A stretch of DNA of 64,000 nucleotides from Halocafeteria seosinensis (taxonomy: Eukaryota): assembly GCA_001687465.1 (NCBI GenBank), contig LVLI01000517.1, positions 1 through 64,000 on the forward strand, in the 5' to 3' direction. The translations under genes were made by a program, and so were the position numbers. Under the pieces are notes generated by a model. The model did not search any database, was not told where the DNA came from, and saw only the letters and a program-made list of their open reading frames with translations. Positions within the stretch are counted from its first letter, which is position 1, and every line of letters begins with the position of its first letter. Shown here piece after piece: positions 1 through 64,000 of the stretch.

Positions 1-569
1 CTTTTTCTCCCCTGTGTTCAGATCATGAGTCTACGACCACCACCATCCGCGTGCGTCGGACAACGGACAACCCAATGCGACTTCAAATGAACCTCGTCTG
101 CGTCTCTTTGTGAAGTTCCAAGGACGAGTCACGGTGGAATCGCAAGGTCTACCTGAAGTCCCGGGTAACAAACTAGAGTACGGACCCCAGTACAGTGGTA
201 TATTGTTATGGCCTAACAGAACTAGTTTTTGGTGTATATTAGTTGCCAGCCTGCCGTTAGTACTTGGCATGTGGTGTTTGCAAGTTATTTATCACTATCG
301 TCTGGCATGCAGGTTGCACCTCTTCAGATTCCAGGGTCAGAGCGTTCAACAAGCACTCGGATTGCTCACTGCGGCACAAAACGGAAGCGAGAAGAGTTGT
401 ACTTCTCGGAGTCTCGTGATGGGAGAGCAGCCCCTATCGTACTCAGTTTATTGCGCTATTGTGTCATTACGAGTAGTTGCAAATGTTTGCCAAATAGTGA
501 ATCGGGCAGATCTGAGAATCTCACCACCAAGTTTTCCAAGGACTTCCTGGCAAAAAAAATAAAAGAGTA

Positions 570-2573
570 CTACGCTATTTGAAGCAGCGTTGATAAAGAT
601 CTCGAAATTCGAGTACTTTCTTTCGTAACACTTTCTCGTCCAAATAGATGGCATTTTCGCAAATTCGCTAGGTGAGACAAACCATATTCACTAAGTGTCC
701 CGGTAAGTTGATCGCATTCGGAAATAAACAATGATTCCAATGTGGATAGATGCACGAACATTCTGTCTGTAATACTGGTTTGGGGACATCCAACAATGTC
801 CAGCTCCTTAAGATTCGTCAAATGAGTGAACGCCGCATCTGACAATTGAGTCTGTGTACAATGGTTGATTGTCAATGACGATAGCTGCAGTAAGTGCTGA
901 AACGCTCTATCTGTAATTGTCGATTGACTGCAATGCCGATTCTCTAACCATCGTAGATTCGACAGGAATCTAAATGCTCCTTCAGTAAGCGTACTTCGAT
1001 TGCACATTTCCAGTTGCAAGAGGGTTAATTGGGACAGATGACGAAACGCTAAGTCACCTAGTGCCTCGTGACTACAATTCGACAGGGATAACCTTCTCAA
1101 ACTGGAGAGATGTTGAAACGCGTCATTTGTCAGCGTTTCCTGAAGGCAATCTACAATGGTAAGATCTTCTAAACCCGCTAAGTTCTGAATTCCTGCATCA
1201 GTGATGAAGTCACCATCCAATTCCCACAGGACAAGCGACGATAAACCCTGAAACCGTTGGAAGACTTCGTCACTACGGGCCAAGTTACTACATCTCGACA
1301 GGTCGAGATATTTCCACGTCGACGCGTGCCTGAACGCTGTCTCGGAAAGCAAAGACAGGTCGCAGTCGGTCAATACCAGGCTTGTCAAAGCAGAGAGAAA
1401 GATCATAGCTCGATTGGTAATTTTAGGATTCTGATAGATTCCGCATACGTGTAATTCTTCTAAGGCCGACAAATGCTGAAAGGTGTCACCTTTGGAAAAA
1501 CTCGAATAGTCGATGTTTAAGCTCCTCAATGACTTCAAGTATTCCAGCGTGCTACAAGGCACTCTCAAATGACGAGTGCCCCGTATGCTTAGAAATCGTA
1601 ATTCCTTTAAGTTTGAAAAGATTGCATTCGTGATTGCGGCCTCTTCACAAGAGCATAAGCCAAGAGAAGTTAACTTTCCTAGATGCTGAAAGGCAGCGTT
1701 TGTAATTTTGTCGTGATGACAGTCCATCAGATACAATTCCCCCAGGCCAGATAAGCCTTCAAAGGCTCGATCGGTTACGCCGTCTGTCACCCCACTCAAA
1801 TGAAGGAATGACAAATTCGACAAGTACTGGAATGCTGCATCCGTTATTGCCATCCCTCTGAAAAGGTCTATTTTGAACTCCCGCAGCCGGTGTAAATGTT
1901 GGAATGCAGAATCTGTTATACTATCGAGACCACCACCTGAGAGTTCTAAGGAACTCAATCTTGAGAACTGCTGAAATTCCAAATCTGCCAGTTGCCTTGG
2001 TGAAACAAGTCTCAGTTTGTCTACTTGCTTCAGAGACTTGAATGCCAGATTGATCCGCAATGGTTCATAGTCGTGTAGGGTCAGCGCCGATGCATGCGGC
2101 ATGCTTTCGTAAAGACTTTGGAAGTCCATGTCCGTGAGAGAGGAGCCACGATCTCTACTCGAATAATAGCCGTCATCCCTGGGTTCTCGTGGCTGTCTGG
2201 CTATAATCCGCCCGGCAAAGTGAGGGTATTTTCCGATAAGCCTCTCGATCGGAGCCTCCAAGCAGGTGATTTCGAGTTTACAGTTTGGCCACGCTAACAA
2301 CGCAATTCTATTTCGCTGAGGGTCTCCTTTCGCTACTTGCTCCCAGTAATGCACGATATCGTTGAGCTCCACTGTGGAGTTCTCGTCCTCGGCTAGATGC
2401 GCATATTCGGTTTGCCGGTGCATGTACCATTGCAAATACACTTCCAACAGATCCAGTTTCGTCATCCAAGGATCCATATGAGGGTTGTTCCTACCGCAAA
2501 ATTTGGCGGCGCAAATACTAGACTTCCAACACCACTTTGACATGGTCGAAGGTCTAAACAAATACGACCACAT
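570..2573 (-). CDS. Leucine-rich repeat protein (cysteine-containing ~26-aa LRRs); 5' end uncertain
   Basis: 667-aa ORF; the C-terminal ~450 aa are repeats of the form ITDxAFQHLSxLxxLxLxxC (e.g. LTNDAFQHLSSLRRLSLSNCSHEA). Confidence 0.85.
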   Translation of the reverse strand: MWSYLFRPSTMSKWCWKSSICAAKFCGRNNPHMDPWMTKLDLLEVYLQWYMHRQTEYAHLAEDENSTVELNDIVHYWEQVAKGDPQRNRIALLAWPNCKLEITCLEAPIERLIGKYPHFAGRIIARQPREPRDDGYYSSRDRGSSLTDMDFQSLYESMPHASALTLHDYEPLRINLAFKSLKQVDKLRLVSPRQLADLEFQQFSRLSSLELSGGGLDSITDSAFQHLHRLREFKIDLFRGMAITDAAFQYLSNLSFLHLSGVTDGVTDRAFEGLSGLGELYLMDCHHDKITNAAFQHLGKLTSLGLCSCEEAAITNAIFSNLKELRFLSIRGTRHLRVPCSTLEYLKSLRSLNIDYSSFSKGDTFQHLSALEELHVCGIYQNPKITNRAMIFLSALTSLVLTDCDLSLLSETAFRHASTWKYLDLSRCSNLARSDEVFQRFQGLSSLVLWELDGDFITDAGIQNLAGLEDLTIVDCLQETLTNDAFQHLSSLRRLSLSNCSHEALGDLAFRHLSQLTLLQLEMCNRSTLTEGAFRFLSNLRWLENRHCSQSTITDRAFQHLLQLSSLTINHCTQTQLSDAAFTHLTNLKELDIVGCPQTSITDRMFVHLSTLESLFISECDQLTGTLSEYGLSHLANLRKCHLFGRESVTKESTRISRSLSTLLQIA

Positions 2574-3486
2574 GAACCACTCTTGACTCTTTTGGATTGT
2601 GAAGTCTTGTACATAGTTTCAAAGGCAGTCTTTTTCCTTAAAAATCAGTCGTTCCAACAAGTGGACAAACATCTGGTGCTCAGACAGCCGTTTGGTGTGG
2701 ATCCTGCGGGAACATTTCGAATGGCTGAAGGTAGTTCGTCTAACGCAGCATCTTGAAAGGCCATTCTGGTGTTTCGAATCGCATGCTTGCACAATCTACT
2801 GAAGAAATGTATACACCCTCTTGCATCAGCCTTGCCATCGAAGCGACTTGTCCTGTTTCTCCTGTATCAATGAGAATACCTTCTCTGATAGTCACCTGAG
2901 AAATTGCCTTGAAGTGAGCCGCTTAACAAGCCGGGGGACTCTCCCGATATCATCAAACGCCAGTTCTTGCACCTCAGCGACCGAAGAGCGTAACCACAGC
3001 ATATGAGACTCGTGTGGCTTGGCAGTGCCACTTGGCACGTCGTTGACATCATTGTGAGAGATGGCATTGACGTATCACCGTATACTTGTTGAGGTGCTTC
3101 GCCTACAGCGCCATAGCCGATAGCTTGAATATTCCTATCCAGGAGACTCGCATATGTCCGGATCACGCACATTCGCGTCGTCAAGATCTCGTTCTCAATC
3201 GTCTTGAACGTATTCCAAGTTATTTACTTTTTCTATGGCTGCGAAGTATTTCTACCATTCAAACAGCTGGTTGAGGGTCAAATCTGTCAAGAGTTCTGTT
3301 TCCCTCTCTAATACAGTTAGGCACAGTCTTCAAGGAAGGCATTTGACATGCATCGTATCCCAATTTGTATTTGTCCCAACCTGGCTGCATCTACCTGTAT
3401 CCTCGCTCTTTGACGACTCTAACAACCTTTGTCTCCTTCAGCAGAAGACAATCTTTATTCACAAACATATGAATTCAATTTTGTTG

Positions 3487-4317
3487 CTATAACAAGGCGC
3501 ATTTCTTGCGCTTTTGCCTCTCTTCCTCCAGTCGCATGTCCTCTGCTTCGATCTCGTCCGCAATGACTGTTCTACCTTCTGCTTTCTCATCCCCTAATTT
3601 CACAGACGAACGCACGACACTCGCAAATGCATCAAGTTCCCCCGGAGTCAGTGATATGCCTGCTGCTTCGCCTACGATTTCCGCGAAAAACTTGACTACG
3701 TTGTCCCCGTTCTTGGCTGAGACGCGATCACCTCCATCCAATTCGTTCTCCTGAACAAACTTGCTGTGAGCTTGCTCTGAGACTTGGATGTTGCTGATGA
3801 GATCGAGCTTATTCCCTAAAAGGTAGAATAACCTCCGATTGTTTTTTCTACCCTGAGTATCGTCAACATCTTGAAAATCCTCCTGGATTCTGTCAGCTTC
3901 CTTGATGGCTTCGCGTACACGTCGAATCCAGTCCTCTACGTCTTGCAATGACGCGCGATCCGTGACGTCGTAGCAGAACACTACCACATGAGTGCCCGAC
4001 AAGTAGTTCGGCAGCATCTTACTTCGTAACGACTGGCCCCCAATATCGGTGAATTCCACTAGAACCGAAGTTCCGCGTAACGTGAATGAGGTCGAAGCCC
4101 AGTCCGATCCTAGTGTTTGCTTGTACTGCTTCGGGAAACCTGCAATCCCGTCCCCCGAATATGTCCGATCCCCCGAAGATAATTTAGCAGCATTTTTCTC
4201 CGTAATTGTCTTGATAACACCACAAACAGATGACTTCCCGACCGATCCATTTCCGACTAAAGCCACGCGGATGACGTTTTGGTTCCGTTTACCTTGTTCA
4301 CTGCTTCTCGCTGACAT
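3487..4317 (-). CDS. RAB28: Rab28-like small GTPase, intronless
   Basis: G1 GNGSVGKS; effector YKQTLGSD; Rab28-type DIGGQ...KML..Y; G4 NKLD; G5 SAK; C-terminal CaaX (CALL). Confidence 0.85.
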   Translation of the reverse strand: MSARSSEQGKRNQNVIRVALVGNGSVGKSSVCGVIKTITEKNAAKLSSGDRTYSGDGIAGFPKQYKQTLGSDWASTSFTLRGTSVLVEFTDIGGQSLRSKMLPNYLSGTHVVVFCYDVTDRASLQDVEDWIRRVREAIKEADRIQEDFQDVDDTQGRKNNRRLFYLLGNKLDLISNIQVSEQAHSKFVQENELDGGDRVSAKNGDNVVKFFAEIVGEAAGISLTPGELDAFASVVRSSVKLGDEKAEGRTVIADEIEAEDMRLEEERQKRKKCALL

Positions 4318-4648
4318 TTTTGATATGCTACATGCCTACGTTTCTCCTTCAAATACGGGGTAAAACGTGCTCAAATGACGCATTAACCTTGCCAATTCCT
4401 CTTTTCTGGGCCCCGATTCTTCTCGGCTTCAGGCCGCTTCCCCAGAAGCGTGCAATCTTTTGTTTGACTATACATCAGGCGTCAATCTTTTGTTTCACTC
4501 AATAAATGCTTATTTTCTCGCGCTTTAAGGTGCTATTTTGGTACGATTTAATGATATAGTGTCCATTCTATATGATAGATTAGAATACATAGTAGTAGAA
4601 TATGGTAGTGGAATTGAGGAAAAAGGCATAGAAGGGTTAGAAATAGCC

Positions 4649-7600
4649 ATGAGACGCTTCTTGCAGACCACCTCCACGAGGAGGTCTTCTCCCTTAATGA
4701 GCTCATTACATCGACCAAACGGGACTTATGCACATTCCGTGTCGAGAAATATTAGGGTAGCTCGTGGGGCCTTGGGTATAGGTGGTCAGATTCGGACGAA
4801 ATCGACAAATGAAGGCGAAGGAAGCAGTGAATACCAGGTGGTTGAAGATGAAAATGAGTCCTTTACGCGTGCTTCTGAGGACCCTAATGGCTCCTTGTCG
4901 TCCCATAAGGGCTCCCTAGGGTCCCAGTCCGACTCAGTCGGTGGCTCAGGCATAGATGATACTGCTCTGCGGGAGATGGGGAAAACGAGGTCTCCATTCA
5001 CTAACTATGAGTTCGATATTTACAGTGATGCGCCTTATCCGATTTGGTGGTTTAATCCTGAAGGGAAGTGGTACCAGGCCATTATGAAGGGCACAAGGTT
5101 TTCTGCGGATGTACTGGAGCAGTGGCACCAATTCTCAGGGCTGCCCTGGTGGGCGACAATCGCCACGGGAGTGGTGGGAATACGATTGGCCTTGGCACCG
5201 CTGACCCTGTACTCCATTCGAAATGCAGCAAGGTACGTGGTTCATTAGTGTTTGGCCAGCTTACAAGACGGCATCGCCCTAATTCTCTGTTTGTGTGTCT
5301 TGTTGTGTGTATGCAGAGCCGGGGATGCGCGAGAGGATATACGGGATGTGGTGAATGCCTACACACACGCTAACCAAATGCTGGGATCTAATGCTTCTCC
5401 ACCAGAGAAACTCAAGCTAGCAACTACTACTTTGTCAGGTCTACGAGCATCGCTTCATAAAGCAAATTGCTATCCATGGAGGTCTATTATACTGCCATTT
5501 GCACATTGGCCCTTGATTGTTCTAGGAGTGTTCGGGGCCAGACATCTAGTGATGCTGGGGGATGAATCGTTCGAAACGGGCGGTGCATTGTGGTTCACGG
5601 ACTTGACCGTGGCTGACACCACGTATGCTTTACCGGCAGCTGCATACTTTTTAGGATATTCTTTCATGGAATACGCATACGGGATACAACGTCCGGGACA
5701 ACATCAAGGAATGTCCGGTGCCCCTGCATTAGTGGGCCGAAAATTTCTCTCCTTTATAAAGAACGCTTCACAACTATGGATCATATGCTCTATACCGTTA
5801 ACCTACCAGTTTCCTAGCGGACTCTATATTGCATGGATAACTGGCAGTCTCTATGGAATTGTATGGGTGTCACTAATTCGCAGCAAGCCCGTGTATCACA
5901 TGATCACGGGGAGAGATCCGGCCGAAATCGAACGAGATCGCCAACTATTTGACTTCGTCGTGAAGAAGAGCGAGCAGTCGGGGAATGAAGGGGAAAATGG
6001 TAATGAGGATAAAGAGTCCGGAATCTCCCCAAAAGAACAAAACAGTGGCACTCCTACTTCCAATATTGCTACTGCTGCTACAGCTGGTTGCTCGCCGTTT
6101 GGAAAGGCCAATGCGACTGCGTTGCAGCGTGTTACGGTAGACTCGTCTAGAATTTTCATCAGACAGCCAGGCTTGTACGAACTAAGGCCAGGGTTAAATC
6201 CGATGCTGCTACTACCGGAATATGGGATAAATACCAATGATGAAGGCAGCTATCCGGATTCCTACTTCGTCCCCAAGAAATCCCTCAGCGATGAGCAGCA
6301 GGAGGCGATAAGCGATGCTGTGGGACAAGTACTATCTCACAAGAGACTGAATCACATGATTTTCTCAAGAAAGAAGCGGCCTCGGAAAATGAACTACGCC
6401 ATGTCTAGCGCAGTAGCAGGTACCGGCGACTCTGAATCGTCTATCGGCTCTACTGGTGGTGAGCGGCATGATAGGGAGTCTGAGAGAGCAAGTCGAAGAG
6501 TCTGGCGTACTTCAAACTCTAGTATTCTCTCTTCACCACAAGTCTCGTTCAGACGATGGCTTGACAAGTTTCGCATTTGCTATGTCTCTAGGGATGCTGG
6601 AACCCTCAGTGACGACTCTGGTACTGGCAATGAAAAATCCAACCACGACGGACTTGCTGCGTTTTTAGGGATTGCGAAGAGGTATGCTTCAGAAAGGGCA
6701 GGAATCTGCAGTCCTGAGAAGATTGCATTGGATGCAGCTAGGCTTATTGTCGGCGAGCCAGAAACTATGCGGGTTATAGCAAAGCGGTACAGTTTTCGCG
6801 ATGCTGAAAAAACAAGTCTCCATGAGTTGGTGTCGGGGATTTTTCCTTCAATGGCAAAAAAGATTGGTAGTAACTCTGACGACGTTCCGCATGAACTTCT
6901 TGCGGGAGCATATCACTACGTAGATGTAGATAGTGCAGATATTTTCCAAATCGCTCGTTCGTTGCTGGAAAATGAGTCTGATACGAAGACAACCGCTGGT
7001 GAGTCCACAGACACGCTGGAGCAACAGCATCAAGCATGCGCGGTATCTCTGGCTCTGGGGTATATGATACGTATGCAAAGTCATCGATCACGGACGCACA
7101 AAAAGACTACTCGCTTTGACGCGGATTTTGGAGAGGATCCAATCTCTGCTTATCGTGGGTCCCGTTTCACCGCCACGCTTCGAAAGAAGCGTGAACAGTT
7201 AACCCGTTTCTTAGAGGGACGGGAACCACCGGCGAATAGGACATGGAGTAGCAGGTCGGCCGGGTCCCATTACCACAGGGAGGGAACGGAAGGTGCAATA
7301 CCAGGTGGTGAGTTCGAGCACCTAGTGGGCGTGACTCATGGTGAACATGAAGTTGAGAAGGCTAAGCAGGAAAGCATGAAGGAGAAAAAGGTGGAACAAT
7401 TACAGAATACGTTCAAGAAGATACTAGACCTGTATGCCAACGACCTGGGGGGCTCTTACAAAGCCAAGTCCTACAAGAGTGCTGAATCAGCGAAATTTTC
7501 CACAACTAGGTACATCGTCGGCGAATCTAAGAAAATCAACCTACACGAGGATCTGCGTTCAATTGCATTCGAAGAAGATGCCTTGGACACGTCGGCAGCC

Positions 7601-7984
7601 TCTTCGACCTCGATGAGCAAGCGTGACTTAATGGCACCACCGTCTCCGGAGAGGCGACCATCGTCTATTGAGGATGACATCGCGTTTCTGGCCGAGCGAG
7701 GTCAAGATCCCAAATTAACCCAAGACTTCCTGTACAACGTACTTCCTGGGTTCCGCTCTGGAGCCCGGTCACCAACCTCAGTTCCATTATCCCCCCAGAT
7801 GCAGCGGAAAGTCGAGGAGAAGGCTGGAATCGCGCGTGAACTTCCAGATAGCACATCCGAGGAGCATGTGGACTATCTGAAGCACTTGAAAACATTAATC
7901 GAAGAGGATGAGGAAGCGGATCGCCGGAATCAGCTCCAGAATTCCCAACTGGATTCCAGTTCCCCTTCCTCACGGTCCAAGTGA
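4649..7984 (+). CDS. Mitochondrial Oxa1/Cox18 (YidC family) insertase with long C-terminal extension; exons 4649-5232 and 5317-7984 (~1083 aa)
   Basis: Arg/Ser-rich presequence MRRFLQTTSTRR; YidC motifs GLPWWATI..GIRLALAPL and GGALWFTDLTVAD..YALP. An 84-nt intron 5233-5316 (GTACGT..CTAAT..CAG) joins the two same-frame ORFs. Confidence 0.85.
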
Positions 7985-9286
7985 AGAGGGGATACATGAA
8001 TGTATTTGAGTAGTATGGAAGAGATCTAGGATGCATACCTGGTATGCGTATACATATACATACAGCTACCACTAGAGGAATTCAGAATTCCTCTATACAT
8101 GTACGCCTCAGACTTTAATTCCTATCGACTCGCGCAGAGTAGCAACACTTTTTTGTGTATATCTTTATAAACTGTGTGTCTACTTGCTTGCGCCATTCAT
8201 TCAATAGTGTAGCTAGAGGAAAATTTCAAAACAAAGATTCCTGCCGATAATGCGTTAATTTTGCTCGATTCCTTTTGTCCATTTCTACCTGATACAGAGC
8301 TGTTTTCTTCCCAGAGTTTTCAGTATACGAAAGCAAATTGTATTGCGCATCGATTGGTGGGTAGAATGTGTCCTTGGAGTGTATGGAAAGCAGCGAAAGT
8401 TTACTTTTTGTTACCCCGAGGCGCTGGGCTTCCGTATTGGATGGTTCCTCCTTCTTCTGATTCGAATTCAGCCGAGGGTCTGGGGTGAATGCCCTTGCTC
8501 TGTGCCACCTGGAATGCTTTGCTCAGACTGGAGAGACCATGTTCTGCAGGCAGCACCATCAAAATCAAGCATAAACGACACAAAATACGCCCTCCGGAAG
8601 CAAATCGATTTGAATTCTCGAGCCAGGGAACCACGCTCCCCTATAGCATCCCTTTGGGAAAAATAACAAAAAGTATTGAAGTTGGAACCTACCGGCTTCG
8701 GCAACGAATTTGAGCAATTCTTCCCCTTCTTCGCCTTTATCTTGGGCTCCTGCCCTCAAATCACGGATTTTAGCCGTGAGTGTGGAGATCAAAGTTCGCG
8801 TTTCCGAGTCCATTTTTGCTTTGCTTTAGTTTCTTTCCGTTCGTAATTTTTGTTGTCGCGTACTGTAGAATGTGTATCAACCCGCCGTTTGTAATTTGAA
8901 ATAACGAGTTTAACGTTAAGTGGAACTTAACAGTGGAATTCAAAGTTGCGGAACGAATTGGCGTAGGTGGAAAGGAAAGAGTCGAAGTAATGAGAATTCC
9001 TCTGATGCAATTACTCCACACAGATCTGGTTGTATTGTTATTCATTGGAGAAGCACTACAACTTATAACTTCATTCACGAGATAAGCCGAGATGGTGCCT
9101 CAGCTCACTTAACTTGGACTTCCTGTACCAGAAGTCCTGTAAGTACTACCAGTTAAGCCTCTTTCAGTCGTCGTAAACGGATTCATTCTTCCTCAGTGAG
9201 CACACCAAACTCGATTACACAGGTACCGTCGTAGCTTACCCATATACAGGCGAACTCGTTTGAGTACAGAGTGTAGTCACTTCTAG

Positions 9287-12160
9287 TTAGTAGTGCGACG
9301 GTAGAATTGGCCCGAATTCCTTCTTCGATACGACAGTTCGAGCATACTTCTCTCGCTTCTCTTTCGCTTCACGAAGGAGAGTATCAAAATGATGACATTG
9401 GTCCCTCTTGGCGAATTCCAGCTGAGCTGTCCTATCCTTAGGCCGCTGCATGTCAACCTTGCTCTCTGTTGCGCGTTCGTTGTCCAGTTCAGCTGAAGTT
9501 TTCGATGTCGATGTATCGACCTCGATCTCCACCAATGGAGGCGGTTCGGCTAGTAACTTCGCCTTCCACTGTCGTAACTTCAGTTTGGTTCGATCGAGAC
9601 GGCTCATGGCTTGCGTGTTCACACTAGACGCTAACGCTACATGGATAACCGCATTGCCACTGGCAGATTGTTTTCTTTCCCCTGTACCCAATTTCGGAGA
9701 AGATACGGAAACCACTCGGATCTTTTCCAAAAGAGTCTCACGCTCTGCACTCACATCTAGGAACATTACCTGCGGCTGAGATGTTGAGGGCATTTCATAT
9801 GCCGCTTGAGTTGAACCAGTAACACTCGAAGTTTCTACTCCACTAAAAACTGATGACACTGGATGGGATCCTATTTGCCGTTGCACAGCTTGCCATTGGT
9901 TGAGTGAGAACTGCTTGGAGGGACGTTCTCCACTAGCTGAAGGAGCAGCGCGAGTCGCACTATTGGCAACTAAATTTGAGGACAGGGGGTTAACATGCGC
10001 CACTTTATACCCATCAGATGTATCTTTGGAATACACCCTAGATCCATGAGCTTGAGGTTTACTGACATCGCTTACGCTAACACTCTTCGACTCCTGCTTC
10101 CTGAAGGAGGCATATGAAATTTGGAATGGTAGGCCGGTAGTATTGCTAGCCATCACTTGAAAATTGCAGATTGGAATGCCTAGCTGACTTGCATACATTG
10201 ACTTGGGATCATCATGTTCCGTCGCCAAGCGAGAATTCCTTCGTCGTCGATATACGATAAAACTCAAGCACAGTGCTCCCATGGCGGTGAAGAAAGCAGT
10301 CACAAGCGCAAGGGCTACAAGAGGTAGGGAGTTCCCGTTGGAAGCGGGAACCAATGCCCCATTGTGCTTCTGCGGCGCGACGCTACTGGTGATCATTTCA
10401 TTTACTACAGTGGTGTTGGTTGGAGAAGGTGTCGGAGCTGGCAAGGAAGCACTCNAAGAGGGTTGTAACACCGCCGAGTTCGTAGCACTAACGGATGGAA
10501 GTGTCGATTGATTCACCACTGATTCCGAAGGAGACAAACGGGTGCTGTTTGCTGACGCGGTCGATGTCGCAGTCAATCCACCCACATTGATAGATTCCAA
10601 AGGAGTCGTTGTGGTCTTGTGGGATAGAGGTGTCGACGAAGTTACCGAGGGTGTGCTGCTTCATGGCGATTGCAGTGTGGGATATTCAACTCCGTACGTT
10701 GCAGTCGCCGGGGTTGAAGGATTCCTTGAGCAAGGAACAGTTGGTGAAACTGAAGTCGAAGGAGTCAATGACGCTATGCCGGAGGATGAAGTTGAGCTTG
10801 AAGATTCCCCTGTCCAAGTCGGGATCGATGACCTTGTTGTGGAGCTAGAAGCAGTGGACGTAGGCGTTATCGCAGCTTTGGTTGTTACTGTTACCGTTCC
10901 AGTAACGCTGAAAGAGGAAGCGCTTGTTGCACTGGGTGATGAGGAGCAGGAAGGACTGGAGGAACTAGAGCTTGTGCTTGTACTTGCCGGGGAGCTGGAG
11001 CTAGTAATGGTCGATGTTGGAGAGCGAGTGCTGGGGCCACTTGGTGTAGGAGTAGTTGATACGGACGGTGTTGCACTTCTTGAAGCCGACGTAGTTGGAG
11101 TTGGAGTAGCAAGACTTAGGAGCTGAAAACGCAATATTGGAAGACTATACCCGTTGCAAATGTATCCACCCGCACCCCATATCTTGTCTGACCATTTTAC
11201 TATCCCATTGAATCTAAATAAAGTACCGTTTATATCTGACAAGTCCGCCGAATTCCCTGTGCTGTGTAGCGCATTCTCCGCGACTGCATTCCCTACCTCC
11301 GAGGTCTTGCTGCTGCCATTGTATACTGAGTAGCTCACTCGAACATCATCGTTGGCACCCGGATATACATGTATGGACCCAATGAATCCACCAGCATTGA
11401 GGTCTGACGTGATACTACCGGCTACATACGTATTGTTGATGTATACAACACCAAACGGTGATCCCTCCCCTCCTGTATAAGCTCCTGCAATGCCTCAAGC
11501 TACGGAGCCAACAATGTCTCCTCGTGTATAACAATCTAGGATTTTTACTACACCTTCATTTTGTGCTGTGAATCCTCCAGCAATTCCTCCGCATTTGTCG
11601 TTGATCTGGCCTGCGGTATAGCATTCCCGGATAAACACAATACCATTGCTGAGACCAGCATGAGCGCCGACAATACCACCACTCCAGACACCAAGAATAT
11701 CCCCTGTGGAATAGGAATGAGTTATATATACCTGGCCATTCTCATGACCACCATCTGCGCCACAAATTCCACCAGCATTTGATCCCACAATATTCCCAGT
11801 GGAATGACAAACCGTGATATTGACAATCCCATGAATGTCGCCTACCGAGGCTCCTGCAATTCCGCCAGCTCCATTTGCTGCTATTGAACCAGTTGAATAG
11901 GAATTCAAAATCTTGATATGGCCGTTGTTATAACCACATCGAGCGCCACAAAAACCACCACTTTGGAAACCGCGCATTTCTCCTGTGGACTTGCAGCGAG
12001 TTATATACACCTGACCATTGGTATGACCAGCATTAGTGCCACAAATTCCACCAGCATTTGATCCCACAATATTCCCAGCGGAATGACAACCCTGATATTG
12101 ACAATCCCGGCTTTGTATCCTGCCGAGGCTCCTGCAATCCCACCCGCTCCATTCGCTGCT
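9287..12160 (-). pseudogene. Surface-receptor family copy A, 5'-truncated pseudogene
   Basis: ORFs 11495-12217, 10661-11338 and 9287-10600 share one frame, separated by TGA at 11495-11497 (replaces Gly of AGGI) and TGA at 10661-10663. 1-bp deletion near 12090; no N-terminal DLR/signal region; TM and tail retained. Ambiguous base n at 10455. Confidence 0.8.
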
Positions 12161-12279
12161 TGCCTGGTGCGGAGTGGCCTGGTGTCGCACTGCGACAGTC
12201 GCAGGGACTCCCAGCACCCTGCGGGCTGGACTGAGCTAAGCGACTAAGCGTTCCAGGTTGTCCATACAGCTAAAAAAAG

Positions 12280-15200
12280 CTAACTGAGTGAGGGCAGAAT
12301 CGGCCCAAACTCCTTCTTCAAAACCGCCGTGCGAGCATGTTGTTCACGCTTCGCTCTCGCTTCACTAAGGAGAGCATCACGATTACGACGCCTGTTCCTC
12401 TTAGCGAATTCTAGTTGAGCTGTCCTATCCCTTGGCTTCTGCATGTCAAACTTGCTCTCTGTTTCGCGTTCGTTATCCACTTCAGCTGAACTTTTCGATG
12501 TCGATGTATCGACCTCGACCTCCACCAACGGAGGCGGCTCCGCCAATAACTTGGCCTTCCACTGTCGTAACTTCAGTTTGGTCCGATCGAAGCGACTCAT
12601 GTCGTCAGTGTTTACACTCGATGCTAGAGCTACATGAATTACCGCATTCCCACTTGCAGATCCTTTCCTCTCTCCAGTATCCAATTTCGGAGAAGATACG
12701 GAAACCACTCGGATTTTCTCGAAATGAGATTCACGGTCGGAACCGACATCTAGGAGCAATACCTGTGGTCGAGATGCTGAGGGCATTTCATATGCCGACT
12801 GGAGTGCACCAGTAAACGTCGAAGACTCCATCCCAGCGCCAACATGAGATGTTGATGACACTGGAGAAGTACCTATTTGTCGTTGCACAGCTTGGCGTCG
12901 GTCGAGCGAGAATGTCTCGGAGGTATGCTCTCGACTGCCTGAAGGAGTAACCTGAGTCGCAGTATTGGAGGCAGAATTAGAGGCCAGCGGATTGATATGT
13001 GCCAGTTCACATTCTCTGGATGCAACTTTGGAATATACCTTAGAGCGGGCAACGTCAGTCGCAACGCTTACTTCAGCACCTCTTAGTTCATGGTCCCCAA
13101 CGGTCACATATGAAGGGCGGAATTGCATTCCTGTAGCCCCGCAGGACATCATTTGAAAATTCCCGATGGGTATGCCTAGTTGACTGGCATACATTGACTT
13201 GGGATCGTCATGCTTCGTGGCCAAGTGCGAATTTCGTCGTCGTCGATACACGATAAAAATCAAACATATTACTCCTATCCCTATGAGGAAGGCACTCAGA
13301 AGCATAAGCGTGACTAGAGGCATTGAGCTCGCCTTGGAGTCGGGACCCAACAACCCACCGCGCTCCTGCGGTGCGGTACTACTGGTGATCATCTCGGCAA
13401 CTGCGGTTATGTTGGTCGAAGAAGTCTGAGTTGCCAAGATGGACAAGGAAGCACTTGGAGTGGGCTCCAACACCATGGAGTTCGTAGCACTCATGGATGG
13501 AAATGCCGACTGCTTCACCATTGATTCTGAGGGAGACAAACTTGTCATGCTAACTGAGGTGCTCGATGTTGCCGTCCATCCTCCCACACTGATAGATACT
13601 GACGGAGTTTTCGTGGTCTCTTGAGTCCTAGTCGAGGCTGTGCTGCTTCTCGTCGGTTCCAGCGTAGCCACATTCGACTGCTTGACAGTCCGCGAGATTG
13701 AGGGACTTTGCGAGGCAGTAACAGTCCATGAAACTGAAGCAAAAGCCGTCAATGACGCTGTGCGGGAGGATGAAGTTGAGCTAGTAGATGACGATGTCTG
13801 AGTTGGACCAGACGAACTCGTTGTGGAGGTGGAAGCACTGGAGGTGGGTGTCATTGTGGCAGAGACTGTAACTGTTGCCGTTTGCGTGCTAGCCGATGAT
13901 GCGGTTGCCGAAGGAGTCATCGACCCTGACGAAGTAGTAGTATCGCTGACGGAAGACGTACTTGTTGCAGTGACCGACGAGGAACAAGAGGGACTGGACG
14001 ACCTCGTGCTTGTACTCGACCGCGAGCTGGAGCTGCTCATGGTAGACGCAGGCGATGCTGTCAAAGTTGAAGAGCGAGAGACAGAGGAACTTGGGCTTCC
14101 TGTTGTCGATGCGGAAGGTGAAGGCGTCGATGTCCCACTTCTTGAAGCTGATGCAGTCACCGTCGGTGAAGCGGAAGGTGCAGGAAGCTCAAACCGCAAT
14201 CTTGGGAGACTATACCCCCTTTGAATGGTTCCATCTACAGTCCACACTTTATTCGACCATCTTTCTATTCCGTTGAACGAGTATACGGTGCCATCTATAT
14301 CGGACAAGTTTCCCGAATTCCCTACAACAGCGACCTTATCGCTCAGATCATGTCCTATCAAGGACCCGCCGCTGCTGCCATCAAAGACCGAATAGCTCAC
14401 GCGAATAACACCAGTGGCATCTTGAGATATCGTTCCAATTAACCTACCAGCACTTGATGCTATACTACCGGACGCGTATGTATTGTTGATGTACACATCC
14501 CCTGTGGCTGATCCTGTATTAGATCCTGTAATACCCCCTGCGTAAGCACCAATGTCTCCCCATGAATAACAATCTACGATGAGTACTACACCGCCACCAT
14601 TTGCTGCTCCCTCTCCGGCTATCCCTCCGCTAGATTCTGCAGCAATTTGTCCGGTGCTAAAGCATTCCTTGACTAGCACAAAGCCATTCGAGGACCCTGC
14701 TCCATGACCCACGATGCCACCGCTCCCTATTCGAGAGCTGAGTAGATCCCCAGAGGAATATGATTGGGAGATGTAGACATGACCATGCGAATGCCCAGCA
14801 AGACCTCCACAAATACCACCTGCATAGTCTTCTTCAATATGCCCAGTGGAATAGCAGTCCGTGATATTGACAATCCCATGATTGTATCCTACACTGTTTC
14901 CTGCAATACCACCTGCATATTGACCCAGTATCGTCCCTGTCGAATACGAATTCGATACCTTGATTTGGCCATAGTCAAAGCCGCACTTCGCGCCACATAT
15001 CCCTCCACTTTTACCGGAGATGTGCGGCATCATGTGCCCTGATGTACTGCAAGAATCAACCGTGAAAAACTTTTGGCTCGTTTGGACAATGAACCCTCCT
15101 CCCCAGGCAATGGATCCACTCTTGACATCGACGTTTTGGATCAACGGAGCTTGATCAAAGGAAACAACGTTGTCTAGTATCCTAAACAATCCCTCAAACT

Positions 15201-15729
15201 GTGTAATACTACTCAGGTCAACGATGTTGCCGTCTCGTCGACCACCGTCAAACGTCTCATTCGCATCCAAGGAGATATAATCTTGCTTGGTATATCCCTG
15301 ATGCTTCCACGCCAACACACTACAATTCATTTCAAAGAGTTTCCATTCCGCGGTATAGCGAAAGCACGGTTCAGTTCCATTCAGAATTCCAGACCGCAGA
15401 TCCTTCGCTTCACTGAATACCAAATGAAACGACCAGCAAAGTGCCAGCACGTTCCATAGAGCCCAACATCTATTAAAGTACAACGTGCATGTCCATGAAC
15501 CAATACCCGCGTTTCTTTCACTTCCACGAGGGGGTCGGGCCCTGTCCCAGTTCCACAGATCCATAAAGTGCAGCAACGGGACACTCCCCCTCCTTATCGT
15601 CCCCAAGATGCTGTTAAAAATGCAGGGGCGATGTATCGTATTTGCCAGGGCCTGTCTTGAGTGTGGTAATGTTTCTGGGCTCTCGGCCGGGAAACTACTG
15701 TATTGATTTCGTTTCCACTGCGCTACCAT
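12280..15729 (-). CDS. Surface-receptor family copy B: GLUG-like beta-helix, Ser/Thr stalk, TM, conserved cytoplasmic tail (intact)
   Basis: 1149-aa ORF; hydrophobic WALWNVLALCWSFHLVFSEA before DLR; CYSTG.I..AGGI.G repeats; TM LVTLMLLSAFLIGIGVICLIFIV-YRRRR; tail ends KKEFGPILPS. Start codon uncertain. Confidence 0.85.
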   Translation of the reverse strand: MVAQWKRNQYSSFPAESPETLPHSRQALANTIHRPCIFNSILGTIRRGSVPLLHFMDLWNWDRARPPRGSERNAGIGSWTCTLYFNRCWALWNVLALCWSFHLVFSEAKDLRSGILNGTEPCFRYTAEWKLFEMNCSVLAWKHQGYTKQDYISLDANETFDGGRRDGNIVDLSSITQFEGLFRILDNVVSFDQAPLIQNVDVKSGSIAWGGGFIVQTSQKFFTVDSCSTSGHMMPHISGKSGGICGAKCGFDYGQIKVSNSYSTGTILGQYAGGIAGNSVGYNHGIVNITDCYSTGHIEEDYAGGICGGLAGHSHGHVYISQSYSSGDLLSSRIGSGGIVGHGAGSSNGFVLVKECFSTGQIAAESSGGIAGEGAANGGGVVLIVDCYSWGDIGAYAGGITGSNTGSATGDVYINNTYASGSIASSAGRLIGTISQDATGVIRVSYSVFDGSSGGSLIGHDLSDKVAVVGNSGNLSDIDGTVYSFNGIERWSNKVWTVDGTIQRGYSLPRLRFELPAPSASPTVTASASRSGTSTPSPSASTTGSPSSSVSRSSTLTASPASTMSSSSSRSSTSTRSSSPSCSSSVTATSTSSVSDTTTSSGSMTPSATASSASTQTATVTVSATMTPTSSASTSTTSSSGPTQTSSSTSSTSSSRTASLTAFASVSWTVTASQSPSISRTVKQSNVATLEPTRSSTASTRTQETTKTPSVSISVGGWTATSSTSVSMTSLSPSESMVKQSAFPSMSATNSMVLEPTPSASLSILATQTSSTNITAVAEMITSSTAPQERGGLLGPDSKASSMPLVTLMLLSAFLIGIGVICLIFIVYRRRRNSHLATKHDDPKSMYASQLGIPIGNFQMMSCGATGMQFRPSYVTVGDHELRGAEVSVATDVARSKVYSKVASRECELAHINPLASNSASNTATQVTPSGSREHTSETFSLDRRQAVQRQIGTSPVSSTSHVGAGMESSTFTGALQSAYEMPSASRPQVLLLDVGSDRESHFEKIRVVSVSSPKLDTGERKGSASGNAVIHVALASSVNTDDMSRFDRTKLKLRQWKAKLLAEPPPLVEVEVDTSTSKSSAEVDNERETESKFDMQKPRDRTAQLEFAKRNRRRNRDALLSEARAKREQHARTAVLKKEFGPILPSLS

Positions 15730-16091
15730 TCAGTATTTTGCACACCAGAGAGGAGCTCTATACACCCGTATGTCTGTCTATGAGAGTGATATACGGCTAT
15801 CTATATATACCCCAAGAAAAGGCGCCGTAAACGAAGATGGCTTCAGGAGGGAAAAAAAAAGGGGCTCCTAGTGCACATGGGGTGCATATACACATAACCA
15901 GACGCCTGCTAAATCACTTGTCTGTGGCATTTATCACTGACGGACAAACATTCATGTATACCAAAGAGTGGCAGTACTGTCTTCTTCTGAGATGGGGTGC
16001 TCACGATTCCCGCGCCTGCGACCTGCGATATCGCCGCTGCCGCAACCGCACCACAAAGTTGTCCGTCGATACATGTATGTTGATGAAAGTT

Positions 16092-19000
16092 TTATTGATA
16101 TTGCGATGGCAAGATGGGGCCGAATTCTTTCTTCGAAGCAGCTGTAAGAGCATGTTGTGCACGCTTTGCTTTCACTTCGCGAACCAGAGATTCGCGGTGA
16201 CGACGCTGGTTCCTCTTGGCAAATTCCAGTTGAGCTGCACGACGACTGAGTGCATGATCCTTAGGTTTGTCTGTGCGAGTGCTTTCGCGTTTACTTTCTG
16301 TTTCAAACTCAGAAGCAGCTTCAGTAGAAATGTCAGAGTCGAACTCAATTTCGACCAAGGGCGGTGGTTCCGCAAGTAACTTCGCCTTCCACTGACGTAA
16401 CTTCAGTTTGGTCCGATTGAGACGACTTATATCCTCGGTGTTTACACTTGACGCTAGAGCTACTCTTACTACAGCATTTCCTCGCAGCGACTTCCTTCTT
16501 TCCCCCTTGCCCGGCTGAGGAGCCGACACTGACACTACTCGGATCTTCCCGGACTGGTTTTTAGGTACGTCACCGAAGTCAACGAGCATTACTTGAGGTG
16601 GCAATGCCGATACGTCAGGGGAGTCAAATCCAACGCTAGCATGTTGTGTACTTTCGCCATCTCCATTCGACGTAGCTATAACAGGACGGGGGCCCATGCG
16701 TATGTGCACAGCTCTGTTTTGCTGGAGTGAGAATGCCTCTGTCTATCTCCTGAGGCAGCAATGCAAGTTGCACTGTTTGAAGTTCCTTTAGAGCCAAGTG
16801 GGTTTATATGAGCTAGTTCATTGTTTCCCGATGCATCTTGCAAATATACAGAAGATGCATCCGGAGTATGGGTCTCTCAAACTTCGAAAGGAGCTCCATC
16901 CAATCTCTGGGTAGCAACTTTTATCCCTTGGTACTGGAATAATATACCTCCATTGTTGTTGTTCGCTCCTGACACTATCCGAAAACTGGTGATGGGTATG
17001 CCTAGTTGAGTAGCATACACTGAGTTCGGATCATCAAACATCGTGTTGAGCCGAGCATTTCGTCGTCGTCTATATACAATGAAGACAATACAAATTGTCC
17101 CCAGACCAATCAGGACAACACCACCTACCAGTGGAATTGAGCTACCTTTCGACTTAATTGTATCCAAGCCTTGGTTTCTGTTTGGTTCAGCGCTGCTTGT
17201 AGCCTGTCATCACTGATGAAGAGGTCGATTCTGCTGAGTTAGTCCCCTGAGGTATGCTGGTTATTGATACCACAAATCCTGATTCCGGGCTTTGAGTCCA
17301 AAGAGAGGAAGCAGCGTCTTTTGTAGGTGTGGTCGAAGCTCCACTTGATTTTGTTTCAGCTAGAGCCGTGCGCGTAGCAGGCGAGCTACTTAGTGAGCTT
17401 GTACTAGTTCTCGTAGGTGCGGCAGGGTCCGCACTGGAATTAAGCCTAGTCGGAGACATCGAACAAGTGGCAGTCGGTGTTTTTGAACCAGTATCGGGGG
17501 ATGCACGGGTCGATGTGGGTATGGAAATTGGAGTCAAAGAAGCCATACTGGAATGGGATGCGGTCCCCGTAGTAGTGGCTGCAGATGAAGCAGCGGGAGT
17601 CGCGCCGGGAGTAAACGAGACGGCCCTTCGCGACGTTCCTGGGGATTCCACCGTGGTGAAAGAACAGGTGCTTGTTGTCGTCCGCGACAAGGACGGAGGA
17701 AGGAGGGTTGTGCTTGGATTTTCAGTTCCACTTCGAGCAGGAGAAAGGGACAAAATACAGGAAGCACTTGCGCTGGCCAAAACCGACCGTGAAGGCCAAA
17801 CCAAGCTCGTACGTGTGATTGAACGAATTGGCGTGTCCGTACTTGTTACCGCAGGGCTTGCGGTTGCGGACACGCTGGGTGTGTTGGTCAGTATCGGTGT
17901 TACTGTAGGACTAACAGTCGCGCTTAACTGGAACCGCAAGATAGGTAATTGCTCGCTTCCTTTATCCTCAGTGCTGCTTAAACCTTGAACCCATACGGCA
18001 TCGGACCATTGCTGTATTCCCTCCTGATGATACAGAGTTCCATGAATGTCTCCCAAATCAGCTGAATTTCCTGTTTGCTGCAGCTTGCTGTCCTCGTCCA
18101 ATCCTACTAGCCTCCCCGATGCTTCTGGATTGCCATTGTATACCGAGTACTGCACTCGAATAGTCCCACTCGCTTCAATTGAAATAGCTCCTATAATGCC
18201 ACCAGCATGTACTCCAGTGACTGAACCTGATGCATACGTATTTGTGATGTATACATCACCTGTAGCCAAGGAGGGTCTGCCTCCTGTGCTCCTTCCTGTA
18301 ATACCTCCAGCAACTTCGCCACTGATCCCTCCTCGTGTATAGCAATCGGTGATATGGAGTTCACCGTCGCTCTCTGCTGCCTGGTCTCCACTTATACCTC
18401 CACTACCCAGGGCAGATATCTGTCCTATACTATAACATTCCTTAATATATACGAATCCGTTACCACGACCAGCACTGGAACCTACGATACCCCCATTCGA
18501 TGCACCCTGGAGCAGATCTCCTGTGGAACAGGAACGAGTAATATACACTTCACCGTCAGATTCACCAGTATTAGCTCCACAAATACCACCTGCACCATCT
18601 GCTTCAATATTCCCCGTGGAATAGCAACCCGTGATATTGACGATTCCGTGATTGTATCCTACCTGGCGTGCTGCAATACCACCCGCCCATGGACCCAGTA
18701 TCCTTCCTGCTGAGTACGAATCCGTTATCATGATCTGACCATGATCATGACCACTTCGATAACCACATATTCCGCCACCCCCAGTATCAATATCTCCGGA
18801 TGAGCTACATGAATGGACCTCAAAGAATTTTTGCTCTTTTTGGACAATAAACCCACCCGAAATTGTAGTAGATCCATTCCTAACATCAAGGTTTTGAATT
18901 AGTGGAGCTTCTTCAAACGACGTCACACCGGCTGCTATTCTGAAGAGTCCTGCGAAATTCGAGATACCAATCAAATCAATAACGTTCCCCTCTCTACGAC

Positions 19001-20802
19001 CACCGTCAAACACTTCATGCTTATCCAAGGAGATGTAGTCGTCGTTCGTGTAACCATAATCAGTCCACACTAGCACAGCGCAGTTCAACTGAAAAAGCTT
19101 TGTTGCGGATGCATAGCTAAAACATTGCTCGGAGCCACTCAGAATAGCGGCTCGCAAATCTCTGGGTGGTGAGCTAGGGGTAGGGGTTGTTGTAGCAGTG
19201 ATTGTTAGACTTGGAGTTGGCGACGAGCTGGTAGAGGTGCTAGCGGTGCATGAATTCGTAGCTGTACTAGAGCTATTCGGTGTTCTGGTTGCTGTTGGTG
19301 TTGGGGAAGGGCTAATCAACTGAAAGCGCAAGATCGGCAAGTTTTCATCGCCTACATTTGGGACCCAAATGTTGCCAGGCCATTTTTGCACACCTCCCTG
19401 GTGATATAGCACTCCACGTATGCTGTCCAAGTCATCTGAGTTTTCTGTCTCTGAGAGCTTGTTGCCGGAGTCGGATCCTACGATCGGCCCGGTTCCTCCA
19501 TTGCCATGGTATACCGAGTATTTCACTCGAATAGTACCACTTGCATCATTATCTATCTCTCCTATGATACCACCAGCGCTCGCGCCACTGACAAAACCAG
19601 AGGCATATGTGTTTCGGATGTATACGTCACCCGTGGCATCTGAATCCCGTCCTCCTGTATGATAGCCCGTGATTCCTCCTGCTTGTTGGCCACTAATAAT
19701 TCCTCGTGCATAACAATTTGTAATACGTACTTTTCCTCCTTTGAATGCTGTATTAGCTCCGCAAATCCCTCCACTATCCTCGGCAGATATATTTCCGGTA
19801 CTAAAGCATTCCGTGATAGACACAAAGCCACTCTCCTTGCCAACATCGCGGCCAACAATGCCACCACTGTCTTGGCCAAGAATACCCCCAGAGGAATAGG
19901 ACCGAGTAATATACACTTGACCATTCTTATAACCAGCAGCCTCTCCACAAATGCCACCTGCTTGTCCTCCTTCAATATTTCCCGTGGAATAACAATCCGT
20001 GATATTGACAATCCCATAATTGGTTCCTACTTGAAGTCCTGCAATACCACCTGAAAATTGACCCAGTATCCTCCCTGTCGAATACGAATTCGATATCTTG
20101 ATTTGACCATGATTATAACCACTTTGATAGCCACAGATACCACCACCAGCATTGCCAGTTATATCTCCTGATGAACTACATGAATCTATGGCAAAGAATT
20201 TGTGGTCTCGTTGGACAATATGTAATTCCTGAATATGCGGCTGTTTTTCCATTTTTCACATTAAAGTTTCGTATCAATGGAGCTTGGCCAAAAGAAGCAA
20301 CATTACTCATTATCTTAAACAATCCCTTAAAATCTGTCATTCCATTCAAGTCGACTACGTTGCCACTTTGCCGACCACCATCGAATGTCTCTGACGCATC
20401 CAGCGAGATGTAGTCTTCAGGTCCATATCCATGTTCACTCCACATCAATATACTGCAGTTCATTTCTAACAGCTTCAAATGCTGAGCATAATGAAAGCAC
20501 GGTTCAACTCCATTTAGTATTATAGATCGTAAGTCCGTTGCTTCATCTATAGGCGAGACGAAGCAAACGACGGATAACCTTAACAGCAGTGGTGTATCGC
20601 AGAAGAACAAGGCCCGGTGGCGAAAAGCGAGCCCACCGAGCCCTCTCCCGAAGAGCGAGGCCCAAGACGCTTTGAAAGGATGGTAAGTATGAAGAACCTC
20701 ATACTCACAAAGAGTCCGAGTGTTGGTGAACGCAGGGGTAGGCAATGCAGGAGGGCCCTTGGGAGGTCTTCGACGGCGTGAACTTTGCCGGTGGTAGGCC
20801 AT
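16092..20802 (-). pseudogene. Surface-receptor family copy C (two ectodomain modules), disrupted
   Basis: Full architecture recoverable only across frameshifts near 20220, 17200 and 16740 plus an in-frame TGA at 16877-16879. Start ATG lies ~110 bp from the transposon end. Confidence 0.8.
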
Positions 20803-20910
20803 AAATAATTCACACTGCTACTACTGCTTCCTGGTGTGGTGTTGTTGCTTCTGCTCTGCTCCTAAAGACCTGCATGTGCTTCTCGAATCCTACAACCCCA
20901 AAGTCGAGCC

Positions 20911-20992
20911 TAGAGCGGGACACGTTTCCAAATTGTATTTGTGAATTATTTCCAAATAACCTAGTTCAACTTCAACATGTAGATGGTACTTC
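20911..20992 (+). repeat. Left TIR of MULE
   Basis: TAGAGCGGGACACGTTTCC...GATGGTACTTC, reverse complement of 24717-24798. Confidence 0.95.
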
Positions 20993-21207
20993 AAACAATT
21001 TCAACACATTCATGGAATTATGGAATTGCGTTGTTGCAACCGTTGCTCACTTTAACCAAACAGGTGCGAAGCACTTCAATACAGCTTGCCTCGTTGAATA
21101 GCGCTATATCAGCCGATATATGGAAGCCATGAAGGCAGCAAAAGTAGGAATTTTTTGAATCGTTTGCAACCGTAACAACGGACACTGCTATCCTAAATCA
21201 GACACTA

Positions 21208-24111
21208 ATGCAGGAAGGGGAATTCACCCCTGATGAGGCTCTAAGGATGCCTAGGAGCCTACTGGGAAAACTAAAGCGAGCGGTGAAACGTGATGATGAC
21301 AGCCAGCGCGATGATGAAGTAGGGGCATTGAAAGCTGCCTGCGAAAGCAAACCAGAAGCGCCCGATCTAGAAGCCTTAGAAGGGTTTGCTAGAAGAGTCT
21401 TAGGAAGGACTGATTCTGTTGACGACATAAGACGCAAGTCTGTTTTCCTGCAGCTTGCGCTACGGATGTATAAGCACCGGACCTATAGCCGTGGTGGTGT
21501 ACAACCGTACGGCAGAAAGCCAGGGTGTTACATTCTCCAATTGTATTGTACATGTAACACAAAGCCAAACAAGTGCAAAATCGAACAGCGTTTTGTACAG
21601 ACTTCGATACCTGATGAGCATGCCGCAGCATGCCCTCGAGAGGAGACCAAGGAGCGGACAATTGAACCGGACGAGCCTGAAAAACAAGATGTTAAAGGTG
21701 GTTCTTGTAAAGACTGCAAATTTCAAGTGACATTCATTTTCGAATTCGACAAGGTAAAGAATTGCTTTTCATGCAGAATCAACAGTAAGGCCACACATCT
21801 GCAGCACAAACATCAGTATGAGTGCTCGTGGAACTCCGACTTGGAGTACTTGCGCCGAAACATGAAGACCGAGCAAACGTACCTCCAGGCCTCCACATTT
21901 TCAACTGCCAAAGCACGGCAGTTTGCGAGCGAGATGGAATGTGGTCCAATGTCTGCGACGGTAAAGCGACAGATTCTCAGAGGTGTTTCGGGAAGTTTCT
22001 CCCAAGAGAACGAACATTCCACGATCGAGGAGTTTTTCCAGAAGAATGGATTCAAATACACAATTTAAGAAAGCTTCATAGCATGGTCCTCCCCCAAAAT
22101 GCAGTCTAACGTAGATCACTATTTGGACCCATTCCATTTTGATGGAACTCATTCGATACCTGTGCTTGGCCGCCGAAAAGGAGATGGGCTCCCAATGGGA
22201 AATCTGTATCAGTTTGTCTCCCCTAACCGCGAGGGGGGCATCTCTATTCTGGCACAAGCGTTAACCTTTGGTGAGTCTTCGACAGTTGCGTCTCCTATAC
22301 TGCAATTTGTGCTGGGCCTTTTCGAGGACAATGGCCCTCGTATAATCTTCACGGATGATGCGAAAGGCTTCCGGAAAGCCGTTCGAAGATCGTTACCTCG
22401 GACGCACCATAGAGGCTGCGGCTTCCACATCTTTCAGAAGTGGCGGGTTAGGCTCCGTCATTTCAAGGATAAGACGAAGATAGGGAGAGCCAAAACTCTG
22501 CTCTGGAAAGCAATAACCTGCATAGATCCCCAAGCTAATGACAAGCATTGGGAAGCACTCTATGCCCTCTGCAAAGAAAACTTGGCGGCGAAACATTGGT
22601 CATTTCTACATTACTACGGCAGAAATCGTCATTATTGGTCCTTCAAGGGGCTTCCCCGGCACGTCTTCGTGGGAAGCTCCTTTGCAAATAGTATAACTGA
22701 ATCAGCAAACAACATGGTCAAGCGCCAAGGAATTTGTAAGGCGCGATCGACTCTGAGAGTTATCTACATAGCCTCTGCAACGTTCGATAGCAGTGTCATC
22801 AACCCTGACGTGTTAAGTAATCCTCCCGTTATCACACCGCAGGTAACCGAATGCCCGAAACGTCGAGCAGAACTGTTCAGGAGCCTTTCCGATGTCTCGG
22901 ACTCCATCAAGTGGGTAGAGATTCCTGGACAATTAACAACGTTCTGTTTGAAGAGACTAATTACAGCGTTCAAACTAAGTTCGAGGTACTATGCCACACG
23001 TGGGAGAGAGGAACAATTCCTGGTTGGGCGACAAGGGAAGAAGGCTGAGCCTCTAGCAATTGTGACGAAAAGTGGGGATGGCAAGTTAACTTGTCAGAGT
23101 TGTTTCCATATAAACTTATTTGGGTGTCCTTGTCCGCACGTTATCGCAACAGCCAGGATCTTCAGTCCCTCAGAGGAGTCTCTTCCATTCCTGGAGCGAT
23201 GCTTCACAACCGCAGCGGGACCATTCACCACATTGTCAGCTTTGTTCCCCCAGGGCGCCTGCAGTAACCGTGTGAACACTTCGTTAGAAGATGACGTCAT
23301 AGGAATTGAAGAGATAATCCAAGAGTGTTCAAAAAGGGACATTGACGCAGTTGCAGAAGAGGACCCTGAGGAACTCCCTTCAGATGTATCTGAAGACGAC
23401 TGGGAGGTTGACGCTGATGGAATCATTGATCCGCGAGAAAGCACCATCACAATCAAAGAGCGAGAAGCAGGTCAGACAGGGAAGAAATCTCAGCAATCCA
23501 GAAAGTGGCTCCTGGATCATGTCTTGCTCCCCAGGCTGAAGGAGGCGGTGTATAACCGAGAGCAATATGCTCAGGTATATTTCACCGCTATGAAAGTCCT
23601 CGACGATTTTCAGAAGAATGCTCACAGGATGTTTCCTGTGAAACCGGCTTCGAAGGAGGCCTCAACAATTCGAACAATTGGGTATGCTGAAAACCTTAAG
23701 AGTTCGAATATGTTACACACCACAAGCACCTCATCCGACGCACCACAAGCATCGTCCGCCATACCGAAGGCATTGCAAGCATCGTCCAGAAAATCAAAGG
23801 CGTCACAATTGTCACGGAAGAGAAAGCTACCTGCAACAACGTGCGCGGGCATTCCCAAGAAGCCACGGCAAACGAAAAACCAGCAGGTGAAGGACAACGG
23901 TATGTGGATAGTAGAGAAATTTCGGAAGTTTGACTCTTCCTGCAACAAGGTCTGTGTCAAGTGGAGAGGGAACCACAAGGACACTTGGGAACCAGTAGTC
24001 AATCTAAGGGAAGATCTGGGGGCTTCTTTTCAGCAATTTTGGGATCCGTTAGAAGACACTCTGCCAATACCGGTTGCTTTGCAGGTCGATAAGCTGCTCG
24101 AGTCCTTGTAA
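21208..24111 (+). pseudogene. MULE transposase (FAR1/WRKY-like DNA-binding domain, DDE core, SWIM, C-terminal chromodomain) with one in-frame TAA
   Basis: ORFs 21208-22068 and 22099-24111 are same-frame, split by TAA 22066-22068. Motifs: C..C..HxH; FDGTH (22141); FTDD (22354); CGFH (22417); TESANN (22699); CQSC..CPCPH; WIVEKF..VCVKWRG...TWEPVVNL. Confidence 0.85.
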
Positions 24112-24716
24112 TCAGCTGAACTGTACTAGCGATCACCTTCATGAACTTGATAGCAGCTGCTTCAAAGCCACCCAGTTAGAGCAACGATGCTAAAGTTAGC
24201 TGCCGCTTGTCTCCTTACGTAGCGTTTCCCGGCAGTCTCTGCGACGGGTTCGCTGTTCCACACTGAGGACCGAGACCAAACAAAATGCGGGATTTCAAAG
24301 TTTGGCGTAAACCCATAGTTCATCAATGCTTTCCCTCTCTTGTACAAGTTGTACCTCTCGACGAGGACTCTTCTTGGCCCGAGGGAGGAGTGTGGAACGT
24401 AGACTGTGCTACTTGGATCGTTAGCTACAATGCTACAACCGGGTGGTTGAACATCTGCGCCGCACGTCTACAACCGAATACCTCTCCATAGACCTCTACC
24501 TCGTGCGCATGCAGTACTGTATGCTTCTCCACTTCCACTTCACCTCAGCAAAACTCTACGGACGATCTCCCAAAGACTTTGTCCCTTTCCTCCAGCTCCT
24601 GTAAGCAATTGCATAGAGATATATGGTAGCATTTTTGCCATAGTGGACAGAAGACCTAACAAAAACGTGTTAATACTAATTTTATACACAGCTGTAGTCG
24701 TTGAGAACTCGTTCTA

Positions 24717-24798
24717 GAAGTACCATCTACATGTTGAAGTTTAACTAGGTTATTTGGAAATAATTCACAAATACAATTTGGAAACGTGTCCCGCTCTA
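24717..24798 (-). repeat. Right TIR of MULE
   Basis: GAAGTACCATC...GTGTCCCGCTCTA followed by TSD AGTCGAGCC. Confidence 0.95.
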
Positions 24799-25060
24799 AG
24801 TCGAGCCGTAGATCATCCGCCGCGCGCCGAGCGAAGTCTTCGCTGCTTGGGTACAATTGTATCCCTCCCGCTCTACAAGGCCCAAATTGTTCTTCTCATC
24901 GAAGTGGATAATTCTCTTGACCTTCCTGCTCCTATAATCCAGCATATATTGCGCGAATCCTTCAACCCCAAAGTCCAGACGTAGGCCCTCCGCGGACTGC
25001 CAAGTTGAATACACACACAAAACACTCGTCGACTTCCACTATCCTCCTCACCGGAAGTAC
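24799..25060 (-). pseudogene. Decayed tandem chromodomain-like coding remnant, continuing at ~20810-20901 across the MULE
   Basis: Reads LPVRRIVEVDE..STWQSAEGLRLDFGVEGFAQYM, then KVKRIIHFDEKNNLGLVEREGY..AADDLRLD, joined across the TSD to FGVVGFEKHMQVF; contains frameshifts. Confidence 0.5.
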
Positions 25061-26194
25061 TCCCTCAACATTGGGAGCGGACAATCCCTCCTCATTCAAT
25101 GCAGAGTATTCCACCGGCTCATCGTACACGGCGACAAATCCTCCAAAACATTCCACAATATCATTGCATGACTATCGTTGCTCCTTAAAGTGCAATGAAC
25201 GTGTAAGTTGCAGTTGCACTGTAATTGCGCAAATGGAGGTGGACGCTAACGAACCAGAACTAAGGCAGGGTAAATTGCGACGGCAGTATGTTCACGGGAT
25301 GACAAAAAGTTTCAACGAAGAAGACATGGACCACATAAGCCTATCGCATGGAGGATACCATCAACAGTTGCTCCCAGCAGAAGAGCAAATCAGCATCACG
25401 AAACCGGTGGTAGGATGCCGAAGAGGCCTCGACGTATGTGACTCACGAAGTTAGTCTGCTACAGGCCGTGTGAGGGGTGAGGTCCCTCAGGTGCCGCGAT
25501 GGTGAGGCGACGACATTTCCAAAACGATCAGTCACTGAGGTTAATACAATGGACCTTCTCGAGGTACTGATGTGGCCACATTCTGTCCTATCCAAGCTTC
25601 CTGCATTGTTCTCCATGTTGTGGTGTCACTAATGATCCGTTTCGCAAAAGAATAAGAATCTGTAAATATATAACCCAGTGCTGCTACAAAAAAAGAGGGA
25701 AAATTGCATCCACTGAATATAATAAGAGAAGTGCGTTACAGTCCTTCCCGCACCGGTTCGTGAGGACGCACTGTCCGTGAAAGACGTAATTCTTGAAACA
25801 ACCAAAGAGTGTGTAGGAAATCACCCTCCGAGAAAGTTACTGGTGGCTATACTGTTTTGCGGACCCTACAGTACCGAGGTACGCAGCAGCTGGCCTGAAG
25901 CAGGATGGAAAACCGAATGACGTTCACAACTAGCCCCGGCATGCTTTCAGTGACACTACAATGTATTTATTAGTTGATGATTCTGGAATTGGTGTTGATC
26001 TACTTGACTACTTGAATCGCAAGATGTGGAACAGGAAACAACTTAAAAGAAAGAGAAATCCAAACATCCATGATCTACACCGAAAGCGAAGCAGGATTTC
26101 GCACCTTCTGTGCTTTAAATTACTCGTGGCAAACCAGGTATCTTCTACCGTTGCATATTGCAAGCGTCTAATGATGTTACCCTTTGCTTAATGG

Positions 26195-27823
26195 CTACAA
26201 CATCGCACTACTTTCAGTTCTCACCATGCGAAAGGGCAGTTGTACGCGTAAGTGAACTACCTTCATCCTTTTAACTCCGTGAGGATATCGTCGAACGACG
26301 CTTTGAGGGTTATTTCGCAACTGCGGAAACAGTCGATCCGCAATGTCTCCACCACCCGGGACAAACCAGGTATCTTCTCTCCATCGATGATTCACCGTCG
26401 TATTGCCACCATTGCTAACAGATGCTTCATAAAGCTGACCTCTGATGTCATCAAGGTCTCCAGAGTTCCCTTCTTCGCTTAAAACCCATTTGATCGCTAC
26501 GTTCCATTTACCCACAATATATTGTGCACCTGTGTAACCACTGCTAGTAGAGTGCACAGAGTACGTCACCATGATGCTCTTGGCGTGTTGGTTAATATCT
26601 CCGATCATTACTGTTTGCTTTGGTGCAACTGATAACATGTATACTCGACTAATAAATAACTGTCCATTGGATCGCCCAGTCCTATCACCGCAAATTCCAC
26701 CTGCATTGTTTCCTACGTCCACAGTGCCTGTAGTATATGAGTCCTTTATTTCAACAGTGCCACTTTTGACTGCTGTGTTGCGTCCGGTGATACCACCGGC
26801 ACCAACCGCTAGGATGTCTCCCGTTGTGAAACACTCAGATATATGCACAAAACCATTCCACTTGCCACTAGCTATGCCTACGATCCCACCACTCCACTTG
26901 GAGCTGATATCTCCCGTTGAATGCGACCGCGCAATAAACGCAGATCCCTCCATACCAGCGAGACAACCAAATATACCTCCAGTTGAGGCTTGAAGGAGTT
27001 CACCTGAGGAGGAACTGCTACTTACGTTAGCAGTACCACCTCGACATCCAGCCGCCCGACCCAAAATACCGCCTCCACAATACCCCCGAATTCTTCCACT
27101 TGAGTGACATCTGCGTACTACGACATTACCATCCAAACAGCCACTCCGATATCCTGCAATACCACCACTGCCATCGCCGGAGATTTCCCCGGAACTGCTA
27201 CAAGAGTCGATTTTGAAGAACATTTGCCCACGGAGTACAATAAACCCGCCCTCCTCAGCAGTGGCTCCGTTACTTGTATGCACGTTCATGATTAGTGGAG
27301 CTTCCTCGAGGGTGGCGACTTCATTACTGACGCAGAATAAGCCATGAAAGGCAGTCATCCCGTCTAAGTGAATAGTGTAATTCTTGCCATCGAAGGTTTC
27401 GTTGGCTTTCAAGTTTATGCACCCACCATTTCCAAAACCTCGTTCCTTCCAATTAATGTCGCAGTTCTGTTCGAAACGTTGCAGCCTAGAGTCATATACA
27501 ATACATGATTCGTTCCCCCTTACGACTATTTCGCGTAAGTCGAGGTCTGCGTCGACGTTCCTCGTTGTCGCTCTTCCATAAAGTAGTGAAAATGTTTCGC
27601 ATATCAACAAGGATAGGAATATCGGTGAAATTGTTTGGTGGCGGCCAGATGTTGGGGAACTAGGTTTGCGAGAGGATCCGGAAGATTTTTGTCCAGCGAG
27701 ATCGGAACTCTCTCGCTGTAACGGCTCTCCGTGTGTTGCGGGTCGCGCACCGTAGCCACTGCCCACAAGGACATGGAAGACCGTGTGCAATAATGCGTTC
27801 ACCATTTGGGCAAGCCTGCACAT
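26195..27823 (-). CDS. Surface-receptor family copy D: divergent ectodomain only, no stalk/TM/tail
   Basis: 542-aa open ORF; hydrophobic IFLSLLICETFSLLYG; DLR start; DSCSSSG.I...GGI.G repeats; ends ~40 aa after FPQLR. Confidence 0.75.
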   Translation of the reverse strand: MCRLAQMVNALLHTVFHVLVGSGYGARPATHGEPLQRESSDLAGQKSSGSSRKPSSPTSGRHQTISPIFLSLLICETFSLLYGRATTRNVDADLDLREIVVRGNESCIVYDSRLQRFEQNCDINWKERGFGNGGCINLKANETFDGKNYTIHLDGMTAFHGLFCVSNEVATLEEAPLIMNVHTSNGATAEEGGFIVLRGQMFFKIDSCSSSGEISGDGSGGIAGYRSGCLDGNVVVRRCHSSGRIRGYCGGGILGRAAGCRGGTANVSSSSSSGELLQASTGGIFGCLAGMEGSAFIARSHSTGDISSKWSGGIVGIASGKWNGFVHISECFTTGDILAVGAGGITGRNTAVKSGTVEIKDSYTTGTVDVGNNAGGICGDRTGRSNGQLFISRVYMLSVAPKQTVMIGDINQHAKSIMVTYSVHSTSSGYTGAQYIVGKWNVAIKWVLSEEGNSGDLDDIRGQLYEASVSNGGNTTVNHRWREDTWFVPGGGDIADRLFPQLRNNPQSVVRRYPHGVKRMKVVHLRVQLPFRMVRTESSAML

Positions 27824-28708
27824 TACAAAACACAGCAGCGAGCGAACGCATAGTTAACACATCAGAAATACTCGGTTAACGTGTCAACGGCGTGTTGGCA
27901 CGATTCGTGTGCTTCTGATAGCAGGGGGATGGGCTCACTGTAACTAGACCCTTCCTATTTGGGCGCTAAAACGCTAAAACAGGGAACCCATATTCCTCAC
28001 TTGCCAAAAGTCATAATCTAATGGCACCCAACAGCCTTTGGCAACGACGCCAACCTTGAGGGTTGATGGTCGGTGGCTTTAGGAATTTCGATACTCAAAC
28101 ACATGATACCATACTGTATACCAACCCATTCTCGAGAAAAATCACTGTAAAACAGTGATGCATTAGCCAAATTGCAAATCCGCTTTTTCCGCCTCATTAT
28201 GGTTGTATGCCTCAATAGAATTGTCCCATCCACAAAATAACAAAAAAGGTACCAAGAGGAGATTTGGAGGAGAAGAAAAAGAGTTAGCGAAAAGCAGCCC
28301 TTCATCACATGGACTATTCAAAGGCATCGAGAGACATACCACAATTTAAATAAATTAATATAATTGTATGTGATTGAGAATTCGTTAAGCTAGACATACC
28401 CTGAAACACCGAATAAACAAAAACAGCTTGCGAGAGGAGTGGAATCAATGGATTCCTTGCCTTAATTCGGGAACCTCTGACTTTCCCTTCGTGAAGAAAC
28501 ACTTGGTGGGTTTGCTGCACAAAACTTCGAGTCTCTCATTTGCCACATACATAATGCAGGAGGATGTTTGGCACCTTATAAAAATTTTTTACACTTCGAG
28601 CCTATATACAGAATATTCACAAAGAAGCCTATAAAGCACCAAAACCGTCACTCAGGGTGGGTGGGACCCAAGTGGATTATGTAACCACATGGATATACAA
28701 TATGACAC

Positions 28709-28738
28709 AAAAAAAAAAAAAAAAAAGAAAAGAAAAAA
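28709..28738 (+). repeat. A-rich tract
   Basis: A18 followed by GAAAAGAAAAAA. Confidence 0.9.
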
Positions 28739-28870
28739 TGAGTGGATTATCAGGCATTGGCTGTGCGTATTGATTATGAGTATCTATGCATCTACAATAT
28801 TACGCGGTTCTACTGAAAACTCACTCACTACAGTGAATCAGTACTAAACACTGTCCTTCCCTTCGTATGT

Positions 28871-28967
28871 ATTATTTATGGCTACCGGCCAAGTGGAAAT
28901 GTAGTTGGAGGATCTTCACGCCGTCGAAGATCTCCCCCGGGCCCTCCTGCATTACTTACCCAGGCGC
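28871..28967 (+). repeat. Inverted fragment homologous to the 5' end of copy C
   Basis: ATTATTTATGGCTACC..TTCACGCCGTCGAAGATCTCCCCCGGGCCCTCCTGCATT matches the reverse complement of ~20731-20809. Confidence 0.75.
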
Positions 28968-29320
28968 TCTGTCCTTCTTGGTAAATCCCAGCATTCCCAT
29001 GATTCCAATCAACTGAACCTAAACATTCTATCTTCGTCCTCAACTCGCATGAACTTGATCTAAACCGTATCCGAGCATAACGAGTTATATCACTTGGCAG
29101 TTGGTGTCACTTCGCACCGGCATCAACTGAGACCTCCGTAGTCTTATTGCCAGTTTTCAGTTGCTGACTGGCGACTTTCAGTGGGTAAGAAAATTCTGTG
29201 CCATGCTGCAAAATTCACATCGTAAGTGTGAACTCCCCCGACTCTAAGCACGATCTCAGAGAGAATCCTCAGGATTGTGTCGCTTAGGTTGGGGAACAAG
29301 TTACTTCACACTAACGAGAG

Positions 29321-32300
29321 TCAAGATCCACAATAGTGCGATGGCAAAATAGGACCAAATTCCTTCTTCGAAACACCCGTACGAGCATTTTTCTCGCGTT
29401 TCGCCTTGGCCTCACGAACTAAAGCGTCACGATTTATTTGCCCCCGCTTGGCAAAATCCAGTTGAGCGACATGATTCTTAGGATTGCCTATCTGGCCGGA
29501 ATCACAGTTACTCTCGATTTCCAATTTTGATTCAGAAACATTTTCAGAGGCATTCACCGTCGGAGAAAAATCAAACTGGATCTCGACCAAGGGAGGCGGT
29601 TCTGCAAGTAACTTTGCCTTCCACTGACGTAGCTTCAGAACAGTCCGATCGAGACGACTCATATCGTCAGTGGATACGCTCGATGCCAGAGCCACCTTGA
29701 CTAATGCATTCCCTCTGACCGACTGTTTCCTTTCCATCGTAGTTAACTGCGGAGCCGACACCGAAACCACTCGGATCGTCTCGGGCTGATGTTTACGTGG
29801 TCCACTCAAATCAACGAACACTATCTGAGGCATAGCTTCCTTTGCAGCACAATAGGCAGACGGAATGTTTGAGTGCTGTATACCCTCACAGTTTTGGTCA
29901 GAGATAGCAGTGACAGGACGAGATCCTATACGTCGCTGCACGACTTTCTTTTGCTGGAGTGAAAACGTGTCCGAAGCTTGCTGTCTATCTCGCAAAGGAG
30001 CAAGGTACGTTGCACTGTTGGACCTTCCTTGAGAAGCGAGTGGATTTATGTGAGCTATTTTACAGTCTTGGGAGGCTCCCTTCGTACGTACATCAGATGA
30101 TCCATGCAGAGAGTCAGTCTCGCCGATCTCAGCGTACGTTCCAGCCCACGCCTGGTTAACAAGATTCATGTGATGGGCTTGAAATACCAGCCCTTCGTTG
30201 TTGGTCGTTTTCTCACCCGAAATTATTTGGAAATTACCGATCGGTATTCCCAGATGACTAGCATACATTGAGTTAGGACCATCATACGTTTTAGTCAGTC
30301 GAGTATTCCGTCGCCGTCGATACACAATAAAAGCTAGGCACATTACTCCAATGGCACCAAACATAGCACTGAGGATAACTCCAGTTATACCCGGCGCTGA
30401 ACTTCTTTCCGGATTTACGGGGCCCGCTATACCCTCATTCTTGATCGGCTCAGCGGTTGTGCTTACGCTCGCCGTGCTTCTACTATGCTTGGCTGAAGAA
30501 GGCGACATCGATGATGCAGAAGAGCTGGAGGTGGGTACGGCAGAATAGTTTACGTGGGGAGAAATACTCTTCACGGATTCCATCTTCGAGGGAGACGACG
30601 TTTGTGAACAGGTCACACTTGATGATGACTGCATGATAGTGGTTGAAGCTGTGGATGTCGGTCTTGTCGCTTCTTGCAACGGACTTTCCGTCCATAGTGA
30701 AGACGAATCTGTGGACGAGAATGAATTCGTTGCCGTTGGGACGATCGAACCTGTATTGGATTGTGTTGACATAATTGGAGTAGCTGGCGAAGTCGGTATG
30801 CTTGTCCCTGATCTAGTTCTGGTGGGTGTGATCAAACCAGTAATTGCGCTTGTTCCTGTGGGAGAACTCGATTGAATGTTGGAGAAAAACGCGGTTGGAG
30901 TTGGTGTAGATGATGTGCATGAATGAGAGCCAGTTTTCGTACTGGTCACAGTCGCGGCAGTAGTCGGACTACCGGTAGTTGTAGGTGTTGCTGAAGCTGT
31001 GGCAGACACAGTATGAGAAGAAGTGGTGACGGTGGGAGATCGACTAACCGAACGGAAAGAACTGGGACTCGGACTAGCAGAACGAGTGCCGGTCGTCGTT
31101 GGTGATAATGAGGGACTACCTGTACTTGAGATTGAACCGCTGGCGGTAGATGTTGCAGTCGACGTGCCAGTTTCGCTTTGCGTAGGAGACGATGAAGACG
31201 TCGACGAAATACTAGCAGTGGCTGAGTTTGAAGGAGACGGGGTCATCGATCTTGTTGCTGGGATAGAACCACTCGCCGTACTACTAGGTGTCGCTGTTGG
31301 GCTTGCAGATGCACTGGCACTAGGTGGCAGCCGGAAGCGCAAGATTGGTAGGTCCTGTTCGCCGTCATCTTCTTCTCTGCCTAGAGCCCATACGTCATCC
31401 GACCAGGCCCCCAGTTGATACAGTTGTCCACGTATGTCGGCTAAATCATCTGAATTGTTTATCTCGACGACGTTATTTCCATCATCCGCTCCTACGATCG
31501 ACGCTGCTCCATTGCCATCGTATACCGAGTTTTTCACGTGAATTGTCCCATTGTTTTCATTCAATATAGTTCCTATAATCCCTCCAGCATTAGTACCAGT
31601 GACTGCGCCTGCTGTGTATGTATTCGTGATGTATACATCACCTGATTGCCCCCCTGTGTTTGCTCCTGTAATACCTCCTGCTCTGTGGCCCATAATATCT
31701 CCCCGAGAATAACAATCTATAATATGTACTTCACCCTCATTTTCAGCTGTATCCCCTCCACTAATCCCTCCACTATAATCTGCAAATATTTGTCCCATAC
31801 TATAGCATTCCTTGACATAAACGATTGCACTGTCAAAACCAGCATTACGACCTACAATACCACCTCTGTATCGACCACCAAGACTAACATGTCCTGTGGA
31901 ATAGGAACGCGTTAGATATACTCTGCCATTCGTGTGGCCAGCAGCATTACCACAAAGACCACCTGCACCCCACCCTTCAATATTCCCAGTCGAATAACAA
32001 TCCGTGATATTAGCAGTCCCATGACTGAATCCTACTTGGTTTCCTGCGATACCACCTGCAAGTGACCCCAGTATTCTCCCTGCCGAAGACGAACTCGAAA
32101 TCTTTATTTGACCGCCATTGCGTCCACTTCGATGACCGCATATTCCACCACCCTTGTTCCCAGCAATATCTCCCGACGAGCTGCAGGAATCTATTATAAA
32201 GAATGTTTGCTCTTGTTGGACGATAAATCCACTCTTTTCTGCAGTTGCTCCATTCCAAACATCAAGATTCTGAATCAAAGGAGCTTGATCAAACGACTTC

Positions 32301-34146
32301 ACATTGGTCGATATTCTAAACAGTCCCGCGAACTTCGAAATACCACTCAAATCAATGATATTTCCCTCTTCGCGTCCTCCGTCAAACAGCTCATTCTCAT
32401 TCAAGGTGATGTAATCGTTATTCGTGTAGCCATGGCTTTTCCAAGTTAGCCTACTGCAGTTTAGCTTAAGCAAATTCCGTTCGGGAGTATAGGTAAAGCA
32501 TCTCTCGGAGCCATTTATAATTGCGTCTCGTAAATCTCTGGGTAATGAGCTCGGACTCGGAGCTATTGTAGCTGTGATTGATGGAGTCCGAGTTGGAGAT
32601 GGACTGAAGGAGATGCTAGGTGTGCTCGTCAGGGTCGGTGTGGCTGTAGGGCTGACAGTTGGAGTTAATTGAAACCGCAAGATCGGTAGTTGCTCCTCCA
32701 CACTGCTGCCTCCATCTAGAGCCCATACGTCATCAGACCATTCTCCAACTGGATATAGTTGTCCATGTATGTCTGTCAAATCATCTGAGTTTCCTGTCGG
32801 AGTAAGACGGTTGCCATCATCCACTCCTACGATCGACGCTGCTCCTCCATTTCCATTGTATACTGAGTATTTCACGTGGATTGTACCACTTGCTTCACTT
32901 AATATAGATCCTATAGTACCGCCAGCATCCGTACCAGTGACTGCACCTGATGCATATGTATTTGTGACGTAGACATCACCTGTAGCCCAACCTGCTCGCC
33001 CTCCTGTCTGGTCTCCTGTAATACCCCCGGCTTCTTGGCCACTGATATCTCCTCGTGTATAACAATCTATGATGTGTACTTTACCGCCATTGTGCGCAAT
33101 TTCACCACCAGTGATCCCTCCACTATTTTGCGCAGATATTAGTCCTATACTATAACATTCCTTGATGTAAACGAGTCCATTAACAGTACCAGCACCAGCA
33201 CCCACAATGCCGCCACTTCCGGCGCCCGGGGCCCCCCCTAGCAGATTTCCAGTGGAATAGGAACGAGTAATATACACTTTTCCACTAGATTCACCAGCAT
33301 TACCCCCGCAAACACCACCTGCCCCTACTCCTTGAATAGTCCCAGTGGAATAACAATGCGTGATATTGACAATTCCATGGTTGAATCCGACTCGACTCCC
33401 TACAATACCACCGCTCCACGCACCGTTTATCATCCCTGTCGAATAAGAATTCGATATCTTGATGTGGCCTCCAGAGCTGACACCACTTTCATGACCACAT
33501 ATACCACCAGAGTTGCTGCCTGCAATATCTCCGGAGGAGCTACATGAGTCTACGATAAAGAATTTCTGGTGTTGTTGGACAATGAATCCGCCCGAGATTG
33601 CAGTTTCCCCATTCCTAACAACAAGATTCTGAATCAAAGGAGCTCGGTCAAACGACGCAACACTGACCATTACCTTAAATAGTCCTTTGAAATCTGTCAT
33701 TCCATGCAAGTCAATTATGTGCCCATTCTGCCGACCACCATCAAATTTCTCATTCGCATCCAACGAGATGTAGTCTTGATGCGTATAACCATGATCACCC
33801 CATGCCAACACACTACAATTCATTTCAAACCGCCGCTGAAGCGATGCATAATGAAAGCACGGTTCAGTTCCGTTTAGAATCGCATGTCGTAAATCTCTTG
33901 CTAAAGCAAGAGAACTAGAGCAATAAAGGGACACAGCCAAAAGGATGGCAATTCCACGCTCTGCTGCAGTTACAACACATGCACAAATACAAGCATGTCA
34001 AAAAACAAAAAAACAAAAAAAAGAGCAGCATGTTGAAACTTACTTTGTCGTCCTCGATACCCTCTTGTAGGGTCTTTTCTCGGGAAGGGGCGGCAAGAAG
34101 TTGCAGGTCTGCAACTCGATACTTTGGTGGCGTTTTCACGCAGCAT
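29321..34146 (-). CDS. Surface-receptor family copy E, two ectodomain modules, intact; probable 5' exon ~34044-34146
   Basis: 1539-aa ORF 29321-33940 with two DLR...LPILRF modules, stalk, TM and tail. Upstream GTAAGT donor (34043), T-rich tract and CAGCAG acceptor (33964/33961) join in frame to GIAILLAVSLYCSSSLALA. Confidence 0.85.
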
Positions 34147-34999
34147 CGTCGAACGTCTCCTGCAACACAGACACATCAGTACTAATGATGTGCATACGTG
34201 GCCTCATGAGACTTACCCCTTTGTTTGCGGCGGACCGCTGCCGCCAACGGCGTTGAATATCTTCCCCATGGTACAATGTACCCTTAGCCTTGTGTTGGAA
34301 AAAAGGCTTTTGACGATACAGCAGCAGATACCCGTTAAGCTGGTGCTGCTGGGTAGTTTTGAAAGAGTACTCCAAGCTTGGGAATAGCGTCTCGTACGAT
34401 TCGTACGGTACGAACAAGGCGGGGTGAAGGGTCCTGCCCTTTGGATTACATATGATGAAGGGATGGGTGGCTACAAAGCCAACACGGGGACAGCTGAAAC
34501 AAATAAAGCGTCTCTAGTGAATTCTAAGAAAGAGTTGCTAAGTGCATTTTCGACAATACACTCGAAATCGAGACTAGTATAGCTAGCCCCGTAAACCTGA
34601 CAGACTGGCTACATGCAAGTTGCAAACGATTCATGAAAACATAGCAACAAGTGTGCTTCATTTAATACATAGGGGAGTATCAATGCAAGTTACACAAGCA
34701 TCAATCAAATCCCGTCACACAGCTTGGAGAGTTTCCTACAATTTCAGGTGTCACCCAGGGTTTTTCAAGCTTCGATTCCGCCGAAGTCTGCCTGAAGAGA
34801 ACGCGGTATTGGTTCTTCCCCGTAAGAAGCTTGGTGCTTCGGGGCGCGATGGCAATCGGACGCTTGGCGTTATTAATAATTCGGAATTATCAAAACCCGA
34901 GGAATCTTGTAAGTACTGGTTTGAGATTACAGAAGCTGAGGCCGGTCCCGATGTACTTGCATAGTCGCTGTCATGGGACTGCAAGTCCCTTGTTTAAGA

Positions 35000-35825
35000 A
35001 TGTGATGGCGAAACAGGACGGAATTCCTCCTTTGTGCAACAACACTGCTCACGTTTCGCCTCCGTGGTATCACGACGTGAGAACCTCTAGCAGAGCAGCA
35101 CGATCCTTGGGAGTGTGTGCATGGCCGGTATCACATTTGCTCATTTGCTAACTAGACCTCAACCAAACCACGGGAGGTGGTTCAGCGAGTAACTTCGCCT
35201 TCCATACGCGCAACCTCAACAATGTCCGATGATATCGTCAGTGCATACGTTGGATACTAAAACTACCTTTATGATCCCATTCCCAGTACTCAACCGCGGG
35301 GTCATAGCGGATTTTTCCCGACTGATGCTTATGTTTTCCATTCAAGTCTATCAACATCACTTGCGGCTGGGACAACGATTGGCCGGGCAAATCAGCCTCA
35401 GGTCTACTCTCGAAAGTCGAATCATACTAGTGGACATCCCATCAGAAACAGCGATAACAGGTGGAGATCCTTTTCGCAGCTGCAACGCTTTCTTCTGCTT
35501 GTAAGAGAGCCTCTGAGATGTCTGCTCCCTGTCTCCCGAAAGACCAATGCAAGTTGCACTGCTGAAAGCCCCCACTCTAGCTAAGCGGATTTATATATCT
35601 CTGGGTACATCCTTCGGGTACACGTTCGAACCATGAGGGGGGCTGGCCTCACTAGCATCAACGCCAGTGTTCGTCAATTCCTGCTGAGCAAGATTCGAGA
35701 GATGGGCTTGGAACGACGCTCCCGGGTCTTTACTATTTGACATTATATGAAAATTGGTGAGGGGTATACCCAGTTGAATAGCAAACAAGGACTTGGGATC
35801 GTCATACGTTGTTGCTAGCCGAAGC
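35000..35825 (-). pseudogene. Relic of the family cytoplasmic-tail region
   Basis: Fragments TYDDPKSLFAIQLGIPL, LRLRVWKAKLLAEPPP and KEEFRPVSPSH, with deletions and frameshifts. Confidence 0.8.
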
Positions 35826-36026
35826 TGGATCAGTTGGCACAATAGAATAGTTGAGCAGATGGGTCCTCAGTCAACAGTCGTGTTTGCCAACGTCAAATAT
35901 GCCTTCTGACTCTGGGGCATCATGCCCCATGGCGCTTCACGGCTGGGTACCACTATTGGGAAATCGTGGCTGCAGACGAAAGTGACGACGACTACATGTA
36001 GCGCCCTGGGCAATGACCCACGAGAG

Positions 36027-39000
36027 TCAAGACCCACCATAGTGAGATGGCAAAATAGGACCGAATTCCTTCTTCGAAACACCCGTGCGAGCGTTTTGCG
36101 AGCGTTTCGCCTTTGCCTCACGAACTAGAGCGTCACGGTGAAGAGCTTGGGTCCGCTTGGCAAAATCGAGTTGAGCTACATGACCTTTAGGATCGCCTAC
36201 ATGACCGGAATCGCACTTGCTCTCTCTTTCCAAGTTTGACTCAGAGCCAGCTACAGCGGAATTCACTATCGGAGGTGTATCAAACTGGATCTCGACCAAG
36301 GGAGGCGGTTCCGCTAGTAACTTTGCCTTCCACTGACGTAACTTCAGAACAGTCCGATTGAGACGACTCATGTCGTCGGTGCATACACTTGATGCTGCGG
36401 CCACCTTTATTACTGCATTTCGTCCGACGGGCTGTTTCCATTCCCCTGTAGTTAACTGCGGAGCCGACGCCGAGACCACATGAATTTTTCCGGAATGATA
36501 TGGACGCGGTCCGCTCAAATCAATTAACATTATCTGAGGAATTGCTTCCATGTTAGCAGGATAGGCAGAATCAACGCTAGAGTGTTGTATGCTCTCATCA
36601 CCAGTTCGTTCAGGATTAGCTGTGACAGGATGATATCCAATACGCCGTTGCACGGCTTTCTTTTGCTGAGGTGAAAATGCCTTCGAGGCTTGTTCTCTAT
36701 TTCCTGAAGGGACAAAGTACGTTGCACTGCTAGAACCCCCGTTACGAGTGAGGGGATTAATTTGAGCTACTTTGTAGCCTTCGGAGACCCCGCTCCAGTG
36801 CACAGCAGACGATGCATGCGGGGAGTTGGTCTCACCGATCTTGGCACACGCTCCAGTCCACGCCTGGTTAGTAGCAACATTCACATGATGGGCTTGAAAT
36901 AGCATACCTTCATTGTTATTCCTTTTTCCACCCGACACTACCTGCAAATTGCCGATCGGTATTCCCAGATGACTAGCATACATTGAGCCAGAACCGTCAT
37001 ACGTTTTGGCCAGGCGAGTATTGTGCCGCCGTCGATACACAATGAAACCTAGGCACATCACTCCGATGACACCAAAACTGGCACCCAGAACAACCCCAGC
37101 TACAGCCGGCACTGAGCTCATCTTCGGGTTTACGGGGCCCGCGTCGCCCTTGTTGTTGATAGGTTCAGCGCTTGTGGTCACGCTTTGCCTGGCTTCCGTT
37201 GCAGACAACGCGCCTGATTCAGTCTCAGATGGAGACAAAGTTTGTGTGTACATGGCCGTTGGTGTGATGGTGGTTGAGGCTGTCGCTGTCGCCGGATCTC
37301 TAATAAGGGGAAGGGGAGTTTGGGTCCAAGAGGAGGAAGAGGCACCTGTGGCGCTTGCTGTTGTTGGTACGATCGAATCAGTATAAGATTGCGTTGACCC
37401 TGTTGCCGAAGTCGGTATATGAGTCCATGGTGTGGTCCTTGCATGTGTGATCGAACCCGTAATTGCGATTTTTCCTTTTGGAGATCTCGATTCACTGCCG
37501 GAAGCCGTCGAAGTTGGAGCACTAGTTCTCGAGGCAGTCTTCGAGTGAGATCCAGTAGATGTGGACGTCGAAGTTGGCGTAGATGACGCTGTGCTCGAAC
37601 TGGAGCCAGTCACAGTTCTAGTGCCGGTCGCTGTGGGTGTCGGACTAGCTGTCATTGTTGCTGAGCATGTGACGGACTCAGTTCGAGTGGAAGTAGTGGT
37701 CGCTGTAACAGTCGGGCTGGTTGTAGTAGATGTAGAGCCTGTCACAGAGTCGGTTTGAGTAGAAGAAGCGGTAACGGTGGCAGAGCCGCTTGCCGAATGG
37801 GAAGAAGTGCGACTCGGGCTAGCAGAGCGAGTGCCTGTTGTCGTTGGTGATAATGAGGGACTACCTGTACTTGAAATTGAACCACTCGCGGTAGAGGATA
37901 GGGTCACCGTTGCCGTAGCTGTCCCCGTTCCTGTTTGCGTAGGAAACGATGAAATGCTTGCGGTAGAGGTTAGGGTCGCCGTTGCCGTAGCTGTCCCCGT
38001 TCCTGTTTGCGTAGGAAACGATGAAATGCTCGCAGTTCTTGAATTTGATGGAGATAAAGTCATGGAACCAGTCGCCGCGCTGCTCGGTGTCGCTGTGAGG
38101 CTTGCGGTAGCACTGGGTGTGCGTGGCAACTGGAAGCGTAGAATCGGCAGCAGATTCTCCTCGTCGTCGTCACTTTCTCCTCTATCGACAGCCCATACGT
38201 CCTCAGACCACCCTCCCAGTTGATACAGTTGTCCCTGTATATCGCTTAAATCATCTGAATTGGCTGTTTCTGCAAGATTAGTTACATCATCCACTCCTAC
38301 GATCGACGCTGCTCCTCCATTTCCATTATATACCGAATATTTCACGTGAATAGTACCACTTGCTTCACTTAATATTGATCCTATAATACCGCCAGCATTT
38401 GTCCCAGTGACTGCACCTGATGCATATGTATTTGTGATGTATACATCTCCTGTCGCACGACCTGATTGCCCTCCTGTCCTCCATCCTGTAATACCTCCTG
38501 CTTGGGTGCCACTAATATCTCCTCGTGTGTAACAATCTATGATATGTACTTCACCCCCATCGTCTGCTGTATCCCCTCCGTTAATCCCTCCACTATAATC
38601 TGCAGATATTTGTCCCATACTATAACATTCCTTGATATAAATGAATCCATTAGTAAGACCAGCATCGTCACCCACAATACCACCACTGGATAGACCACTA
38701 GGAATAATATCTCCTGTGGAATAGGAACGAGTTATATACACTTGACCATTTGTAAGACCAGCACCATTTCCACAAATACCACCTGCCCTCCATCCTTCAA
38801 TATTCCCAGTGGAATAACAATACGTTATATTGACAAGCCCATGATTGTATCCTACATTGTCCCCTGCAATACCACCTGCTCTGTTACCTAGTATCCTCCC
38901 TGTCGAATACGAATTCGATATCTTGATTTGACCATGATCAAAACCACTTCGCCAACCACATATACCACCACCGTGGCTACCAGCAATATCTCCTGATGAA

Positions 39001-39905
39001 CTACATGAATCTATGATAAAGAATTTCTGCTCTTGTTGGACAATGAATCCACCTGAGGATGCAGTTAACCCATTCCTAGCATCAAGATTCCGAATCAAGG
39101 GAGCTTGATCAAACGATACAACACTACCCAGTATCGTAAACAATCCTTCAAAGTCTGTTATTCCGTTCAGATCTATGAAGTTCCCATTCTGTCGACCTCC
39201 GTCAAATGTCTCCTTCGCATCCAACGAGATGTATTCTTGATTCGTATAGCCATGATCACCCCATGCCAACACACTACAATTCATTTCAAACTGGTGTTGA
39301 GCCGTATTATAATGAAAGCAGGATTCGTCACCATTTAGAATCGCAGGTCGTAAATCTGTTGCTGCTACTACCTCGTTCAAAAGAATACAGCCAAAGAACA
39401 ATTACGCCAACACAATCGTCGTCTGGGACGAAATACTCGTACTTCGCAGTCCGTAAGCCAGAGACGCTTTTAAATCTGCTCGACGCGCTAGGCGTTTCAT
39501 TTTCATCTTAGAGGTTGGCCATGTCTGCATCTGGATTGGGACCCGAAATACCAGACGAATAGTTCTTTCTAAAGAGATTATGGCAAATGTCGAACAATCT
39601 TCATCACTTGGAGTTGCCAAGCTCTGAACCCCCCAATGCAATGCTAGTGCCTGGAACGATGTGACCAGCAGGCTGAATAAAACAAGCAGTGATCTCTCCT
39701 CTAAGAAAGTCCAGAGGAGGAGTCCAAAGGGCGTCATGTGTTTATAGAAGGTGAATATCTTTCGGACAATATGGAGTGGATCCACATCCTTCGTTATCGT
39801 GCTGACAGCCGTGAAAGCAGTATCTCCTCGTCCATGGGCACAGCTAGACAGATGATCGGTTGATAGGAAGCTCCTGCGTTCTCCACGGCTACGCCCACTC
39901 TCCAT
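36027..39905 (-). pseudogene. Surface-receptor family copy F; otherwise intact but with one TAA inside the signal region
   Basis: ORFs 39402-40157 and 36027-39401 are same-frame. TTIVLA*LFFGCIL aligns to copy H TTVILTALLSGCIL. Downstream 1124 codons are open with TM and tail. Confidence 0.65.
37888..38031. repeat. 72-bp tandem duplication in the copy F stalk
   Basis: Two near-identical units encoding TASISSFPTQTGTGTATAT(A/V)TL(T/S)S. Confidence 0.9.
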
Positions 39906-40689
39906 CCTCAACGCTTTCTCGTGTCCTCTACACAATAGTAGAGAAAGACCGCACTCTGCAGATCCGACGTCGTACCCACCAATCAAACATAGACAGATAG
40001 AGATGTCTATGACCCTCAGTGGGCAGCGGCAGGGCCTGGTATTGTTCTGGATGTGGGTTTGCTGCTCACTCCTACCAAGGTAAGGAACAATACCTATACT
40101 CCTTCTCATACAGTTGTAAGCGTCGATTCCCCCACCGTACTGAGCAAGGAGAAACAAACAAGTCGTATTACTACTATACTTTTGTTGTTGGGGGAAAGTC
40201 TCTATGCTGCTACTGCTCCCTCGGGCGGATTCTGGCAGAAATTCTTGGGATGATGATGCGATGGGATGGGAATTCTAAGAGGGCTGACAGACACTCTATT
40301 CGTTCACATACAGTATACAACCTGTGGTATGGCATAGTACTAACTTTATACCGGGGGAAAGTTCATCATACAATAGTGTCACAATTGAATGCACGCCCGT
40401 GGCGGCAAGACGACCGTTATGGAGTTCCCGCAACTGTCTGCACCACTTTAGGCTCGCTTCAGTGGAAGAAAGTTGTGTGTATGGTATCTATAGTATAGGT
40501 TTCCGATTTTCAGTGGGTACGTAGAATTCTTTCATGACCCATCGCGCAAAAGGAGCGGCGGTGGGCTTTCGTTTCTGGAACGTTCGGTACTGGTACTCTG
40601 AGTAAGCCTGCTTTAAAACAGTGCACGTTAGAGCGCAGATCGAGTTCTCTACACCACTACCTATTGCTTCGATACTTGTCGCATGGCTG

Positions 40690-41520
40690 GTAATTTGACG
40701 GTAGAATTGGAACGGACTCTTTCCTGGACACACAGCGGAGCGAACAAGTTTTTCCCGTTTCTCTTTAGTTTCGCGTGCGAAAGTGTACTACTGTACAGTG
40801 TAGTCCCTTGCTTTCGCCGGGCAAACCCTAATTGCTTAGCACGATGAGCACGAGCTTGCAATGTATCCGCTTCACTTTCAGCGCTGGGGTCAGGGTAGCT
40901 CTTCTGTTCAGAATCTTGGACCTAGATTTTCACGAGTGGTGGTGATTCAGCAAGCAATTTCGCCTTCTATTGACGCAGCTTTCACGCCTTCCGATCTACA
41001 CGGTTCTTTCGATCTGTGTTAATATCAGTTGCTAACGCCACTTTTATGCTGACTTCTCCAACCCCTGCAACCCCAGGCAAGAGCATCTGGCCCTGTTGTC
41101 AGGCTGTTTAGCCTCATCTGACATTAGCTGAAAGTTTCGAAGAGGAATTCCCTAGTTGCTTAAACTTCCTATGAGCTTCTATCAGCAATACAACATTGGT
41201 TCTCGATGAAAAATTGAAAGGGAAAGAGATGAACGAGGGAGAAGAAAGCGTTACGGTTTCCAAGCCGATCGGCTTTTTCCACCGTGGAGCGGTGCCATAT
41301 GGCGGCCTAAGCGATGCTTAGTGAACCCATGCCGCCTTGCAGGTCGGGATCTCCGGACAGCGAAGTTGCGTAGACTGAGTTCGAATCCTCGAGAACATCA
41401 GCAAGGCTCTTGTTTCTTCCACATTTACCCAATACACGCCAGACATGGTGATCGCATACCAGCGAATACAGTAACGCAAGAAGGATCGGACTTTCTTCGT
41501 AATTTTGTTTCGTTCCTTCG
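40690..41520 (-). pseudogene. Highly decayed relic of the family TM/tail
   Basis: EDSNSVYATSL; IKVALATDINT..KLRQ*KAKLLAESPPLVKI; KQLGFARR; RKESVPILPSNY; many stops. Confidence 0.75.
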
Positions 41521-42884
41521 GGAAATAAACCTCCTTTTGGGTGCTGGCACATTCCTATCTCCTCCTTCTCTCTGTCCCTGACCTTCGCTATATTTGATAC
41601 GACACGCCAGGTGTTTTGTCCATCCAACCAGAAAAAGAGTGAAATATTTATGTGATAGAGGTGAAAATGACTTCTGTGTTCCCCTCTTCTCAACGCCCCA
41701 ACATCAGTATGCGCATACCATCACCGCCAATAGTGTTGTACATCAACACTCCTGCCATTCGACTTCCTTTGCCCTCTATACCCAAGATACAGTTTTTACG
41801 TGAATGGTCACCGGCTGTCCCGGTACAAGCGCGTATCATTAGACATGGATACAGAATGCTCCTAGAACTATACGGGTGTTTACACAGCGCCTAGTGTCAC
41901 TTCCAAAGTAGAAGCAGCGGTAAACGTTTTCCGTAAAACCGCGGAAACTACACACTTCCCAAGGAATCCCAACCCCGCAAAAACTCCGGAACATGTACCT
42001 ACAATACCAATACATATGTACAATATTTATCTGATACATGAAGGCTATCGTATTGATACCATTCTTTTATTTCATATCATTTCGAATGGCCTCCCGGTAA
42101 ATCTTAATACAGCCTGAAGAAACCTGCTGCTGACTTCTTGAGCTAGTGGATCGCAACCTCAATGGAACCGAAGAAACGCAAACTATCGAATTTAGGCAAA
42201 CGGAACTTCCATCAGGTTTGGCTAGTTGCTTCTTTCTATTATGGCCAGCTCGAGCAACCAAATGGTGACTGCTCAGTGAAAGTGCGCACATGAGAGAAAA
42301 TATATGTACAGTAGTTAAGGGGAAGGAGTCCCAGGAGTCCTGGTTACTTTCATGGTGGAAATGAATGTGATCAGATCTGCAGTACGTGCACCGAATACAC
42401 TTGGGACAAACTAGGAACGCCATTCCAGTACTCAGTACTGTGCGTTATTCGCTCTCCCCATATCATACCATGTCTCCTTAATGACCCCGTGCTTCAGGCA
42501 CCACCAGCTGAACTGGAAATCTGTGTGGAAATGTAACTCCACATCATAAGCACAAGCATGTGCCCTCATTCATATTGCCCTTGTTTCAGTGTGGTTGTTC
42601 GAAAGAATCCTTCCTGTTCTTGGACCGAAATACTACCAGCACTCGCTACACACACACAAATGTACTCGCTACTTCCTCAAGAGACTGGGCTCGCTCGAAT
42701 CGATCGGAGTTGAGTCGACTCGGGCTTCAACCTCCAGATCGTAGAGGTATCCTTAGCCATAGTATTGTTACATTTCGCTCTTTCTAGGGTATGCATAGGG
42801 GAGATCTAGTCCCGCACGTCGTTAGATGCGTGGGCTTGGTGGAAAGCAGTATATACGCTTAATCCATCCGATGTGACTTGGACG

Positions 42885-44050
42885 ATGAGGGGTGAGTCAA
42901 CCAAGACGACGAGCCAACTCTCCCGGCAACTGCGCGGATGTTGCGTATACTACGCGTTCATCGCAAGTATGACGTTCGCCTTCGGCGCACTGCTTCCGTG
43001 TATCCCTGTGGACGTGCAGGACGGCGAGGTGGCGAAATGGCACCACCGGATCTGGCGAAGAGATTTTCTCGGGGTGGGAGACCTTCTGGCGTGGCTCGCG
43101 GCGTTAGCCGCAGGGTTCGGGTTCGTGGCCACCGTGACCTGTGGACGCTCCCGGTGGTATGTTCACAGGAGACCCGCAACCTCGCGTACCATCGGCAAAC
43201 TCATGGGACTTGGAATCGTCACGTGGCCGCTCGGCCCGAAATTCTTCATGGCTTCCTGTACGGATTACTCGGAGCGACGCGACTCCATCGGTTCTCAGCT
43301 CTTGTCAGGGTTTCTTTGGAATTCAGTGTATTTTGCGTTGCCCTACTCAATCGGGCTACTTTTTTCAGTTCTCGATGAGGTGCGTGCAAGTTAAGCCCCA
43401 GAGTCGCTCAAAGCGTTTGCACTACCGCTAGTTTCATTCGCAGGTGGAATTACTAAATAAAATAGTGCTCGAATGGAGATACATAAAACAATGGGATTTA
43501 CGGGTTATTTCGGCGTTCACCTCTGCGGCTGTTGCTATTATATCAGCGCTTAGCTTTCAACTGTACATTCACTATACCCATGGACGTCTGGTTTACTACA
43601 GCGGGGCAATTCTTGGACTAGTTTTTCTGATTGCTTGCTATGGATTCTATTACAGGAAGACTCATGTGCTTCACCTCCATCACTATTTCCTGTTTGGAGT
43701 GTTGGCACTTCTGTTTGCCTCTAGACACATATTTAGCGTCATCTGTTTCGGTATTTGCAGTGGCATTTCAGTCGAGGTAAGTAATGTCTGCCCGCTAATT
43801 AGTTCCCGCAGTGGAATGCAGCGTGAGCTGCTTTCTACAGGGGGTAAGTCGATGGGGGATAAGTCGTATATTTACGCCTCGGCGAAATACGGGGAAGAAA
43901 CAACAGGCAAAACCTCAAATAGAGTTAGAACGAGTAGAAAGCGAGGCCCTTGCTTTGAGCCAAGGGCAGCACGATGCCAGTAAAGTCGGCTTTGACGAAA
44001 CTGGTGTTGCGGAAGTGGAGATGAAGGATAATATATCCGTCGAGAATTAA
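42885..44050 (+). CDS. Uncharacterised multi-pass membrane protein with HLHHY motif; exons 42885-43379, 43444-43776, 43841-44050 (~345 aa)
   Basis: Two 64-nt GT-AG introns (43380-43443, 43777-43840), both phase 0; several hydrophobic helices; HLHHY...GISVEGVSRWG. Confidence 0.75.
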
Positions 44051-44111
44051 ACCGAGTGTACATGAATATATCTTCGATTGGCTCTTGTGCTATTTTAGTT
44101 TTTCTCAGGGA

Positions 44112-46598
44112 CTACTGGGCCTTTGAGTTGCTCATAACTTCTCGAGCTCGGTCAGACGATCGCTTCGAAGCGCGCTGCCCAGGAGATCCATCTTTCAGCG
44201 ACGCGGGAAGCTGATCCTCATCGTAGCCCTCCTCTGGTGAGGTGCTACTTTTTCTACCACTGAATCCATATTTTCCGTTCTGTTTCGCTGGACTTTGGTC
44301 ATTTGAGAGCTTTGATGATCGGGATGAAGTCGACCCTTTCCTTCCCGGCGGAGACTTATATTTAGATTGTCCCTTCTTAGTTTGCATCGCGGTTCCTCCT
44401 GCGTAGGAAGCATTCTGCCATATATCAGCACGCAAGTCATCGAATTGCTTTTTACGGATCATCGTTTGCTTCTGCCTCCTATCTTCCCTCTGTTTGTGAA
44501 TAATCGATGTTAGTAGCTCATCTGTATCCTCGGATTCAATAATACGTCGAGCATGGGCCTCGATATCGGCAGAGCCGGGCAAAGCGCTATAAGCATCATC
44601 TCTTTTAGGAACGCCATACATGAGGTCGATCTCGAATGAAGTTAAATCATCCCTGGAGATGTTTTGATCCTCCATCAGTGCCTCCAGAATCTTACGCTGT
44701 AACTCTCGCCGTCGATAGTTTTCTTCCGCTTGAGCCTTTTGATCAGCAGCGTCCGCTGCCTTCACGTAGTAGAACCTACCATCTTCATCCCCAATTGACA
44801 GACTCATTTTGCTTGCCGATCCAGTCGTTAGATCATGGAGTCTCTTTTGAACCCGATGCAGGCTGAACATGTCTAACCCTTGCATGACAGTTTTTACCTT
44901 CTGACCATTAGAAATTGACTCGATAATAGCGCCAAGGCATGTATCCCGCAGTAATACGGGCACGCAAGGCCTTCCTTGCCTGAGCAATTCTTCGTCTCTG
45001 TCTTTCTGGGCAACGAGGTTGTTCATAGTGATGACCATTATTTCTGCGAGCAAATGCGGGAATTCGTGCTGAGATATATTGGATCCCCGACTGAGAGAAG
45101 CTACATCCTGAAACGTCGTCACCGCTACCTCTCTTCTTACCAGGAGAGGTATTAGTTGGAAATCCAGACAACACCTAAGGAATTCGGGCCTCGTGATGTG
45201 ACTACTATACGTAGCAATGTTATCAAACGTAGCCCGCGATACATTGCTATGGCTCCGGGAATTCGCATAGAACTTAAAAAGAACGTCAAAGATTTTATGC
45301 TTCTTCTTAAGAAGAGTAGACAAACGCAATGGCTCATTAGCGGACACAATGTTGGCGGCAACCTTGTGAATACTTTGGAGCTTCTCAAAGTCGTCGTGAT
45401 CGTCTTCCTCATCAAAGTCTTCACCATATTCTTCATTGCTCTGCTTCACTGGTTGTTTCGACGGTTTCTCCTTCTTCGTGGAGATATTCAGCTCGACGCT
45501 GTCATCACTTTCTTCGCCCAATGAATGTTCCTGATTGGTAGGTGTGTTGCCAGCTTTCTTCTCCTGTGATTTCGCTTCATGGGCACTGTTGATGGCACCT
45601 TGAAACTCCAGCCAATTAATTTTCAGTCGACCTGCTTCGTCTTTGCGAAATAGCTCTGCCCTAGGGATATATTCAGACAAGGCGGTATAACCATGTTTTC
45701 TACCAAGGGAATCCACAGCTTCGGCTAAATCCTGCAACCAAGACAGGGGCAAGAGTGTATGGTATCAAAACATCAAGGGACCCTTCCATAATGAGCTTAC
45801 ATTAAAGTAAATATCTTGATCTTCAAACTGTTGAGACGGATCGTCTTTATTTCCTAGTTCACGGAAGATCTTCCTCATCTGTTGCGACTTGTTTGCTAAA
45901 AACGAAATGGGATCCAGAGTTGCGGGAGATTTCTTTGGTGTTCCCGATGTCGGACTTTTCACGGAGGAGTTCTGCCCCGAAGACTGATGCTCCAAAGAAT
46001 TTGAGTTGGCTTGAAGCGAGGAGTTACTTTCTCCTTTTTTCATGGAAGCATTGCTCTCCGCTTTCTTCATAGAGCTCGAGTTGGATTTCATGGACGCATT
46101 GCTCTCCGCTTTCTTAATGGAAGCGTTACTCTCTGCCTTTTTCATGGAATTCACTGACGCATTGCTTTCTGTTTTTTCTAATGGAGTCTCATTATCATGA
46201 GTGCTCTCTTGTGGTCCTCCACCCCCTGAATCGCTTTGATGTTGTTCCGGAGAATCTCCTCCTTTCGCACCTTCATCGGCATGTTCATCATTGTGGTCAT
46301 ACGTATCGTCCTCGTATTCTTCGTCATCATTATCAGCATTCACAGGAGTCTTCTCCTGCTGACTACTGTTTTTCGGTAGAGGGGAGTTTTCGTTGTCGAC
46401 TTGGACCGAGGGTCGATTGTTTTCTCCCGCAGGACTCGACGGCGATGCATTCTCAGGTTTATTTTGATTCTCCCCCGAAGATGAGAATGCTCCGGAAGCA
46501 GCAGCAACTTCATCATCATTATCTTGTGGTGTTTTATCTTGACCTGGAGCTGGACCTGGGGAAGTCTGGGGTGCCTCCAAATCTTCGCTCGTACTCAT
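44112..46598 (-). CDS. Uncharacterised protein with acidic low-complexity N-terminus, degenerate EF-hand-like region and coiled coil; exons 46598-45801, 45731-44112 (~805 aa)
   Basis: 69-nt intron 45732-45800 (GTAAGC..TTGCAG) joins same-frame ORFs; ITRPEFLRCCLDFQLIP and ISQHEFPHLL. A polypyrimidine/CAG upstream suggests a further 5' exon. Confidence 0.75.
46020..46170 (-). repeat. Coding minisatellite (S-M/I-K-K-A-E-S-N-A units)
   Basis: KTESNAS..SMKKAESNASIKKAESNASMK..SMKKAESNASMKKGESNS. Confidence 0.8.
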
Positions 46599-48499
46599 TA
46601 TTCTCTCTGCAAGCAAAAAGAAGAAAAGAGAGCATAAAGTCATAGAATGAAAAGGAAAGGCATACTGGGAGAGGGCCAATTATGAAAGTCAGCACCTGAA
46701 TGAAGCAGTTTCCGCTGCGGTAGAGGATTCCGAGGCCGCCCTTTCTCTCATTTCGCATCGTTTCCTCCTGACCCAACAGTTTATTCCTTCTCAGCATACT
46801 GTACAGCCCTATGGACATCTCATTTGTAGGTGATAAAGGACCCGAATGCTCCAAATACGGGAAGAACGCCTTCGAACAGCCCTTTTCTGACTTCTTTGCC
46901 CCCACAAATCATTCCCTTTCGCTCCCCAAACGATCTGTCATAGAGATCCACAGCCTTCCATTTGAGTCTTTTTATTAATGCACCCATCTTTTGCACTGCG
47001 CATTTCTAATAGGGTGAAAACAAGGGAAAGGAATCCACCTTACCGTTGAGCGTGCGAACTTCGTAAACGGAAAAACGGCAAGTTGGTTGTTTTCCTCAAA
47101 TACACGCAGATTCTAAAGTTTGATTGGTGGAACACATCCAGATACATACATACAATTACAAGCACAGTGACGAACAAAGGGACCACTGAATGAAGGAGGC
47201 GTGTAAAAATGACCTTTTTTGTTTGTGGGTGGTGCTGTCGCAAGGCTAGTTCCCACAGGTCGCAGGGTGAGGTCGTACCCTTTAGGCTTTGGCCGCCGAT
47301 TTGGAACTTCAAAAACTTCATTCGAAGATAAGAGTCTACCACAGCAATCTTAAATCAAGGGCAGAAAATATCGTGCCCAACGTTTCAGACATTGAAATCA
47401 CATGTGCTGTATTTTCTCATTTGTCGTACACCTGTATGAACCTCTTGGCCCTGAGGGGCCTGAGGCTCCACACAACCTCAACCTGAATTCCCAGGAAGGA
47501 CACACGTGTTGCTGGCGTATATGCACTGGGTTTTGCAATATTTATGGGATCCGTGCACAAGGATAGCGGACGTGAGCGGAGAGGAACGTGCGTTTTCCGC
47601 GGAAATTCCCATAATAGTAGGTGCTGCACAAATTGTACAACGTTGTACAAGGATTCGTGGCCATAATCATGTGAGGAAGTAGAAGCGCGCTAAGAGGAGA
47701 CATATGGACGGCGTAAAGCTGGTGTACACATCTACCCATAAGTATGCGAAATTATGCGGACACGCTTTCGGAAGATTCTGACTAACATTTCTTCTCGTTA
47801 AATCGGGGAAGTCTGCTTATCCCTCAACAACCTCGACATCCCTTGAGCCTCTTGAGGGCATGAAGACTTGAGAGGAAGAATTCAACGGATTGAATTTACG
47901 GACTTATATTGTGCGTGGGTAAGAAGGGTGAGTGATTGGAATTTTTTTGGGGGGAGGCAGAGGTCGTGTACGGTACGTCAGAGATACCGGTATGTACGAG
48001 GCGAAACAAAAGTGGTGCGGTACGTCAGAGACACCGATATGTAAGAGGCGGAAATTTTCGTCTGCTTGTACAATTGTATTGTACTGTATAACTCAGTGGT
48101 GCGAATACGAGGTGACAACTGCAAATGTGGGAGATGTTTTCCCCGTACTGCAAGTGGACTTCCCAACCCCGACTGGGCGTTCAGCATCTGACCCATGACA
48201 AGAAAAATTTCACACATGATTGAAGCCCCAAAACGTACCATAACTAATACGTATCATAAGTAGACTGCGCTCCCAAATACCAGTGGTACGCTTGATTAAC
48301 CATCTTGACCAATATCCCGCCGTGTGAATTTCGTCACGGGAAATTCGAAAGCCGCGTCGATAAGTGTGCTCATGCTATTACCATTGTTCAAACAGCCTGT
48401 ACGGATATAAACTGTCCCCAGCGCTTTTGGCACAATATTAGTACCGCATCTGAAGCCTCGAATTCAGCCCCGTACTGGAACTCCGAATAAAGGAGTCCA

Positions 48500-49093
48500 T
48501 ACACGATGGCATCGTGGGTTAGAATACCACATCTTATACGATCCACGAAGCGTATTTCTTCTTTGGCCACTTCGATCTGGACGCTGATGTTGGTAGGGAT
48601 CGCTGTCTTCATTACTGTCCTGGTTTGCTTGCTAATTGATCGTGTTCAAAAGCAACTGGAACTGGACTTGTTCAAAACCCGGGAGCTATATTCTGCTGTC
48701 GCCTCTCATTGTGCCACTCTGGTGCATGGATATAGTATGAGAATGACTCAGTAAGACAGCACCCATATTGTTTAGTCTGTTCTGCTTGTATCGTGTCGTT
48801 ATCTTCATTCGGTTGACAGAAAATTGAAAAGCCACGTTATCCCACATTTTCCGATAGGCGGGTTGCTAGGACCCAACATGGAATCTTGTGAATACTGCAT
48901 ACTTGGAAATACGGGGAGAAGGTTGAACGCCTCAAGGATGACTCTCGCACTGTTGCAGTGTAAAGCCATAGAGCTTTCAGCCTCTAACGAGAAGAATTTC
49001 ATAGGAGGCTTCTGTAAGCTATGGCTAACCTCCGAAACAATCATATACCTCGAACCAAACGGTGGAGCTCATCCAAGGTTTAATTGGAAAACG
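48500..49093 (+). pseudogene. Relic of an unknown gene (one hydrophobic helix), homologous to 63380-63925
   Basis: Shared colinear blocks: WTLMLVGIAVFI vs WTLTLIGVVFI; LLVSCR; WNLVNTAYLEIR vs WNLVTTAYLEIR; ATCCAAGGTTTAATTGGAAAACG vs ATCCAAGGTTTCATTGGACAACG. Confidence 0.65.
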
Positions 49094-49500
49094 CAGTCTG
49101 CTTGTTGCCTCATTCCATGTTCTATCATGGATCTGGTATTTCCCAAAAGTAACTTCATTCGTTGTTGGAGCAAGCACAGCACTAACCCGCCTGGAACGAT
49201 GGCTGCTAGAACCCAGATACATAGGCTCCGAGAGCGAAGGAGCTTCATAACATCTGCTGATCTGTCCACTTGTGCTCCCCCACGAAGAAGTACTGTGTTA
49301 ACGAGTGCCAACACGATGCCGAACGATGTGGATCCACTTCATAGTGGTGGCCGGCAGATTATCCCCACTTTAGAATACGTGGAGCATATGCTACTACTTG
49401 GATCCCTCGGCCCGACTTCGCCCAAATCACTGCTTATTTTGTTCAGTCTGCTTGTTGCCTCATTCCATGTTCTATCATGGATCTGGTATTTCCCAAAAGT
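49094..49500 (+). repeat. Perfect 57-bp direct repeat (49094-49150 and 49444-49500)
   Basis: CAGTCTGCTTGTTGCCTCATTCCATGTTCTATCATGGATCTGGTATTTCCCAAAAGT twice, 350 bp apart. Confidence 0.95.
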
Positions 49501-51499
49501 TAAGATGTTGGCAACTCCCGGAGAAGATTCCTGGCCAGTTCCTAGCAACTCTTTGGAAGGGACTTCTCTATTGCAATATAAAACCCAAAGCCCAACATCG
49601 GTACGGCCAGTGCATACATGTATTATGAAGAACAAGCAGTTAGTCAATCGACCAGATTTAAGAGTGTCTCAGGCCCACGCACTGCGGGTTACGAGTACTA
49701 CGTCACTAACGACGGTTATCCTAACGGCATTGCTTTCCGGTTGCATTCTCTCGAGCCAAGCAACGGCGGAAGATTTGCGGTCCGCAATTCTAGCTGGAAA
49801 CGAATCCTGCTTTAATTATAATTTGGATGAAAACCAGTTTGAAATGAATTGTAGCGTGTTGACATGGGGTGATCATGGTTATACGAATCAAGATTTCATC
49901 TCCTTAGATGCAAATGAGATATTTGATGGTGGACGACAAAATGGGCACATAATAGATTTGGGTGGGATAAAGTTTTTCCATGGATTGTTTACGATGCTGA
50001 GTAGTGTTGCATCGTTTGATCAAGCTCCCTTGATTCGGAATCTGGATGTTAGGAATGGCTCAGCCGCAGAGAGAGGTGGATTCATTGTCCAACAACAGAC
50101 GAAATTCTTTATCATAGATTCATGCAGCTCTTCAGGAGACGTCGCTGGTGATTGGGGCGGTGGTATATGTGGTTTTCAAAGTGGCCTTAATCATGGGCAT
50201 ATCAAGATATCGAATTCGTATTCAACAGGGAGGATACTGGGTTCATATGCAGGTGGCATTGCCGGAAGCCAAGCGGGATACAATCAAGGGATTGTCGATA
50301 TCACGCATTGTTATTCCACTGGGGATATTGAAGGACAAGAAGCAGGTGGTATTTGTGGATATGCAATAGGTTATAGTAAGGGTCGAGTATATATAACTCG
50401 TTCCTATTCCACTGGCGATATCATTCTTGGTGCTGACGGGAGTGGCGGTATATTGGGTGAAAATGCTGGTTATGATAACGGAGTCATTGATATCAAGGAA
50501 TGTTATAGTATGGGGAAAATTTCTGCAGATTATAGTGGAGGGATTAGTGGGGGTGATACAGCAGAGAATAACGGTGAAGTGCGTATTATAGATTGCTATA
50601 CACGAGGAGATATTAGTGGCAAACAAGCAGGTGGGATTACAGGAAAGAAGACAGGAGGATCTTCAGGCCAGGCAACAGGTGATGTATACATCACGAATAC
50701 TTATACATCAGGCGCAGTCACTGGGACGGATGCTGGTGGGATTATAGGAGGGATATTAACTGAAGTCACTGGAACTATTCACGTGAAATACTCCGTATAC
50801 GATGGCAAAGGAGGAGCAGTATCGATAGTAGGAGTGGACCCTGGCAGCAAGCTTTCTAAGACAGGAAACTCAGATAATTTGACAAAAATTCATGGACAAC
50901 TGTATCAAATGGGAGGATGGTCTGATAGTGCTTGGGCTCTAGATGGAGAAGGAGATGTCACTCATGACGACGAAAGGGAGATTCTGCCAATTCTACGCTT
51001 TCAGTTACCGCCGTCTGCTACCCCTTCACCCATGTCCACGTCCACTCCATCTACGACAACAACGAGGTCGGAATCCCCTTCAACTAGCTCTGCAAGTGCA
51101 ACCTCATCGTCATCGCAGAGCATAACGGACACTCCAATCACAACTGCAACTGCCACGTCAACGTCGCCCGGAACCTCCATGTCATGTAGTATTCCTACGA
51201 GATCTGAGACTCCCTCAAGTAGCTCCGCACTCTCTGCAAGTGCTACGCTACTGTCAACGCAGAGCCAAACAAGGGCTCTTACTGGGAGTGCGAGTGCCAC
51301 AACACCTTCCACGTCACAAGAGCAACCGAAGAGTGAGTCGTCGTCGACTCCAAGTGGAGATGCTTCGGAAGCTGCCTCACAGTCTGAGTCACGGAATGCC
51401 ATCGAGCGAACCACGAGACTTCCGCTTGTGCGATGCCATGAGCCAGCTATGAGACATGTCTACAGGAAGGTCTCGGTAAGGCGAAACGCATGGACTTGA
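49199..51499 (+). CDS. Surface-receptor family copy H: inverted, ectodomain plus partial stalk, no TM/tail (secreted or truncated)
   Basis: Leader homologous to copy F; AEDLR; GLUG-like repeats; LPILRFQL; Ser/Thr stalk, then unrelated 3' end. ATG 49199 aligns near the copy F start. Confidence 0.7.
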   Translation: MAARTQIHRLRERRSFITSADLSTCAPPRRSTVLTSANTMPNDVDPLHSGGRQIIPTLEYVEHMLLLGSLGPTSPKSLLILFSLLVASFHVLSWIWYFPKVKMLATPGEDSWPVPSNSLEGTSLLQYKTQSPTSVRPVHTCIMKNKQLVNRPDLRVSQAHALRVTSTTSLTTVILTALLSGCILSSQATAEDLRSAILAGNESCFNYNLDENQFEMNCSVLTWGDHGYTNQDFISLDANEIFDGGRQNGHIIDLGGIKFFHGLFTMLSSVASFDQAPLIRNLDVRNGSAAERGGFIVQQQTKFFIIDSCSSSGDVAGDWGGGICGFQSGLNHGHIKISNSYSTGRILGSYAGGIAGSQAGYNQGIVDITHCYSTGDIEGQEAGGICGYAIGYSKGRVYITRSYSTGDIILGADGSGGILGENAGYDNGVIDIKECYSMGKISADYSGGISGGDTAENNGEVRIIDCYTRGDISGKQAGGITGKKTGGSSGQATGDVYITNTYTSGAVTGTDAGGIIGGILTEVTGTIHVKYSVYDGKGGAVSIVGVDPGSKLSKTGNSDNLTKIHGQLYQMGGWSDSAWALDGEGDVTHDDEREILPILRFQLPPSATPSPMSTSTPSTTTTRSESPSTSSASATSSSSQSITDTPITTATATSTSPGTSMSCSIPTRSETPSSSSALSASATLLSTQSQTRALTGSASATTPSTSQEQPKSESSSTPSGDASEAASQSESRNAIERTTRLPLVRCHEPAMRHVYRKVSVRRNAWT

Positions 51500-52882
51500 C
51501 CGATCGGCAGTGTTTGCGTTTGGCCCGCTAAGAAACATACTCAGCGATTCCTTTGTGGAACGCCAAAGATACGGAACTCTAACAACTAGGCTACGAGAGG
51601 TGAAAACAGGAAAAGTGAAGTGCTCTCCGCGAGTCATTGACTGCTGTTTTTTGACGACTCTTTGTAACTCGGTGACTTGCTTCGAACGGCCTGAAAAGCC
51701 GTCCCTTTGTGGGAACGCAGAGTATCCATTATTACTTGTACTGTGAAAAGGATTTAATTGATGGATTCCTTACTACGAGAAAGCAACGTAAGTATTCTAC
51801 GTACACATCTGTTTGGCGAAGAGTGTCTAGAAGGAAAGCCTTAATAGTAAATAGACTACAGCGTGAGCGCAAAAGCTACCTATAACCTACCTGCATCACT
51901 GGGGAGCGAGTGGTACTTTGGTAGCTTTTCTTGAAACGAAGCCATTTTTATCAGCTATAGGCGTTAAATAACTTCAGAATGAATTTCGGGAGCATGGGCA
52001 AACGGCAGTTGCCACGCACTGCTCCCACTTTTGTATACCCCAGTGGTTCTCATCTCTGGCATATCGCGGGTTCATTCGGTTTAAGTCCGGGGCAAAATGG
52101 CACACCTCGGTTATCGAGGGCCCCACCCCGAAGCGATGCTGCTTCATTATCTAGTTCCAGATAACAAACAACGTAAGAAGTGTAGTGTATTTGGTTCTTT
52201 TCGCTTTTCCAAGTCTGCAAGAACATCATAGCCTTGGTCAGTCTTTTCTTGTGGTCGGGCGGACGACTCCGACCCTCGGGATCTGGATTCTTCAGGTTGC
52301 GAGTCGACTTGCGACTTAGCGACAGGTTGTCGCAACCAAGTCACATACAAAAGCGTTCGGTGGATGAATTCCATGCTTGATGACGGTGCCGATTGCACGA
52401 TAAGTCGTAGTATTGTCTGGGAGGAGCTCTATTCTTTCATCCATCTCATTTATTGGGCCCATTTAGCTTGTTTTACGCTGCGTGGAATTCTAGCTGCGAA
52501 CCAGCCACTAAACGCTCGCCCATTGCCTACAACCCTGTATGGAGGAAGACAAGCAAGACCAGACCTCAAGAGTGTGTGTTATAGTTTCTCTCGTTTTCAT
52601 TTGAGTGATTTGGTGTGTTGAAAAGCTTCTGAAGTCTTGCATAAAAGCAGAGAGAAGGGTCCAGAAAACCTATCCACCCTTATCTCATTCAGTGCTCTAT
52701 GCTCATGTGTGTAGCGGATGCACGCACATTTTATTAAGAGTGAGTGACCAAATAAAGACGCATATAAGCGTCAAAAGGAATCGGAAAAAAAAAACAAGAG
52801 GAATCGAAAAGTGAGGGAGGAATCGAGAACTTGTCTCCCTTTCTCTCCGTTGTATTTTTGAGCTAACAGAGAGCAGTCAGTC

Positions 52883-55800
52883 ATGCATGGGCGTGGAGGA
52901 GGGCAGTCGCGTCGCTCCATGCAGCCCCAGCAGCGAGTGCGCGGTCGTGGTACAAGACGCTCATCCGATGGCGCCGCCGCCGTTCCTCCCATAGGAGGGG
53001 CAGGAGAACTAGCCGTGAGCTCCATGTCCCATAATAACAACGGCAGTAATGGGCGTTACGCGCCGGAGGAGGGCGGTCAGGGGCTTTCCATTCAGTCCTC
53101 GTCCCGGAGCCAACCCGAGGAGCATACAGGGCAACAGCCGAAACAACTTGGCCAACTCTTCCAAACACCTCCCCAACGGCAACCACCGCAGCAACAGCGC
53201 TCTCCACGATCGGGGCGCTTCAGCAGTGCGAGGCACCGACAGGCGCGGCATAGCAGTGCGATGCCGCCGAAAGCACAGCCGCAACCGCAGTCGCAAGATG
53301 GAGAGGGCGTTGCGAATGGAGGTTTGCCACTGACTATTTTTGGAGTCGATAAAGTGGACCTAGCTGCGCATATGCCCTTTGTCCGAGCACCGCCGTCATC
53401 AGACGGACAACCGTCTCTTTCTGATTGCCCCAATGCCGGATACAATTCCCCGGGTGCTGTGGACATAAACAAAGCGCTAGACACAATGTCTGTCCACATG
53501 CACAATTTGGCGGACACTTTGTCTGCGCGGAATTTTCAGTACACGTTCTCGCCACAACTCTACGGGCATCATTCGCTTGCGGGAGATTTGACTCCAAGAT
53601 CTGATGCAACACCCCGTTCAGAGCCCTCGGCGACAAAAGAAGAAAAGAGTCCAAGAGACAACCGCCGCGGTGGTGGCGTGTCCCAGTTCCGCCAGAAACC
53701 GCAAAATGAGAAGGCGCGCCGTCAACAGAAGAAGTCGGAAAAGAAAAAGAAAAGACTGATGGAAAAGAATCGAAAAGTGGCGGAGCAAGAAAGAAAGTGG
53801 ATGAACGAAGAAGAGTGGAGGATGGAACGATCAAAATGGTGGGGCCAGCATGTTCGTGACGGCTCCTGGCGCACTGTACGTGTTTTCATTAGCAGCACTT
53901 TTAATGACATGCATGGAGAGCGGGATGCATTGACAAGAGTGGTCTTTCCTGCGTTAAACAACAAGGCAAAAAGCCGCCGTGTTAGAGTTGTCCCCGTCGA
54001 TTTACGCTGGGGACTTACATCGGAAGATACGTCCGACTCGGGCTTGGGAGCATTGGAGCATTGTCTACTTGAAATTGATAATTCCCGGCCATTCTTTGTC
54101 GTCTTACGGGGAGAGCGATATGGATGGATTCCTCCAAACTATCGCGTCTCTGATCGGTAAGTTTCCTGTAGTATTTTCTCCAAAGTGAGTATCCCCATAC
54201 ACTCGTTGTCGTGTAGAATCTTGCAGGCCTCAATTTGACTGGATCAAGCATTTTGAGCCGGGGCACTCTATTACGGCAGTAGAAATTTATCATGGGTTTT
54301 TGAGGAAACCTTTTACTCCTGTTCATGCGCTCTGTTACGAGCGGGACTCTGCTTTCATTGATGATGTCCCTACGGAGAAAGAGCGAAAGATATTTGCCTT
54401 TGACTATCCAAATAATCCAGAGGTTAAAGAAAGGCGCGATAAACTGATTAATGACATCAGGAACCACCAATATGCGAAATCGCGCTCTTATCCCGCTCAA
54501 TATGGAGGGATGGACGAAGAGGGTAAAGCGTTGGTGACAGGGTTAGAGGAATTCGAGCGAATGATCATGGAGGATCTATGGGAAGCAATTAAGCAAGAGT
54601 TTCCTCCTCCTCCACCTCCACCTTCCGAGTTGGCGTTGGAGAGGTCTTACCATAATCATTTTGTGGAAGAAAGAAGTCGCCAATTCATTGGCCGAAAAGC
54701 GCTCATGAATGAGTTGGAGCAAGTAGCCAATAGCTCGTTCAACACGGACTCGCTGCCTTTTATTGTAGTGGGAGCCCCCGGCAGCGGGAAAACTTCCCTT
54801 GTTACATCCTTTGCGAAATATTTCGGAGAACTACACCCCCGCGTTTTTGTACTGGTCCATGTAGTAAGTGCGTCTCCAACAAGCACTGACATTAGGGAAA
54901 CACTGCTTCGGCTGTGTCGTGAATTGGTTGCGCGCTTTGAGATCGAGGATCTCAATACGGATAGTGATGATTATCAAACCGTAAAGGAGAATTTTGCGCT
55001 CTTACTCGAGCGTGCCGGCCATGCGGCTATGAACGCAAAGACCCACATCCTACTTGTCCTGGATGCTATCAATCAGTTCAACCCGTTTTATGGAGCTCAT
55101 ACGATGGACTGGTTACCTGCCTACATGCCCGCGGGAGTGAGAGCGATTCTGTCTACCACCCCTGATGCTCAATGTCTGACCGCTTTACAAAAGAGAGATC
55201 CGAAGCCCCCACAGCTGGATGTACCGCCGCTTGAATTTAGTGAACGATGTGACATTGTGCGAAATGCGTTGGCTGAGTACAGAAAGAAATTACTACCAAC
55301 CCAAATGAATCTCCTGATGGAGAAGTCGGAAAGCCACAAACCGTTGTATCTTTTGACTGTGTGTGAAGAGCTACGTTTGCAAGCTCAGTATGGGGTGGAA
55401 GGCTCCGGTGTTGATCGGAAGATCAAACAGCTACCTGGGGAAATCCCGACACTACTCGATGTCGTCTTGGAACGGGTGGAACGAGACTTGTCTACTTGGG
55501 CGCAGTCAACTTCGACGGAAATCACCCCTGCTCACAGCGTGTTCAGCCCGGACACAGGGGAAGACATGACTTCGCAACTTGATAATGGACATTTGATTGT
55601 TCGTGACGCGTTGACGTTACTCGAATGTTCTCGTCATGGACTTCGGGAAAACGAGCTGCTAGAGCTACTGGCTCCTCCGGGAAAGAGTCAACTGCCGCCT
55701 GTTGTGTGGGCAAGGCTGTACAGATCCCTCGAGCTATACCTGCGTCCCTTAGGAGAAGAAGATGAAGGGATGTTGGGTTTCTTTCACCAACAAATGATGA

Positions 55801-58800
55801 TTGCGGTCCGCCGACGATACTTACAAGACAATAGGCGAGCCGAGGCAGAAGTATGCGGTCGACTGACCGAATATTTTTTTAACAAAGCTGATCCGACTGG
55901 GGATGGACAATGGCTCGGCGACCAAAAACGGTATTTCCTGGATCTGGTATACTATCAGTTGCGAGCGCTCGACTTGTCCGGCCTGAGACGGACGCTAGGC
56001 GACCTGCTTTTCATTCAACGGCGAGCGGAGCAAGGAGTAGGAAGCATGGAGCATCTTCTACGGGATTACTACGACGCTCAAGAAGAACTACGAACATTGC
56101 GCTATTCACTCCTTCGCGAAAAGCTCAAAGAAGAGCAGGGTGCGAGTCCTAAAGAGGAGGAGGATTTCAGTGCCGCGCGAAGCTCTCTTCTTCAGTGGAT
56201 TGGCGAGTTCCTTGTATTCGTTAGCTCTCATCATTCGACACTCACGTCATATCCAAAGCTGACCTTCCAGTATGCTCTTAATCAGCCCGATTCGTCGACG
56301 CCGTTTCAAACAGCAGAGAAATTAGTTAAAGATGAGTGCGATGCCATTCTGGAACAATTGCACGCAAAGGAAAATGATTACCGGGAACTCACGACGAAGG
56401 TATCGAATGGAGCACAAGAAAACGATTCCGGCGAAAGCGATGCCGAAGCTTCGAAGAAAGAAACTAAGAACCCTTCGGCACCCAAACAAGGCGGAGTTGA
56501 ACTAAAGCAAAAGCTCGACCATATATGTGACAATGCACAAACGCAGTTAATTCCTCGACGTTTTTTAGAGTGGTCGAACAAGCCGCAGAGAAATCGAATG
56601 GTGGCTGACTTCGCCGGCTACAACTATGAAGTGTCATGTATCTCACTCAATCCAGATTCCAGCTTAATTGCTATTGGCTTCAAGTCTGGTACCATCCAAA
56701 TAATCGACGCAGATATTGGTGAAATGATTCGAGAGCTTTCGACCGGTGGCCACAGTGCAGGCGTAACTTGTCTTGCGTTTTCGTCTGACGGACTTCGACT
56801 CATCTCTGGCTCTTACGACACTAATGCAGTGGTTTGGGATGCCCTAACAGGCTCTCTTCTGAGCACTCTTGTCGACCATTCCGGAACAATTACCTCGGTC
56901 GCGTGGTTGGAAAGCGATACCCGTGGCCGAAGGTCCCGAACAGTTGCAACAGCTGGTTTGGACTCCGTCATCCGAGTGTGGGAAGAAAAAATCCAAACCG
57001 ACACATACGGGTTCGGAGGAGGTGGAGAGGATGAAACAAGATACGAAATTATCTGGGATCAGTCTTGGCTGCAGAGTCCGATTATGGCTATGAAGTACAA
57101 TCAAGCCTCCAAGTGTCTAGCAGCTGGTCATGCGGACGGTCAGGTACAACTGTGGGACGCGCATGCCCCGAATCTTGGTCTTATACAGATTTCCCAGTTT
57201 ACAGCTCATAGGTACATGCAAGCCGTTTCCACGATTTCTTTGTCTCCTGATGGATCGCTGTTGGCAACCGGCTCTCTGGACCAAACAGTGAAGCTTTGGG
57301 AGAAGCGAATGATGGACACGGATGCTATTTGGAAACCTATGGAACTTCAGGGCAAGGGTCACAATGGCGCCATAACGTGCCTAGACTTTTCTCCGGATGG
57401 ACATAAACTTGTAACAGCTTCCCTCGATAAGAAGTTGCTCCTCTGGGATGTCACTACTGGAAAGGAGATCGTTGCCCTCAATGGTCACGCCGATGCAGTG
57501 TACTCTGCCGAGTTTACACATAGCGGGGATCGTGTTGTTTCAGGCAGTTACGATAAAACAGTGAAGACCTGGGATGTAGAGGGGGTTGACGATTATGGGG
57601 TTGTTCCTCCTGTGAAGAGGGCTGATCACCAAGGAAATGCTCTGAAATCGCCTTCAACAAGGCGCAGTTTCGTCCCAAGACGGCGCCGACTCGGTCGACG
57701 AAGTTCTCAGAGCAGGGATCTACCACCGCTATCGACAAAGAGTAGTACTGAAAACACCCCTAGTTCGACTAGGTCATCCAACGTATTTTTCCGAGACAGC
57801 AGTGATACCGAATCCCCGCTTGCTCAATCGCGATTCGGATCGACTTCTGAGCTGCTCAACGCCAACGATTTGGGAATCCCCTCTGGTGCTCATGCTGAGA
57901 GAGTAACGGCCGCTACAGTAAACTATGGCGGCACCTTCGCCGCCACAGGATCAACGGACAAGACAATGAAGATTTGGGATCTGGAGAAAGTTCACGAGAA
58001 GGTTGTCCTTGTAGGTCACAATTCCAGTATTACTGCGCTTGCATTCATTGGAGAGGACGAATACCTGGTATCTGGTGATGGCGGAGGCAATATCATGGTT
58101 TGGGACGGCAACACGTTTGATCATCAGCGGACGATTCATGCACATTCTAATGTAGCCGTCACATCAATGACTTGGTGTGATTTGCGAGGCAGAGGGACGG
58201 ATAAGTATTCAGGGGATCTGCTGGTAATAACTGGAGCTGCGGATGGAACAATAAAGGTTTTCGTTGCTAGAGATGGCTTTCCTTGGGAAATCCAGCCACC
58301 CCAATGCTTCCCCCGGCTCGTTGAAGTCAGTTCACTTCGATACGTGCCCGCAACGCGAAGCAAACTGCCGTTGGACTGTACCCCAACTCCCGTGAACAGC
58401 GGACACCTTTCCGACTATCATTTGAAGCAACGGACGGCGAAGCACAGTGAAGAGGAAAGTCGTCAAATAGCTTTGCGAAACCTGTTAGCGAAGGCATTGA
58501 AACGGAAGAGCGTTACGGAGGCGAAAGAAAGTGACGATAGAACGAGTGAGCCGGACGCGATATCCGAGTACCAGGGAATCATCAATATGATGCGAATGTA
58601 CCTGCCGAGTTTTGTTCCTAGCAGCGAGGCCATTGCTAATGCCATCCCGAAGACGATGGCATATAAACTACATGAAGAAGCGACGAAAAATGAAAAGAAA
58701 AAGAGACGCAAAAAGAAAAAGGACGTGGTCTTAGATGATGCTCAAATCTTGGAGGATGTACGAACGCTTATGAAAGAATTTGTTGGCACTTCTGGGGAAG

Positions 58801-61403
58801 AGTCTGAGCAACTGTTGCAAACATGGGAAGACGACGCGAATGGAAACGGAGTTGATCCTCCCGCATCCGTTGCTGGGGTTGTTGCTGATCCACACGAACG
58901 GGACAGAGTAATATGTGTGGGATCCTCGGGTCAGGTGTGTGTTCTGGACTTGTTTTCAATGGCTGTTGTAACGTCAACCCGGCTGTGTGATCCCATCGGT
59001 GGCTCAGTTAAGCTTTCGGCCGTTGATCCGTTAGGGGCTCGCATCAGCGCTGCTGCTCGCACGAAGAGCGAACCACTGCACACAATCGTTTCTCCGACGG
59101 GGAATACTGAAAACCGGGTGTCCCTAGTTATGGATTTGCAGTCACAGAATGAGAATGAAGAGTCGGAGGCCCAGCAGGACGCTGGCCTAAAGCCAAAAGA
59201 GGTGGTGGAGAAAGAACGCCAAGAAAAATTCAATGCAGACCTTCAAAAACGCATTGAAAAAGTTGAACAGAAGAAGAAAGAAAGAGAAGAACGGAAAGCA
59301 AGGAAGAGAGCCCAGCGCCTAAAACAAAGTATGCTGAGCGGCGAAGCATTGGATGATTCTGATTCATCCGATGAAGGGTCGGAGGCCGACACTGGAAGCG
59401 ATACTAAGGGTTCTCACCGAGAGGACCAAAATCAAGAGAATTCAGTATTCCGTCAACTTGTGGAGCGCTCGCACTACCGAACATGTTCTTCGATGGCATT
59501 CAGCCATGATGGCTCATTAATAGCTTGCGGCAGTTCTGAGAAGGTAATTTCGTTGGTAGATTCCTCCAGGCCGCACTTGGGTCCTTTAGCTCAGTTCTTG
59601 GCTTTTGGCGAGGTTACTGCTATTGCGGTTGGTCCTGGCGTGCTCCCATGGGACTTGTCCCAATTCAAGGGCTCAAACGGAACAGACGGGATCTCAATGC
59701 TTGACCTAGTTTTTGGGGGTGTTAGTGCGCAAAACGGTGCAGAAGTAGACGAAGAGCCAGACGACATTCGAAAATGCAGTACATCATACTTAGAGGAGTT
59801 TGTGGCAAACCAGGAGAAAAAACTCAGCAGTCTTATCCCTCGCGCCTGCCTTGGTAACGGACAGGGATGTCTCGGTCTTTTGATAGCGGGCGATAGTACA
59901 GGAGCGGTTTTCATCCTCAGGCTTCAAGATATCATCCGGCGAGCTGAGGCAGACTATTTTAGCTCTCTTTTGGAACGCGAAAGGAGTCGCCGACAGCAAG
60001 TCCTGGATGAAGCACTAGAGGAGCTGCAACGTCGTCAACTCGAGAAAGACGATGCTAAGCAAAGCGAATCTGGACAGCGGCATGCTGCGCCGTTGCAAAC
60101 TTTAACGTTTGCGAACGGGCGCCAGGGCGTTGCCGCCTATTTACCTCGCGTCCTGCATTATAGAGAAGCAAAAGATGTACAGTTGTGCAATGAAGTAATT
60201 GCATCCCTCGGTATTGACTTGGAGGGCTTAGACTTCACGACTCTGATTCCTGTGAGTGACTCAACCAAACTTGCGGAAGCGTTCTTGCCGCGGCGAATTG
60301 AGAGAGGCGAAGGGATGATTCGGGTCTACAGGAAACTAAAAGATTCTGGGGAACCTATCTCATCTGAAGATGAAGACGCACTACAAGAGCATGAAGAGGC
60401 GCAAGCCGAAGAAGAAAAGAAACGATCTGAGGCTCCGTCCGAAAGCAAAGACCGTGGTATGTCAGAGAGGATAAGAAAAGTGGAAGAGCTTCGGAGGCAA
60501 CAAAAATTGCAACAAGAAGCGGAAGAGGCCCGTGAGAAAGCAGAGAGAGCCGAGCCTCTGAGAGAAGAATATTTCCACCGACCGAAAGCCTTAGTATGCG
60601 TGTTCGGGGGAGCTGCTGGTCTTCATGATTTGCTTGTCCCTGGTTTAAAGACTCTAATTCAGAAGGGAGCTGTTGCGGGCGCGGTGATGGCCGGAGCGAT
60701 GATCCTTGATGGTGGAACGGATGCTGGGGTAATGTCAATGATCGGTAGTTCCCTGGAAGACTGCCCCGAACGAACCATGAGGTTACTTGGTATTGTTCCC
60801 GGGGGAGTTGTTAAATTACCTGGGGACGAAGACTTGCACAAGAGCGTTGCAAACAAGGCACCACTTGAATCGCATCATTCGAACTTTGCCATTGTTCCGA
60901 GCAAGGAATGGGGAGGAGAGACGACTTCGATGTTTACGATGATGAAAGCACTGAGCCGCAGACTGCCCACCATTGCGATACTAGCCAACGGAGGTTTCAT
61001 CTCTAAGAAGGAGATTATCAGCGCAGTTCGACAAAGTGTTCCAGTTATCGTTATTTCGGGGAGTGGAAGGCTAGCAGATAAAATCACACTCGCCATCCGC
61101 GGTAAGACGGAGGGAGACGAGAAGCTGTATCGCGAAATGTTGCAGGACGACGAAGTCCGTGACATCGTGCTGAATGGTGAAATATATCTCTACCGTGTTA
61201 CGGATCCCCCGCAAGGCCTTCAGGAATTAGTATGCGATCTTGTTTCCAGCCAAAGGGATAGAATGCTAGCTGACAGCTTCTGGAGGAATGGTGAAGAAAT
61301 TTCAGAGTACTTAAGGCAGCGCCTAGATCGCCCGCCAGACGTGGTCGCTAATACCGCAGAAGCAACCGAAATAGCTGGAAAGGGTCATCTTCCTTTACCG
61401 TAA
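52883..61403 (+). CDS. STAND/NLR-like protein: DUF4062-like, NACHT NTPase, WD40 repeats, C-terminal SLOG (LSDAT/TRPM-type); exons 52883-54156, 54227-61403 (~2816 aa)
   Basis: RVFISSTFNDMHGERD..VDLRWG..GERYGWIP..SITAVEI; Walker A GAPGSGKT (54771); Walker B LLVLDAINQ; many GH..WD repeats; VFGGAAG..DGGTDAGVM..LESHHSNF..WGGET..NGG..GSGRLAD. 70-nt intron 54157-54226 (GTAAGT..TGCAG). Confidence 0.9.
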
Positions 61404-62078
61404 CCATTCTAATCAGCGTACGTGTTCATAAGTTTGTACAAAATTAAAGTATAGTTGGGTAGATCCACTCGGCGTTCCCGATACGGAAGATATTCACTCC
61501 CATATCATTAAAAATACTACCCAATCTCTTCCAAATGGGTTGTGCATAAGTGCCACTGGTATACCCAAAGCACTTTGAAACGGACGGATACAGAGCGGAA
61601 CGTGGAACAACTGCTACTCAGATGGGTATGAAGTGTGTAACCTGCCATATTGGTGTGGTCTGTGGTGTCCTTACCACTGTAAACTGTTTCATGCACTCTA
61701 AGATGAAGTAGGAGAAGCAGCGGCGCTAAGAAAGGGTAGGAGACTCTGCCGAACACGAAATCTAAACTCAGACCGTTGGTATGTAGTCGGGTAGTGGTAG
61801 ACTTTCGCTGACGTTTTGATGGCCTAAGACTAGTCTCCTGTGCTAGAGAGTGGCAAGGTACGTGGTCTGACTAGGTCATTCGGCCCAAAGAGAGGAATGG
61901 ACTTGAGAGATTGCTAATATAGAAAGTCGCCAAGGCGTCAGTAAACTCACCACAGCCAACGGCGTAACCGTCACAGTCTCCAGTTTAGCAGCCACCAACT
62001 GGAGGCTCTATCACAGAGTGGAGACGAACTGTCTTATGTTGCGTCAGGGAGACGTGGTCCATAGAGTATTCAATAATA

Positions 62079-62420
62079 ATGTCTAGGGCACCAGTTCCGG
62101 CACCAGCAAGGTTCGCATACAGAGGTCTGTCAGCTGCTTATCCCTCCAATAGTGACTCTGCACTCCCTACAAAAATACAGGAACTGCAAGACAAAGGCTG
62201 CGACATTGAAGAAGAATGCCCTGCATCCTAGTGTTGCCCTATCATGACGTGCATAATGGAAGACCCAGTGATCGCCAAGGACGGCTACACGTATGAACGG
62301 TCTGCGATACAGCAGTGGCTCAGCCAAACGTCTAGTTTTCCTAGAGAAAAACTTCCAGACAGTCAGCTAACTCCAAACTAGGAGTTGGGTCGATGAAACG
62401 TTGAACGATACCTAAAAATA
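62079..62420 (+). pseudogene. U-box domain pseudogene
   Basis: From ATG 62079: ...EEECPAS*CCPIMTCIMEDPVIAKDGYTYERSAIQQWLSQ..PREKL..QLTPN*ELGR*; stops at 62229, 62379 and 62394. Confidence 0.85.
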
Positions 62421-63379
62421 CTTGGTTGCAATCGCCGACTGAAAAAGGTCTCTTTCCGAGAAACGAACTCGCAGGTGTTTGCATTCATGCTTTCGAGACT
62501 CCATCGCTTACAAAATCCCGTTAGGACTTTTGATGAGGATGCTAGCCCACCAGCAGCACTCTTGAGTGCTTTATTGCTCGCTTAGAGCGTTCGCTCTTTC
62601 GGCCAGAAGTTCGACAGGCAGTTCATAAGTTGGAAGTGAAACTTTGTGCGGAGAAAATACATAATTATTGATCTACTGCGTCGACGTTCGCAACAAGCCT
62701 TCTGTCTTCTGCGGCGGAGCCCAACCGCCTTCTACCGGTAGTGTCCATTGTTTAAGTAAGACAGTTGCAGCATACTTCCTAGGTTCATGTGTATTAGTAT
62801 TGCTCCTTTTAAACAAGCGGGTTTGTTGCTCCCTTCCTTCTGAATCTTCGAGCTACATCAGCTCTATTCCCATCCATGACGAGTGGATAGAAGTTTGAAG
62901 TTCATCATAGAACTCAAGTTTTCAGCGACACACACAAGGCCCTCCAGAAGGTAGTGCCACCCGTAGTGGTCCTCACCACATAAATCTGGACATACAGTAC
63001 GCATCATATCCGCAGCAAAAGTCTATGAAAACGCATAAAGATGGAGAGAAGGGTGCAGAAGGGGAAATATGAAATCTGCTGCAAGTTGTACTCTCAACAA
63101 GTCGGCCTTCCGGTGACGGTCACCGAGTCACCGGGTGACGGCTGAATTTCCGCTGAAAGACTCGTTGTATATACACAGTAGAGTATTGACGGTAGAACCA
63201 TAAACCGCCGGAAGAAGTGTTCCTTAAACAAACAAAGTATTCCTCTGAAGCCATAGGAAACCAAGGCGTCGGACAGCAAGCAAGAACAAAGAACAAAGAG
63301 GAGCGCCCCGCGATTCATCGCCTTTTCTAAAGCTACAATACTGTAACCATGGCACGACCCATAAAGCGCCTATCATCTT

Positions 63380-63925
63380 GGTTCATCTTGCAGTGGACGC
63401 TGACGTTGATAGGGGTTGTCTTCATTGCTTTTCGTCCTCTCTTGATATCCGACAATGAGCACAAGCAACTGGACGATCCCGTCCCCAACTCCAGCTCCAA
63501 ACCCAGTGAGCCATGCCTAGTGCATCGCGTATTCTTTTCTCAGTGTGATACTCCACTGGTGTATGAATCTCAGGAGAGGGGGCGACGCTTTGCCTGCTCT
63601 GCTCGTATCGTGCCGTCGTTTTGTTCGGTTGGTAGACACCATGTCCATTGCCCAGTTCAGTTTGGCTCGTTGTTACGAGGAAAAAAACGACAACGCATGG
63701 AACCTTGTGACAACTGCATACTTGGAAATACGGGAAGAAGAATGGATTCCCTAGATATAACACTCCTGAAAGATCCTGTTTCAATGAAGGATCTTGCAGC
63801 GATGAACGTCGTACGGGAGAAGTTCGTGGGATTCTTCGGTCACTTGTTGCTAACGTGCGAAACGAACATACCGGGGCTCCTCGAAGTGAAGGATGACTTT
63901 TATCCAAGGTTTCATTGGACAACGA
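63380..63925 (+). pseudogene. Second relic of the unknown gene seen at 48500-49093
   Basis: Colinear nucleotide and peptide similarity to 48500-49093, with stops and frameshifts. Confidence 0.6.
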
Positions 63926-64000
63926 CCGACTCTGTTCGTTGGTTAGACAAGCTGGTTTATAACGGACGAGCAGATACTGCTTTTACGACTGCCAACACTA

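What the first reader, a model, noticed from the sequence alone, without database searches (positions are those of the whole stretch)
52883..61403. NLR-like DUF4062-NACHT-WD40 protein fused to a C-terminal SLOG domain: candidate self-contained nucleotide-signalling immune receptor
Seen: one spliced ORF with a DUF4062-like domain (~53870-54290), a NACHT-type NTPase, WD40 arrays and, after a charged linker, a complete SLOG fold (~60580-61200). Established: DUF4062-NACHT-WD40 is the TEP1/NWD-type STAND layout, DUF4062 belongs to the TIR-like clan, and SLOG domains bind nucleotide/ADPR-type ligands (Thoeris ThsA SLOG; TRPM N-terminal region). Inference: WD40 sensing and NACHT oligomerisation could switch on a TIR-like signal-producing domain that is read by the SLOG of the same protein, a eukaryotic one-gene analogue of TIR-to-SLOG signalling. 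I do not recognise this four-domain architecture.
Basis: partly seen in the sequence, partly recalled or inferred. Interest (0 to 1): 0.88.

Follow-up and report, generated by a model that had tools for sequence, protein, structure and literature searches.

The report
NLR-like NADase with built-in ADP-ribose sensor
A protist gene, conserved across a family of microbial eukaryotes, fuses an NLR-like switch whose head likely cuts NAD+ into ADP-ribose to a TRPM2-type tail domain predicted to bind ADP-ribose, so one protein would both make and sense the same signal.

Summary
The gene is real: two exons, one 70-nt intron, 2816 aa. A transcript-derived EukProt protein matches it at 2815 of 2816 residues. 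The domain order is DUF4062 (NIR), NACHT, WD40, then an LSDAT-type SLOG. Two 2026 preprints show DUF4062 is an NAD+ hydrolase yielding ADP-ribose. The catalytic glutamate (TEP1 E1008) is kept here as E444; two of three active-site arginines are not. The SLOG folds like the ADP-ribose-binding MHR1/2 domain of TRPM2 (Z 20.9; ThsA SLOG 13.1). It keeps equivalents of M215, Y295 and R358 but not R302. Thirteen proteins carry all four domains, including one from Platysulcus tardus, and the SLOG-bearing NACHTs form one clade. Bacterial LSDAT genes lie near TIR genes in 25 of 80 loci (about 0.6 expected), twice directly behind TIR-STAND-WD40 genes. The SLOG has no effector attached, and family members lose either end independently. 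No activity was measured, and immunity is not shown. I did not find the architecture in print.

The parts
52883..54156 (+). Exon 1: ATG, about 325 aa low-complexity/charged N-terminus, first half of the NIR (DUF4062) domain
   Evidence: matches P0003
54157..54226 (+). 70-nt GT..AG intron, phase 2, inside the NIR domain
   Evidence: skipped exactly by a contig of run X3; absent from P0003
54227..61403 (+). Exon 2: rest of NIR, NACHT, helical domains, WD40 arrays, SLOG, stop codon
   Evidence: one stop-free frame
53858..54602 (+). NIR/DUF4062 TIR-like domain, aa 326-550 (spans the intron)
   Evidence: Pfam PF13271 E=6e-12; human TEP1 domain 11gz E=6e-46; coordinates
54282..54284 (+). E444, equivalent of TEP1 catalytic E1008
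   Evidence: alignment; E in 120 of 121 NIR rows
54675..55442 (+). NACHT-type STAND NTPase; Walker A GAPGSGKT at 54771-54794, Walker B ILLVLD at 55047-55064
   Evidence: Pfam AAA_16 and NACHT; motifs
55443..56327 (+). Winged-helix and helical region after the NTPase, conserved in the family; boundaries approximate
   Evidence: BLAST to relatives; used in the tree
56592..59942 (+). WD40 arrays (about 56592-57587, 57885-58277, 59445-59942) broken by low-complexity and charged inserts
   Evidence: Pfam WD40 E=3e-68; conserved blocks
59940..60560 (+). Charged linker between the last WD40 block and the SLOG
   Evidence: sequence
60561..61280 (+). LSDAT-type SLOG domain, aa 2537-2776; M2594, W2653 and R2706 match TRPM2 M215, Y295 and R358
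   Evidence: Pfam PF18171 E=6e-39; model pLDDT 93.8; Z 20.9 to TRPM2 chanzyme; residue mapping

Best explanation
This is an expressed NIR-NACHT-WD40 STAND protein whose head likely hydrolyses NAD+ to ADP-ribose and whose C-terminal TRPM2-type SLOG is predicted to bind ADP-ribose or a close derivative and would thereby regulate the receptor itself. Shown: gene structure, domain order, intact Walker A/B, the catalytic Glu, the SLOG fold and most pocket residues, and the family's monophyly on the NACHT tree. Inferred from the Apaf-1/TEP1 layout: an unknown trigger at the WD40 region frees the NACHT to oligomerise, which clusters the NIR domains and switches on NADase activity. Inferred from position and the lack of an effector: the SLOG sits in the sensor slot, so ADP-ribose binding feeds back on the switch. 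It could be a product-driven amplifier or brake, or an input that detects ADP-ribose made by paralogues or other NADases. The likely output is NAD+ loss or an ADP-ribose pulse from the NIR domain, not an action of the SLOG.
For: DUF4062 domains, including that of human TEP1, convert NAD+ to ADPR plus nicotinamide, need the Glu, and gain specific activity with concentration (10.64898/2026.05.01.722283; 10.64898/2026.09.04.749371). E444 aligns with E1008 and R412 with R976. The best structural and profile matches of the SLOG are TRPM2 MHR1/2, which binds ADPR at about 0.5 uM with M215, Y295 and R358 contributing (10.64898/2026.03.30.715250; PMC6759353). In 30 family rows these positions are M in 23, W in 27 and R in 21. 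The fusion is old and kept: 13 proteins have all four domains, and all 18 SLOG-bearing NACHTs in the tree fall in one 25-row clade (SH-aLRT 100). 24 of 25 family SLOGs also group together (99/94). Bacterial LSDAT genes have a Pfam-confirmed TIR gene nearby in 25 of 80 loci against 0.6 expected. TIR-nSTAND1-WD40 genes lie directly upstream of LSDAT-SLATT genes in L007 and L045, and DUF4062 genes lie near LSDAT in L141 and L154.
Against: No activity or binding was measured. TEP1 R908, whose loss lowers activity, is N341 here, and R954 is G389. Human NWD1, NWD2 and NPHP3 showed no NADase activity in the tested conditions, so a NIR domain can be inactive. TRPM2 R302 is M2660 here and is R in 0 of 30 family rows and 1 of 53 other LSDAT rows, so the ligand may not be plain ADPR. 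The ends uncouple: P0009, P0010 and P0255 have no NIR; P0012 has E to Q and Walker A K to A; P0020, P0036, P0037, P0043, P0098 and P0109 have degenerate SLOGs with the Glu intact; P0085 and P0090 end in a different tail, RyR-like. An LSDAT protein, SPIKE1, is a component of the Tetrahymena ciliary tip (Z 19.4).
Confidence: 0.5

Rival explanations
1. One-gene Thoeris analogue: NIR makes a second messenger, and the SLOG of the same protein reads it and relays it to a downstream effector in trans.
For: Bacterial LSDAT-SLATT genes follow TIR-STAND-WD40 genes (L007, L045), which looks like the two-gene version. Pocket residues are kept.
Against: The SLOG is the last domain, about 40 aa from the stop. 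No SLATT, SIR2 or channel domain was found and the highest 19-residue hydropathy is 1.6. TEP1 NIR makes no ADPR derivatives. Either end is lost independently.
Confidence: 0.13
2. Housekeeping, possibly flagellar or cytoskeletal, STAND scaffold in which the SLOG is a structural or protein-binding module and not coupled to NIR.
For: SPIKE1, an LSDAT protein, binds the ciliary-tip central pair. IQ-like motifs occur in the inserts of 7 family proteins. The WD40 region is as conserved as the NTPase between P0003 and P0004 (84% against 82%), unlike a diversifying receptor. NPHP3, a DUF4062-NACHT protein, is ciliary (recalled).
Against: The glycine loops, M, W and R of the nucleotide pocket are kept in most family SLOGs. 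The nearest outside SLOGs are bacterial LSDATs associated with TIR genes, not SPIKE1 (E=0.008).
Confidence: 0.2
3. The NIR domain is a non-catalytic adaptor, as NWD1/NWD2/NPHP3 may be, and the SLOG is the main nucleotide sensor that sets the NACHT switch from cellular ADPR or NAD status.
For: R908 and R954 equivalents are replaced in most of the family: R in 5 of 20 and 0 of 20 rows. NIR-less and E-to-Q members keep an intact SLOG.
Against: The NIR domain is among the most conserved parts of the family (44-83% identity to P0003), with the Glu in 19 of 20 rows and the R976 equivalent in 20 of 20. It is close to the active TEP1 domain (E=6e-46).
Confidence: 0.15

Closest known systems
TEP1, NWD1, NWD2 (eukaryotic NIR/DUF4062-NACHT-WD40 STAND proteins)
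   Same: Same NIR-NACHT-helical-WD40 order; catalytic Glu and R976 equivalent kept; E=6e-46 to the TEP1 domain.
   Different: No TROVE domain detected; has a C-terminal SLOG; has a family-specific GLG insert in the BB loop with R908 and R954 replaced; forms a separate NACHT clade.
TRPM2 MHR1/2 (LSDAT_euk SLOG)
   Same: Best fold match (Z 20.9, rmsd 3.2, 231 aligned); M215, Y295 (as W), R358 and the glycine loops kept.
   Different: No channel; R302 replaced; sequence closer to LSDAT_prok (E 6e-39 against 4e-17).
Bacterial LSDAT_prok-SLATT genes beside TIR or TIR-STAND-WD40 genes
   Same: Same SLOG family (about 30-41% identity); same pairing with a TIR-like NAD+ enzyme on a STAND-WD40 receptor (L007, L045).
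   Different: Separate genes; the SLOG carries or precedes SLATT two-helix membrane effectors; mostly TIR_2 rather than NIR; nSTAND1 rather than this NACHT clade. No PADLOC 2023 model hit the LSDAT proteins tested.
Type I Thoeris (ThsB TIR, ThsA SIR2-SLOG)
   Same: A TIR-like enzyme paired with a SLOG nucleotide sensor.
   Different: ThsA SLOG is more distant (Z 13.1); Thoeris uses 3'cADPR and a SIR2 effector (recalled; 7uxs title); here both domains are in one chain and no effector follows the SLOG.
NIR-type Avs2 (PsAvs2)
   Same: NIR-STAND-repeat receptor that depletes NAD+ on sensing.
   Different: TPR sensor, bacterial; no SLOG mentioned.

Membership tests
NIR/DUF4062 NADase | PF13271 match above cut-off | tested here: met
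   46 bits, cut-off 24.7
NIR/DUF4062 NADase | Catalytic Glu (TEP1 E1008) | tested here: met
   E444 aligned; 11gz numbering offset inferred, and consistent with R908, R954, R976 and E1008 all falling on the right residues
NIR/DUF4062 NADase | TEP1 active-site arginines R908, R954, R976 | tested here: not met
   R976 kept (R412); R908 is N341; R954 is G389
NIR/DUF4062 NADase | NAD+ hydrolysis to ADPR | not testable with these tools
   needs an enzyme assay
NACHT-type STAND NTPase | Walker A, Walker B, NACHT profile, C-terminal repeats | tested here: met
   GAPGSGKT and ILLVLD; NACHT 28.1 bits against 26.7; WD40
TEP1 orthologues | TROVE domain before NIR and grouping with TEP1 | tested here: not met
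   Exon 1 gives only DUF4062; named TEP1 proteins fall outside the clade
LSDAT SLOG | PF18171/PF18139 match and SLOG fold | tested here: met
TRPM2-type ADPR site | M215, Y295, R358 and the glycine-rich helix N-terminus | tested here: met
   M2594, W2653 (aromatic substitution), R2706, G2680-G2681
TRPM2-type ADPR site | R302 | tested here: not met
   M2660; R in 0 of 30 family rows
TRPM2-type ADPR site | ADPR binding | not testable with these tools
   needs ITC or nDSF
Thoeris or LSDAT-SLATT signalling systems | Effector (SIR2 or membrane domain) fused to or following the SLOG | tested here: not met
   None in Pfam; no hydrophobic segment above 1.6; the protein ends 40 aa after the SLOG
Immune NLR | Pathogen-triggered activation or diversifying sensor | tested here: inconclusive
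   Only pairwise identities were compared; no selection test and no infection data

The most novel reading that the evidence does not exclude
An ancient family of protist NLR-like receptors captured a whole bacterial TIR/NIR-STAND-WD40 plus LSDAT-SLOG signalling pair in one chain. The receptor makes ADP-ribose and its own SLOG senses it, giving a self-amplifying or self-limiting NADase switch. NIR-dead and SLOG-dead paralogues act as dedicated sensors and executors in trans, and the family points to an untested bacterial TIR-to-LSDAT-SLATT defence system.
Probability: 0.3. Interest if true: 0.88.

Novelty: new variant of a known kind. Interest (0 to 1): 0.7.

Why it matters
NIR domains were shown to be NADases only in 2026 preprints, and what their ADP-ribose does in eukaryotes is open. 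This family places an ADP-ribose-type binding domain on the same chain, with natural knockouts of either end, so the question 'signal or depletion' can be tested on two small soluble domains. It also gives a eukaryotic role for an LSDAT SLOG outside TRPM channels and the ciliary protein SPIKE1. It flags bacterial TIR plus LSDAT-SLATT gene clusters as a candidate signalling defence system that no PADLOC 2023 model hit in the proteins tested.

Tried and rejected
Two separate genes or a read-through artefact: rejected (single frame; P0003; X3 joint). Co-folding of NIR-NACHT (aa 326-830) with the SLOG and ADP-ribose gave no verdict (score 0.28, mark 0.34; alignments not used), which is evidence neither way. 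No RNA holder was listed among the 4 runs; their kind is not on record. The single-sequence scan of bacterial genomes found nothing; the profile scan did. Viral contigs: no relative. A eukaryote-trained NIR profile found no NIR gene in 80 of 80 genome loci and hit only 2 of the 77 non-family metagenome loci. No whole genome is held, so paralogue number in this organism is unknown. The ESM Atlas gave no answer, so its taxon labels are missing. The SLOG tree holds no TRPM sequence and has no root, so it cannot name a donor or a direction of transfer; the degenerate P0020 fell among bacterial rows as a long branch. Literature searches with no description of the architecture: SLOG+NACHT+WD40 (1 paper, unrelated passages), DUF4062 (15 papers, 12 listed), LSDAT (28 papers, 26 listed), 'SLOG domain'+NLR+stramenopile (0), SLOG+SLATT+TIR+TRPM (0), SLOG/ADPR/NLR-like/protist/TIR (7 papers, listing only). 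Burroughs et al. 2015, which defined LSDAT, is not held and may already note TIR neighbourhoods or this fusion. The preprints' supplements were not seen; Table S5 of the NIR preprint lists EukProt hits and probably includes this protein.
Full report
Observation. The region holds two + strand frames, 52862-54160 and 54189-61403. Removing a 70-nt GT..AG intron at 54157-54226 gives a 2816-aa protein from ATG 52883 to the stop at 61403. A contig of run X3 skips exactly this intron, while run X1 holds the unspliced stretch and may be the window's source; the four runs are one study and their kind is not on record. EukProt record P0003, from a transcriptome assembly and labelled complete, has the same length and one difference, S49P. 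Pfam gives DUF4062, AAA_16/NACHT, WD40 and LSDAT_prok/LSDAT_euk in that order.

The head. I read 10.64898/2026.09.04.749371 (parts 1-3 of 5: abstract, results, discussion; plus a term search), 10.64898/2026.05.01.722283 (part 1 of 7, passages, section 11) and passages of 10.64898/2026.06.25.731849. [quoted passage not shown] NWD1, NWD2 and NPHP3 were inactive in their tests, and TEP1 made no other ADPR derivatives. The word SLOG occurs in none of the three main texts. Our domain matches the TEP1 crystal chain 11gz at E=6e-46: E444 aligns with E1008 and R412 with R976, while R908 is N341 and R954 is G389 (numbering offset inferred). The Glu is present in 120 of 121 aligned NIR rows, so its presence is necessary but weak evidence of activity. 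Walker A and B are intact.

The tail. The AlphaFold2 model of aa 2537-2776 has mean pLDDT 93.8. Against 48,161 chains the best matches are TRPM2 chanzyme (Z 20.9, rmsd 3.2, 231 aligned), zebrafish TRPM2 MHR1/2 (20.7) and Tetrahymena SPIKE1 (19.4); ThsA SLOG scores 13.1. Passages of PMC6759353 and 10.64898/2026.03.30.715250 name M215, Y295, R302 and R358 as the MHR1/2 ADPR residues, with Kd about 0.5 uM. Through the profile alignment to human TRPM2 these map to M2594, W2653, M2660 and R2706. In 30 family rows, fragments included, they are M in 23, W in 27, R in 0 and R in 21; in 53 other LSDAT rows M in 49, W in 53, R in 1 and R in 49. The pocket therefore resembles bacterial LSDATs, whose ligand is untested as far as my searches show. 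No effector follows the SLOG and no transmembrane segment was seen by hydropathy.

The family. A SLOG search among long proteins gave 10 hits including this protein, all with WD40. A NIR-NACHT search gave 332 hits, of which 120 were listed; 12 of those 120 carry a SLOG. The cluster-representative search added four long members. Thirteen single sequences have all four domains: P0003, P0012, P0018, P0019, P0020, P0022, P0026, P0036, P0037, P0043, P0098, P0109 and P0256. An intron-rich locus, L083, has the four in order. The only named members are two paralogues from Platysulcus tardus (P0026, P0262), which I recall as a deep-branching stramenopile. I recall the accession prefix of P0003 as a bicosoecid stramenopile; could not confirm it. 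Named animal TEP1 proteins and other labelled eukaryotic and bacterial hits lack the SLOG. The NACHT/helical tree used 77 of 123 usable rows (non-family rows thinned; P0098 too short; quick method, SH-aLRT only). All 18 SLOG-bearing rows, 5 truncated gene calls and 2 SLOG-less proteins form one clade with support 100. On a 71-row SLOG tree, 24 of 25 family rows group at 99/94 with 3 unassigned fragments. One fusion event is the simplest reading, though neither tree is rooted.

Uncoupling. P0009, P0010 and P0255 lack NIR; P0012 has E to Q and Walker A K to A; all four keep an intact SLOG. P0020, P0036, P0037, P0043, P0098 and P0109 keep the Glu but have lost the SLOG glycine motifs or the arginine. 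P0085 and P0090 have no SLOG and end in a different tail; two short members of the P0085 cluster match the RyR domain weakly. Between P0003 and P0004, identity is 81% (NIR part), 82% (NACHT), 84% (first WD40 block), 64% (later WD40 blocks) and 72% (SLOG), with no clear sign of a hypervariable sensor. IQ-like motifs occur in 7 family proteins. These results argue against obligatory cis signalling and leave a non-immune role open.

Bacterial context. Of 307 confirmed LSDAT matches in bacterial genomes the best 80 were kept. Many are fused to or followed by SLATT/DUF4231 membrane domains. A TIR gene lies within the locus in 25 of 80, and all 27 such frames were confirmed as TIR_2 by Pfam. Five of these genomes gave 30 TIR_2 matches in 34.8 Mb, predicting 0.6 loci, or 3.0 at five times the rate. 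The loci are not independent, since many are cyanobacterial, and the baseline is a loose scan of five genomes. The association still spans Bacteroidota, Alphaproteobacteria, Chloroflexota, Acidobacteriota, Actinomycetota and Cyanobacteriota. In L007 and L045 a TIR-nSTAND1-WD40 gene sits directly upstream of, or slightly overlaps, an LSDAT-SLATT gene. A metagenome set of 80 loci (best of 485; three are eukaryotic family members; some near-duplicates) gave 23 of 80 by my own TIR profile, checked by Pfam in only two loci; DUF4062 genes lie near LSDAT in L141 and L154. An earlier AI note from this scan (e1-2998626) describes a bacterial DUF4062-STAND plus SLOG-SLATT operon; part of it later fell and I use it only as a lead. 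These neighbourhoods support a functional tie between LSDAT and TIR/NIR products, but no such system was tested.

Mechanism. Most likely (0.5) this is an Apaf-1-like NADase whose SLOG binds ADP-ribose or a derivative and regulates the switch by feedback or as an input.

Comparison and novelty. By the tests made, the protein is a member of the NIR-NACHT-WD40 STAND class and carries a true LSDAT domain. It is not a TEP1 orthologue and not a Thoeris member. It works like a fused, effector-less version of a TIR-STAND plus LSDAT pair. Nine literature searches found no description of the fusion (those bearing on it). I also read passages of PMC7159879, PMC13143021, 10.1101/2024.12.02.626492, 10.1101/2023.05.26.542521 and 10.64898/2026.06.15.732245. 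Burroughs et al. 2015 and the preprint supplements were not seen and could hold a prior mention. Verdict: new variant of a known kind, interest 0.70.

Noticed in passing
L007:352-6707, L045:995-6692, L002:4833-8099, L134:1362-11356, L154:9331-16164, L141:630-2339: Bacterial LSDAT(-SLATT) genes cluster with TIR, TIR-STAND-WD40 and sometimes DUF4062 genes (25 of 80 genome loci with TIR). Candidate untested nucleotide-signalling defence system; no PADLOC model hit the LSDAT proteins tested.
   Followed up: partly
P0085, P0090 (proteins from other genomes): Members of the same NACHT clade without a SLOG whose C-terminal tail looks RyR-like (weak Pfam hits in two short cluster members), suggesting a swappable ligand-sensing slot.
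   Followed up: partly
P0009, P0010, P0012, P0020, P0021, P0255, P0256: IQ-like (calmodulin-binding type) motifs in the inserts between WD40 blocks; none matched in the window's protein.
   Followed up: no
window 61404-62261: The longest contigs of runs X2, X3 and X4 would all end near 62261, judged from their lengths; a weak hint, from one study, of a 3' UTR of about 860 nt.
   Followed up: no
window 9287-20817, 26195-39401, 48776-51499: A large tandem family of Gly/Cys-rich repeat proteins with Ser/Thr-rich stalks; several have a hydrophobic helix and a conserved tail ending in KKEFGPILPS. No Pfam match for the two tested; they look like surface proteins, some fragmented.
   Followed up: partly
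window 21148-24111: MULE transposase-like frame (Pfam E=9e-7) with a chromodomain-like end, split by a stop from an upstream frame.
   Followed up: partly
window 62180-62340: Short U-box-like fragment interrupted by stops just downstream of the gene (motif recognised from memory).
   Followed up: no
window 570-2618 (-), 3487-4335 (-), 4529-7984 (+): An LRR protein, a Ras-family GTPase (resembles Rab28, recalled) and an Oxa1/YidC-like membrane protein (recalled; no Pfam hit on the exon tested).
   Followed up: partly
P0356, P0277, L005:4875-6062: Other LSDAT fusions among the hits: TrkA_N-RyR-LSDAT, pYEATS-LSDAT and LSDAT-8xMP.
   Followed up: no
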